Shown here piece after piece: positions 1 to 64,000 of a stretch of DNA of 64,000 nt. The stretch's first letter is position 1, and the number at the start of each line of letters is the position of its first letter. The notes below the pieces were generated by a model. The model saw nothing but the letters and a program-made list of their open reading frames with translations, searched no databases and was not told the DNA's origin. A program made the position numbers and the translations under genes. The stretch covers positions 558,001-622,000 of the forward strand of contig JANHCV010000007.1 of assembly GCA_025594325.1 (NCBI GenBank), in the 5' to 3' direction. This DNA comes from Blastocladiella emersonii ATCC 22665. Taxonomy: Eukaryota; Fungi; Blastocladiomycota.

Positions 1-1128
1 GTGATGGAGGGCACGATTTCGACGCTCGAGTCGCACCTGTCCGACGACATGAAGCAGAAGTTTCAGTCGGTGCTCGCCGACGGGTACGCCATGGGGATCG
101 GGTGGGTCGACACCAAGCTCGCCGAAACGTTCCCGCAGGCCAACCTGACCGCCGTGTACCGCCGCATCTCGCGCTCGTTTTCGCGCAGCCCGACGCCGAC
201 GCTCGTTGGGCTCTCCGCCGCGGCGAGCAGCGGGACGCCGGTGCTCGGCAAGGCGCTCGTCGAGGACCCCGCCGCGGTCGTCGGCGAGCTCGCGTTCCTG
301 ACGCGGCTCCCGCACACGGCCACGGTCGTCGCGGCGCTGACCACGGGCAACTTCTCGGCGCTCACCGACTACACGGTGCTCATGGGGTCGGCCATGGAGC
401 TCAAGGACAGCAGCAGCCACATGGTCGCGACCGTCACGAAACTGATCCAGGACTCGTCGACCGCCACGGCGTACCTTTCGGGCGCGCTCACGTCCATGGG
501 GACCGTCACGTTCAGCGTGCTGATCAGCATCACGCAGTACCTGCTCGACGCCTTCGACTTCATCTTCCAGGGCATCATGTTCCTGATCACGCTGCACACG
601 CTCGTGTCGCGCGAGACGTCGGTCACCGAGTGGTTCGCGCACCTGCTGATCCTGGCGGACCCGGAGCAGGAGCTGACGCGGTCGCTCGAGGACAACATCG
701 TGTCGGTGCTCATGTGCACGACCAAGCTGACCGTGTTCCACACGCTGCTGACGTGGTTCACCTTCTCTGCGTTCGGCGTCGACCTCGTCTACATCTCGAC
801 CGCCCTGACCGTCGTGCTCTCGATCGTCCCGCTCGTCCCGCCCATGTGGATCGCCGTCCCCGCCGCCATCTCGCTCTACTGGCAAACGCGCTTTTGGAGC
901 GCCACGGCCCTGCTCGTCATTCACTTCTACGCCGCGTGGTTCGTCGACCCGGCGTTCTTTGCCGAGATCCCCGAGGTCAACCCGTACTTTTCCGCCCTCG
1001 CCTTCATCCTCGGCCTCTGGGCGTTTGGTCTCGAGGGACTCGTCCTTGGCCCGCTTCTCATGACCGTCATCCCGACGCTCTTCTCCATGATGTCCAAGAA
1101 GCTTGGCGAATCCGAGCCCGTCGCGTGA
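1..1128 (+). CDS. TMEM245 / AI-2E-family multi-pass membrane protein, 5'-truncated by the window edge
   Basis: Open frame from base 1 with several hydrophobic segments. The C-terminal GLWAFGLEGLVLGPLLMTV resembles the AI-2E/TMEM245 signature. Strong G/C at third codon positions. Confidence 0.75.
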   Translation: MMEGTISTLESHLSDDMKQKFQSVLADGYAMGIGWVDTKLAETFPQANLTAVYRRISRSFSRSPTPTLVGLSAAASSGTPVLGKALVEDPAAVVGELAFLTRLPHTATVVAALTTGNFSALTDYTVLMGSAMELKDSSSHMVATVTKLIQDSSTATAYLSGALTSMGTVTFSVLISITQYLLDAFDFIFQGIMFLITLHTLVSRETSVTEWFAHLLILADPEQELTRSLEDNIVSVLMCTTKLTVFHTLLTWFTFSAFGVDLVYISTALTVVLSIVPLVPPMWIAVPAAISLYWQTRFWSATALLVIHFYAAWFVDPAFFAEIPEVNPYFSALAFILGLWAFGLEGLVLGPLLMTVIPTLFSMMSKKLGESEPVA

Positions 1129-1322
1129 GAGGAGATGTAAACGAGAAATGTATCATGGTGTGTTCAAAGGAAATCGTGGAAGGTGAACTGGATGTACGTT
1201 GGGAACGAAGCGAGCCGTGTTGAGCGATGGCCTGTTGAGCCTGCTGTTGAGCGACGCGCGAGACGCGCGCCCAAAATCCGACTGGCGTCTCGAATCGGTC
1301 CTCGCTCCAAACGTCCCCCACC

Positions 1323-3014
1323 ATGAATGATAATCGAATGAAACCCATGCAACTTAACTTGCTGCCTTCTCTCGTACTCGCGAACCTCGCCCTATACCTC
1401 GACGCGCGCGAGCTCTCGCGGCTGCGACAGACCTGCGTCGCGCTGAGCCGCGTCCCCGCGAGCGCCGCCGCTCTGCGCGAACACACCCGGTGGGCCATCG
1501 ACCGCGGATCCTTCTCTGATTTGCGCACGCTGCTCTTCGATCAACGTCGATCCATCCCCGAGGAGGACCTGTATGCGGTTTCAAAGATGCTTGCCAAGGG
1601 TGCCGTCGACCTTTGCGACATGGAGTTGCTCCGTTCCGTCCTCGACACCGCTGTCGCTCCAGCACCGCGCGGCCATGTCGGCATTTCTATCTTCCACCTG
1701 CTCCTTGACGCAACTCAGCTGGGGCAGCGCGGGGTTCCAGGCGCGCTCGACATCGCTCAATTCCTTATCATCAATCCGCGGCCTTGCTACATGCCAAGCC
1801 ACCACTTCTTCGGCGAACTCTTCTCTGCCTTTCGTACCGTCGCGTCATCCGTTGACTTGGACACGCTGGCCAAAACGCATCCGTTGCGGGCATTCAACCT
1901 TGCCGTTCTTGCTGACAACCAGCCGTACATCACCCAGCACCTCGCCGCATCATTGAAAGTCCTTGTCCAAGACCCAAGCGCGCGTGACCAACGCAGCGGG
2001 TGGTTCTCCATCACCGACCTGCTCAGCCTGACGCTTCTCCTTGGCAACGCGTCCACGACAAGTGCCATACTCGACCACCTTGAAGAGAATTACTGGCCGA
2101 CCGTCCGGAAATGCACAGTTGACTGGGAAGTCGTGCTGCTGGAAGCGCACGATGGGGTCGCTCCAGGGCCGCTCCGTCTCATGCTGACCCATTCTACAGC
2201 TCGAGACATGTTTGCGCGCACTCCTTTCAACGCGTTCCGTGCGATTGCTCACGGAAAGGTTGATAAGCTTAGGGCACGCCTTCGCAAATATGGTCGCAAA
2301 AAGCTGTATAAAGATGACCCCGAGCTGCGCATCTACTTGTTGTTGCCGCTTGCTTGGACCCTTGGCCAAGTCGCTTGCTTTGACGGCATGGTGCAGGAGC
2401 TGACGCCGCTGTGGAACGACAAGCCATACTTTGCAATTCTTTCATTGGAAGCTGCGTGCGAATACCCGAACCCGTCGCAGGCCAAGCACCTTCTCAATCA
2501 GCTCCTTCAAATGCAGACTGCCGTTCGTCGTCAGGTTGCCCTTCATTTCCCAAAGCTTGCGGAAATGGCTGCTTCGCGCGCCAACCTGAAGATGCTTCAG
2601 TGGTTGTTGGTGTCGGCACGCCCTCAAATTTTGCGATTGATGAACAGCTCCAAGCATGGTGCTGATCAAAAGCTTGACGTTGACGTTTCCGACTTGGTGC
2701 TTCGCGCAGCTAACGGTACTTCCGCGCCGACGAAGTGCCTGATCGATACAATTGGCTGGCTGCTGCAAGAGTTCTCCTTGGAGCCCAATCGCGAGAAACA
2801 GGCGATCCTCAAAGCGATTTGCAGCGACGAAATTCACTTCAATGCAGGATTGATCGAGTATCTGCTTTCTGACCTGGAACTGGACCCGTCATTCAACAAC
2901 AACGGGCTCCTGAAATACGTCCGGATCAACTGGACGTTCCCGACGGCCGAATCGCTTCTCTTACGCGACCCGCGAGTGGCAGCCATTGAGCGTTTACGGC
3001 TTGCACAGCGATGA
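1323..3014 (+). CDS. F-box-like protein with degenerate C-terminal ankyrin-like repeat (563 aa; start may be 1338 or 1347)
   Basis: Single long ORF. N-terminal LLPSLVLANLALYLDARELSRLRQTCVAL is F-box-like. C-terminal LDPSFNNN...LLLRDPRV resembles ankyrin-type capping repeats. Confidence 0.6.
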   Translation: MNDNRMKPMQLNLLPSLVLANLALYLDARELSRLRQTCVALSRVPASAAALREHTRWAIDRGSFSDLRTLLFDQRRSIPEEDLYAVSKMLAKGAVDLCDMELLRSVLDTAVAPAPRGHVGISIFHLLLDATQLGQRGVPGALDIAQFLIINPRPCYMPSHHFFGELFSAFRTVASSVDLDTLAKTHPLRAFNLAVLADNQPYITQHLAASLKVLVQDPSARDQRSGWFSITDLLSLTLLLGNASTTSAILDHLEENYWPTVRKCTVDWEVVLLEAHDGVAPGPLRLMLTHSTARDMFARTPFNAFRAIAHGKVDKLRARLRKYGRKKLYKDDPELRIYLLLPLAWTLGQVACFDGMVQELTPLWNDKPYFAILSLEAACEYPNPSQAKHLLNQLLQMQTAVRRQVALHFPKLAEMAASRANLKMLQWLLVSARPQILRLMNSSKHGADQKLDVDVSDLVLRAANGTSAPTKCLIDTIGWLLQEFSLEPNREKQAILKAICSDEIHFNAGLIEYLLSDLELDPSFNNNGLLKYVRINWTFPTAESLLLRDPRVAAIERLRLAQR

Positions 3015-3420
3015 CGCGGTCATGGCTCGGTCGGATGGATGAATTTTTACTGTTGCTGTGTAACCAATGAACGTATTTACTGGTGATAGCTTTCGATCTC
3101 GAGTGATTTCTGAGCTGATCTAAGACGATGGAGGTTTTTGACGCGTACGGGCAGCAACCGCGATGAACGCTCAGCGGGCGGTCGTGTTCCTAGCAGGCCC
3201 GGGTCTGTCGATTCCAGCCTCCGCGATGTTGCCCGGGCATGTATTTGCGGGTCGAACGCGAACGACGCAGTGTGGGCGGGACAAGACGCGTCACGCCACT
3301 TAGCCCCCCTGGTCACGTCTGATCGACGCGAGACGCGAGACATCACGTGTGGACGCGACGGGCTGCGGCTGAGGTCGGGCGGCCGCCCTTCCTCCTGTTC
3401 TCATCGTCCCAATCGCGAAA

Positions 3421-4422
3421 ATGACAACGAATGAATTGAAGACTTATCGCAACGGCTCAGAGAGACCAAAATCAACCTCTCGATCTTCAAAGCCAGCATG
3501 GCGGCCGACAGGCAAGACCATCGACCCGAAGCTGCGCGCGACGCTGCAGAGCCGCGCCATCACCCCGCCACCATCATCGGCTCCGCGACCCGCAACTCGC
3601 GCTGTTTCACAACCGCGCTCAACCTCTGCGCCGCTGACGCTTCCCGCGCGGCCTCCGACGAGCAGTCGCCATCCGCCGAGTGAGACGCCAGAACAACACG
3701 CGACTCCGCTGCCACCGCCCAAGTCCCCCGAAGCCCGGCGTGCTGAGCGCTCGGCCGAAATCCACTCGATCCTCGAGCGGATCCGAAAGTTACGCGCCGA
3801 GTGCACGCTCGACCCAGCGTCGCGACCAGCGGAGCCGTCGATACATGCGCCTGCTCGCTCGCCATCGTCTCCGCGGGAACCCGTGGGATCCACACCCTGT
3901 GCTACATCAGCCCCGCCACCACCACGCGCGTCATCACCACCCCGGCCCACTTCCCCGCCGCACTTCCAGCAACCGACCGAGAGCTCGACGCGGCACACGG
4001 TGCAGTGCGACTCGCGCCCTTGCCCGCCGCGCCGTCCTCGCCCCAAAAAGCTCGCCGGCCCCGTCGCCCCGCCGCCACCCGTCCCCGCGCGTCCGCCGCC
4101 GCTCGAGCTGCGGTCGCTCCGCATGCTCAAGGACATGCAGGCCGAGGAGCACCTGCGCGCGCTCAAGTCGTTCCGCCCGCGGCCGCTGGCGCTCCCGCGC
4201 CCACACATGGCGCTCTCGCGGCTCGATGATCTCGGGCCCGGGACCCACGGAACGGGCCAAGCGAGCCGCGCCGCGCTGCATCTGGCTATCGAGGCGTCGC
4301 TCGAGGACCTGTACCGCGAGCTTGACACGGAGGACGGCGTGTACGCGGGCCCGCCGGCCGACGGAGGGATCGGGGTCGGGTTTGGGATCGAGGAGGACTG
4401 GGAGCACGGGGCAGACTTTTGA
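3421..4422 (+). CDS. Pro/Ser-rich hypothetical protein (333 aa)
   Basis: ATG-started ORF with an ordered C-terminal part (LRMLKDMQAEEHLRALKSF, acidic tail). The antisense ORF 3444-4427 is treated as a shadow. Confidence 0.55.
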   Translation: MTTNELKTYRNGSERPKSTSRSSKPAWRPTGKTIDPKLRATLQSRAITPPPSSAPRPATRAVSQPRSTSAPLTLPARPPTSSRHPPSETPEQHATPLPPPKSPEARRAERSAEIHSILERIRKLRAECTLDPASRPAEPSIHAPARSPSSPREPVGSTPCATSAPPPPRASSPPRPTSPPHFQQPTESSTRHTVQCDSRPCPPRRPRPKKLAGPVAPPPPVPARPPPLELRSLRMLKDMQAEEHLRALKSFRPRPLALPRPHMALSRLDDLGPGTHGTGQASRAALHLAIEASLEDLYRELDTEDGVYAGPPADGGIGVGFGIEEDWEHGADF

Positions 4423-4618
4423 TACAATTTGACAAGGACTCCTAGTTGCCTGGTCTAGTTGGAGAAGGGATGAGCGCATACACGGGCGGGGCGCAGGGCG
4501 GAGCGATGCTGGCAGTTCCCTTGATGCTGGAGGCCTGACGAGCGACGCCTTTCGTCGCGGCGTTCGCCTTACCCTCCTTCGTTCCCGCTCCCCTTCACTT
4601 CAAGGGCTCCAACACTAG

Positions 4619-5843
4619 ATGCAACGTAACATGCAGCAACCATGGAGAACGGACCTAGGTCCTGAGATCAGAACCAAAATCTTGCTGTTGTGTGCTCCGC
4701 GGGCGGTGGTCCCTGCCGCCAGCCACGCCTTCAAGTACATTGCCCGGTGCGCTACAGTTCAGCTCGATTGGAAGACGCGCCCCAACCTTGGCACCAAGCC
4801 CGCGGTCTCGGTTCAGGACAGCTTGTGGTTCCTTTCTGCCGTCTTTGAGAAACGCAGCCTTCGGCAGAAGGCCTTGCGTCTCGCCAAGGCAAGCCTCGAG
4901 GCTGACGAATCCTGGTCGCACTCCCGCTTTGTGTGCAGAGGTACGGATATGGCGAAGATGGCGGTCCCGTTGTGAGCGGCGCATGCTGACCCGGCTTGTT
5001 TACGGAATAGCCCTTGCGACTATTCGTGACTACTGCGAGTCGTGGCCCGATCCGCGAATGGACGAGTTCTGCGAGCTCTTCGAGATTCCGACCCCCACCG
5101 AGATCTCCGAGCAGCTCGACCGCGCCATTCGTAGTCAGCACGAGGTGATCAAGTTTATGCGCGAGTACCCGCGGTACTACAGCCTCATCGTTCTCGAGGA
5201 GGCGTTCGACAAGTCCGTTGGCGCCGACGACTGCTACGTGCGCCCGCATCTGGCGATCCTGCTCACGCAGCTCATGTGCGCGGTCGAGGGCGCGGGCTGG
5301 ATCGGGCCCCAAGGTGCGGGCTGGATTGGCGCCGCGGACGTGTCCATGATCATTCAAGGTTACATCGACGAGGAACTGGCGGCATGGCTTCTGCTGCCTC
5401 TCATCGAGTACGCAACCCGTCTCCGGCGCCTCGGGTACATAGAAGAAGATGATGACGACGAGCCCTTTGACATTGGCTTTGTCGAGATCGCCATCCGCCG
5501 CGTTTTTGCTTCTTGGCGCGGCTATATCGAGGGCCCCAAGGAGTGCATGGATGACCTCGCCGCGGCGCTCCGCTCGCTGCTCCGCGTTGACATCAACAGC
5601 GACGACGATGACGATGACGCTCCCATCGTCGTGCTCGACTCGATTGCGCGCCGCTTTGTCCAGCGCGAGCGCGAGTGGGTCTTGCGCGAGGTCGTTGATT
5701 GGGCCCGCGCCGACGAGTTCCGCTGGATGTTCTCGCTGCTCAACGCCACGGACGGTCTGCTCAAGGACATGACGGCCGTTGGTCAGCAGGCCAAGTACGA
5801 CGAGTGGAAGGAGTACTACGACGATTTTGGATCCCCGTTTTGA
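4619..5843 (+). CDS. Two-exon hypothetical protein with F-box-like N-terminus (~384 aa)
   Basis: Intron 4941-5010 (GTACGG...CTGAC...TAG, phase 1) joins ORF 4619 in frame to ORF 4692. N-terminus DLGPEIRTKILLLC is F-box-like. Confidence 0.6.
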
Positions 5844-6000
5844 GCGGATCTGTCGCCACCGAGCTGTATCGATTCGCAATACAAGTATATTTTGTTCGAA
5901 CACGAACGCGAAGATCGAATACACAATGCCGCTGGCAGGCGCGGTCACACAAACAAACCATCCTCGTCATCCCTGGGCCCATCTATCGCTGCCGCCGTTA

Positions 6001-7302
6001 TCAAAGTGCACCAAAATTGGTGAAGCTCTGTGCAAAGATGTGTCGCCCAAGTTCCACGTCGGGCAAAACACGCTCTGCTGCAACTTGCTCAAGACCGTGC
6101 ATAAACGCGTCGTCCAAGCCGGAATTCTTAAGTGTGAGTTTCTCGGCAAACATGGGAAGCTGGCGAAGTACCGCGAGAGCGGCTGCTGAGCCAATCTCGT
6201 TTTCACTGAGATCGACGGACTTGATGGATGCAGGGACGCCAGCAGCAAGCAATACTGCCCCAGCGGCAGTCAGTTGAACATCTTGGAGCGTGAACGACGT
6301 GAGGTAAGGTGGGAAGTGGTGCGCGATCGCTCCCGCGCACTCGTCCATGAGCTCGCCCGATTCGCGAAGGTCAAGCTCCAGGAGCGATGCGGGAAGTGCA
6401 CAAAAGAGTTCGAGGTAGCTCGTTTCGTCGAAACCACAAACGTGCAATTCAAGCTTTTGGAGCTGCTGAGGCATGTTAGAAGCGAGGCGGCGAACTCCCG
6501 GTGACGGTTTTGGGAAGCCACCGTTCGACCAGGGCGTCATCGTTGGACTCGATGTACAAGTTTAAGGAAAGAGTGACCTTGGTGGCCTTGCTTGACGCGA
6601 TTATTTGCGCAAGAACCGAGAAGGGGAAGCAAAGATATGCGAACTCGATTTCATGAATCTGCTGCGTTGGGCTGGAAAGGGCCTCTGCGAGTATTTGAGC
6701 GCCGCATTTGCTGAGCCGGAAGCTCTCGAGACGCATTTTAGTCATGAAACCAGATGAGATTCCCTCGGCCTCCTGGGCTACGAGTAGGTCGCCAGGCGCG
6801 CAATTGATTGCGCTCTAATGCTCATCAAGCGGGGACGGTTAGCGAAGATTGATGAGTTTTCGTGAAGGTCGACGCATACCGGTTCAGCGGTGCGGCGCAC
6901 TGAGTCAAACCACGCCGGATACTTGTCCAGAATCAAAGGCAGCGCGTCGTGCTCGGGTGCCCAGATCGAGTAGCCAGTGAGGGGAAGCCCGGAACGTCGC
7001 CACCAATCAATGACGTTGAAGCGTTTCAAGCGAAGGACCTCTTCGAGCGCGGAGCGGCTGTTGGAAACCACGCGGCCGCTCGCCCTCCAAAGCTCGAGCG
7101 CCCACACGTGGCCACCTGCCATCATGCCTGCAAGCGGGACCTTGTCGACAACGTGGTTGAGAAGTGTCCGAAAGACTCGCGGGGCGTCACGCCGCAGCAG
7201 GACCCGGGCGTACTGCGCCAAGCCGACGCGGTCTGTCGGGTCGTGAAGTAGGACGGCGCGGACGAGTATGTCCTCAAGCAGGTGATTTACATGTAGTTTC
7301 AT
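6001..7302 (-). pseudogene. ANK-like/LRR family copy 1; internal ~400-nt deletion with frameshift near 6500
   Basis: Exon 1 is 7302-6880 (MKLHVNH...). Intron 6879-6815 is GTATGC...GCTAAC...TAG. Exon 2 starts SAINCAPGDL and stops at 6476. The remaining LRRs lie in another frame (ORF 6001-6540). Exon 2 spans 814 nt versus 1209-1245 nt in paralogs. Confidence 0.8.
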
Positions 7303-7406
7303 GATGTCTAGTATGCATGCGATGTCATACGGGGGGGGGGCAAGGAACGATGGGACGGCGACGACGGCGGTCAGAGCGAGCTGCCAAGCCTCAACCGTCG
7401 AGCGGG

Positions 7407-7447
7407 CATCGCGTGATCAAGACGTGATTTTGGGGCGCGTCTCGCAG
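7407..7447 (-). promoter_or_regulatory. Conserved upstream motif of LRR copy 1
   Basis: + strand CGCGTGATCAAGACGTGATTTTGGGGCGCGTCTCG, about 105-145 bp upstream of the ATG. Shared with the other four copies. Confidence 0.6.
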
Positions 7448-7603
7448 CTCGCAGCGACGGGCGCAGGCGAAGGACGAATCTCTCCTTAAATCCCTTAGAC
7501 TAGAATGGATGTGTTCAAACAATCAAATTATGAGTACAATTACGAGAGTGAACAGAAAAACGCACTTGGACAAGGTCTAGTTGCGAAGCGGGGGCGACGT
7601 GAC

Positions 7604-9305
7604 TCAAAACGTGGCGTTGATGCGGTCCCGGACAGCTGCGACAGCTGCAAGGGAAAAGTTGTTGTCCGTCAAATCGAGCGCTGGGTGCTGCAGATACTGG
7701 ATGTTCCGCTCAATAAGATGGTTGCTGATCGAGGCCAGGAACGCGTCAGTGAGGCCCGTGCCGCACAGCTTAAGGACGCGCGCTACGCCAAAAGCTTTGG
7801 AAAAGACAGTGAACGCTGCCGCAGAGCCAATGGCATCATTCTTGCTCAGGCTGATTGACACGAGCGTGTTGGGGAAGCGCGAGGCGAGGAGAGCCGCGCC
7901 AGCTGAGGTGAGCTGCACCTCCTCAAGCGCGAGCGAGGTCAGCCCCGGCGGGAAGCTGTGTGCGAGTGCGGCAGCGCAGTCGTCCGTGAGTTCGTTAAAA
8001 TCGGACAATTCCAGTACGCGAAGTGTAGTGGGGAGCGCGGCAAGCAGTTCGCAAAGCCCATCACTGCCCAGGTGGCACAACGTCAACATGAGTTGCTCGA
8101 GTTGAGGCGGCATGTTAGCAGCAAGAAGGTGGCATCCCTTCGAGCCGACATGGCTGATTTCGAGGCGGAATTTGCGAAGCGACGGAGGCAAATTGGCAAC
8201 GATTTCGTGCGCCGACTCGGAATCGAGCAACTCCATTGCGCAGATCTCCAGCACCCGGAGAGTGGAAGGAAGGCGTGCCATGAGGGCCTTACAATCCGCG
8301 TGCATCAACTCGACGTCATGCATCAAAAGCGACCGGAGTCCTTGCGGCAACCCGTGTGCCAAATCGAGAAAAGTCTGCTTGTTTGGACCAAGCGAGACAA
8401 TAGAGATCAGCTCGAGCGCAGGAGGGAGATGGCGAAAGTAGAGAGCGGACGGAGGCACAAGAAAGTCGCAACCACCGCCCATATAGTGGAACTCCTTGCA
8501 AGTGTCGGGAAGCCACTGCGTTGAAGGCGACGAGTCCACCAAGTCCTCGACGAAGTAGCTATCTTGAAGCTTGAAGACTCGCGCCGTACTCGAGGTCGCG
8601 ATTTGTGCAACAACGGGGTAGGACAGGCACATATCGTTGAGCTCAATTTCGTCCACCCGTTGGTCGGGACTGGCGAAAGCGTCGGAGAGAATTTGGGCAC
8701 CCGCGAGGCTCAAGCGGCAGTCCTTGAGTTCCAGGTGAGTCGTGTTGCCCGACGCAATATCGTCACGCACCTGCGCGGCGATAAGGTCGCCAGGCGCACA
8801 AGCGAAGCCGCCCTGATGCATGCAACGCGTTGGGGAACTGGTCAGATTCGCCCGTACAGGGAGATGAGCGGGAATTGAGGCGTACCGGCGGAAGAGCCCT
8901 GCGAACCGTTTCAAACCACGCAGGAGATTTGTCCAAGAGCAGTTGTAGCATATTGTGGCCTTCGTGGAAGGTGCGCTCGTGGACGGGAAGGCTAAAGCGA
9001 CGCCACCAGTCTACTACGTTGAAGCGACCGGCTCGAACAACGCGCACGAAGTCGCGTTCCTTGATGGAAAGCGGTCGGCCACTCGCTCGCCAAAGTTCAA
9101 GGGCCCACAGGTAGTTACCAACTGCCGCATCTGCGACAGGAAGGTCGTCAAGCACATGGTCCACAATGGCACGAAAGACGCGAGGGGCCTGGGCGCGCGG
9201 CAGAACCCGGGCGTACTGTGCCAAGCCGGCCCGGTCGGCTGGGTCGTGAAGGCGGACCGCGCAGACCAGGATGTGTTCAAGGATGTGGTTTACATGAAGT
9301 TTCAT
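7604..9305 (-). CDS. ANK-like/LRR (RNI-like) family copy 2, intact, ~542 aa
   Basis: Exon 1 is 9305-8886. Intron 8885-8813 is GTACGC...CTGAC...CAG, phase 0. Exon 2 is 8812-7604, with repeated LPxxLxxLxL units. Confidence 0.85.
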
Positions 9306-9431
9306 GGTGTCTAGTTCATGGTTGATGAGGCGGGCGGTGTCGGGAGAGAGGCAGCGACGACGATGGTTGCAGCGGGACGGGTGCGGCTGGGCATCAACTG
9401 ATCGAAGGCGATCGAAAAATGTAAGACCTCA

Positions 9432-9470
9432 GCACGTGACCATGGCGTGATATCGAGACGCGTCTCGCAG
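9432..9470 (-). promoter_or_regulatory. Conserved upstream motif of LRR copy 2
   Basis: + strand CACGTGACCATGGCGTGATATCGAGACGCGTCTCG. Confidence 0.6.
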
Positions 9471-9711
9471 CGCCGCCGCTCGCCGCTCCTTCCCAAAGCT
9501 TGACGCGTCAAGACGCATTCTACGCGAGTAAAAAAATTGGGGACCTGTTTAGAGGCTGTTGTTTCGCATCATGTGGGGCCGGGATGCGCGAGGTGAGTTG
9601 TGAGGGTGAGCAACTCCCGACCGTAACCCAACGCGTGGATTTCATGGATTTTCGTCGCACGTTGCATTATATTTATCAATATCATGGATTATTACAGAAA
9701 ACAACGGCCGT

Positions 9712-11443
9712 TTACGGAAGGGCTGCTTTGGTGAACGCCACCCCAACGGCTTGGAGCAGGGTGGCGACTTCGGAGTTATTCACACCGCCAATGGTGAAGT
9801 GGTTCCCATCCACGTTGATTCTGGGCAGCCGGCGACCCGCATTAAGATGACGGCTGATCCCCTGTACGAACGCGGTATCAAGTTCGGTGTCGCGCAGGGA
9901 AAGAAGCTCGAAAGACTCGGGTTTTCCCGCGTTGAGGAGAGCGAGGGCCGCCTCCGACTTGACCGGGTTCTTGTCGAGGATAAGTGTTTTGAGGTGTTCA
10001 GGCAGATGTCCGGCAAGCAGCATTGTGCCCGCCGAAGTGAGGTCCACGTCTTTCAGCGTAAGCGAGCGAAGCAAGGGCGGGAAGTTGCTCGCAAGCGCCT
10101 TTGCGCACTCATCTGTGAACTGAGCGTAACCATTTATCTCGAAGGCTTGGAGAGTTCGGGGGAGGCCGCTCACCAAATCACGGAAACCGTCACCACGCAA
10201 CGCGCATGCGGTGAGCGAAAGCTCGACGAGACCAGGTGGCAGGTTCGCTGCAAGGAGCTGAGTCCCTTCATCGCGAAGGCTAAGGAATTTGAGGAAGAGT
10301 TTGGTGAGTGAGAGTGGCAAGTAGGTTACAATCTCCTGAGAGCTGGTGCGACCGAACGGCAACAATCTGTCCAGAGAGCTGATTTCGAGTTCCTTAAGTT
10401 TGGGCGGGAGACGCGACGTGAGCGCTTTGCAAGCATTGCGGTCCATGGCCACCCCGATCAGCGAAAGAGACACGAGTGTGCGCGGCAAACCCTCGACCAA
10501 ATTGGACATGAAATCGCGGCTCAAGGAAGCGGCTTGGATGGTGAGCCGCCGAAGCGAAGCGGGCATATGGCGCAGAAACAGCGTCGAGATGGGAAGCGCA
10601 GGTTCGCACTCCGTGCTACCGGCCACGAAAACAAACTCCTCGGTCGTTTTGGGGAGCCATGGCCCTTCAAACGGCTTGGCATCGGCGTCGTCGGTGTAGT
10701 AGTTGCAGGAGAGTTCGACTCGCGTCGCTGTGCTTGCTGACGCAACCGCTGCTACGGCAGCAAGTGGCAGGCAGGCTCCATGGAATCTGATCAAATCAAC
10801 CCGCTGTCGCGAACTTGCGAGCGCCTCGACGAACAGGCGGGAACCGCCCTCGCCGAGTCGAACGCCTTCGAGTTGCACGGTAGTTGACTTGCCTGAAGCA
10901 ACATCAGCACTCATCTGGGCAGCAAGGATGTCGCCTGGAGCGCAAGTCACAGCGGCCTAACGTTGCTGCAGGAGGTCAGATTTGCGAGAGATGAGAATCC
11001 GAGCTGAAGAAAGGAAAACGCACGGGGCCAAGTGTTTGCCGAACGGCTTCGTACCACGGCGGCGCATTATCCAGGAGCACATCGACCGGGCTCTCCTGAT
11101 TAGTTTGCGAGCCCCGATTCGCGCAACCGATGCCCTCGCGGCGCCACCAATCAATGGCCTTGAATCGGCGATGCTTCACTGCGCGTTCAAGCACACTCCT
11201 TTGGTCCTGGAATGGTCGGCCAGCTGCTTTCCACTTCAGGGCCCAAACGTGGCCGTCGGCCATGATGTCCAGGAGCGAGCGGTCATTGATAGCGCGTTTG
11301 ATGATGGCAAGGTACACGCGCGGCGCATCAAGGCGCCGCAAGACCCGTGAGTACTGAGCGAGCCCGTGGCCATCAGCTGGGTCGTGGAGCCGGACCGCCC
11401 AGACCAGGATGACCTCGAGAATGTGGTTTACGTTTAGCTTCAT
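9712..11443 (-). CDS. ANK-like/LRR family copy 3, intact, ~554 aa
   Basis: Exon 1 is 11443-11024 (MKLNVNH...). Intron 11023-10957 is GTGCGT...CTGAC...TAG, phase 0. Exon 2 is 10956-9712, starting AAVTCAPGDI. Confidence 0.85.
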
Positions 11444-11568
11444 GGTGCTTAATGGTGCGTGCCCAAGACCAAGTCGTGGGAGCCTTGACTGCAGGAGCTT
11501 CGGCGAAGTGCAGTCGGCAACAGCGGGCTGAATTGCATGCATGCATGCGAACAGGCGGAGCCGAGTCT

Positions 11569-11607
11569 CCACGTGAGCTGGACATGATTTTGCGACGCGT
11601 CTCACGG
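11569..11607 (-). promoter_or_regulatory. Conserved upstream motif of LRR copy 3
   Basis: + strand CACGTGAGCTGGACATGATTTTGCGACGCGTCTC. Confidence 0.6.
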
Positions 11608-11840
11608 CCGAGCCGGCCTGGCGAGCGGAAGTGAGCAGCCACGACATGTTCGCGTAGCTGCTCCGCGTTGCGAAGAGACGTCACGTTTAGACGTTGCTTG
11701 CGCAACGAATCCGGAACAAGTCATGCTTTGTCTCTCCTCTCAGCGAATGCTCTTGACATCGCGCGGTAGTTGCATCTCAAAGTTGTTTATTTATCGACCG
11801 ACGACAAAGGTGGAACATAGCAAATTGACAAAAACGACCA

Positions 11841-13572
11841 TCAAAACTGGAACTCAAACTCGGCATTGATGCGGGTCCGAATGGCCGCCACAGCTTCCTG
11901 GGAGAAGCTGTTGTTTTCCAGCCGGAAGAAAGGACGGTGGATCGAGAAAATGTCCCGCTCGATCATGTACGCGTTGAGCATATCCAAGAAAGTGTCATCA
12001 AGTCCCGTCCCCGAGAGATAGAGATCGCGCAAGGAGCGGGGAGCCTTAGCAAAGAATTCAAACGAAGCCTCCGACGCAATTTCGCTGTTGCTACTGAGAT
12101 TGATGGCCTCGATCCCTGCGGGTAGGCGTGACGCTAGTAGCTTCGCGCCCTTCGAGGTCATTCCCACGTCTATAAGCGTAAGCGAGGTCAGATGCGGCGG
12201 AATGCTGTTCGCAAGCGCTGCCGCGCAGTCCTTGGTGAAGGCGGCAAACTGATCAATGTAAAGGGACTTGAGGGACTTGGGAAGCGCTCCGAGGAGCTCG
12301 CGGAACCCGTCGCCACCCAGGTTGCACATAACCAGCGAAAGCGTCGCGAGCGCCGCCGGCATGTTAGCGGCGAAGCGGTGAGCCGCATCCGAATCGATTT
12401 CGTGAAACTCGAGATGAAGCTCGCGAAGCGACGGTGGCAGGTTGGAGACAAGGTCGTGTGCGGGCCTAGCGTAATCTAGATGGCGGGTAAGCTCGAGTTT
12501 TTGGAGCGTAGGAGGGACCCGCGTCATAAACTCCGAATAATCGTGTGATTCCAAAGTAAAGCCCTTGAGCGTGAGCGAGATGAGGCCACTGGGAAGCCCG
12601 CTCGCGAGATCCATGAAAGCAGTTCTTTCGAACCCGGAACAATCGATATAAATCGACTCCAGCGAAGCGGGGAGATGCCGGAGGTACATCGCCGATTGAG
12701 GTACCTGGAAACTATCCTCGCCAGTGAAGTGAAGCTTTTTGGCAGTGTTGGGAAGCCACTGGTTCGGACAATCAGGGCCCACGGTGTCCTCGACGTAATA
12801 GTTGGAGCAAAGCTTGAATGTCTGCGCCTTGCTCGAAGTTGCGAGGAGTGACAGCACAGGAAACGAGAGGCAGAGCCCAGAAAGCTCAATCGACACAACC
12901 TGCTGGGCCGGACTGGCAAAGGCGTCGGCAATGAAGCGGGCGCCGCGCATGCTCAAGCGAGCACTCGAGAGTTGCAGGCTCGAAACTTCGCCTGAGACGA
13001 TGCCGTCGCAGGCCTGTGCGGCAAGCAGGTCGCCAGGCGCACAAGGGACGCTCTCCTGAAAATAAACAGCGGCGCACGAGGGTAGTGGTTAGCCTGGTTT
13101 CCCAAGACGAGGAAATTTGGCTTGAGTGGAGACGCACCGGGCCAAGGCTCTTGCGAACCGTTTCGAACCAGCGCGGCGTCTTGTCCAAAAGGAGGGCGAG
13201 AAATTCGCGATCCGAGTGGTCGGGATGGAAGGAGTTGGCGTCTTCGATAATAGGCAGGCCTGCGCGGCGCCACCAGTCTAAGACGTTGAAGTGACCGCCA
13301 TAGACCGCGCGCATAAACTGGTGGTATAAGGTGAGAAGCGGCCGGCCGCTCGCCTTTCTCAGTTTGAGGGCCCAGACGTGGCCGCCTGCCACTGCGTCGC
13401 CGACCGGAATGTTATCAAGCACGTGGTTCATGATGGTCCGGAAGACGTAAGGTGCGTCGCGGCGAGGCAGGACCCGGGCGTACTGCGCCAAGCCGACGCT
13501 GTCGGTTGGGTTGTGAAGGCGGACCGCACGGACAAGTATGTCTTCAAGCAGGTGGTTTACATGTAGTTTCAT
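11841..13572 (-). CDS. ANK-like/LRR family copy 4, intact, ~549 aa
   Basis: Exon 1 is 13572-13138. Intron 13137-13056 is GTGCGT...CTAAC...CAG, phase 0. Exon 2 is 13055-11841, starting ESVPCAPGDL. Confidence 0.85.
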
Positions 13573-13702
13573 GATGTTGTTCGTTCTAAAGATGCATGGG
13601 GAGTCGGTGTTGAGGCGAGCGGCGAGCGGCGAGAGGGAGAGGGAGATGCGGGGGTGACATGGAAACGTGTTCGGCCGAAACCGACGATCGTCCCGGAACG
13701 AT

Positions 13703-13737
13703 CTCGCGTGATCAAGACGTGATTTCGCGACGCGTCC
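13703..13737 (-). promoter_or_regulatory. Conserved upstream motif of LRR copy 4
   Basis: + strand CGCGTGATCAAGACGTGATTTCGCGACGCGTC. Confidence 0.6.
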
Positions 13738-15024
13738 GGCAACGCGTCTTTTTCCTATGGTGCGGCGAAAGAAAACGACGTTAGACGGCGTCCAGCACGA
13801 GTCGACCCTGTTGGTTACCGTCGCGCGTGTTTGGACTGCGTGGTGCTCGATCCCGCCGGTGAGAACGACTCGCCCAACGTGTGCAAGGAGCAGGCGATGA
13901 CCATGGCCATGGTCATGGTCAACGACGTGCTCGCGGGCATGAGCGGTGAGGAAGCGCGATGGGATCTAAATCGCGGCGGTGTGACTCAGAGCATGGCCAG
14001 AGGCATGACGCGCAGGAACGCGGAGGCGACGTCGATCTTCCGCATCATGGTCGTCGGCGGCGCCTGCTCAGTGCCCGCGGCTGAGCAAGGCTCGTCCGAG
14101 GCGCGTGGCGGAGGAGATCTCGCAGGACAGCGAGAACCTCAGAATCGGGCGAGACACGCGAGGGAGGGAGGTGCAAGAACCGCGGCCATCTACTCTACTT
14201 TGAGGAACAAAACAACGCGAGTGAGACACACACGCGCATGACAGCGCCGACCATGGAACGGCGAGTTGGTCGCCGTGGACCGCGCGCCCTCGCCGCCGCC
14301 GCCAGTCACCACCATAGCCGCCAGTGCCGCCCGCCGCGACACCGTAGAGCGACCCGAGGAGGAAGATGTTGACGACGTTGTCGAGGAGGAGGAGGAGGGG
14401 CGCGGGTCCGGTACCTGGGCGACTGTCGACCGACCGACCACGACAAACTTGACGACCGCGACCGAGCATGAGCGTGAGCTGGACCAGGGCTCGCTCAGGC
14501 ATGCGCCGACCGACCTGCGCGGGCCGCACCCGCCGCCATGACCCGAACCGTGGCGCATCGGAGGAATCGAGCCTCCATTGCTCCCATATGAGCACCGACC
14601 TCCGTCTGATCCATTTCACCGTGAGCCCATACGTGGTGACCCACCGCGCGGTCCAAACAGCGAAAACACACAGAATCGGGGTCAATGACACAAACGGGCG
14701 CAACTGATGATGCGCTTCAGGAAAGGGCTTCTGGCCGCTGGTACGGCCGCGAGTGTTGGGCTGCTGTGGTAGTAGTGCGTGATGGCAGTGCGGTGCTGGA
14801 CGTCGAGACGATCGTCGGCTGATGAATGAGGAGGAGCGAGTTGAGCAGCTGCTAGTCGGCACTGGTCGTAGCGGTCGAGTGCGCGTCCTTGAGCGTGTGC
14901 GTGTGCGTGTGCGTCGTGTGCTGGGCGCGGTCGTGGTCGTAGATGATGATGGTCATGATCGAGTCGAGATCGAGTACGAGGTCGAGGTGGATCGGGTTGG
15001 GGTCTAGTGCGGCACCGGCGCCGC

Positions 15025-18000
15025 CTACTGACCGCCAAACAGCTTGAACAACAGGTAGTCGAAGGCGCGGTCGACGTAAAAGTCGAACGCGAGCGTGGCG
15101 AGACCCTTGAGCGAGCGCTCGAACTTGGCGCTGTCGGCGTACTTGGCAAAGTCCTGCATCTGCGCCAAGAACAGGTACTTGAAGCGGGGCGTGCGCAACA
15201 GCGGGATGACTGTCTTGAGCGAGCCCGTGCTACTGGCCTCCCACACGTCGTTGTTGTCGGCCTCGTCCGTAGTGCTAGACGACCTGTAGCTGCTGGCGCT
15301 GGTGGTAGTGCGTCGCCTCGATGGCGGCGACAACGTGGAGCTGCTGCTTCTGCGTCTGCTTCTGCTGCTCCTTGAGGGCGGCGACGTGGAACTCTGCTGC
15401 GCCTTGAGGGCGGCAACGTGGAACTTGAGCCGCTGCAGCTTGTGCATGAGCGTGATGATGACCTGGGTCCGGATCTCCTCGCGCTCCTTGACCTTGGCGG
15501 CAAGAACGGCCGCGGCGACCGTCAACTCGACCTGCACCGTGGGCGCCTCCTGTCCCATCACCTCCATCTCGGTGCCGTGGGTTGAGTCGTTGTTGGCGAC
15601 AACGAGCTGCTGGTGCTGCTTCTCCTCGAACAGGACCTGGTACTGCGGCTGCTGGTGGTAGCCGTCAATCTCAGTCTGGTCCTGCGTCATGGTCATGGTT
15701 GTGTCGGCAATGGTGTTGATGGTCGGTGTCGCGGTGGCGGCCGAGACGGCGGCGGGAACCGTCTCGGTGCTGGCCACGCGCGATGGCAGCTCAATCTCCT
15801 GGACGGCGAGATCGCAGACGGCGGCGGCGACTGGGGCGGGGATGGTGGTGGTGGGTGCCAGTGCCATGTGCTTGCCAACGACCTCGGTGAGCTTGACCTC
15901 CCCGTCGTCCTGGTACTGCTGCTGCGTGAACAGCATGGTGGCGATGAGCGTGACGAGGAGGACCTTCTGCTTGGCGGGGACCACGACGACGGGGGCGGGG
16001 ATCGTGGGACCCGTTGTCATCGTCGTGCCGAGAGGTGCTGCGCGAACGACCATCGTGGTCGTGGTGGCGTCGCTCGGGTACTCGCGGGGCGCGGGAGCGA
16101 GCTGGTGGTACTGCTCGAGCTCCATGGCGCTGTCGCGGCGAGAAGGCGCCCGTGCCTTCTTGCCGACCAGCTGCCGCGCGTCGGCCGACAACGACAACGG
16201 CGAGCTGCCGCAGCTGCTGCGAGTAGTGGGACCCAAGTACACAACCATGGTCTTGATGTCAGTGGCCGCTGCGCCGGCGGAGGCCGAGTGGGCCTTGCCG
16301 CGCTGCTGCAAGAACGACGACGGCGACGCCTTGACCGCCATGCGGTACGCAATGAACTTGGCGATCGCAGGCGCAAAGAAGCGCGCGGCCTCGATGATGA
16401 CCTGGATCAGCTTGACCGCGTACATGATGGACTGGACCGGGTGCGTGATAATCTGGACTGCGAGCGAGTTGCCCGCGACCAGCACCCGGACCGCGGCAGC
16501 CGCGCACTCGGCCATTGGCGCGAGCACGGCAGCCACCACAAACTTGACGAGCGACCCCGCTATCTGGGACGCTCACTCGAGGACCACGCGTCGAGCCCGC
16601 CGCGAACGGCCGAAGCCCTGGTAGTGGTACGTGTCTTCCTTGTTGACTTGGACGAGCGGCTGGTGCGAACTATGGGGTGGCGAGATGATTGTCAGTCGTA
16701 CCCGAGTCGCGGACCTCGCAGAGGGAGAAGCGTACCCGTAGATGATGGTCGCGTTGTCGGTGCCAGCCTTGATCATGTACATGTGGCCAGAGCCTTGGAG
16801 TAGCTCGCGCAGACTACAGTGGGAGTGAGAGGCTGTCAGTCACAATCATCATCGTGCGATGATCGAGTGAGGTGAGTGCGTACCCTTGGGTCTTGGTCGC
16901 GCGGGTGGTGCTACTCTTCTTTATGTACACGTTGAGCGCCTTGTTTATCATGCACACAATCGTCGCTGAGACCCGGCGCGCCATGAGCGTGGTCGCGCCG
17001 CTGAGCTTCCCCGCCGGAGCCCGGCTGTACTGGTCCCAGATAGCGGCGACGCTACAGAAGACGAGTGGGGTGCGAGTCAGTGATCGGGTCCCAAGAGAGA
17101 AGCAGGCAGCAAGGAGGAAAGGTACATGGTGAGCATGTGGCGCAAGACGAGACCCAGAAACGTCGTTTCCGTCCGACCCGACTTCTTGGCCTTGGCCTCG
17201 AACTCGATCTCGATGTGCTCGTTGAGGGGATACACGCAGTGCGACGCGGTGGTTAACACGCGGTAGTAGCGGATGACGATCGACGTGGCCAGGAGAAGCA
17301 GGATGACGGTGCCGAAAGCGAGAACGACATGGCGCGGGAAGCTGATGTTGAGCTTGACGTGGCGGAACGTGTTCCCGAGGACGTGCTGGCGGACCGGGTC
17401 GATGGCCGCGTACAGCAGCGCGTACACCTTGCGCTCGACGGGGGTCAGGGCGCTGCAGATGCCCGAGTCGGCGTCGTAGGGGATCGGGATGGTGGCAACG
17501 ACGACAGCAGGCTTGGGGATGGCGGCGACAAGCGAGGTCGGGACGGGCTTGGGCAGGCTGTCAATGGCTGTGCGCGCCGTGATGGGCTGGGCGATGGACA
17601 CGGGGAACATGGCCTCAAGGTTGGCCAAGGTGGCCGTCAGGGCCGGGGTCGGCTGCGGGAGGCGGCCATGCAGCAGGTCAATGATCGTGTACGTGGGCCG
17701 GGTTGTGTCGGTCTGGCGGAAGCACGTCCAGTCGCTCTTGCACTTGATGGTCGCCCATTTGCGCTGGCTCGGCGAGGTGAGCTCGTAGTTGTGGCCAAGC
17801 GGGAACCGCGCCCGGTACTGGTACCACAAGAGCGTGGCCTTGGACACGCCAAGATGGCACGCGGCGACCTTTTGGGTTTACGGGGGCGGATCAGGCCAAG
17901 GACTACACGGCGGGACGGGTTGCGGTGAGTGGGTGGGTGGCGCGGCGCGTTGGGTGAGAGTCGCGTCGAGGTGGCGTACTGAAAAACGGCGCGTAGCGGT

Positions 18001-18361
18001 CGATGAACGCGTCGTGGACGGCGGCGGTGGCGGGCTTGGTGTGACGCGTGGCGGGAACGGGGACGATAGCGGCCAGGTCGGTCGTCAAGTTGTACACGGC
18101 CGGCGCCGGCGCGATGAGCTTGGGCAGGGCGGGGATGCACGCCGGGACGACACCGAGAGGGACGGGGAGGAGGCAGAGGGCGGGCAGGGAGACGGACACG
18201 GCGACCGACACGTTGGCGGCCGCGGCGGCGATGGCCAGGGTGGCGTTGCCAAGGGCGAGGAGCGGGGCGACGGCGGCGACGGTGGACACGCTGAACATGG
18301 CCTGGAAGGCGAGCAGCGCGAACATCATCGCGCCGACGAGGGCGAGCACGAAGGGGTGCAT
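15025..18361 (-). pseudogene. Multi-exon orphan membrane-protein gene with a probable frameshift (~17870) and an in-frame TGA (16573-16575)
   Basis: ATG at 18361 (MHPFVLALVG...). Canonical introns at 17979-17903, 17125-17052, 16883-16814 and 16735-16670. One extra A in the A4 run at 17870-17873 would be needed to join the frames. The TGA is in frame with ORF 15025-16539. Confidence 0.55.
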
Positions 18362-21300
18362 GGTGGCGGTGGTACTACTTTTTGGGGATCTTCTTCTTCT
18401 TCTTCTCGAGGCTGTCGTGAGGACATGAGGATCGAGAGAGGAGGGAGGCCGGGGGAGCGACGCGGTCTTGTAGGCGCGCGCGCGGTGCCCCCGTCCGCCC
18501 GCGGGCACCGGCGCGTCGCGATGCTCGAGCTCAGCCGCCACTGCCGTCGTCGTTGTTGATGCGGAGGCGCGTCGGCGTGTACCGTTTCTCGCGACGCGTC
18601 GCGGCGGCCGAGGTGGAGACACGCGCGAGACGTGCAGTGGGCCGCAGCAGCACGTGCCCGACGCGTCGTGGCCGTGCGAGACACCCGGGTGGAGACACGT
18701 CGCGCGAACGGGTGGACGAGGGCGAGGGCATCGTGGACGAGGCGGGCGGCGGGTGCTGGCGGTGAGCACGTCGCGCGGTGCGTGGTGCGTGGTGAAGGGC
18801 GGCGCGAGCGTGCGAGGCCGAGGACGTATCAGGGTGATGACGAAGTAGAGCGGCCGTGCAAGTCGCTGAGGGTGGAGAGGAGAGCGGTCGGAGACCGGCC
18901 GTGGTCGGCTGCTGTCACGCCACCGCGGCCGCGAGCAGCGACCGCTTCGGCACGCGTCAGCGGCGTGCGCGCGCAAACTCTGCAGCCGCAGACGGTGATG
19001 AAGGACGATGATGGATCGGCGCAGGGACTCGATGCAAAGTGATGGGCGGGCGGCGGCGAGCACGCTGGCGGGTCGCCGAGGCGCGGGCGTGGTCGGTCAT
19101 GGACTCGGTATTGAGCGGATGCAGTCGGACGCGAGGGAGGGGCGAGCGAAACCGATGCTGATGAGCCGAGTGATGATGAGCTGATGAGGGAGAGCACCGG
19201 TGCGAGACGAGACGCCGCCCCCACAAGCGTTTCCGCTGCCACCGCCTCGTCGCCGATCGGCCTCGCTCTCCTCCCCTCCGCTCCGCTCGACGGCTGCACC
19301 TGCCGCAAAACTACTCGCACACCATGCAGCAGACTCGCGGGTGGCCGCCGACGCGCCCGCCCGCTCGGCCTCGGCCACGTCGCGACCGCGCGTCCGACGC
19401 CGACCGCGCGAGCCCGAGGCGGTCTTGAGGATGTCGATACATTGCGAAGAGTGACGAGAGCGAGCGGATCGTGCTTCAACGACGCCTTCGCCGGTATCGT
19501 CGCCGCAAACGTCTGTGCTGCTCCGCACACACGCGATGACGTCACCCAACTCGCTGACGCGCGCGACAGCCCTGCCGCGTGCACATGAGCGTCGCGTCGT
19601 CCTCTTTGAGCTTCTGGCCATCTTGGCGCGAAAGCTGAGCCAGTGCTGCCCGTCCGTCCGAAAAATGCTCCGCTCGATGAGCTCCCCGGCCGATCGCAAG
19701 ACTGCCTGACTTCCCGTGCCCATCCCGTCCTTGAACCCGCACGCCCCCTCGACTTGCTACTTTATGAGCTCTTCGTAGACGCGCTCGCAAAAACATGTTC
19801 TTATTCCTCGAGATTACAGGCGAGCAACTCGCATGAGTTGGCTCCTGGTTGCTGCTGTACTATCACCTTGGCGACCTCGGGCACCGTGACCCAGCTCTCA
19901 ACGAGCTTGGCTGACCACGACCTTGCGTACGCGTCCGATGGCCCTCCACCCACGAGTATCACATCGTGAGCCACCGTTAAGACGCGCATTGTGCTGCATC
20001 GCGAGTTACTCAACGCAAGGCGCTATCGCGTGCAGGTTGGCTCGCTGCGCCACCGCGGACTAGAGTCGCGGCACGATGTGAGGACGATTGCTACGACGCT
20101 GAGGTTGGGATCGAGTTACGCTGCGAGCGTTGGCACGGCCCGCTTCACGAGGTGTGAGTCGGCGGCAGGACGGTGGACGCGCGTAACACAAAACTCGAGT
20201 GAGCTGGCCATCACGGCCAAAAACATGCATATTTGCTGGCATCTCATCCACGCTCGTGTCTTTGAGATCGACTGACAGCAGCAACGCGCCCGCGGCTCAT
20301 GGCCCACAAATCTGCAGGGCTGTCACGGCCTTACACGCAACCTGAATGGTGCCCGTAATAACGCTGGATCAGAGGAGAGATGCAATACTGAAACCATTCG
20401 TGTTTATATGTTTTGCTCGGCGGCGCTCCGACAAGAGGGTTCGAGAGAAAAGATCAATAGCCCGAGCGGGCTTAAAAAACGCTAAACTTGATGCGACCCT
20501 CGATCGCTGCAAGCGCGAGCTCACTGAACGAGTTCATTCCAAGAACCATGTGTGGAGTCGACAAGGCTGGGCGGTTGCACTTGGTCAGCTCGTTGCCAAT
20601 TTTCTCAAGAAACGCGTCGTCAAGGCCTGTCGACGTTAGGGAAATCTCGCGCAGGAACAGATGCGTTATTTGGAAAACGACGAATGCGGCCTCCGAGCCG
20701 ATTTGGTTACCACTGAAGTCAATGGCCTGGAGCGTTTTCGGCGCATTGGTAACAAGCAAAATGGCGCTGGCCGGCGTCAGCTCCACGCAATAAAGCGTAA
20801 GCGAGGTGAGACCAGCCGGGAAGTTGTTCGCCAGGGCCGTCGCACACCCGTCAGTGAAGTTGGGCAGGCTGACGATTTGTCAGGGTTTGCAGAATCTTGG
20901 GGAGCCCACCGAAAAGCTCGCAAACGTCGTCTCCTTCGAATGCGCTCAATTCAAGGTGGAGTTGCTCCAGCGCGGGCGGCATGTGGGCTGCAAGGAGTCG
21001 AAGCGCGTATTCGTCAACATCGCACATCTCCAGTTGGAAAAGAAGGAGCGACTGCGGCAATTTGGCCACAATCTCGCAGGTTGAGTCGAACGGGGTGCCT
21101 TCGCGGAGAATTTTGAGTTTCTGCAGAGTGGGCGGGAGGTGGGCCATGATCGCATCGCAGTCGGCGGGCTCGAGTCCCACGTCAGTGAGCGAGAGGGAAA
21201 CAAAACCAGGAGGAATCCCAGCAGCAAGAGTCGGGAGGTATTCGCAATCATATTCGAGAGACTCGATCGTGATGTGGCGAAGCGAAGCGGGGAAACGGCT

Positions 21301-21859
21301 GAGGTAAGGTTTGGGCGAGGGGTTTTGAAACCCTAGACCGCCAACAAGGTGAAGTTCCTTGGCGGTGTCGGGAAGCCATTGCTTGGGGCACGATTCGTTC
21401 TCGCCGCTGACGTCGACGTCCTCGACAAAATAGTTTCCGCCCAGTCGAAAAGTTCGCGCTTTGCTTGAAGAGGCAAGCTGCGCGAGCACAGGGTACGAGA
21501 GGCACATTTGCTGGAGTTCGATCACGTCAACTTGTTGTTTAGGGCTGGCGAAAGCGTTGGCCAAAATACGTGCGCCGCCCTCGCTGAGACGCGCACCCGA
21601 TAATTTCAGGCACGGCGTGTCGCCCGAGGCAATGTCCTTGCTCATCTGCGCAGCAAGCAAATCGCCCGGAGCGCAGGTGATCGAGTTCTGTTGGGTGTGG
21701 CGAATTGTCAGCAGGGGAAAACACATGCGGTTCGTGGGACTTGGAGACGTACCAGTCCGAGCGTGTCGCGAACTGTGCCGTACCACGAAGGATCCATATC
21801 CAAAAAGATGCGCAAAGCTTCGGTACTACAGCTCGCACAGTGAAAAGGGCCCCGGGCTC

Positions 21860-22104
21860 CAAAGGATACAAAGGATTAGCAAAGTCCCTTTGGAGTTTAC
21901 TTTGCGTTTCCTTTGGACGGAACACTTCTAAGTCACTTTGGAGTCCTTTGCGGCGACTGAGTTACTTTGAAAACTTTGGGTGAGAGCCGGTTCAAGTCGC
22001 TTTGAATCCTTTGGACTGCGGTTCCTTTTGCGCGGTTTTTGGCCTAAGCGTCCTCAAAGCTTCACAAAGGAATCCGTCCAAAGTATACAAAGGACCTTTG
22101 TATA
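21860..22104. repeat. Left subterminal CAAAG/CTTTG repeat array
   Basis: Many CAAAG/CTTTG pentamers. Dyads CAAAG-N3-CTTTG at 21880-21892 and 22088-22100, the latter within TATACAAAGGACCTTTGTATA. Confidence 0.85.
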
Positions 22105-24221
22105 GGGATCACGGGACGCAAAAAAAAAGCGGGTACTGCGACGACCGCCGCCGCCACGACCACGACCACGGTCCGCCCGCACCGCACCCGCGCCGCGCCC
22201 GCGTTGAGCCCATGCACGCGCGCGCGCCGCTGCCGCGGTCCTCGCGCCGCCGCCGTCACTCGCGGGCGTGGTCATCTTGAAGCACTTGACGCGCTCGGTC
22301 GAGGCTACAGCGGGGCGAGCGCGGGAGACCGAGGTGAGGAGCGGGATCGAGGGAGCTGTCGTGCAAGCAGAGCGAGAACGTACCCGTGTCGCGCCCGCCT
22401 TGGCCGCCGCGGCACCTGAGCGCTCGAATAGAAGGAACGGATCGCGGCAGGCGCCGAGTTAGTCATCGCCGCGCTGGTGGAGGCGAGAAGCGCGATCGTA
22501 CCGAGACCGCACGCGACTTCGTCAAGCTTGAGCGCTGAGTTGGCACCGTCTCCGCGCGTCTAGACGGGCAGCGAGCGCGAGCGATCGGACGTGAGACACT
22601 GAGCTGCGACCCAGCGCGCTTGCAGGAGACGTACCCGCTCGCCGTGATCGTGTCGGCAACCGACGCGGCTGCGCTACGCGGGCCACTCAGCGCGGGTGCG
22701 GGGCGCGCGAGCTACGGGATCGTGACGAGAGCGAGTGAGACACACTGCGCGGGCGCGGATGTGCGAGAGACGGCGAGCAGGGCGGCGGCGGAGCGGCATC
22801 CACGTCAGTCTCGCGCCCATCACCACGAGAGGTGGGCGGGCGGGCGACCGACGTCGCCGTCGCGCGCGTGCGCCGTGACGAGCGAGTCGCGGGGACGCGC
22901 ACCGTGACGTGGAGCCAAGCGTGCGAGGGCGGGTGCGCGTCGTCGTGTAGCGTCGATCGGTCGGGCGGCAAGCTCCACTTGGTCGGCGGGCGCGGGTCGA
23001 GTGTGCAGCGACGGCGGCGTGGAGCGGCGGATGGGATGGCGGCGGCGGCGAGCGTGTGCGGGAGCGTCAGTCGGTGCAAGGGGACCCGCCCGCTTATGTA
23101 GGGGCCGGGCGGGAGCGAGCGAGCAGGGGGCGGGGGCGGGTGGCTGCGGAAGCGCAAGAGTCCCTCGCCGAAGCGCCGAAGCGGCCAACGCGCAGCGCGC
23201 CGATCAAAAAACGCGCATCACGTGTTTTTGCGACGCGTCTCGCACTGTCTCGCGCGTCCGGCCCGAGCCGCACCCGACGCGTCCGCGCCACCACGGACCA
23301 CCATAAGCGATGCAGAAAAGCAATCGTAGATACTCAAACGTTGGCCCTCGTGCCCGTAAGGAAACAGAACGCTCTGCCTCGCAGACTCGTCACTCACCAC
23401 GACTCGCGAGACGTCTTGGTGCTCGCGCGCAACCTACTATCCACCCTCAAAAACGCACCACCTGGAACTCCCTCATCACCCGCACCAACGGTACTGCTGG
23501 CTGGGGCTGCGGGAGCGCGTCGAAGCGCTCGTGAATCGGATCGCCCCAGTTGACCCCAGCGAGCTTGCGAATCCACTCCTAAGCGATGTCTAACGGACGC
23601 ACCTAGTCAGGCATCGCAGCGTCGGTCACCCAAGGAACGAGTGTTGTGGATGGAAGGCGACGAAGCGTCAGAAAAACGACGGGTGGCGGACGAGCGCGGC
23701 CGAGCGCGGCGAAGTCCAGAAATGGAGTCCGCGACGGGGCTGGCTGCAGGTTGGCTGCCACCGGGCCGGCCGCCGCACGCCTTCTCTCCCAAACCCCGAC
23801 ACACCAGCGACGCGGGACCTTTGTCACTTACTGCAGATGCATCAGCAACATTAAAGCCTTCTCTAGACCGCGCCATTTGGGTGAACCTGTACCTCTTGTC
23901 AGATCGACCAGGCCGCCACACAGCGCCACCCTTACGCTGCTTCAGGCGATTTCTGACCGGCTACTACCTGGAAAGCAAGGATCTTATGTCAGACAAGTTC
24001 TAAGCTATTTATAAGGCCTTCGAGTGCACCACGAGGCGCCCCCAGTGTACCCTTCCTTGTTCCGCATTGTCAGCGATCTATGGGGAGCGGGTGATGCTCG
24101 TTCGCTAGTATCGTTTTCCTAATCACCCAATTGTAACGGTCGCCGTGGTGGAGCGCGCGGTTGACGAATTTCACGACCTTACGACCGCCATCAGAGGCTC
24201 GACCAGACGATCCGCGCCGCC

Positions 24222-25064
24222 GTGGCCGCCGTGCCGCGCATCGCCACGCTGCTGCCCGGCCGACGGGGGTCCAACTCGGGCGAGGCCCACGTCGAGCACC
24301 GGACCACGACCGCGCACCCACTCTCCACCGACCTCGCCGCAGCGTTCACGTCCTTTTCGCATGCGGTGCTTCTCGAGCCCAACGGATCGGCGGCTACGGA
24401 GGATTTGATCGGGTACTCGTGGTTCCGCCGCAAGCTGCGGCTCGACGGCGAGGTGCTCTCGCGCAACGCTTACCATGCGTCCGTGTCCGTGTTCCACTCG
24501 GCGACGCTGTCGAGCGTGCCGCTCCAGTGTCGCGAGGACGCTGTCGTCCGCGTCGTGATCCCCACGACAGTGGCGGATCGCATGTTCTTGGTCGCCGGCG
24601 CGTTCCCCGCGCTGGACCGCTACACGCGGTTCGTGATGCCGGAACCGGACCCGGCCATGTCGTCCATCTACGGCCAAATCACCGACTTTTTCAAGCTCGA
24701 CGGCGTCGCGTTTGCCGCGCTGAACCCGCTCGCCATGTACCCGCTGCGCCACCACGACCTCAATCCGGCGGCCGCGACGCGGGCGGTGGTGACGGGTATT
24801 GGCCGCGTGCGCTACGTTAACATCACGCGGCCCATTGTCGTGCCGATCCGCACTATTCGCGACCGCGCGTGCGTGTGCCCTGACGAGCGGCGGCCACCGC
24901 TGGCGGCTCGCAACGCGCCCGCCGACAACGAGTTTGTGTGGACCATCTCGCGCATCCCGATCCCGCGGCACAGCGAGCTTGACACGGCCGGCGCGGGCGA
25001 TCCGGCCATGGAACCGCATGGCGGGACAGGGGCGGGGGCCAACGGTGGCAACGACTTTAACTGA
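24222..25064 (+). pseudogene. Probable C-terminal fragment of a CACTA/EnSpm-type transposase
   Basis: 280-codon ORF inside the element with no ATG start. The motifs RKLRLDGEV, RED, and YGQITDFF resemble the C-terminal region of fungal EnSpm-type transposases as I recall it. No catalytic DDE region is visible. Confidence 0.45.
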
Positions 25065-25182
25065 AGCGATAAATAATTATGTCTGCTGCTACGTCAATGC
25101 AGTGCCGACCCATCAGCGAGCGGATCAGGTGGCGAATCTGCTGCTCGCCGCCGCGACCAGCTATCCGAACCACTACGTGCAG

Positions 25183-25371
25183 CAAAGTAACTTTGCGCTC
25201 CGGGTCCCATGGCACTTTGCGCGCGGGTTCAAAGTAAACGTTTCCAAAGTAATCTTGTTCAAGGCCGCAAAGTAATCCCTTGCGCAAAGTAACTTTGCAT
25301 TACTTTGTTGGCCCAAAGTTACTTTGCAATCCTTTGCGGGTTTACTTTGTCGCCGCTACAAAGGAACTTTG
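25183..25371. repeat. Right subterminal CAAAG/CTTTG repeat array
   Basis: Dyads CAAAG-N3-CTTTG at 25183-25195, 25285-25297, 25314-25326 and 25359-25371, plus single pentamers. Confidence 0.85.
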
Positions 25372-25840
25372 CCCCGCCTGTTCACTGTGTCGGGACATCT
25401 TGATCTTCGAAAGGCAGCCCCGACCGACGCCACCAGGCAAAGATTTCGAAACGATCGTTGCTGATTGCGCTCACAAGCACTTTGCTGTTAACGCTGAGCG
25501 GGCGTCCAAGGGCTCTCCACAGCGCAAGTGCGAAGACAGGGCCGCGTTTCACCAAATCGGATAAGGTGCGTTTACCGATAGCATGTTCGACGATGGCGCT
25601 GAAGACGCGCGGCGCCTGGCTTTGTGGGAGGACGCGAGCGTAGTGCGCCATGGCATCGCCGTCGCCCGGGTCGTGAAGGCGCACGGCGCGGGCCAAGATC
25701 TCCTCAAGCAAGTCATTTACAGCTAGTTTCATGGTGTTCAGCTACACTGTCGGTTGCGCTGGCCTGGGTGCAGGGTGCGGAGGTGAAGGAGGGCGGCGAC
25801 GTTGCGAGCCACCAGCCGCACCGCGGAGAAGCGAAACTAG

Positions 25841-25875
25841 CATCGCGTGATCCAGACGTGATTTCCAGACGCGTC
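25841..25875 (-). promoter_or_regulatory. Conserved upstream motif of LRR copy 5
   Basis: + strand CGCGTGATCCAGACGTGATTTCCAGACGCGTC. Confidence 0.6.
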
Positions 25876-26154
25876 ATCAGCTTTTCAACTCCCTCGAGCA
25901 AGTTTCAGTAACTTTGTGGATGTGCCCGGCTCCGGAGAACGAACACAGCACCGGACCGCTGGTGGAGTGCGCGTCGTCGTTCCGCTTCAACGCGCGAGAC
26001 GCGCTTGTCTCGCAGGTCAAGCCACTTGTTGCACGCGATGCGACGCGTTCGCCGAGCGTGAGAGCGACCACTGATGACTCCACTTGGCGCACTACAAGAA
26101 GGCTGACCGGTTCTCTCGGCAGCCCCCTCTCTCCACGACACCGCCTTGCCAACC

Positions 26155-27816
26155 ATGTTAGCTACCACGCCCGAACGCATCACCACAACCCGGCGCAAGG
26201 CGCTGCTGTTCCTGATCGACGGCATCGGCGACGTCGCGGTCCCCTCGCTCGGCCACCTGACCCCGCTGCAGGCCGCGTCGGTGCCGCACCTCGACGCCCT
26301 CGCTGCGCGCGGCGTGACGGGGCTCATGGACCCGGTCGAGCCCGGGCTCGCGTGCGGGTCCGACACGGCGCACCTGAGCCTGCTCGGGTACCCGCCGCGC
26401 GAGCACTACCGCGGCCGCGGCGCCTTCGAGTGCATGGGCGCCGGGCTCGACATGCGCCCGGGCGACGTCGCGTTCAAGAGCAACTTTGCGGTGCTGGATA
26501 CCGCGACGGGCGTGGTCGTGAGTCGGCGCGCGGATCGGCATTTCGAGGGGGTCGGGCCGGATCTGTGTGCTGCGCTCGACGGATTGTCCGTTCTCTTGGC
26601 TGGACCTGTGCGCCGCATGAGCTAACCCGCGAGTCACGCTAGGAAACTGCCCAACTTCCCCGAGATCGAGGTCGCCGTCAAGTACGCGACCGAGCACCGG
26701 TGCGGCGTGCGGCTGCGCGGGCCCGGCCTGTCGGACGAGATTCTCGGCACCGACCCACTCAAGGACAAGTGCGCCTTCTCCCCTCGCTCATCACCCTCTC
26801 GGCCACTCACACCTGCACCCCGTAGCCTCCCGCTCATCACTTCGATCCCCCTCACCGCGACCCCCGCCTCCGCGCGCACCGCGCTCCTCCTCAACGAGCT
26901 CACGGCGGCCATGACCGCGATCCTATTGGCGCACCCGATCAACGCGGCGCGCGTGCGCGACGGCAAGCCGCCGGCCAACTGCGTGCTGCTGCGCGGCGGC
27001 GGGATGCGGATCCGCGTCACGCCGTTCGCCGAGCGGCACGGGTTTGCGCGGGGAGCGTTCATGGTCGCGCCCACGTGTATCATTGCGGGGCTCGGGATGA
27101 CGGTTGGCATGGGTACGCGTGGGTGAGGGATGGGTGGGGGAGGGGAGTGGCTGGCTGACGGGGCGAGTGGGTGAGGTAGACGTGATCCCGGTCAAGGGCG
27201 CGACGGGCGATTACCGGTCCGACTTTATGGCCAAGGTCAACCGCGCCGTTGAGCTGATTCAGTCAGGCGGTGCGCAACGTGTCGCTTCCTCACTCGACGG
27301 ACTTGGATAGTCGATTCTCGCGTGCGCGTAGACTACGACTTTGGGTTCGTGCACTTCAAGGCCGTCGATGACGCTGGCCACGACCGCGACGTGGAGAAGA
27401 AGGTACGGCGACCACGGCCATCGCCCCATAGTGTCCATCGCTCACTGCCGCGACGCGTAACAGGTCCATTTCCTACAGCTCATCGACTCGGCCATCGGCC
27501 ACGCTGTCAAGGCGCTCGATGCGGACGCGACGACGCGGGTACGCTTTCCCACCCTCATCGCAACCCGCGGTCGCTCACACTTGATGTCCCGTAGTACACG
27601 GTGATCGTGACAGGCGACCACTCGACACCGGTGCTGTACGGCGACCACTCGCACGAGCCGGTCCCTGTCGTGCTCGCCAACCTCGGCCGGCGCCGCGAGA
27701 CCGCGGCCGTGGACGTCGTGACGCAGTTCGACGAGATGGCCGTCTCGCGCGGGTGTCTCGGGCGGTTCCCGGGCAGCGAGCTGATGCCGACGCTCAAGGC
27801 GGTCATGGAGATGTGA
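26155..27816 (+). CDS. Cofactor-independent phosphoglycerate mutase, ApgM/archaeal-type (multi-exon)
   Basis: Motifs FLIDGIGD, ACGSDTAHLSLLGY, YRGRGAFE, GDVAFKSNF, KYATEHRC, HFKAVDDAGHD and VTGDHSTP are alkaline-phosphatase-superfamily metal ligands. Several canonical introns. Confidence 0.9.
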
Positions 27817-27862
27817 GATGAGCGGGTGGTTCACGAATTTTGTATCTATACATCCACGTCTA

Positions 27863-29964
27863 CTAATGAATCCCCGCCCCCGACATGGGCAAGTCCGCGT
27901 GCGGGTCGAGCGGCGTCGTCGTAAACCAGGCGCTGAGAAAGTCCTCGTCGACGGCAGGCGGGGCAGGCGCGACGCTGTTGACCCACGCGAGCGTGCGCCG
28001 CTGGTCGTCGGTCCCGCCGCGCTTCTCGACCTGGAACTCGGCCATCCCGCGCGGCGTCGTCTTGAACTTGTTCTCCTCCCCCACCGCGCGCTCAAACGCC
28101 GCGCGTTTCGCCGCGTCGCTAAACTGCACGACCACCTCCCACACCCTTGCGAGCGTCGCGTGCGCCGACGCCGCCGCGCACAGCGTGTGGAACAGGTTCC
28201 CCTCGTGGTCGGGGTTCTTGGCGAGCGAGGCCTCGGGCGTCGCGTACCGGACGTGCGCGACGACGAACGCGGCGTTGTCGCAGAACGCAGCCGTGTGGAT
28301 CGCGCGCCGCGGGATCACGCGGCCGCGGTTGGTGCGGTCCGGGCGGTCCTGCAGGGTGAGCGGGTGGAAGATGGTGGCGGGCCACCAGTCGGGGTGCGGG
28401 TTGGGTTGAGGCGGGAGGAGGCCGGGCGCGGTGCCGGTGCGCAGCGCGGTGAAGACGGCGTCGACTCGCGGCTCGTCGCGGACGTGCTGGGCGAGGTGGT
28501 GGAGCAGGTACGGGAACTTGACGCCGTTTGCGGCAGCGGACCACACGGCTACGCAAACGAGGCGGGTGAGTGAGCGGGGAATCCCAGGCAGCTGGCCGAC
28601 GTGAGAGAGCGGAATGTACCAGGATCAGTCCAGTTCCCGCGGCGCAGGAGCAGCACGAGGACACGCGCGACGTCGTCGGGCCGCCACTCGGACTCGTCCT
28701 CGTCCGCGAAATGGCGGTCGATGAGGAGTGCGTAGGCCTGGGTGAGTCCGAACGGCGAAAAGTGGACGTCGGGCGCCGCGAGCGCGGCAAGGAGGTCGGC
28801 GGGCAGCGGGTCGCGGCTGGCCTGCATGGCGGCGAGGAGGCGCGATTCGGGCGTCATGGAGAGCGGCATGGCGGCGGGTTCGGGCGACGGAGTAGTGGTG
28901 GTGGTGGAGGGGAGCGAGGACGAGGAGTGATCGTTGGGCTGATCGGGCTGGTCATCGTCGGCGCGCTGGCGCTTGGGGCCCTTGCGGTCCTTATGCGACA
29001 TGATGCGCAGGCGGAAGGGACCTAGACACGGCAAGTGCGGGGAAAGTGGCGCGTTGTGGTCAGCGCGTGTCTTCTGTCCAGCCCCGGATTCGCGCGAGTC
29101 CATGGCGTGTCCAGGCGGCGGGCGGACCGAACCGCACCCTCTGAACTCGGAGACGGCGCGGAACGTACTGTTACCGTCGACGAGCACGACCTCGGACCCC
29201 GCCAAAGCAGACACGCCACCGCCGGGCTGCGCCGTCGAGGGCGTGATGGTAAGGACGCAGTCAAACACCTCCGAGTCGGCCATCTCGCCGCCGAACGTCC
29301 ATCGGTCCTGGACGCGGATATCGCCCTCGTACATGCCCGTGGCGGCGTTGAGCGTGAGCTCGAGCTCGCCCTCGACGGGTGCGGGCGGGTCGAGTTTCTG
29401 CGACGCCGAGGTGCGAGCGAGCGACGCGGACCACTCGACACGCAGCTTCGCGGGCGCGTTGAGCGGCGGCGCGGTGGCGGTGAACGGGAAGTGGATGATC
29501 TCAGCGCGCTTGATCCGCTTGAGGTTGCGGCGGCCCGAGTCCTTGAGCTTGGTCGAGACGAGGCGCGCGCCGAGGACGGTCTGGCCCGACTCGGACTCGA
29601 CCCACGAGTAGACGGAGTCGTTGGCGACGCACGCGGTCGGGTCCGTGATGCGCGGCAGGAGTCGGTGCACGATGGGCTCGGGGACCGGGAAGGCGGCGGC
29701 GGTGATGGCCATGAAGGTGAGCGGGTCCATTTGCGGTTGAGGGTTGCTACCGCCGGGGAAACGGTGAGTCTGGCTGGTCTAAGCTGCTCGGAGACAAGCG
29801 GGCAACGCGTACGCTGGCGCAAACGGACTGGCTGCATACGGCAAGCTGGTCGCGGGCCACTGCGGCGGACCCGCGGCAGCGCCCGGATTGGCGGGATCGG
29901 CGGGCGGCGAGAAGGGCAGCCCACTGCCGAACGGGTACCCAGTCCAATCGGTGTTCGGGTTCAT
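27863..29964 (-). CDS. Multi-exon hypothetical protein (Pro-rich N-terminus, beta-rich middle domain, basic KDRKGPKRQR segment)
   Basis: ORFs 29779-29964, 28549-29730 and 27863-28546 join in frame through GTACGC..TAG and GTACAT..TAG introns. Strong G/C at third codon positions. Confidence 0.65.
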
Positions 29965-30496
29965 AGCGGCAGCAGAGGCGTGGCGATCAGGGAGGTGGCG
30001 CGGCGAGAGCTCCAGCAGTTCTCACGCTCACGGCTCAAGCAAGACATGACCGGCGCGAGGCGACGGGGCGAAGCTCGGGCGGGCGACGACGGTCACGCCG
30101 GCGTGTCCAGGTCGTGCTCAGGTCCGTTTAACCGTCCGCCCGCCGGTGGCGCAGCGCGGTGGCGTGGTTGCGGTGGCGGCGCCGAGGCCGAGCGGACAGT
30201 TGGGCTCTTCATGGGATGCATGGACAGCGGCGTTGCAACGAGAAGGGTTCACGGTGACGGATGGACAGATTGTGGACAGGTGAAGAGGGAGGAGGAGCAG
30301 AGAGGCGAGGCGGAGACACGCGCGCGAGACGCGGAAAATCGCGGCCCCCGCACGTGACGAGCGTGGCTTTGCGCCCGGGCCGAAACGCGAGCGGCTCCGA
30401 CGCGACATCGAAAAGTTGCTCATGCGAACACTGCGAGGAGGCGCGCTCTCTCTCTCTCTCTCTCCCCGTTCTTGCAACTCGCTCAAACGTATTCTC

Positions 30497-31747
30497 ATGA
30501 CCACCGCCCCGCTTCTTGCAATGGACGCCCTGCCCGCGCCGCCGCCGCACGCCGCCGTGCGCCTGATCCTGTGCCGCCACGGAGGTCCGCCTCTGCGCTC
30601 GCCCGGCCATCGCAGCAGCGACAGCGGACTGAACGCCTCGCCGTCGCCGCGTAGAGACGGCGCTCAACGCCGACCACATCCTCCAGGGCAGCGGCGTCAA
30701 CCCGCCGCTCAACGACCGCGGCCGCGCCCAGGCCCGCCTGCTCGGCGCTCGTCTTGCGAAGGAGCGGATTGACTGGATCGTGAGCAGCGAGCTGCTGGTA
30801 CCCCCGATCTGCGCTCTCGTCGATCTTGCGACGTTTGCTCATCGTCGTGATCTCTAGCGCGCGCGCCAGACCGCCGACGAGGTCGCCGCGCACCACCCGA
30901 CGGTCCCGCGCGACGTACACTCCTCCATCGGCTGCGGTGCCGTCGACGACTGCTGACACGCTCCTCCCTAGGTCTTTGCCGACCTCGCCGAGATCTCGTG
31001 GGGCGTCCTCGAGGGCACCAAGTCGCCCGACATTGCCAAGCTGCACACTGCCTGGGACCAGGGCGACTTTGACTGTACGCTTCTCCCACCGCTCGCGCTC
31101 TCACCCGCACTGACCCGCCCGTCACAGACTCGGCCGAGCGCGGCGAGTCGCCCAAGCAGGTAAGCCAGCGCGCGGGCGCGCAGCTGTTCGCGCTCATCGA
31201 CGAGGCGCGCCGTCGCCCGCGCGCTGCCTCTGGCCCCTACACCATCGCGATCGTGATCCACGGCCGCCTGCTGCGCATCCTGCTCGCCACGCTGCTGCAC
31301 CGCTCGCTCTTCTGCATGCCGGCCTTCTCGCACACCAACTGCAACATCAACGTGCTCGACTTCGTGACCCCGCCCTCGCCCATCACCGACCTGCCGCTCC
31401 TGCGCACGCTGCCGCCCGCCGACCTCGCGGCCTTTGCCGAGACGCATTTCGCGCAGCAGGCCGGCCACCCGACGTCGCCGCCGCCGCACGTCCGCCTCGA
31501 CGCGGCGCCCGCCATGGTGAACCTGACCCACGCGCACGTCTGGGGCGGGAAGCCGGGCGACGGGATTCTCGCGGTACCGTGGACGCGCGCGGATATCGGC
31601 AAGTGGACGACGATCGAGGACGTGGCCAAGAGTCTCGAGTGCGACGAGGTTGTCACGGATGTCGGCGCTGATGGGTTCTGGCTTGTTGGGACGCTGATCA
31701 GCGAGACGGGGCATCTCGTCGAGGCGGACGCGGATCCTACGGATTAG
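30497..31747 (+). CDS. Histidine phosphatase / phosphoglycerate-mutase-family protein (multi-exon)
   Basis: Motifs RLILCRHG, PLNDRGRAQA, IVSSEL, RARQTA, EISWG, GES and IHG are present across the exons. Confidence 0.85.
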
Positions 31748-31996
31748 ATGTATCTGTATCTGTTGTGGCGGGGCGGGCTGAATAGGATACCAACTTTGGC
31801 GCACTGTTATGTGTGGCTGGGTTGCATCTAGGGGCAGTGTACGGGAACGGCGCGTGAGCGCGTCGTTCATTGGCCGCCGTCTCGACGCGTCCTTCGCCTC
31901 AATCTCAAGACGCGCTCAAACGAGGACCAACAAGTGGCGGTATGACACAAAACTATATCTTATCCTACTTTTCTCTCCGCTCCCTACTCTCTCGAC

Positions 31997-32009
31997 TCAA
32001 TACCCGCCG

Positions 32010-32045
<36 letters not shown>

Positions 32046-35000
32046 GCGGGATGCGGCGGCGGCACCGCCGCGTACCCGCCACCCGCCGGCGCGGCGCCGT
32101 ACTGGAGCTGGTGGTGGACGTGGTGCACGGGGACGCCGTACATGGCCGCGTACTCGGCGACGGCGGCGGCGGCCATCTCGGCCTCGCCCGGCGCCGCCAT
32201 CGCTGCTTGGGCTTGAGCCCCCGCGGCGGCCGTGGTCAGGTTGCCGTAGCTCGTGCGCAGCGGCGAGTGCTGCGCGGGGAGGAACCGCGCCGAGTCGCGG
32301 TACGACGACGGCGCGGAGCCGGGCTGCGACTGCTGCCCTTGTTGCTGCTGCTCGGGGACCGCAGCCGCGGCAGCCGCAACGACGCCCGGCGGGATCCCCT
32401 GCGGCGGCGCGAGGAGCGCGCCGGATGCCGCCGCCGCGACGGCCGCAGCGGCGAGACTCGCGCGGCGCGCGGCGGACGCGGCCTGTTGCTGGCCGGGCGA
32501 CTGCTGTGCGAACATGGGCGAGACGGTGCCCGAGAGCGCCCCCGAGAGATTGCCCTCCTCGATATCGCGCCACTCCTCGTCGTCGGTCGTCGCGCCTGTG
32601 TACAGCTCGAGGTGCGCGGGGATCTTGCGCTGCGCCGGGTTCCACGTCGGCATGCTCGAGTACCCGTAGTACGCGGCCGCAGCTGCGGCAGCCGCCTGCT
32701 GCTGCTGCTGTTGCTGCTGCGGCGTCATCTGCGCCTGCTGCGAGGGACCGTACCCGGCCGACAGCGGCAACCCCGCGCTGCGCGGCCCGTTCGAGCCCGC
32801 GGGCCACCCGTAGTACGCGTAGTCGGCGCCGGGCACGCCGGCGGCGGCGGCCTGGGGCGGCGGCGGGTACCGCGCAGCCTGCGCGTGCTGCTGCTGGTGG
32901 TGGTGGTGCGGCGGGGGCATGGGCGCGGCGCCGGGCGGGCCCCACGCGCCGACGCCCGCGGCGACAGCGGCGGCGGCCGTGTTGAGGTTGACCTGGGCGG
33001 CGTGCGCGGACGCGGCCGAAATGGACTGCGACCGGCCCTTGCGCAGCATGGGCATCTCCTTGGGCCCCGACACGGGCGCGCCGGCCGGCGGGTACAGGTT
33101 GTTGGTCGACTGGTGGTGCTGCTGCTGGAACGCGTGCTGCTGCGCGTGCTGTTGGGGCGGAGCGCCAGACGCGAGCACGCCCTGGGTGTCGGGTGGCCCA
33201 CTCGCCGCGACCGCAGCCGCGGCCGCCGCGGCCGCCGCAACCGTCTCCATGGACGACCCGCGGCGCACGCGGTTCTGCAGCGACGCCGAGAGGTCGGCGA
33301 TGCTGGACTTGCGCTTCTCCTGGCGCTGCGCGGCCGAGACCGCGGGCTGCGCCTGCTGCTGCGACGCCTGCTGCTGCTGAGACGCCTGCTGGCCGATCGG
33401 AATGGGCGCGGGCCCAGTGCCGCCGAGGTTGAGCCCGCCCATCATGGGCGCGAGGCCCGCGAGCGACGCCGATGACGACGACATGGTCTTGGACCGCTGG
33501 CGGCCGACGCGCGCGAGCGAGAGCGACGCGGTATCGGGTGGCGTGGGCGACTTGGCGGGCTGCTGCTTGACCGCGACGACCTGCTGCTGCTGCGGCGCCA
33601 CAGCGGCCGCCGCGGCAACGGGCGCGGGCGACGCGGGCTTAGTGGGCGGCGCGGCTCCCGGCTGCCACGGACCGCGGTACGTTGCGCCGGTGATGAACGG
33701 GTGCATGCGGGCCTGGTGGGCGGACCAGCGCTCGATCGGGTTGAGGTGCAGGGTGCCGCGGAGGAAGTCGATGAGGCACTCGCGGGCGCGCACGTGGTCG
33801 TCGAGCTCGGCGCCGGCGAGCTTGCGCGACATCGGGTACTGCATGACGACCTCGCGCAGCGTGGTGCCGGCAAAGTACCGCTTGCTGGGCTGCTCGGTGG
33901 TGCCGTGCTCGCGCGAGTACTGCTCGCGCGACTTGAGCTTGTAGATGGCGGTCGGCCGCGACGGGGTGCCGGTGCGCCGCACGACGGCGGTGCCGTCGGC
34001 CGTGGTGGCGGTCGCGGAGGCGCCGTTGGTCACGGCCGAAGCCGACGACGAAGACCCGCCGGCGCCCGTGGCGACCTTGTAAAAGTAGGCCTTGGCGTTC
34101 TTGCCGACCTCGATCATGTAGGTGGGCGGGACGCCGAGCATGTCGACGATGCGCGACACCTGGTTGTACTCGGACGTGCCGGGGAACAGCGGGAGCCCGA
34201 GGAACAGCTCGGCGACGATGCACCCGAGCGACCACATGTCGATGGCCGACGTGTACGGCAGACCCAGAAGCACCTCGGGCGAGCGGTAGAACCGCGACTG
34301 GATGTACGTGTACACGGTCTGGTGCTCCTGGCACGCCGACCCAAAGTCGATGACCTTGAGCTGGTTCTCGTGCAGGCCGCGCAGCAGGATGTTCTCGGGC
34401 TTGAGGTCGCAGTGGATGAGCTTGGCCTCGGACAGGCAGGTGAGGGCGTCGAGGATCTGCGACGTGAAGGAGCGGACGAGGGCGAGGTCGAGCCCGCGGA
34501 ACTGGTTCTGCTTGATGAGCTCGTACAGGTTGATGGACAGCTGCTCGAAGACGAGGCACAGGTGGCGGCGGAACACGAACGAGTCCTTGAGCCGGATGAT
34601 GTGCCGCTTGTCGCCGCGGTCGTACTTGGCGTTGAGCATCTCGAGCACGTTGACCTCCATGAGCGACTGGTTGAAGTACGCCGGCTTGTTCTTGACCACC
34701 TTGACGGCGACCATGGCCTTGGTCTTGAGGTGCTGGCACTTGACGACCTGGCCAAACGTGCCCTGGCCGAGCACGTCGATGATGACGTACCGGCGGTCCG
34801 CGTCCTCGCCGAGAATGTCGTTGACGTACAGGATGTAGTCGTTGTCCTCGTTGTCGAACCCGTCGTTCTTGGCCGGCTTGGACGGCTTGGTCAGCACGCG
34901 CCGCGGGTTCTGCTGCTGCGTGTAGTGGAACCCGGGGTTGGCCGCGCGGTACGTGTCGACGAGCAGCAGCGTCAGCTTGCACAGCAGCGAGTCGCGCGAC

Positions 35001-37482
35001 CGCCGCACCACCGACTTGCGGTGATCGCTCGGCGTCGACCCAGTCACCGCGGTGCCCGAAAAGAGCGGCACCGTGCCGCTGGCCGTCGAGCTGATGCTCA
35101 TGGTCTGCGACTTGCGCCGCTTGTGCCCGGCCTGCACGGGCGTCCACACCGTCGACGACCCGCGCGCCGCCATGCCGACGCGCAGGTCCGACCGCCGCCC
35201 GCCGAAAATCAGCTGCTGCATCGGGACCCGCGGCTTGCGCGGCGCCGACGTCGACGCGGACGCGCCGCTGCCCGTGGCGTTCTCGGCGACGACCGACTGG
35301 CGCGAGCTCGAGGCCCGCGCCGAGCCCGACGACGACGAGGAGGTCGCAGCAGGCGCGGTACCCGACGAAAGCGACCGAGCCGCCGCCGATGCCGCGCCGG
35401 CACCCGACCCCGGCCGACTCGCACCCGCCGCCGCCGCAGCCGCGGCCGCCGCCCCCGTCGCGCCCGACGGCGGCGTAGTCGACGCGGACATCCCGACCGG
35501 CACGGGGATCCGGGACCCGTACGGCGATTTGTTGCGCGGGAGGTAGGTTCGCGCGGTGGACGTCGCGGACTCATCCCCAGAATTCGCCGCACTCGTCCGG
35601 CCTGCACCCGCTGCCGCCGAGTGGCGGACGGACCGGCGGCGGTGCAGGAGCCCATCCGAGCTCGCGCCGCCCGACGACGCGGACGTCGTAGGCGTCGGCG
35701 GGGCCGCGATACTCACACTCCCGCGCGTCGACGTGAGGTTGGGCGCGGACCCGGCGGTCCCGGCCGGCAGCTTTCCGCCGCCGGCGACGAGGAGCGACGC
35801 GCGGTGGGCGAGGATTGAGCCGGCGGGGGCGCCGTGGTGCCCGGGCTGGCCGGGCGACGCCATGGAGATGGAGCTGGAGCGCGAGAGCGGCGCGCCGCCT
35901 CCGCCGGTCCCCGCGCCCGCGGACGGCGGTGACGTGGGCGACAGCATCGCGAGCATGGCGGCGGTGCTCCCGGCGCCCGAGGTGCGGAGCAGGCCGGCGG
36001 ACGCGCGCGGGGACCCGCTGGTGCCCGCGGCCGCCACCATCGCACCGCCCGTCGACGCGGTGGTCGCGGGCGACGGCAGGCGGTGGCTGGACGCGAGACG
36101 CGGGGTCGGCGACGGGGTGCCGTTAGGCCCCGCGGCGCGCGCGACGCCGGCGGGCCGCAGCGCGCCGGAACCGGAGTTGCCGTGCAGCGGGTTGGTCGAC
36201 CAGTCGGTCTGCATGCGCTGGGCGAAATCGACGGGCGTCATGGGAAGCGCCGACGACGAGTTGGACCGCGGGTGCGCGGCGGACGCGGACGCGGACGCGG
36301 TGCTGCCGCCCGTGGGCGTCGAGTGGAACGGCTCAATGTCGAGGCCGCCGGCGCCGAGGTCGAGGGCGAGGCCGAGCTGCTGGTCCGCCGCGGCGGCGGC
36401 GCCGGGAGTCGCCGAGGAGGTCGGCGCGATAGTCGGCGCGTGCGTGGCCGCAGCACTGCTCACGGAACTCGTAGGCGTCGGGGTCGACGCGGACGACGAC
36501 GAGGACGCGAGGTCGGCGAGCGTGACGTGGAACTCGCCCGAGGAGCTGCCGCCGGTCGGGCGCGAGCTACAACAACACCGTGCGTGTCAGTTCCGCGGTC
36601 CCGCGCAGTCAAAGAAAACTCAAAACCGTACCCGTCGGCGTGCGCTGTGTTGGCCATGTACCGCGACAGGCGGTGCGGGTGGTACCCGGCACCGCCGGTG
36701 CCCGCAGCATAGCGACCCGGCGAGCTCGTCCCATCACCAGGCGACGCGGATCCAGGCGAGCCGGACGACGCGTTCGGGATCGCGACGCTGCGGCGGGGCG
36801 ACGCCGATCCGCCATTCCCCGGCGACCCGCTCGAGCCGAGGTACGGCGGCGAGACGTATCGCGGTGACGGGATCGCCGACGCGTTCGCGCTGGCGACGCC
36901 CGAGTGCAGCGCGATCGGCGGCGGCGGGGCCGCGCGCTGCTGCGCCTGCTGCTGCTGCTGCTGCTGGGCGTGGAGCTGGGCCTGGATCTGCTGGACCTTG
37001 GACCGGGCCATGGCGGCGCTCAGGGTCGGCGTGCCGGTAGCGGCGGGCGGGGTCGCGGCAACCGCGGCGCCCTGCTGCTGCTGCGCCTGGCGCGCCTGGG
37101 CGGCGATGGCGGAGGCGCGCTCGAGGGCCTGGGTGACGTGCGGCGGGAGGAGGCCCGAGGAGGACGACGCGGTGGCGGTCGAGGAGGCGACGGAGCTGGC
37201 GCCGCCGTCGTCGCGCGGCGGGAGCGGCGGTTGGTCGGCCATGGCGGACTGGCGCTGGGCCTGATGAGCGGCGTGATGCTGCTGCTGCGGGGGCGGAAGC
37301 GGACGCTGGTGATGGAGCAGGTGCGGGTGCGGCGACGTCTCGTCCTCGACCTCCCAGCCGGCCATGTCAATAACCGTGTTGGACGGGTGCCGGGCGTGGA
37401 GCAGCGGGTGCGAGTGCTGGGTGGGTGCAGCAGCGGGGTCGGATGTAGAGGGAGAGGAGAGCGGCGGTCGTTCTTCGCTCAT
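31997..37482 (-). CDS. YAK1: Yak1/DYRK-family dual-specificity kinase, ~1806 aa, two exons
   Basis: Motifs GQGTFGQVVKC, HCDLKPENILL, DFGSAC and YTYIQSRFYRSPEVLLGLPY, plus the upstream NDGFDNEDNDYILYVNDILG box. Intron 36631-36567 (phase 2) joins ORF 36460-37482 in frame. Confidence 0.92.
32010..32045 (-). repeat. (CAG)n microsatellite encoding C-terminal poly-Gln of Yak1
   Basis: About 12 TGC units on the + strand. Confidence 0.9.
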
Positions 37483-38625
37483 TCCCGTAGCAGTCAGAGC
37501 TCGTCAGGACCGTCGTCGTCGTGCGGGGGAATGCTGCTACTGCTGCTACTGCGGTTGGTGTTGGTAGAGCTGCAGGAAGCGAGGAAGAGGAGGAGAGGAG
37601 GAGCGTGGCGGAGGAGCAGGCGGAGGAGCGAGGGGCGGCGTGGCTGAGCGAGAGGACCCAGGAAGCACACGCGGGCGAGAGTTTCGGGCACGGCCGGGGC
37701 GCGGCGCGGAGTAGGAGAACAGTGCAAGCACATCATGACACGACCACCGAGTCGGTTGGTAGTCGGTAGAGGAGGGGAAGCAGATACAAGAACGAGCAGA
37801 GTCGGCCGTCAGTCTCGCGCGTCCTGAGCACCACCGCGCTGCAGCAAGTGAGCACGTACAACACACACACACGCGATCGGAGTGCGATGCGATGACAGGG
37901 CGATGAAGAAGGCGAGGAGAGAAGGGATCAACACAAGGTCAGTCGCTGGAGGTCAAGCGCCATGTGCGCAGGCGCGGGCGCGTATTCTCGTCAACGTTGT
38001 CGGCGACCCCCCGTCGTTCGTTTCGGCAGACAGCGCGGCAACGACGTGCGCGCGGCCGAGCGCGGGGACCGGCCCAAAAATACGCCGAGAACGACACGAA
38101 GCGACGAGGGACCGCCGATGATCTTCTCGAGAGCGCTGCAGCTGCTGGTTACGCACCCCTCGTTCGTCGTCCTAGTCGTCACAGATTTCCCGTTGTAACC
38201 CGTCACAGTTGGTCGGTCGAGTGGCGCCCGGCGATGATGGCTCGCAGAAGCGGCAGTCGTGCGTGGGCAGGGCGATGCGTAGCGATGCGTTGCAGATGGG
38301 TCGGTTGAGGTGCACACACTCTCTCGCCTCGAGGCGTGCGGGTCGTCGGGGCAGCGAGAGGGAGGGGAGAGGGCGGAGGAGGGGGGCGTTCCGGGTCGGG
38401 TCGGGTGGCGGCGGCGCTGCCGCTGGCGTTTCGCGCTCGCCTCGCCCTCACCTGACCTCGCCGACCTCGCCGGCCTCCGCCGCCGCAAGCACCCTCACGC
38501 ACGCGTCAATCGTGAGATGCTTATACAAGTGCGATGCATTACTCGGAACAAGGTGACAAAAGGGAGAGAAAGCGAAATACAAATCGGTGAGGGGAGGATC
38601 AAAACTCACGAGCGCGAGGCGGACG

Positions 38626-40361
38626 TTACATATCCTGGCCCATCTCCTCGGGCGCCTGCTGCTCCTGCTGCTGGGGCTGGGCGCGCGCCTCCTTGCGGGA
38701 GAGGCCCGACACGATATCGTCGACGCGGAGGAGGAGGCACGCCGCCTCGAGCGCCGTCTTGAACGTCTGCACCTTGACGGCCGCGGGCTCCCACACGCCG
38801 TAGTCCTTCATGTCGGCGACGACGCCCTTGATGCCGTCGATCCCGAACGAGGACCCGGCGGCATCACCCGACGCGTGCTTGGCGCGCAGCGTCGTCAGCA
38901 CCTTGATGGCGTTGCCGCCGCAGTTCTGGACCAGCGTGCGCGGGATCACCTCGAGCGCGTCGGCGACCGACCGGTACGGCCACGAGACCACGCCCTCGAT
39001 CGACTTGGCCTTGGCCGCGAGCGCGACCGCGACCGCCATCTCGGTGGCGCCGCCGCCGGGCAGCAGCCGCGGGTTGAAGTACACGTTGCGGGCCACGGCC
39101 ATGGCGTCCTGCAGGTTGCGCTCCACCTCGTTGAGCACGTCCTTGGACGGCCCGCGGAGCAGGATCGTGCACGCCTTGGGGTCCTTGCACCCGACGAGGA
39201 AGGTGAAGTACTCGTCGCCAATCTTCTCGACCTTGAACTCGCCGCACGCGGTGCCGACGTCCGACTCCTTGAGGTCCTCGACGCGGTTGACGATGGTGGC
39301 GCCCGTGGCGCGGGCAATGCGGTTGTTGTCCATCTTGCGGACGCGGCGGATGGCCGTGATGTTGTGCTTGAGCAGGTAGTGCTGGGCGAGGTCGGAGACG
39401 CCCTTCTCGGTGAAGACAATGTCGGGCTTGACGGCGGCGATGCGCTCGCACAGGAGCTGGATCTGCTCCTCCTCGATCTCGAGGATGCGGTTCCAGTCCT
39501 CCTCCTTGGAGATCTCGATGTTGGTCTGCGACTCGCCCTTCTTGTACTCGAGCGGGCAGTCGAGCAGCACGACGCGCGGGTTGGCAATGTGGCGGCGCAT
39601 CTTCGGGTGGGTCACGTCCTTGTTGATCATGACGCCGTCGAGCACCTTGGACTCCTCGATCTCGCCGCCGGGCACCTTCTCGACGCGCGCGTACCGCTTC
39701 GTGTCCACGTCGATCTTGCCGCCGCCCACGTCCTGGGCGACGCACCGGACCGCGTCGAGGGCGAGGTGGCACATGAGGTCCGACCACCGCGACACGAACT
39801 TGGTGCCGAGCGTGGCCTTGACGAGGGCGAGCATCTCGTCCGTGTTGTGGATGTCGACGGGCTTGGCGATCGCGTCCATGACGACCAGCGCGTCGTCGAG
39901 CGCGCGCTTGTACGCCTGGATGATGACGATCGGGTGGATGTTGCGCTCGAGGTGCGGCGCCGCGAGGTGGAGCAGCTCGCCGGCGAGGATGATGACCGAG
40001 GTGGTGCCGTCGCCGACCTCCTCGTCCTGGGTGCGGGCCAGCTCGATCATGGACTTGGCGGCCGGGTGCGCCACCTCGCACTCGCGCAGAATCGCGTTGC
40101 CGTCGTTGGTCAGCACGATGCCGCCCATGGGGTCCAGCAGCATCTTGAGCATGGCCTGCGGGCCCAGGCACGTGCGGATGATGTCGGCCACCGTCTTGCC
40201 CGCCGCAATGTTGCTGAGCTGCGCCTTGCGCCCGCTCTCGCGGTTCTGGTTCGTGTCTAGATGCCGTGCGGGGGACGCGATCAGCCGTGGGTTGGGGTTC
40301 CGCGACGGCGACGACGGCGACGCGCGCGCCACGCACTCATCACAATGATCGGCTGTTGCAT
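38626..40361 (-). CDS. CCT3: T-complex protein 1 subunit gamma
   Basis: MQQPIIVM | NTNQNRESGRKAQLSN, with intron 40336-40257. Motifs GPQAMLKM, QDEEVGDGTTSV, EYKKGESQT, GPSKD and GGGATEM. Confidence 0.95.
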
Positions 40362-40870
40362 CATCTTGGCGAATTGGCGGGGAGGTTCTAGATCCGTAGA
40401 GAGAATGCAGAGCAAGGTTTTCCCACCAGAGAGGTCGAAGAGGAGGAGAGGAACGCGCGAGGTGGGCGCGAGCACGGCGGGTGGGCGTGGGACTCGGCGA
40501 GACGCGCGCGCGGCGGTCAGGGCCAGAGGGCGCCCCCTGGCCAGAAGCAGCAGGAAGGATCGCCTCACCCGCGGCGGAGACGCGGCCTGACACCACGTGA
40601 GATATCCTTTAGTCGCTTGGCGCTGCGTTCTTTTTATCTGGGATTAACATGTGTAATTTTTAGAATACCTCATAAATATAATGCGCAGTCAGATACACGA
40701 TTAATGAAGCGTAGAGTATAATTGGGCGGGAGAGCGTCACATGCCCTCACGACGCCCCGCTCGACCCTCAAGCGATCACCATTGCGCCTCAACTCACTCC
40801 CCTGCTCCACCAGCAACCACCGTCACTGCAACGTATCAACCCCACCGGGACTCGCTGCAACGGAACTGAA

Positions 40871-41554
40871 ATGTCGCTCCTGGCCCGCCTCGCCGTGACC
40901 GCCACGGGCGCCGGCGCCTCGCTGCTGTCGCGCCCGACCCTCCTCGCCTCGGCCGCTGCCCCGACGACGCTGGCCGCCGCCCTCGCGCAGAAGCGTTGGG
41001 CAACGAAGCGCTCGGGCGGCTCGACCAAGAACGGCCGCGACTCGCACTCGAAGCGTCTGGGCCTGAAAAAGTACGGCGGGCAGGGTGTAATCCCGGGCAA
41101 CATCCTGGTGCGGCAGCGCGGGACCGAGTTCCACGCCGGGCCCAATGTCGGGATCGGCAAGGACCACACGCTGTACGCGCTCAAGCCGGGCCACGTGCAC
41201 TTCTACCGCGCGTACAAGGTCAAGACGCTTGCCGGCGGGCGCACGCTCGCGCAGGAGCAGCAGTTTGTGCAGGTGATCCACCGCGACACCCACGCCGTCG
41301 CCTTCGACGCGCAGTCGGGCCGGCTCGACCTGTCCAAGGCGATCCTCGAGTCCGACACGGTGCGCCGCACGCTCGAGCGCGCGCGGACCCCGACGCTCCC
41401 GCCGACGCCGGCCGCCGAGTTTGTGCCCCGCCGCCGCGCGTTTGACAAGATCAACCGCGTCGAGTTCGACGAGCTCGTCACCGAGTCGTGGCGCGAGCGG
41501 TTGGGCGGCGACCACTGGATGGTCAAGCAGCGCGAGGAGAAGTTTGGCCACTGA
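40871..41554 (+). CDS. MRPL27: Mitochondrial ribosomal protein bL27m (Mrp7-like)
   Basis: Transit-peptide-like N-terminus, then [15 protein letters not shown]...RLGLKKYGG...[15 protein letters not shown]...GKDHTLYAL. Confidence 0.93.
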
Positions 41555-41918
41555 GACCGTCGTTTTGTTGAGTCGTTATATTTTTTCAATCACTACTGCT
41601 ATAGCCCCTCACCTCGCCCTCGTGTCCCTGTACCTGTCTGTACCCCTGAGCGCGCATCGGCGATCCCGGGTTGTGTGGCGAGCTGATCGGCCCGGTCCAG
41701 TTCCGTCCTCGAATCTGCGTGCGTGCGGACGCGGACGCTCGGAAGAGGGAAGCGAACGCGCACTCAAACGCGCGGCGCGAGGACGCGAACGGCGCCTCGA
41801 TCGCCATGCAGACACGCCGCCCGGCAAGACGCCCACGCTTGGCCTGCTGTCCGCCCGTTCGCCGCCGCCGCTGCACGTTTTCTCTCCGCTCTCTCTCTTT
41901 GCAACTCAACGCACCACC

Positions 41919-44006
41919 ATGGATCAACACCACCACCCGCCGCCGCCATCGCTGCCGCCGCTGCCGCCCCTCCCGCCGCTGCCGCACGCGCTCGCCGACG
42001 CGCGCGCGACCGTCGCCGCCATCGCGGCCGCCCGCGACATCCACGCTGTCGCGCGATACGTCGACGCGACCCAGCTGCGCCACCTCGTCGGGACCGCGAG
42101 CGCTTCGGCGGCTGCTCCGGCGAGTGGCGGGAGTGCGCCGACGTCGCCCGACGTTGCAGCCACCGCAGCCGCAGGGAGTCCGTCCGCCGGCGGCGGCGCG
42201 GCGGGCGCGGGCGACCTCGCGTACGCGTCGACGGTCATCGCCATGCACGCCATCGCGTCGCGGCGGCTGTACCACCAGCTCGGCCTGACGCTCGAGGTAC
42301 TTCCCCCCCCCCCCCTCCCTCCCACTTCGCTCCACTCACACCCTCCACAACAGACCTACTTCCGCACCAACTACGCGCTGACACGCAGCCAAGTCTACCG
42401 GATCCTCGACTGCGGCGCGGTGCTGCACGACCTGCTGTCGGAGCCCGCCGCCATCGCCGACCTCGCCGCGCTGTGCCCGTTCCCGCGAAAGCACCGCGTG
42501 TGCAAGAGCATCCGCGAGCTCGCCGCCACCCCCGCCGCGAGGCAGATCCTGTGGGCGACGACGCTCGCAACCGCGTGGGCGGCCGGGCGCAGCCTCGACG
42601 CCATCTCGTCGCAGCACGTTCGCGCCGCGCACGAGGCGATGGCGCGGAACGCTGAGGGGAGCGCGGCGGCTGCTGGTGGTGCGGGGGAGGAGTCGACCGC
42701 GTCGGCTACGCCCGCCCTCGTCGACTACACGGCCGCAACCACGACGACGACCGGCGTCCCCGCGACCGCCGCCGGCTCCCCACCGCCGCCACCCGTCTCG
42801 TTGTCGGTCCCCGTCATGTCGCCGACCTCGGTCCCGAGCACGCGCAGCAACTCGATCGGGTACACCCCCGCACCCGCACCCGCGCCCCTCGCCTCTGCGC
42901 CGAGCTCAGGCTCCGCGTCCTCCTCGTCCATGCTCGTCCCCGCCGCGCCCGCCGTCGCGCCCGCCGCCATCGAGCCGGGCATCGCGTGGCAGCACCAGCA
43001 GCACACGCAGCAGCACCCGCACCCGCGCAGCGCCTCGCTCCTGTCGCCGACACCCACCACGGCCTCGTTCACGACGTCGACGATGACGCAGTCGCCGCGC
43101 GACCACCACGGACACCACGGGTACCACCATTACGGCGGCGGCAGCAACGCGCAGCTCGGTAGCGGCAGCCTGTACACGCCGCCGCTCCCGGTCCCGCTCC
43201 CGCCGTTGCCGAGCTTCGATGACCGTGTGCGCGACCGCGACCATGAGCGGGATATCGAGCGCGAGCGGGATATCGAGCGCGAGCGGGATATCGAGCGCGA
43301 GCGGGATATCGAGCGCGAGCGCGATCGGCCGGTGCCGAACGGGATTCATCATCACCAGTACCGCGGACCTAACGGCGGCGGCGGCGCGTACCCACCACCA
43401 CCACCGCCCCCGTCAGCCCACGCGCGCGGGCAAGGGAACGGCGACGACGGGTACTACGACGACGCGGGCTACGACCGGACACCGAATGGCGGAGGAGGGG
43501 GAGGGCCGCCGCCGCTCCCACCGCTGCCGTCGTTTACCCGCGCAGCGCAGCAGCAGCAGCGACAGCAACCGCCAGCGCAGCAGTACCCGCACCACCCGCT
43601 GCACCATCCATACCACCACCCTCACCACCCGCACCACGGCGACTCGTACGACGACCACGACGACGACGAAGACTACCACGACGACCCCGACCCCGACCCC
43701 GCCTCGGCCTCCGCCATGTCCGTCGACCACCACCATGACCCGGAAGACGACTCGGCCGTCGCCGAGTACATATCCGCGACCATCGGGTGCATCCAGGAAC
43801 TCGCGCGCCGCGGGTACGTGCTGCAGGCCGGGTACCAGGGCGAGTGGCTCGACGGCGTCACGACGTGGCGGTTCTTGCCGCCCGACCGCAACGGCAACGG
43901 CGGCAACGCCGCGGCGGCGGCCGCGGGGCAGCACGACGAGTGGACGTGGCCGCCGCCGCCTCCGCCGCCGCCATCTGGCAGCGGTGCCCAGCACCATGAG
44001 CGGTGA
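41919..44006 (+). CDS. Hypothetical low-complexity protein with a putative helix-turn-helix-like domain
   Basis: ATG at 41919 and a 57-nt in-frame intron at 42297-42353. Ordered segment IASRRLY..TYFRTNYALTRSQVYRILDCGAV and a second ordered segment near the C-terminus. Confidence 0.65.
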   Translation: MDQHHHPPPPSLPPLPPLPPLPHALADARATVAAIAAARDIHAVARYVDATQLRHLVGTASASAAAPASGGSAPTSPDVAATAAAGSPSAGGGAAGAGDLAYASTVIAMHAIASRRLYHQLGLTLEVLPPPPLPPTSLHSHPPQQTYFRTNYALTRSQVYRILDCGAVLHDLLSEPAAIADLAALCPFPRKHRVCKSIRELAATPAARQILWATTLATAWAAGRSLDAISSQHVRAAHEAMARNAEGSAAAAGGAGEESTASATPALVDYTAATTTTTGVPATAAGSPPPPPVSLSVPVMSPTSVPSTRSNSIGYTPAPAPAPLASAPSSGSASSSSMLVPAAPAVAPAAIEPGIAWQHQQHTQQHPHPRSASLLSPTPTTASFTTSTMTQSPRDHHGHHGYHHYGGGSNAQLGSGSLYTPPLPVPLPPLPSFDDRVRDRDHERDIERERDIERERDIERERDIERERDRPVPNGIHHHQYRGPNGGGGAYPPPPPPPSAHARGQGNGDDGYYDDAGYDRTPNGGGGGGPPPLPPLPSFTRAAQQQQRQQPPAQQYPHHPLHHPYHHPHHPHHGDSYDDHDDDEDYHDDPDPDPASASAMSVDHHHDPEDDSAVAEYISATIGCIQELARRGYVLQAGYQGEWLDGVTTWRFLPPDRNGNGGNAAAAAAGQHDEWTWPPPPPPPPSGSGAQHHER
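43245..43316 (+). repeat. Four perfect 18-bp tandem repeats (GAGCGGGATATCGAGCGC) encoding ERDIER
   Basis: Direct reading of the sequence. Confidence 0.95.
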
Positions 44007-44050
44007 CGGTAGCAGCATCTATATCGTTATGTTTTGATACCACCAGCACA

Positions 44051-45474
44051 TTACATAGACTTGTCTTCATCCCCCACTTTGACCTTGACCAGCTCGACCG
44101 CGTCCACGTCCTGGTCGACGTACACGCTGTCCGTGTGCCAGCCCGCCGCGTGCATCGCCGCGACGAGCTCCTGCGTATCCGTGGCCCCGGCCGCCGCCGC
44201 GTACCCGCGCAGCGCGGTCGCCGCATCCGCCCCCGCCGCGATCCACACTCGCGACCCGGAAACGGCGAACCCGCCGTCGGGCGCGACCTCGATCCCCCCG
44301 CTCTCAGCGGCCGCAAGCGGCGGGTTGACGCTGACGCGCGGGACGTATGCGCGGACAAACCCCTCCCTCTCCGCCACCGCCTCGGGACTCGGCACCCCCC
44401 TCCCCGCAGCCCAGTCCGCGACCACGAGATCGATCCGCTGCGCGTTGAGCGTGCGAGTGATGACGGTGCGGTTCGACTGGACCATGGCCCAGAGGTTGAG
44501 GGCGGAGAACGGGAGGAAGGCGGCGAGGAGCGGGCCGAAATCGGTGCCGACGCGCGCGCTCACGACGATCCCGAGCCCGGTCCCCAGCACGCCGGCGGCG
44601 GTTGCTTGGGAGCCGGCTTTGCCCGTCACGTCGCCCAGGTTGTCGTGCACCGCGAAGGTCTGGTTGATCTGGGCCCGTGTCGCGGAGGACGCGAGCCACG
44701 CGATGTTTTTGCCTACGTTGGCCGCGTCAGCAACCCACCCAAACAACAAGCACCATCCTTCGTACCAATGTTGGAAATACTCGCAATCGGGAGAAACAAG
44801 TGCGGGACGAGCGGCGTGATGAGCTCGAGGAACGACGCCGCCTGCATCGCGGCCGCCGCCGTCAGCCGCAGCCGCTTGGGCTCGCTGTCAAACTTCTCCC
44901 CCATGACGCTCGCGTACACGACGCCGCCTAGCTGGCCCAGCCCGTCCTTGATCACCCAGTTGAGCGCCGCGGCCAGCGGGATCGAGCCCGCGCCTAGGCC
45001 GATGGCGTACAGGAGCGATTGCATCGACAGAACTACGAGGCGGCGTCGTTAGCACCTCGCAACGTGCGGAATACACATCGTCTTGCACGCACCGCCCGTC
45101 ACGGTGCCCGCAACCGAGTGCACAAACGACCACTGCGTGTACCTCAGGTACCCGGGCGCGACGGAGGCCGGGTACCCGTGCGGCAGGAACGTCGCGAGCG
45201 CCGCGTGCTGTGCGTTGCGCGCGCGGGCTAGCAGCGGCGGCTTCGTCTCTCCCTCCCCCTCGGTCACCTTGGCGGCGGCTGCCTCGACGACCCGCCCTGT
45301 GTCGCCCAGGCGCACGTGGTGCTCGACGGGCCGGCCGACGGGGACCGGGCCGAGACGTGGGACACGGGTTTGGCGCAGCGACCACCCGGAGGAGGACCAC
45401 CGGCACGAAGGCGAGAGGAGAGCGGGACGGGTTTGAGCAGAAGATGCAGCAAGTCGGGCTACGTGGCGATACAT
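44051..45474 (-). CDS. RUS1: RUS1 / DUF647 (RUSF1) family protein, three exons
   Basis: Motifs FLPHGYPASVAPGYLRY, QSLLYAIG, WVIKDGLGQLGG, FDSEPKRLR, GKNIAWLASSATRAQI and DNLGDVTGKAGSQ. Confidence 0.9.
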
Positions 45475-45652
45475 GGCAGTCGTGTTGGGGGAAAAGAGAG
45501 GGAGGGCGGGTCGGCGGCCCTTGGCCCTGGATGAGCGGCGCGGGGCGGTTCCGCCCTGAAACCCTGACGCCGTGCCGCACTCGAGAACTCGCAGATATGT
45601 GTGTGTATATATTGCACTGATCCTCGCCACGCCGACGAAGCGAGCGAGACGA

Positions 45653-47126
45653 TCAATCCTTGCCCCACAACGCCGCGTCATCGTCCTCGTCGTCGTCCGA
45701 GTACACGCCGCCCCTCGGCGCGCCATCCTCGTCCCCGCCATACCGCGCTCCTGGCGCCACCGCGAGGTCGGCCTCCTCAAGCTCCTCCTCATTGAGCTCC
45801 TCGTCTTCGGCGACATACCGCGGCGCGAGCGCCGCCGCCTCCTCGCCCGCGGCGTACGCGTTCGCAGCATCGGTCGGAAGCCCGAGCGCCTGCAGCTTCG
45901 CCGCACGGGCGTACACCTCGGCGCGCGGGATCGGGTCGCGGGATACGCGCAGCGGGCCCTGGGGCGCGCTGAGCGACATGCCCGCGGCGGCGAGCGTGAG
46001 CTGCGACATGGAGTCGCGGTCGTTGCGGCGCAGCTCGGCGCGCTCGCCGGGCGTCATCTGGCGCGTGCGCAGGAGCGTCAGGCGGCTGCGGATCGGGACG
46101 AACTGCGCGGTCGGCGCGCCGCCCGTCTCGCTGGTGCCGGGGACGATGGACAGGGCGATGCGGGTTGGAGCCGTTGCGGTGCCCGCGGACGTGGCCGCGT
46201 CGGGCTTGATGGCGAACCCGTACGTGCGCACGTGCTTGAGCTCGCCGGCCTCCCGCGAAGCTGAGGCGGAAAAATGCGCAAACTGCGACGCGCCCTGCTC
46301 GAGCGGGTCGCCGACCGTCTTCATGAGGTCGCCGGGCGCGAGTCGGTCGTCGCCCGACAGCTGCGCGTACGTGTTGGGCCACAGGCGGAGGTTCGGGAGG
46401 ATCGGGTACACGTTGGCGGCGGTAACCCCCGGCTTGCGCGGGTGGCGCAGACCGGCCGCGACGCGCGTCGCCGTCGCCTCGAAGGTGCTCGTGATCACGT
46501 CCGCCTGGTTCTCGCGCGACTTGTCCGTGAGGGCGCGCACGCGCGGCGTCCACTCAGCCGCGCCGCCGTTCGCGGACCCCGGACGGCCGCCGGCGCCGGT
46601 CCCCAAAATCCGGCCGCTCGCGAGGTCTGCGAGGGACGGCGCGCGGCCCACGCGAGCCGCGGCGGAGACCGAGGCTTCGCCCGAGAACACGTCGTCCGGG
46701 TTGATCAGCAGCGCCTCGTCGCGCTCGTCGACGGTCGGGTGCGACGTGCGCGCGGGCGGGAGGCCGTCGACTACACGAGTAATAAATCAGCCCACGTTCG
46801 CAGGCACCTTAGCGGGAAACCGTACAGTGGTCGGCATCAAACACGCCGAGCTTGAGCAGGTCGAGCGACATGTCGGGCAGCGCGAGCGAGTACTGGGCGT
46901 ACTTTTCGAGCGACGACAGCCGGTTCGCCACCAGCAGGTCCTCGGGGAACGGGTACGCCAGCGATTTCGGGTCGAACGGCTGCGGCGGAATGTAGTTCTT
47001 GTACTTGATGCGCGCCAGGAACTCGGCGCCCGCCAGCTTGCGCCGCGGCTTCGCCGGTGGCGCGCCGGCGGCAGCGGCGGCGGACGCCGCAGAGGGAGGC
47101 GTCGGCGCACTCGCGGTCGATGACAT
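45653..47126 (-). CDS. PAF1: RNA polymerase II-associated factor Paf1
   Basis: Motifs FLARIKYKNYIPPQPFDPK, DERDEALL, SRENQADVITSTFE and HPRKPGVTAANVYPILPN. Intron 46825-46771 joins the exons in frame. Confidence 0.85.
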
Positions 47127-47348
47127 GGTTGGTTGCAGCGAGTCGTGGATCGTGGGCAGAGGAAGGGGATGGGGTGAGAGCGCGTCGACGACGGCACGCG
47201 CGGCGAGGGAAGGCGAAAAGCGGCGTCAGCTGGGGCAGCGTGACCGATCGCTCGTGGAGACATTTTTTCGCGGCCGCGCAGCGAGACACTTTGCGGCCGC
47301 GCGTCAACAACCGCTCCTGCTCCCTAGCAACGCAACACAGTGACCACA

Positions 47349-49375
47349 ATGTATCTCTGCAGCGCCCTGCGATCCGCTGCCGTGCGGCGAGCGGCCACCA
47401 CCGCGGCCACGTCGTCGGCGTTCCCGCCGCGGCTCATCCTCGCTGCTCGGAGGCCCTACTCGACCGCCGACATCCCCACCATCGACCTGAACGCGACGTC
47501 GGCGCCGTCGGGCCAGGGATTCGCCTCGTTCCCGAGCCACTACCTGCAGAACACGACCGTGCTCGACACCCGCGACCTCAACCGCGTCGACGACGCCGAG
47601 CTCGCCGAGTCGACCACGGCGACGGTCATGCAGCTCAACGACTGGGCCACGCGGAGACGCGCCGCTGCGTTGTCGGTGGAAGTGCCACAAGCAGACGGAT
47701 CAGCGCTGGCGGCAGCAGAAAAGGATGCTGAGCTCGGCCCGCTGCTGTACTCGCTGCACCACACCATGCTCGCCAACGTACGCTCTCTTCTCACCTCAAC
47801 ACACGCAACATGCGATTAACCGGATCCCAACGCTAGGCGCGCTGCGGACGCTACGAGATCGTCGAGAAGCTGTTCGAGCTCGCCGCCGCGGCCGAGCTAC
47901 CGCTCGAGACGCCGCTGCACAACGACCGCCTGCTCGCCCTGTGCCGGAGCCGCGTCCCCGAAAACCTCGACCGCGCGCTGTCGTACTACCACGACCTGAA
48001 GCGTTCGGGCACCGCCAACGAGCACACGCTCGCCGTCATGGTCGACGGGCTCGCGAAACACGGCCGCGTGCGCCGCGGCCTCGAGCTGCTCGAGGAGTGG
48101 GAAGCCGACGCGCGGTCGAGTAACGGCAAGCTGACGGTCCCGCAGCCCGCCTTCACGTCGCTGATCGCCGCCTTCCTACGCCAGCGCGACCCAGACGCGG
48201 CGTGGAAGCTGTTCCACCGGATGCAGCTGCACCACACTTTGCCCGACGAGGTGACGTACTCGGCCATGATCCGCGCGTGCGCCGTGACGGGCGAGGTCGA
48301 GAAGGCCCTGAGCCTGTTCGACACGCTGCGCGCGAGCCACCTCGTCCCGACCACCACCACCATCAACTCCCTGCTGCACGCCATGAGCAAGCGCCGCGAC
48401 TACGCGCCGCAGGCGCTCGACTTGTACGCGCAGAGCCGCGCCGCGGGGTTCGGGCCCGACGACCGGTCGATGGCGTACCTCATGGCGTGCGCGCGGCGCG
48501 CCCAGGACTGGTCGACCGTCGGCGCGGCGATCTGGGCCGAGGCACAGCAGCGCGGGCTCGTCACTGACGCCGTCGTCGCCCAGGCCCTGTGGACCGTCAG
48601 CGTCGAGCAGGTGCGCCGCGGAACCGCGATGCCCGAGGCCGTGGCCACGATCCTCGACGGCGTCGATATTGCGTCCCGCGCCGCGGAGTCAGCGGACCTC
48701 GCGAACGCCTTCCTCGCCACGCAGTTCCCGTTCGCCGGCGACCGCGGGCTCAAGTGGTTCTTCGACTTTATGCCCGCCAAGAACGGCATGTCGTTCCGCC
48801 TCGCGCTCTCGTACTGCATGGACGACCCGGTCGCGCCCGCCGCCGCCGGCGAGTCCGAGGAATCCCTCGACGTGGTGTCGTCGCAGACCAACCCGATCCT
48901 GTACCACCCGGACTCCATCGCGCGGCGCGCGCGCGGCGTCGAGGTGTGGGCGGCGTGGGAGGCGTGGTACGCGGACCTCCAACGTTCGTGTGAGGCGCAC
49001 GTCGCGGCCGTCACCGCGGCCGACGCTGGCGGGAAGCAGGCGGCGTCCGCGGCCGAGCACGCGTACCTCGCGCAGCACACCATGACGCGGCCCGTCCTGT
49101 ACAAGCTCGTCTGCGTCGCGGTCAACGGGATCGCCGTCGACTACCCGCGCAAGGCGCTCGCGCTGCTGCTCAAGTACTGCAAGGACCACGGCGTGCGCAT
49201 CGACCCGAAAGATTTCGGCAAGCTCGACTGGCACGTCCGCCACATGGCGGCGCAGGAGGACCCGATGGCGGTGCCCCGCTGGGACGCGATGCTCGAGGCG
49301 TACGGCGTCAAGAAGTCGGGGTTGGAGAAGTCGCTCGCCAAGCTCCGGAATAAGTGGAGCCGCGTGCGCAAGTAG
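47349..49375 (+). CDS. Mitochondrial pentatricopeptide-repeat (PPR) protein
   Basis: Transit-like N-terminus and intron 47778-47836. PPR-like repeats FTSLIAAF, PDEVTYSAMIRAC and PTTTTINSLLHAM. Confidence 0.85.
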
Positions 49376-49442
49376 GATGGGGGAGCTATACATGTAACTC
49401 GGTTTTGCGCTCGCACAGCGGGGCGACTAGATGCAACGGAGC

Positions 49443-50510
49443 ATGGATACGCGGACGGTCAAGATCGGTGGGTTGGACGACGCCGTCACGGTGAGGATGA
49501 ACGAGATGTTGACGAGCGCGTGAGGAGGGTAGGCTTCTGCCAGACGGCGCCGCGCCACCGCGACGTCGCGCACAACATGGCCTTTGTCGACGAGTGGCTC
49601 GACGGGTACGCCCGCCCGCTGCCCCTCCCCGCCCTCCTCTTACACTGATCCCCGTCATAGCGTCGAGCCAGGCACCCTCGACATCCTGGTCCTCCCCGAA
49701 CTCGCCTTCACGGGGTACACGTTCACCTCCCCCTCTGACATCGAGCCGTACCTCGAGCCCGCGACGTCCGACGGCGCGACCGTCGCGTGGTGCACGCGGA
49801 CCGCGCGCCGGCTGCACTGCTGGGTGATGGCCGGGTTCCCGTCGGTCGATCCCGCGACGGGCAAGCGGTACAACTCGATGTGCGTGGCGGACCGCGCGGA
49901 GAACGTCGCGGCCGTCTACCACAAGTTCCACCTGTTTGAGACGGACGAGGCGTGGGCGAGCGAGGGACCCTCGTTCCGCGTGCTCAAGGGGACCGAGTTT
50001 GGGACGCTTGGGTTCGGTACGTAGCGCGCGCGGAGGGATGGGAGAGGTTGCTGACGCGGGAGTGGTGTAGGTATCTGCATGGACCTCAACCCAAAGCAGT
50101 TCCAGACATCATACTACCTGTGCGAGTTCGCCAACTACCACAAGACCAAGGGCACGGATCTCGTCGTGTGCTCCATGGCGTGGCTGCGCAGCAAGAGCGA
50201 CGACGACACGGACCGCGAACCAAGCATGTCCGCCGACGAGTCGGCGCGCCTCGTCGCGTACTGGATCGACCGGCTGCGCCCGCTCGACAAGTCCGGGTGC
50301 GCCGTCGCCGTGTGCAACCGACTCGGCCGCGAGGGCGCGGACACCGAGTTTGCCGGGTCCAGCGCCGTGATCCAGTTCCACGCCGACGGGATCGAGGCGG
50401 GCCACTGCGGCGGCGAGGAGGGGCTGTACGTCATGGAGATCCCGATGCCCAAGCGCGTGGATCTGGATGAAGCGGGGGTCACCGAAGAAGAAGAGGAGGA
50501 GGAAAACTAG
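49443..50510 (+). CDS. NTA1: Protein N-terminal amidase (carbon-nitrogen hydrolase family), multi-exon
   Basis: The Glu-Lys-Cys triad motifs LPELAFTGY, YHKFHLFETD and GICMDLNP, and SMAWL. Three canonical introns. Confidence 0.85.
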
Positions 50511-50552
50511 GATATACACGAAAACGAGTTGTACTGCTGAATCTCTATCTAT

Positions 50553-51610
50553 CTACATGCCCCCGAGCTCGGCGAGCAGCTTGGCGTGCAGCTCCTCGCC
50601 GTCGTCCCACAGGACCGCGGGGCACGGCAGCAGGCGCTGCGCCATGTACCGGCCCTCCTTCCCCTCTTTCACCTCATCCGCGGAACTCGCCGCGAGCGTC
50701 GCGTGCAGCCTGCGGCCCGCGCGTACAAACGCGCAGTGGACCATCCCGCTGGCCATCGGGCAAAAGTCATTGGTGCCGTCGCCGCAGTAGAAGACGCGGT
50801 CGACGGGCGGCGACGCGCGCGCCGTGTACCGGGCGAGCATCACCGACTTGCACAGATTCGACGGGCACGCCCGCAGACACGCGTGCGGGTCGTGCGGGCC
50901 CTGCAGCGGGTCCACGACCAGAATGTCCCGGTGCGACGCCGTCTTGGCGAAGGTCGCCGGGTTCGTCAGGATCGCCGCGATGCAGTGGCGCAGGTCGTAG
51001 GCTTCGAGGATCGTCTATGCGGCGAGAGGTTAGGCGGTGGTGCTGAGGGAGGGGACGGGCGGGTGGGAGACGCGTACCTCGATGAAGAACGTGTTGGCGT
51101 CGCTCAGGATCACGACCTCGCACCCCTGCTCGTACAGCGTGCGGATCAGCTGCACCGTCTTGGCGTGCATGGGCGCGGCGCGCAGCGCGGACCGCAGCGC
51201 CTCGAGGTCGTTGATGTCGTGCTGCTCGAACAGGTTCGCCAGCTCTGCTTGCGCCGTTAGCGCGCGCATGTCTCGCGCGGTGTCCCCCAAAGAACCGTAC
51301 CCTGCGCCACGAGCTCGCACCACACGCCGCCCTGCGCGTAGGCCGCGGCCAGCCGCTGCACGGCGCCCGGCCCGCCGAAATGGTGCAGGCACAGCTCGTC
51401 GCTGTCGCAGTCGATCAGCGTCCAGTCAAAGTCGCACACGACGAGCGTGCGGCCCGTCGGCGACGGCGGCAGCGCGATCGGGGCCGACACGGCGGCGCCG
51501 CTGATGCCGCTCAGCGCGGCCTGCGGCAGCGGGGACAGCGGGCCGTCGGTGTTGGTGGCCGGCTCGCCCGGGTGCAGCGGCGGGGTCATCATGGTCGAAG
51601 ATGGATTCAT
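50553..51610 (-). CDS. PHOSPHO1/2-like HAD phosphatase (pyridoxal-phosphate / phosphoethanolamine type), multi-exon
   Basis: Motifs DFDWTLIDCDSD, ILSDANTFFIE, CPSNLCK and YCGDGTNDFCP. Confidence 0.88.
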
Positions 51611-51894
51611 GGTTTCAGGTCTCGTTGGTTGGTTGGAGAGAAGGGACCAGATGCGGGCGCGGTTTGCTCTTTGACATGCGTCTCCCTCCTGCCTGGATCA
51701 ATCGAATCGAGCGGGCCGAGGAGAACAAGGCGTGCGAGCGAGGTGCGGGAAACACGTTCTCTTTGCCCGAAGCGACGCGTTGTTCACGGCCGCCGCGCCG
51801 CGTTCGTTGCCTCCACTTTTCCTCTCCCGCCGCCGCCGCCGCCGCCGCCGCGCTGAACGTGCACATCCCGCCGCGTTCCCATGCGTATATTATA

Positions 51895-52256
51895 TTACTC
51901 CGCCTTCGCCCGCTCCACCTCACCCTGCAGCACAGCGAGCTGCTCGCCCACCGCCCTCGCCTCGGCCGCGATCTGCCGCGCCGCCGCCGCGCTCGCCTCG
52001 TGCGCCGTCTGCGCGGATGTCAGGCTGGCGACGATTGCCGCGAGCTGGTCCGTCGTGACTACGCGGGCACAGTGTGAGTGATGGGTGTGGGGGTGTGGGG
52101 ATGGAAGGAGGGCGTACGCTCGGCCTCCATGCTCGCGCTCGGGAACGCGGCGGCGTCGCCCGCCGGTGGTGCAGGGGGCGCCGCCGCCGTCCGCGCCGTC
52201 TCGGTGACGGCCTCGAGGTCTTTCAGGAACTGGGAGAGTGTGAAGGGGGCTGCCAT
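51895..52256 (-). CDS. Small two-exon coiled-coil protein (~100 aa)
   Basis: MAAPFTLSQFLKDLEAV... A GTACGC...TAG intron joins it in frame to ...TTDQLAAIVASL...LAVLQGEVERAKAE*. High G/C at third codon positions. Confidence 0.6.
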
Positions 52257-52581
52257 GGTTGCGATGAGTCGCGTCGCGAAAGGAGGGAGGTGGGGCGGCG
52301 ATGGACGACGCCGCGACCTCGGCGTCGGCGTGTACGGCGCGCTCTCCCGACCTTCGTCGCTTTCCCCGATGAAAGGGTCGCGGACTAGGTGAAACATGGA
52401 GCTGATGAATGAATACAGACTTCTTGGTTTACAACATCACAGCGAGGAGGTATCGGGGAACATGCGGGAATCAGAGATCAGAGAGTGGGGTATCTCTTGC
52501 CCATGAGATCCGAACAGTTCTACCTGCTCGACGAGGTTCGCTGGCTACAGTTCGGTGCCCCTAGCAAGCCCAGTCTCCCGC

Positions 52582-53200
52582 ATGTCTAGCAGTCCCGGTC
52601 CGTCATCTTCTGCAGACCGTGCCGCGTCGCCCTCGACGCCCCAAGTTCGGATCACGCCCAAGCGCTCGCGCGCATCCTCTACGACGCAGCCTGCTGCTTC
52701 CTCGGATCCCGTCACGACCGCGCCCAAGGTGCGCCTCGTCGCCGTCAAGGAGCCGATCACCACCCAGGAGCTGCTAGAGGCCGCCCTCGCTCAAGGGCTG
52801 CTGACGACGCCATCACCCGCGCGTACGCAGATCTCATGCTGCGGGCCCAGTCGTGGGACCCAGTTCCGGTCGAGCGCCGTGCCGCTGTCCCCGCCCTGCT
52901 CTGCAAGGACCCCCGCGCGTCGTATCCTCCTCCTCCCACGCCAGCGCCCTCCTCCCCGCCGGCTGCCGCCACGTACGTGCTCCCCGACGAGACCGGCTAC
53001 GACTCGGACGCCAGTATGGCTTCGACGACCAGCCACTCGTCCATGGACGTGTACCCGAACGCGAATGTCGCCCCCGCCTTCGGGTTGGAGGGGGGCTGGC
53101 TACATCGGGTGGGCGACGACGGCGTCAGCTCTCGAGTCGGGCTGCAGCGCCAACGGGACGGTGATGCATGCCAGCAGTACTACGACTCGTTGCGTTTATC
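52582..53200 (+). CDS. Possible Ser/Pro-rich orphan gene (end point uncertain)
   Basis: ATG at 52582. Coding-like codon bias in ORFs 52555 and 52836 fades after about 53150. Confidence 0.3.
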
Positions 53201-54480
53201 GTATATTCCTTGTCTGCTGTCGCTCGAGGAGAGGGAGAAGGGACGAAGAACGGTGGCGGCGAGCGAGGCAGGCCGTCCTTCGCTCGCTCAGAGAAACGAA
53301 GCGCGCCACTCGCCGGCGAAGAACGGACGCCCAACTCGGCGCCTCTTCTCACGTTGTCCTCCCCGCGATGATGACGGCCGAGGCTGGAGCAGCCGCTTCA
53401 CACCGGCATCAAAGCGCGAGCCGGGTCGCTTACTTTCGCTCGCTCTCCCACGCCCGCCATGGATCGAGGATGAACACGCGCACCGAGTAAACGAGACTTG
53501 CTGCATTCGGCGCGGGGACCTTGCCGGCGACGATGGTCGAGGGTGGGCAAGAGCGGCCGGCATCGGGGCCGGTCAACATCGCTGTTGGGTGGCGTCGTCG
53601 CCATGGGCGACCGCACGTCGTTTGCAGCGGGAAGTGACCACCGAGTTGAGTTTCCTGACCTGGCATGATGCAACTAGGAGAGTGCCGAGGCGGCTGCCCC
53701 GAGCGACTCGCCCACGGTGGTCTACGCCGGTGGCCCTGCCGCCCTCTGGACGTTGGTGGCCGCGTCGTGAGTAACGAAGCCAGCTGGGCTCCTCGGACTG
53801 CACCGCAGCAGCGGCGAGCTCTTGCGCCTCCGCTCGGTTAGTGCTGGCGTTAGCATTGCCGACACCTTCGAGCCATCTAAATCCGTGTGCGACGTAATCC
53901 GTGTTCCGACGGGGTTTGTGCGCGACCGGACCGGTCTTGTCCTGGCCATCGTCGAGCTGGAAGCTTGGAGCCTAATACATCCCGCTCGACGTGCGGGATC
54001 ATCTCGACCAGTGCTGATCTGGCACAATGTTGATGTCTGACTCTGTTGAAAGGCTTTTGGTGTGGTAGATTCACAAGGTGCGCGATGGCCTCCCCACACG
54101 CCCGTGGGCACCAGCGTACCTCCGCAGCTCATGTCACCGCGCCTTGCTGCGGACCACTCCAGTCGAAGAAGAAGTGGTTTGCCTTCGTTTGAACGGCGAG
54201 AGCTCACAACCGGTTGCTTTCCCCCGTGAACCAAAGCGGTTGGAAGCTTGCCTGATCGACGGACTGATCAGGTCAGAGAACAAGCGCGCTGCGCCACATC
54301 ACGCCGTGGCGCATCGCGTCGCTCGACCCATTTCGGCGAGCCTTTTCCAAGCAAACTCGCCTGGACTCGAAGGCAGCGTCGCTTTGCCGAGCGATCGCGT
54401 GTCCAAACTCGGCCGCTCGCGTCCCTGAACTCGGCCACCGCCGCCAAGCACAGAACAGCACCACGGGCCGCTTGCCGACA

Positions 54481-54526
54481 CGGGTCGCTCCGCACCCCGG
54501 GTCGCTCCGCACCCCGGGTCGCTCCG
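54481..54526. repeat. 17-bp tandem repeat, 2.7 copies (CGGGTCGCTCCGCACCC)
   Basis: Direct reading of the sequence. Confidence 0.85.
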
Positions 54527-54909
54527 TGATGAAGGCTACCTTGCTAACGAGTGTCGCAGTAGCATGACATGACTGGGCAAAAGGGCATCACATGGCCATC
54601 AACCCAGTCGCAGAGCGCGCGAACCAGGCACGGACAGCAAATCCAGGAATGGCTCTGACGTGATTCTGGACGAAGCACAGTCATCTTCAACGTCACGTCC
54701 ACTTTTGAGCTATCCGGCGGATGCTGACTTGCTGTAGCAGCGCGAGGTTTCTAAGAATGGGGGCTTAGCTGTACACGGCGTAGTGGCGTTCCGTCAGCAT
54801 CTCGCGCCATCCGCTTATGCGCGGACAATCCACGGGCTCGGGACGCTGAAGCGCGACTCGTACAAAACGTTGTCACTGCCCTCCCCTCTTGAAGAACAAA
54901 CGAACACCC

Positions 54910-55734
54910 ATGTTCACTCGGCTCTTCATCAGCCAACGCACCAGCACCACTCTTCTCCGCACCATCATGTCGGCCACCACGACCACGACAGCTCCCATCG
55001 TCGTTGACGTCGTGTCTGACGGCATCTGCCCCTTCTGCTACATCGGCAAGCGCAAGCTCGACATGGCCGTGGCGCAGTACAACGCGTCCCGCCCGAACGA
55101 GCCCGCGTTCGTCGTCGAGACGCGGTGGCACCCATTCGACCTGAACCCGCTGCTGACGGCCGAGGCCATCCCCAAGGCCCAGATGTACGAGGACCTCTTC
55201 GGGCCCAGCTACCGCCTCAAGTGGGCGCGCACGGACGCCGTCGCCGCTAGCGTCGGGATCACGATCAAGAACGACGGGCTCGTGGGCAGCACGTTCGACT
55301 ACCACCGGCTCATGACGCACGTCCTCGACACGCGCGGCGCCGACGTGCAGAACAAGCTTGCCGAGGCGCTGTTCGTCGAGTTTTTTGAGAACGGCCGTCC
55401 GCTGTCGGACCACGCCGTGCTCGCCGACGGGGCCGAGCAGGCCGGGCTCGACCGCGCTCAAGTTCTCGAGTTTCTGGCCTCGGGCGAGCTCGCTTACGAG
55501 ACCCGCATCACTCTTGACGAATCATGCCGCAGCGGGATCAGCGGCGTGCCCGACTTTTCGATTGCCGGCGGCAAGTTCCGCATCCATGGCGCCGAGGGCC
55601 CCGCGGCATGGATCCGGGTGTTCGAGCAGATCCGCGCCGAACGGCTCGCGTCGGAGCCCAAGACAGCAGGCAAGGAGGCGGCGGACGCTGTCGAGGCGGG
55701 GATCGCTTGTTCGCTCGAGGACGGGACGTGCTAG
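54910..55734 (+). CDS. DsbA/FrnE-like thioredoxin-fold oxidoreductase, probably organelle-targeted
   Basis: VDVVSDGICPFCYIGKRKL (CPFC), WHPFDLNP and GISGVPDF. The N-terminus MFTRLFISQR... is transit-like. Confidence 0.9.
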   Translation: MFTRLFISQRTSTTLLRTIMSATTTTTAPIVVDVVSDGICPFCYIGKRKLDMAVAQYNASRPNEPAFVVETRWHPFDLNPLLTAEAIPKAQMYEDLFGPSYRLKWARTDAVAASVGITIKNDGLVGSTFDYHRLMTHVLDTRGADVQNKLAEALFVEFFENGRPLSDHAVLADGAEQAGLDRAQVLEFLASGELAYETRITLDESCRSGISGVPDFSIAGGKFRIHGAEGPAAWIRVFEQIRAERLASEPKTAGKEAADAVEAGIACSLEDGTC

Positions 55735-57102
55735 ATTGGTCGGCAGAGTATTTGATACATTTTTCGACGGCACAACCTTGAATGCGGGGAAGCTGTCCTG
55801 GTCGCAGTGCGGACGCGGAGTGGGAGACGCGCACGCGTTGCGACCAGCCGACATGAACAACGCGTCATTTGTCGCGTCGCAAAAACGCGTCGCCCAATTC
55901 CGTTGCAACCCGTCTCACACTACGCGACTACGCGAATTCCCATGGCCATCGGCGGAAGATCCCGTCGCCCGTGGTGCGGTGTCCCTGAAGGGGACTCCCG
56001 TTTGACGGCGACCGTCGCGACGCGCGCGAGCGTGGCCATCGACCAGGACACAGCGGCCCGTGCTGGCTGTGACAGATCGCCTCGTGGGTGAGCGCCAGAC
56101 CTCTTTGCTCTCCTTCAACTGGCACAGATCAGAAGCAATACCTCATGCACTTGCGCCATGGATGCTGTGACCGCGTAAGAAGGATCTCCGAGACGTTCAT
56201 CGCCTGAACGCTTAGCTGCCAGCGAGAAGACGGCGTGAGAGAGCGCGTCGCGACCATGGTCAAACTGATCAGCAGCGAGGACTCATCACGACCAAGTCGT
56301 GTGCAGTGCCTGTTGCGGAACAACCGACAGCTTGCGTGCAAGTGAGTTGAGCAGCGTGTTGCTCGTGGCCGCGTCATTCGGCGTCCGACCGCGGCCAAGA
56401 CGTCGAGTACTACTTGACCTGGCTGTGTTGGATCTCGACGATGGCCTTGACCAGCTCCAATCACAAATCGTCCAGCCTGTTGCTCGAGCTCGTGGTGGCC
56501 ACGGTTGGTCGCGACACGCACGCGTACGATGACGCACCGCGAGGATCTGCGTGGTGGGGCAGCCGAGCCTCCCATGGCGCGTGGCCTCGCGCGTCGCGTG
56601 TCGCCCACCTTGCCCGTGTAACTTGCTCGGGTTGACAGAATTGTCACGCGATGCGATGGAACGGACTGGATCGCGAGGTATCAGGAGGGAGACAGATGGT
56701 TCGCCCGGCCGACGGATCCAGTTGGACCGCCTGCGCTGCTGCTGGCCGGCACACTGAAAACAGCTCCCCTCCCCTCTCCTTGACTTGCTCTCTCACCCAA
56801 CCTGTCCGCCCGCGCAGTTCGACTCGGCCATTCGCAGCTGATCAATCGCATACCACACTCGTCCGTCCTCGCCATCGTTCCTCGACCAACCAACAGCGAC
56901 CACCGGCACCCGCAGCAGCAGGAACTCGTGCATTACCTCGGACACGACCCGCCCGGACCCGATCTATCATCCGCCTGCAGCAGCTGATCCACCAACACCC
57001 GAGCACCTCGACTCGCCGCTGACTGCGCGCACGCCCTCCCCGCCGTTCTCCACATCGCCCTCACGCGGCTCATCCAACACCGGCATCCACGGATCCGCCA
57101 CC

Positions 57103-59611
57103 ATGGGCTTCCGTCGCGGGCTCAAGATCTTTGTCGGCCACGTCGGCGTTGGGGTCGTCGCGCCGGCTGGACCGCACCTCCTCGCGAAGAAGTACGTCCG
57201 CGCTTCTCTCACCCCATCTCGCCCGATCCGGTCGAGCGGCACCGTTGCCGTACCAGCGGTGGTGATGGTCGCTCTCGGATGGTGGCGCAGCGCGCTCATT
57301 CCGTGTGGCGGTCACACGCGTCGGTCGCCGCTCTCGCCACCTCTACCACTCCCGATCCGCTCACCCACCACGATGAATCACTAATGGACTCCATGCAACG
57401 TCTTCCAGGCCCATCCGCGCAACCTTCCCGCGCAACCATGTCGCCACCGCCGCCGTCACGGAGGTGACCCGCAAGGCCGCCATCCTCGCCGCCGACTCGG
57501 GCGTCTTCGCCAACAACAGCTCAACGGACCTCCTCGACAAGGCGCTCGTCGAGCACGAGCCCTGCGCCGACGCCTCGACCGCCGCTGAGGCCGAGCCGTT
57601 CGACCCCGAGTTCCCGTCCGAGATCTTCGAGGGCCTCATCGAGGCCGTCAAGTCGACCTACACTTCGTTCGAGAACATGATCGAGGCCAAGACCGCGAGG
57701 TACATCTCCTTCATAACTCGCAGGGGCGGACATTCGCTGACGTGGGCGATCCTCGCGTGTAGCCTCCCCAAGTTCCCGATCGTTTGCACCGTCACTGCCA
57801 GCATCCAGCCCAAGCCCAAGTTGCGCAAGGCCGCCAAGCGCACCACGGCGGCGGTTCCCACGCTGGACTCGATCCTCGAGGAGGCTGAGGAGCTGGGCGA
57901 GCCTTTGAGGTACGCGTTGTGAGTCGACCAACCACACCCTTGATCGCTGACTTGTGCAAACGTGTAGCTGCCCTTTCGAGCTCTCGATTGTCGACGACGC
58001 CAACGTCGACGCGCAGACTAAGCCCGAGACGATCATCATGGCCGACTGCACCACGACCGCGACCGCGACTCTCGCGCCGCTCTCGCTTGCCGAGCTGATC
58101 CAGGAGGCCGCTGACTTCATCGAGCCATCGAGGTGCGTCAGCTTCGATGTCGACCAGCGACGACCACGGCACTGACGCTCTGCCCTCGTGCTTGCATTAG
58201 CCTCAAGCGCCTGATCAAGATCTGCGCCGATGGCGAGTGGGTGCCCAACAAGTACACGGCCGCCAAGCTCGTCATGTTTGAGCTCCGGCTGGAGTCGATC
58301 CCCGAGGTGGACGAGCCCACGCCCGAGGAGGCCAACCAGGTTTCGGGGTACGTTTCTCGGCTTGATCGTCGTGATCCACGTTCGCTAACCCGAGTGAGCG
58401 TAACGTGTAGCCACGTCGAGCACCCATCCAGCGCTCTCAAGTCAATCGCGACGGTTCCCGCGCAGTTCGTGGACTCGGTGTACCCGATGGAGTCGTCGCT
58501 CGCTGAGGTCGCTCAGTCCCCTCGGTACGCCTCCGTTGCCTTAACTCGATGGGTCGAACGCGATGCTGACCGACTCGGCGATGTAGTGACATCGAGCGTC
58601 GCGCCGCCGAGACCAAGGCCGACGAGCAGGAGCAGGAGCAGCACACGTCGTCGATGCGCGGCGAGGGCTTGCCCATAGCCCCCAAGCTTCCCGCTGCTCC
58701 TGCCAGCGCGATCAAGATCGAGATCAAGTCGTCCGAGATCCACCTGACGGCCAGCACCACCGACACGACCGTCAACGCTGACGCCACATTCGCCGACGTC
58801 TGTGGGGCTTCTGCACCCACGCGTCGGGCGGCTGATGCCGAGGCGGTCGGGCCGGCACTCGCCGACGTCGCCTTCGCTCAAGGTCGCGAGGCTTCGGTAC
58901 TCGCGCGCGGGGCGGCGGCGCACGCAGTGTCGGCCACGTCGGCCGTCGTTGCTGAAGTCAAGGAGATGTACGTTGCTCCGCGTTCTCGCATGTATCGAGC
59001 GGGACTGACACGTCGCCGCCCGCTATCGTAGGGACATTGTCGAGTCGTGCGAGCTCGCCGTTCCAGACGGCGGTTCGTGTGACACGACGACGGCCATCAT
59101 CGCCGCGGTCCCGCAGCAGTGCGTCGTCGGTCGTCATCTGGCAGCGGAGCCGCTTGCGGTTGACGGCATTGCGACGTCGCCGCTCCATCGGCGGCTCCCT
59201 GTCCAGGCCGATGCATCGCTGCTGCCGGAAAGCGGCGAGGACAAGGACGGCAACTCGGTCCAGGAGCAGCAGCAGTCGGTCCAGGTCCAGGACCACCTCG
59301 ACTACCAGTCGGCCTTGCTCAAGGTCGACGCGCGTGTCGAGCCAGCGCAGCTCGAGGCAAGGTACGTTCGCTCGCCGCCGATTCGGACCTCTCCCCGTGG
59401 GCACCATCACTGACTTGACGCGCCCCCATAGCGCGTACTCAGCTCCTCGGCGGCTACCTCGTCCAAGGTCGCCGTGGTCGGCTCAGTCGCGCCCTCGCCC
59501 CAGGGGCGACGCGAGCACGGCAAGCCGATGGGTGTCAAGAAGCCGCAGTGGATCCGCAAGCTCTGCGCGCGCATCGCCGCGGTCCGCGCGTGGTTCGTGG
59601 CCTCCCCCTAG
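57103..59611 (+). CDS. Intron-rich orphan protein (acidic, Ala/Glu-rich)
   Basis: A chain of short coding blocks separated by GTAC/GTGC...TAG introns, from MGFRRGLKIF to ...KKPQWIRKLCARIAAVRAWFVASP*. Not all junctions were verified. Confidence 0.5.
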
Positions 59612-59879
59612 ATTTGTTTCTTCCTCCTTCCCTCATTTTGTTGTTCGTCGGTGCTGTGAACTCCGCGACGCCTCGTGGCGGCGAGGACCGTCCGGGTTTC
59701 GTGGTTTCGACGCCAGTTTTTAGTCATAGAAATACGGTTTACCCTCGACACACACATATGGGCGTTCGCGACTAGAACGTCATTTGTTTCATGTCTCACG
59801 TGAGTGGCGCGGCGCGTCCAGTACCTCCGAGCCGAGTCATTTGCAAAGAACGAATCAATTGAGAGGAAATACATTGTAA

Positions 59880-62216
59880 TCAGGACCGAAGAGGCTTGAA
59901 GGGCGCGAAACCCGCGAGGCGCTTGGCGTACTCGGCCGACGCCGTGGTCTTGGGCGCGACGCGCTGCAGCTCGCGAATCACCTCGCGTGCGTCCTGCGTG
60001 TCGTTAAGCTGGTCATAGTACCCACGCTCCAATTCTGCGATCCACGACGCGTTGCGAACACCGTCGAGGACACCATCCGAGAGTAGCTTCCAAAAGCCGG
60101 CCGGGATGACTGCTTCTGGCGCAAAGAATTCAAGCACGGTGGCGAGGTCAGCCGCTGCAAGTCGGACAATGAGCTCGCGTAGAGGCTCCTCGATATCGAG
60201 GGTCCCAGAGCATTGACATAGCGTGAAGGTGCTCGAAGGAGGAAGGAATTCCTTTGTGCCTCCAAAGTACGCGAACATCGTCGTCAACTTCTTGGCAAAG
60301 TGCGTGCTTGCCAAGCGTATGACCCTCGGACAGCGAAGCAGGTGCTCAAGGGCGTCGAACCATGAACGCTGAACGTGGAGCGGGCAGTTGGGACATGTCG
60401 TGCGCCCGTGGCCGATCGGAACAGTTGTTTTTGACAGGCTGGCTCTCAGCTGAGAGTGAATCATGAAGCTCAGAAACAGATGCGCCGAGCTGGTGTCAAC
60501 AAGATAGGACAGAGTGGCATCGCGCGTCTCGTTGTTGTTGAGCAAGGCGACTGGAAGCCATTGCAGATTCGCAAGGTCACTAGCATCGCACACGGTGCCA
60601 ATGATGTGCTGGAGCACAGGCACAGCGCATCGAAGCAGGGTAGTCGGGGGGATTGTGCTCGAATAATCAAACGCGTACGCCGTAAAGACACGCCAGTCAT
60701 TGTCTGTGCTGTGCACGATGTAGTTGCGCTCCAGCAAGTCAAGACTGTCGTTGCGTTGATCAGGACTGAGCGCGTGGAACAGATCCAATACCAGCTCGTC
60801 GAAATCCGTGCCAGTGGCGCCCTGCTCTGTCCAAAGTCGATGTGCGAGTTGAAGAACAAGTTTTGGCCCGTCCTTGAATCCGCTGTGTCTGCGGATACTA
60901 AGCTGGAATGCTACATGCAACATTGCGTCAAGCGCGAACTTGCCGTCCAAGTACTCGAGAATGGGTTCGAGAAGCCCTGACGTCGAAGCGTCTGTAAGAC
61001 TACGATAGATCAAGGTGGCGAAGCCCGTCTGGTCCAGAAATCCAAGCGTGTGGAGCGAGACAATCGTTGGCAGAGTCACGCAGTCCGCAGTCCAGCTCAA
61101 GATGGCATCGGAAACTGACCAATCGTGTGGCGCGAGGCAGCCCGACAGGCGATCAGCGTGGTGCTGGCCAGAGTTAATCAGGACGGCGGGTGTGCGGGCG
61201 TGAGCAAGATGGCGAATAGTCTCCGCGTTTGAAACCGGACCTCCGTGACTCCAGCAGTTGGTCAGCAACCAGTCAAGAACGCAGGCAATACTTTGATCGG
61301 GGCAACCAAAAGGGGTCAGAGTCTTGATGGCGTTGAGAACCTTGAGCGCAATGTGCCGATCGCAGAGGCGAGCCTTGAGCGAATCGAGGCGCACGAGCGA
61401 ATCGAGGCGCACACCATTGGGGTCTGGGAGCGCAAGGATAACGGCGAGAGCGTCCCAGTTCCAGTGCGCAACGGAGAGCAATCCAAGCATGTCACCGAAC
61501 GGCAGGGTGTTGATGGCGTCACTGGGATCGTGCTTGCTGAGGAAATAAGTTGGCAAGCACGACGGGAGCTCGGCGGTCATGTAAGTCCAGTTAGACCACG
61601 TCAACTCGGCCTGGAATAGCACAGGAGCCCGGGTCAACAAGGCAGACAGCAAGTATTGAAGTGGGCGCGCACGACGCTGGCAGATCGCAATCACAATCAG
61701 CTGCAAGATACCCCAATGCGGAGAATCTGTGTAGCGTAAGAGCTGGTTGGTTCTTTCGGCCAAAACGAGTTCTAGAAACAAAGTGTCGGTGACGACTTGG
61801 GCATCGGCGTCAGGAGACGTGAATTCCGGGCCCATGAGGTCGAGCATGTGGTCACCCAGCACGATAAAAAGTGAGGAAGTCGGTGCATGTACATGCGGTT
61901 TGGTTTCATCGTGTTGGCGCGAGCGCGCAATCAGATACGGTTGCTCAAGTACAGCACCCGAGTCGAGGCGGGGAACCGCCAAGTAGCTGTCGAGAAGGTC
62001 AAGGCGACAGCTTTGATCAAGGATCACCCGAATCCAAACACGTTTGGTGAGAGTCAACATGGCGGCGTCGGAGAGCTCGCGAGTGGCCGTGCAAAGAGCG
62101 CGACATGGGGCAGCGAGCTGGACGACATAAGCAAGAAGTTCCGCTGGGAGTCTCGTCAACGTCAAATTGATCCCAGGCACATCCCGCCTAGTTGATTGCA
62201 TCAAGTTTCGCTCCAT
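59880..62216 (-). CDS. Intronless F-box-like, Leu-rich helical protein (~780 aa)
   Basis: Long single ORF. N-terminal LTRLPAELLAYVVQLA is F-box-like. Lower GC and many A/T-ending codons. Confidence 0.65.
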   Translation of the reverse strand: MERNLMQSTRRDVPGINLTLTRLPAELLAYVVQLAAPCRALCTATRELSDAAMLTLTKRVWIRVILDQSCRLDLLDSYLAVPRLDSGAVLEQPYLIARSRQHDETKPHVHAPTSSLFIVLGDHMLDLMGPEFTSPDADAQVVTDTLFLELVLAERTNQLLRYTDSPHWGILQLIVIAICQRRARPLQYLLSALLTRAPVLFQAELTWSNWTYMTAELPSCLPTYFLSKHDPSDAINTLPFGDMLGLLSVAHWNWDALAVILALPDPNGVRLDSLVRLDSLKARLCDRHIALKVLNAIKTLTPFGCPDQSIACVLDWLLTNCWSHGGPVSNAETIRHLAHARTPAVLINSGQHHADRLSGCLAPHDWSVSDAILSWTADCVTLPTIVSLHTLGFLDQTGFATLIYRSLTDASTSGLLEPILEYLDGKFALDAMLHVAFQLSIRRHSGFKDGPKLVLQLAHRLWTEQGATGTDFDELVLDLFHALSPDQRNDSLDLLERNYIVHSTDNDWRVFTAYAFDYSSTIPPTTLLRCAVPVLQHIIGTVCDASDLANLQWLPVALLNNNETRDATLSYLVDTSSAHLFLSFMIHSQLRASLSKTTVPIGHGRTTCPNCPLHVQRSWFDALEHLLRCPRVIRLASTHFAKKLTTMFAYFGGTKEFLPPSSTFTLCQCSGTLDIEEPLRELIVRLAAADLATVLEFFAPEAVIPAGFWKLLSDGVLDGVRNASWIAELERGYYDQLNDTQDAREVIRELQRVAPKTTASAEYAKRLAGFAPFKPLRS

Positions 62217-62312
62217 GGTAGCCGATACATCGAGAGTTTTAGCGGGGTGAAGCAGTGAGCGCATCGGTCGTCGCTCGCTTGCCAGCCAGCCAGCGCCAGT
62301 CACCTGGCCTGT

Positions 62313-62339
62313 CACATGATTTCTCGACGCGTCTCGCAG
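62313..62339 (-). promoter_or_regulatory. Same upstream motif (right half) in front of the F-box-like gene
   Basis: + strand CACATGATTTCTCGACGCGTCTCGCAG, about 100 bp upstream of ATG 62216. Confidence 0.5.
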
Positions 62340-62409
62340 TTAATCTCGCTTGGTTGCATCCCGTCCGGCGCGTCGCGCGGCGGCTGGGAGTACTTTGGCG
62401 GGATCTCCG

Positions 62410-62824
62410 ATGTCGTCCGGCGGCTTCCGCGGCGGTCCGCCCGCAGGCGCCGGCGCGTCGCGCGGCGGTTCGCGCGGCGGCTGGGAGTACTATGGCGCGA
62501 TCCCATGCCCGATGCCGTCCGGTCTCTTCCGCGGCGGGCGGCCCACGGACGCCGGCGCGTCGGCCGCCGCGACCGCGGCCGAAAACCACGGCGACAGCGG
62601 CGCACCCCCCGCTCATGTACGCGTACGTGCGCCCGCCGTGCTGGAACTGCTGCGCGCCTGCCGGCTTCTTCGCTCCCGCGGCTGCCGCCGCCGAGTCGGT
62701 TGCTGCTCCTGGGGTACCCGGTGCTCGCGCGCGCGGCGGGGCGCCGCCGCCCCTGCAGAACTACAGCCCGTACGGCCCCGGCTACGGCTACGGCTACGGC
62801 TACCACGGTACTACGCAGTACTAA
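62410..62824 (+). CDS. Possible small Gly/Tyr-rich protein, needing a 1-nt correction in the C6 run at 62605-62610
   Basis: MSSGGFRGG... (frame of ORF 62350) links to ...PLMYAYVRPPC...YGYGYGYHGTTQY* (frame of ORF 62255) if one C is removed. Confidence 0.35.
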
Positions 62825-63424
62825 GGCGGGCGCGAGGCATCCGTCGGTGGGGCAGTGCTGCTGGTGCTGTCCAAGAGTTTGTTGTTGATTCCCTCCCCTT
62901 TTGTTTCTATCTGTCTTGTTGTCCTCGGAGTTGTCCTGTTGGTCCACAGCCTGTAAATTTCTCGTGACTCGTCCGTGTCCGTGTCCGTGTCCGCGTCCGC
63001 GTCAACGTTCCGCGTCAACGATCTCAAAGTGAAGAGAAGAACGAGCCGCGAGAGCCTCGTGGCCGTGGCCGTGGCCGTGCCGTGGCCCCTTTTGCCGTCA
63101 CGACCAGCTCGCTTCTGCACACGTCCACTGGAGAGGATGATCGCATATTGCGACTGCAACCCCATGCAGCTTCTCGGTCGTGCCGCGCGCACCCGAACGC
63201 GGCGTCGCCTTCAAATAGCGGTGCTCGATGAGGCCGAGTGGCGCGACGCGTCCGTCCATCAAGGGGACTGACCTGACGGCCAAGGTTGGCGCCGAGCGCT
63301 CCTCTCCCCGCTCTTCCTCGACCGACTCGACCATGCAACTTGATGCAAACAACTCATCGCATCCTTACTCAGACGTCAGAGATATTGGAACATGAGATAA
63401 AACTATATTGATCACCGAGCTGAA

Positions 63425-64000
63425 CTACTCCTCGTCGTCGAAGCTGGTCACCGAGGTGACGCCGCCGTTGCACGACCCGTTGTTGCCGCCACGGTTGCCG
63501 CCACGGTTTCCACCGCGGTTGCCGCCGTTGTTCCCACCCTGGTTGCCGTCGCGCTGGCCGCGGCCGCCGCGACCCGCACCGTTACCAGGCTGGCCGGCGC
63601 CGGGCTGGCCCTGACGCGGGTCGTTCGCACCGTTGCCGTTGCCGTTGCCGTTGCCAGGCTGGCGACCGTTGCCGTTACCCGCACCGTTTCCGGGCTGGCC
63701 AGCACCGGGCTGACCGGCGCCGGGCTGACCCTGGCGCGGGTCGTTGGCGCCGTTACCGTTCCCGGGCTGGCGACCGTTGCCGTTACCCGTACCGTTGCCA
63801 GGCTGGCCGCCGCGGCCGCCGCCGTTAGCGAGCGCCGGGTCCATGAACAGGAACTTGTTGGGGGTGCCGCGGAGGTTACCCTTGACGACGTCGGGGGTCG
63901 CGTCGGCGAGGAGCTTCTGCTGGGCCTGCTGCGCGCTCATACCCTGCGAGCGGAGCGCGGCGACGACGCCGGCGACGTGGGGCGTGGCCATGGAGGTGCC
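63425..64000 (-). CDS. Subtilisin-like (S8) serine protease, 3' end, with a Gly/Asn/Gln/Pro repeat tail
   Basis: Catalytic Ser motif GTSMATPHVAG at the window edge, and GTPNKFLF, typical of proteinase K-type C-termini. Confidence 0.9.
   Translation of the reverse strand, partial: GTSMATPHVAGVVAALRSQGMSAQQAQQKLLADATPDVVKGNLRGTPNKFLFMDPALANGGGRGGQPGNGTGNGNGRQPGNGNGANDPRQGQPGAGQPGAGQPGNGAGNGNGRQPGNGNGNGNGANDPRQGQPGAGQPGNGAGRGGRGQRDGNQGGNNGGNRGGNRGGNRGGNNGSCNGGVTSVTSFDDEE
63577..63815 (-). repeat. Duplicated coding block GNGNGRQPGNGNG..ANDPRQGQPGAGQPG
   Basis: Two near-identical copies in the protease tail. Confidence 0.85.

Follow-up and report, generated by a model that had tools for sequence, protein, structure and literature searches.

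A tandem array of ankyrin-LRR genes in Blastocladiella emersonii belongs to a very large lineage-specific family

The analysed window, a stretch of 64,000 nucleotides from Blastocladiella emersonii ATCC 22665, carries three intact genes, a fourth with an internal deletion and, close by, a split copy, all built on the same plan of a conserved N-terminal leader, two ankyrin repeats (ANK) and a leucine-rich repeat (LRR) domain. The family to which they belong is Blastocladiella-specific and very large. We read the region, tentatively and with slightly less than even confidence, as one old local cluster of this family, in which the variable LRR arc would bind targets and the leader would dock a common partner, with a Skp1-type protein as the leading candidate.

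Gene models in the window

Positions 6001-13572 of the window hold four minus-strand units arranged head-to-tail at a spacing of about 2.0-2.1 kb. Their ATGs lie at 7302, 9305, 11443 and 13572 (gaps of 2003, 2138 and 2129 bases), and each unit follows one plan: an exon 1 of 140-145 codons, a phase-0 GT..AG intron of 65-82 nt and an LRR exon 2 of about 400 codons. The features are as follows.

6880..7302, minus strand: unit 1 exon 1, 141 codons, intact (ORF and sequence read)
6815..6879, minus strand: unit 1 intron, 65 nt, phase 0, GTATGC..TAG
6001..6814, minus strand: unit 1 exon 2 remnant, tblastn pieces in two frames (also sequence read)
8886..9305, minus strand: unit 2 exon 1, 140 codons, with the three-helix leader at aa 1-55 and two ankyrin repeats at aa 55-128 (ORF, AF2 model and profiles)
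8813..8885, minus strand: unit 2 intron, 73 nt, phase 0, GTACGC..CAG; the homologous intron is removed in KAI9155905.1
7604..8812, minus strand: unit 2 exon 2, 402 codons and stop, RNI/FBXL-type LRR (LRR_6 22.5 bits, repeats and paralogue model)
11024..11443, minus strand: unit 3 exon 1, 140 codons
10957..11023, minus strand: unit 3 intron, 67 nt, phase 0, GTGCGT..TAG
9712..10956, minus strand: unit 3 exon 2, 414 codons and stop, LRR domain
13138..13572, minus strand: unit 4 exon 1, 145 codons
13056..13137, minus strand: unit 4 intron, 82 nt, phase 0, GTGCGT..CAG
11841..13055, minus strand: unit 4 exon 2, 404 codons and stop, LRR domain (FNIP and LRR_6 Pfam matches)
25400..25732, minus strand: exon 1 fragment of the fifth copy, 111 aa aligned within an ORF of 116 aa
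20490..21681, minus strand: LRR exon of the fifth copy, about 3.7 kb away from its own exon 1, with a frameshift near 20880

The preliminary description of this DNA had reported four head-to-tail units and a fifth start at 25732, and all five ATGs were found on the minus strand. The module motifs that it quoted (MKLxVN..LE.IL..AVRLHDP; GHVWALELWRASG; RFNV.DWWRR.GLP) were present in the sequence as well. Its proposal of two-exon genes split by the ORF track also agreed with our models, as units 1-4 each have one phase-0 intron, at a homologous position, bridging the two ORFs. These introns share a GT[AG][CT]G donor, a [CT]AG acceptor and a branch-like motif (CTAAC or CTGAC), and xxxxCAPGD opens exon 2 in every unit. 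The same boundary intron is removed in the spliced GenBank paralogue KAI9155905.1, which is named only 'hypothetical protein'. The family is not 'hidden', as had been supposed, since GenBank has such spliced members modelled as hypothetical proteins.

It had further been claimed that all four units and the fifth copy encode a module joined to an LRR protein, and this was borne out for units 2, 3 and 4, which are intact and encode 542, 554 and 549 aa. Unit 1 lacks about 120 residues of the LRR (approximately residues 105-223) and switches frame near 6505, so its exon 2 is a probable pseudogene. A second intron of 40 nt, which would restore the frame of unit 1, was rejected, being too short beside introns of 65-82 nt and leaving the same residues missing. 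The fifth copy is also broken: its exon 1 runs for only about 111-116 aa before a stop, and the frameshifted LRR lies apart from it (21681..20490).

Domain make-up and fold

For whole-protein searches and folding, intronless paralogues (L030, L018, L027 and others) and the GenBank protein P0120 were used in place of the window genes. The head consists of a 55-aa three-helix leader followed by two ankyrin repeats, and a linker helix precedes the LRR. In the structure models the leader helices occupy residues 5-19, 25-34 and 41-54, and the AF2 model of unit 2 exon 1 had a pLDDT of 86. The leader was always N-terminal, followed by ANK or by ANK and LRR, and like the F-box (about 45 aa) it forms a three-helix domain ahead of a repeat domain.

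The ankyrin-like nature proposed earlier for the head was supported by a profile search, which matched 3965 proteins, mostly through repeated matches to positions 53-109; these proteins carry Pfam Ank_4, and the profile also matched a DARPin at E 2e-5. Pfam ankyrin models directly matched two of the 24 modules (best E 0.002), neither of them a window copy, and comparison of AF2 residues 55-128 with ankyrin domains gave VIA Z 5-6 over some 70 aa at an rmsd of about 3, values that lie within the noise for helical repeats. Foldseek of the head model against the PDB gave no match at E <= 0.001, and an ESM Atlas shape search with the same model stayed below a TM of 0.4. The leader profile matched nothing among PDB sequences at E <= 10, and no recognisable relative of the leader from outside Blastocladiomycota was seen among the matches examined.

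Exon 2 of units 2-4 contains 8-9 clear LPxxLxxLxL repeats of 26-27 aa, in line with the earlier count of at least eight, together with degenerate flanking repeats; the LRR tail as a whole has about 13 repeats of this length. The scaffold positions (LP, L..L.L) were invariant across 10 paralogues at about 30% identity, and in the same 10 paralogues the entropy of all non-scaffold positions was near saturation, so that the comparison is silent on a hypervariable concave face. Pfam LRR_6 (PF13516, cut-off 23.4 bits) scored 22.5 bits in unit 2 and 20.6 in unit 4, with no match in unit 3, and reached 24.0 and 25.8 bits in paralogues, over the cut-off. The FNIP repeat (PF05725, cut-off 21) matched a single stretch each in unit 4 exon 2 (26.7 bits) and in paralogue L004 (28.1 bits), and did not match units 2 and 3.

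The full-length model of the intronless paralogue L030, standing in for the window genes, had a pLDDT of 88 and a pTM of 0.83 and showed a horseshoe fold superposable on ribonuclease inhibitor (RI) and FBXL. Foldseek matched this model to ribonuclease inhibitor at E 1.8e-14 and to FBXL2-SKP1 at E 4.5e-12, and VIA-align gave Z 27.1 for FBXL2 (rmsd 3.1 over 327 residues) and Z 25-26 for ribonuclease inhibitor over about 400 aa. These results, taken from the paralogue model, support the RNI-type LRR assigned in the preliminary description. An Atlas feature search returned generic LRR_6 clusters only.

Pfam searches of the window units and paralogues revealed no kinase, NACHT or NB-ARC domain. The single regex match to a Walker A motif falls within a conserved IASG motif and is not a real one, and the only 19-residue stretch resembling a membrane segment is a buried LRR strand. 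The full-length paralogue model contains leader, ANK and LRR alone. On the Pfam searches, this model and the motif and hydrophobicity checks we rejected NLR, kinase, signal-peptide and membrane readings, and these results uphold the earlier statement that TM segment, P-loop and kinase are all lacking. The proteins appear soluble and modular.

Family size and candidate functions

A genome-wide count of members, suggested in the preliminary description, gave at least 150 scored matches in the B. emersonii genome, all at E <= 9e-11, among 430 candidates on 14 contigs, and the family probably has several hundred members in total. The array, which had been taken as the system itself, makes up only about 3% of this family of at least 150 genes. 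Family statistics were drawn from 50 loci; LRRs follow the head in 50 of 51 sampled copies, 11 of which are single ORFs. The proposed lineage specificity held, and the family does not stand in one-to-one orthology to RanGAP or to a known FBXL. We found no paper describing it in the literature. Word-index protein searches gave nothing useful for unit 2 exon 2 or for residues 1-140 of L004 and only a weak LRR match for the intronless paralogue L018; such blank searches mean little, because family members do exist in GenBank and were found by exhaustive search. The window copies are 47-63% identical in exon 1, while in exon 2 the figure is 36-49%, and judged from this divergence they are old. Copy turnover, proposed earlier as birth-and-death evolution, is visible in the broken copies and in near-identical recent duplicates elsewhere in the genome, such as the pairs C15:2556k and C15:2560k or C20:467k and C20:469k.

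In the explanation that we prefer, the variable LRR arc, a curved surface, would bind diverse protein targets, and the conserved leader would dock all members onto one common partner. The leading candidate for this role is a Skp1-type adaptor from a cullin-RING ubiquitin ligase, and on this view the members would be divergent F-box-like substrate receptors. The same leader occurs at the extreme N-terminus of both ANK-only and ANK+LRR proteins, a behaviour also shown by F-box, BTB and SOCS-box domains. Three Skp1-family loci were found in the genome, the canonical one at C15:2012492-2012704 and two others at C1:792512 and C1:3199651. A complex with the Skp1 paralogue L032:1471-2016:-, modelled in place of the canonical three-exon Skp1, was predicted at an ipSAE of 0.52 (runs 0.55, 0.50 and 0.52), against 0.01 for the best of 3 controls; pLDDT in the partner did not fall below 63, and at least 27% of contacts agreed between runs. 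The tool returned a verdict of 'weak support' because passes at 0.60 or under are unreliable in its calibration. There, 51 of 78 solved complexes and 2 of 108 mismatched pairs attained the mark, and scores of 0.60 or less account for only 5 passes among the 78 solved complexes and for all 4 passing mismatches. By this calibration a score in the 0.52 range needs a good prior, failing which it is wrong more often than it is right, and it may reflect remembered likeness to solved complexes instead of real binding.

Profile comparison of the leader with 27 F-boxes of the same genome gave a weak hhalign match (P 0.0039 and 0.017, probability 3-9%, 38-39 columns in register), with controls at P 0.05 and 0.35 and with 6 of 200 column shuffles reaching the real score. 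Pfam F-box models (PF00646 and PF12937) matched none of 24 leaders even at E <= 10, and none of the 47 canonical F-box-like matches of a genome-wide PF12937 scan was a family member. An HMM from the genome's own F-boxes matched no family leader, VIA-align of residues 1-54 placed no F-box structure among its best 50 matches, and the canonical LP motif of the F-box is absent from the leader. From the earlier proposal of a recognition system or SCF adaptor, the adaptor part gained a weakly passing complex prediction and a weak profile match, and we infer both roles only.

The family might instead consist of NOD-less cytosolic sensors, in which the LRR arc would read non-self from parasites, viruses or bacteria and the head would signal by oligomerising or by non-ubiquitin recruitment, giving an innate-immunity-like repertoire. 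We regard this as unlikely. In its favour, the family is very large, lineage-specific and tandem, with broken and freshly duplicated copies, its LRR fold is that of the NLRP, NLRC and RI sensors, its leader has no detectable F-box signature, and a survey including three Blastocladiomycota proteomes found no NLRs in the phylum (PMC12258605). However, Pfam searches revealed no signalling or effector domain of known immune systems, the entropy over 10 paralogues did not separate the LRR faces, and the age of the window copies, at 36-63% identity, argues against a fast local arms race in the window. In a version joined to the preferred explanation, several hundred ankyrin-LRR receptors would serve as a cytosolic non-self repertoire, with a private F-box-like leader linking target binding to a Skp1/cullin ligase. 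This version is very unlikely in our estimate; if true, it would mean that fungi independently evolved an LRR-based, immune-like system coupled to ubiquitin.

Two further readings do without foreign molecules or without function. Axonemal LRR proteins and RanGAP are among the structural neighbours of the paralogue model (Z 22-24.5), the feature search gave a dynein regulatory complex subunit 5 cluster at 0.89, and B. emersonii zoospores are flagellated (PMC9730499), all of which would suit ordinary scaffold or regulatory LRR proteins, for instance of the flagellar apparatus or in GTPase regulation, multiplied by neutral tandem and segmental duplication. More than 150 copies are hard to account for by a scaffold function, however. 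A scaffold with a housekeeping role is as a rule encoded once per genome and conserved throughout the fungi, whereas word-index protein searches found no orthologue outside the lineage. The Allomyces and B. britannica relatives, among the matches listed, are leader+ANK only. This reading is distinctly unlikely. The least likely explanation is that much of the family is DNA in decay or spread by selfish amplification, travelling with mobile elements or segmental duplications, and that most copies yield no useful protein. Two of the five window copies are broken, the LRR is spread over more than one frame in 10 of 51 sampled copies, several genome-wide family matches contain stops, and contig 20 holds identical inverted copies; some family copies may indeed be dead. 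Against this, reading frames of about 530-600 codons have stayed open in three window copies and in the 11 sampled copies that are single ORFs, even though divergence is 36-63%, which implies long purifying selection, and intron position and phase are conserved, as are the scaffold positions of the LRR across the distant paralogues.

Comparison with known systems

The closest resemblance is to the FBXL F-box/LRR receptors of SCF ligases (FBXL2 6o60, FBXL17 6wcq and Skp2; TIR1 and COI1 of plants), which like the family combine a small N-terminal helical domain with a curved RNI-like LRR of about 26-residue repeats; FBXL2 was the best structural match to the paralogue model. In contrast to these receptors, the family leader has neither an F-box by Pfam or PDB-sequence profile nor the LP motif, and two ankyrin repeats stand between leader and LRR. 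The family is also far larger than fungal FBXL sets, beside the 47 canonical F-box-like matches in this genome. Ribonuclease inhibitor and the NLRP/NLRC LRRs share the horseshoe fold and the Pfam LRR_6 matches, but their repeats are 28-29 aa long against 26-27 aa in the family, which has a different head and no NACHT or P-loop. Fungi are usually held to be poor in LRR receptors, and fungal NLRs use WD40, ANK, TPR or HEAT repeats.

Within Blastocladiomycota, the leader is shared by proteins of Allomyces javanicus (KAJ3357586.1, leader-HMM E 1e-21), B. britannica (KAI9223998.1, 3.5e-11) and B. emersonii (KAI9179536.1, 2.6e-4). All three are hypothetical proteins with the same W-rich ankyrin repeat type as the family, but with 3-6 more ankyrin repeats in place of LRRs. 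W-rich ankyrin proteins of chytrids and giant-virus metagenomes (Zopfochytrium KAI9348936.1, Geranomyces KAJ3160158.1 and UniRef A0A6C0E688) match family positions 53-109 5-10 times each, down to E 7e-69; they have neither leader nor LRR, so the repeat type is shared and the architecture is not.

Nematode and plant F-box families are lineage-specific expansions of ubiquitin-adaptor repeat proteins. F-box/BTB-LRR expansions are likewise reported for Parachlamydiaceae (PMC4209131). By analogy, the Blastocladiella family is hundreds-strong and clustered, with adaptor-like repeat proteins and fast turnover, although those expansions are placed in the ubiquitin system by recognisable F-box or BTB domains and it is not. 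One fungus gives at least 150 genes to a single cytosolic ankyrin-LRR architecture, compared with about 10,000 annotated genes (PMC9730499). If the leader is a divergent F-box, the substrate-receptor repertoire of B. emersonii would be among the largest known from any fungus; otherwise the leader would be a new docking module. Either way, this is a well-defined and experimentally tractable family in an emerging model organism.

Structure of the array and of the encoded head and tail

As proposed in the preliminary description, the ORFs, the DNA reading and a splice-site scan revealed four head-to-tail minus-strand units with two exons each (window 6001-13572; ATGs at 7302, 9305, 11443 and 13572). 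In each unit, a first ORF of 140-145 codons starts MKLxVNxxLExIL..AV.LHDP, includes GHVWALELWRASG and RFNV.DWWRR.GLP and ends in stops; downstream of it, in a different frame, lies another ORF, roughly 400 codons long. One phase-0 intron lies at a homologous place in every unit (65, 73, 67 and 82 nt in units 1-4, none a multiple of three), with donors GTATGC, GTACGC, GTGCGT and GTGCGT, respectively, TAG or CAG acceptors, and an internal branch-like CTAAC or CTGAC motif. Exon 2 starts with xxxxCAPGD in all units, and the predicted products of units 2, 3 and 4 would be 542, 554 and 549 aa.

All five copies claimed previously were located, but two of them are broken, and apart from these two corrections the earlier observation is sound. 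In unit 1, tblastn placed LRR residues 5-104 and 224-369 in two separate frames and found no LRR sequence between residues 104 and 224. In the fifth copy, exon 1 is cut short and the distant LRR exon contains a frameshift near 20880. The features in and around the array are as follows:

1-1128, plus strand: ORF entering from the window edge; Pfam PF01594, AI-2E family transporter (PerM-like), E 3.8e-13, unusual in a fungus
1323-3014, 3421-4422 and 4692-5843, plus strand (1323-5843, upstream of the array): ORFs without a Pfam match at E <= 0.01, F-box included
25732..25400: exon 1 fragment of the fifth copy
21682-25399: about 3.7 kb between the two parts of the fifth copy, with an ORF (24222-25064, plus strand) without a Pfam match
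21681..20490: LRR exon of the fifth copy, 3.7 kb from its exon 1

Searches were run with single exons, intronless paralogues or a deposited protein. The AlphaFold2 model of the exon 1 product (the head), built from 24 aligned heads, was confident and all-helical (pLDDT 86), with two ankyrin repeats at residues 55-128. An exhaustive profile search with this alignment gave 3965 proteins at E <= 1e-3, most matching only positions 53-109, 5-10 times each; those checked, from chytrids, Blastocladiomycota and giant-virus metagenomes, carry Pfam Ank_4. Together with a DARPin match of the head profile in the PDB (E 2e-5), this bears out the ankyrin-like reading of the head; VIA-align also lists ankyrin domains, at Z 5-6. 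Its W-rich repeat type is abundant in chytrids and in giant-virus metagenome proteins (P0003 and P0152, UniRef A0A6C0E688 and A0A6C0E657). Residues 1-54, the leader, form three helices in the AlphaFold2 model and have no convincing relative: there was no Pfam match, the leader profile had zero matches to PDB sequences at E <= 10, and neither Foldseek nor an Atlas search returned a relative. The same leader stands at the front of ANK-only proteins in Allomyces javanicus, B. britannica and B. emersonii.

Exon 2 contains 8-9 clear LPxxLxxLxLxxxxLxxxGxxxLAxx repeats of 26-27 aa with degenerate flanking repeats, and matches Pfam LRR_6 and FNIP near or above threshold. Ten full-length sequences were aligned (the intronless paralogue L030, seven further intronless paralogues, the GenBank protein P0120, and locus L004 read through its in-frame intron), and the resulting L030 model showed about 13 beta-alpha units (pLDDT 88, pTM 0.83). 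Foldseek matched it to ribonuclease inhibitor (1.8e-14) and FBXL2-SKP1 (4.5e-12), and further to NLRP LRRs, COI1 and TIR1.

VIA-align matches of the L030 model
FBXL2: Z 27.1, rmsd 3.1, 327 aa
Ribonuclease inhibitor: Z 25-26
NLRP3: Z 24.9
RipG4: Z 24.9
RanGAP: Z 24.5

These matches of a paralogue model bear out the RNI-type LRR assignment. The LRR fold alone does not decide the functional class. Pfam and a motif scan found no NACHT, no kinase and no real P-loop in the window exons and paralogues, in agreement with the reported lack of kinase and P-loop.

Size, spread and history of the family

When unit 2 exon 1 was searched against all six frames of the 32.65-Mb genome, at least 150 of 430 first-look candidates were scored as matches, all at E <= 9e-11. 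The array put forward as the system is therefore real, but represents just a few members of a family found across the genome. The 150 scored matches lie on 14 contigs and are spread very unevenly, which suggests family-rich genome compartments.

Scored matches per contig
C20 (1.8 Mb): 37
C4: 26
C2: 20
C19: 16
C5: 11
C1 (5.1 Mb): 2

Custom HMMs of the leader, the ankyrin pair and the LRR were used to examine architecture at 50 loci. LRRs followed within about 200 nt of the head in 50 of 51 leader-bearing copies; 11 of these 50 are single ORFs (450-605 codons), 29 have a frame change or a stop where the domains meet, as expected from an intron, and 10 have the LRR spread over more than one frame, indicating extra introns or damage. 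Tandem arrangement is the rule: in many sampled loci another copy lies at a distance of about 2.2 kb.

In a maximum-likelihood tree of heads, the five window copies and three at C19:660-673 kb grouped together on long branches with support of 95/81, and identical or nearly identical pairs occurred in other parts of the genome. In exon 1 the array copies are 47-63% identical, in exon 2 36-49%. These comparisons show old local duplication in the array, with gain and loss continuing elsewhere in the genome. Two identical copies, L072 (C20:407930-410930) and L073 (C20:544836-547836), form an inverted segmental duplication, pointing in opposite directions at a distance of 135 kb, and the copies at C15:2556k and C15:2560k are nearly identical tandem neighbours.

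Contrary to the earlier reading, the family is not hidden. P0120, found in the head profile search, is GenBank KAI9155905.1 ([quoted passage not shown]), identical (100%) to paralogue locus L028 once two in-frame introns (66 and 72 nt) are removed, the first exactly at the head/LRR boundary. Thus the family is already modelled with its boundary intron in public annotation, but without a name. It is unmentioned in the B. emersonii genome paper, which reports a 21-contig assembly (PMC9730499), and our literature searches found no description of it. Another deposited B. emersonii model, KAI9188824.1 (P0074; 1049 aa), fuses leader and ankyrin repeats with an entire SART-1 domain and may be two genes merged by annotation.

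The F-box question and competing explanations

The single mechanism we favor, at somewhat less than an even chance, is that family proteins would work like F-box/LRR substrate receptors. The leader has the position and size of an F-box, and its joining to two different repeat classes also counts for this reading. In hhalign comparisons with 27 F-boxes of this genome it aligned in the expected register over 38-39 columns, with P 0.0039 and 0.017 as against 0.05 and 0.35 for controls; 6 of 200 column shuffles reached the real score. Three Skp1-family loci were found:

C15:2012492-2012704 (L031/L034): canonical Skp1, three exons
L032:1471-2016, minus strand, contig 1: diverged intronless paralogue, 182 aa
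L033:1090-1680, plus strand, contig 1: diverged intronless paralogue, 197 aa

A complex was predicted for the unit 2 head with the L032 paralogue. Its ipSAE was 0.52 (0.55, 0.50, 0.52; best of three controls 0.01) on a scale whose mark is reached by 51/78 solved complexes and 2/108 mismatches, and where passes at <= 0.60 are rare for true pairs (5/78) and include all 4 passing mismatches. The partner reached a pLDDT of at least 63, separate runs agreed in at least 27% of contacts, and the tool grades the modelled complex as weak support. On the other side, no profile search (Pfam, genome scan, PDB sequences, HMM of the genome's own F-boxes) matched an F-box to the leader, the LP motif was not found in it, and F-box structures were not among its top VIA-align rows. 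On this evidence we do not class the family with the F-box proteins.

A NOD-less immune-like sensor would suit the family's size, clustering and turnover, as well as the reported absence of NLRs from Blastocladiomycota (PMC12258605); however, no effector domain was found in the proteins, and we regard this role as unlikely. An ordinary scaffold role, which some structural neighbours fit, seems less likely still, since it accords with neither the copy number nor the lineage restriction. Least probable is largely decaying or selfish DNA: broken copies agree with it, but open frames remain long and scaffold residues invariant at about 30% identity. The "recognition system" proposed earlier does not follow from the evidence; the structural part of that reading holds. 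The leader + 2 ANK + RNI-LRR architecture is previously undescribed and hugely amplified in one fungal lineage. The family can be likened to known repeat-protein adaptors as a variant, distinguished by this combination of leader, two ankyrin repeats and RNI-type LRR.
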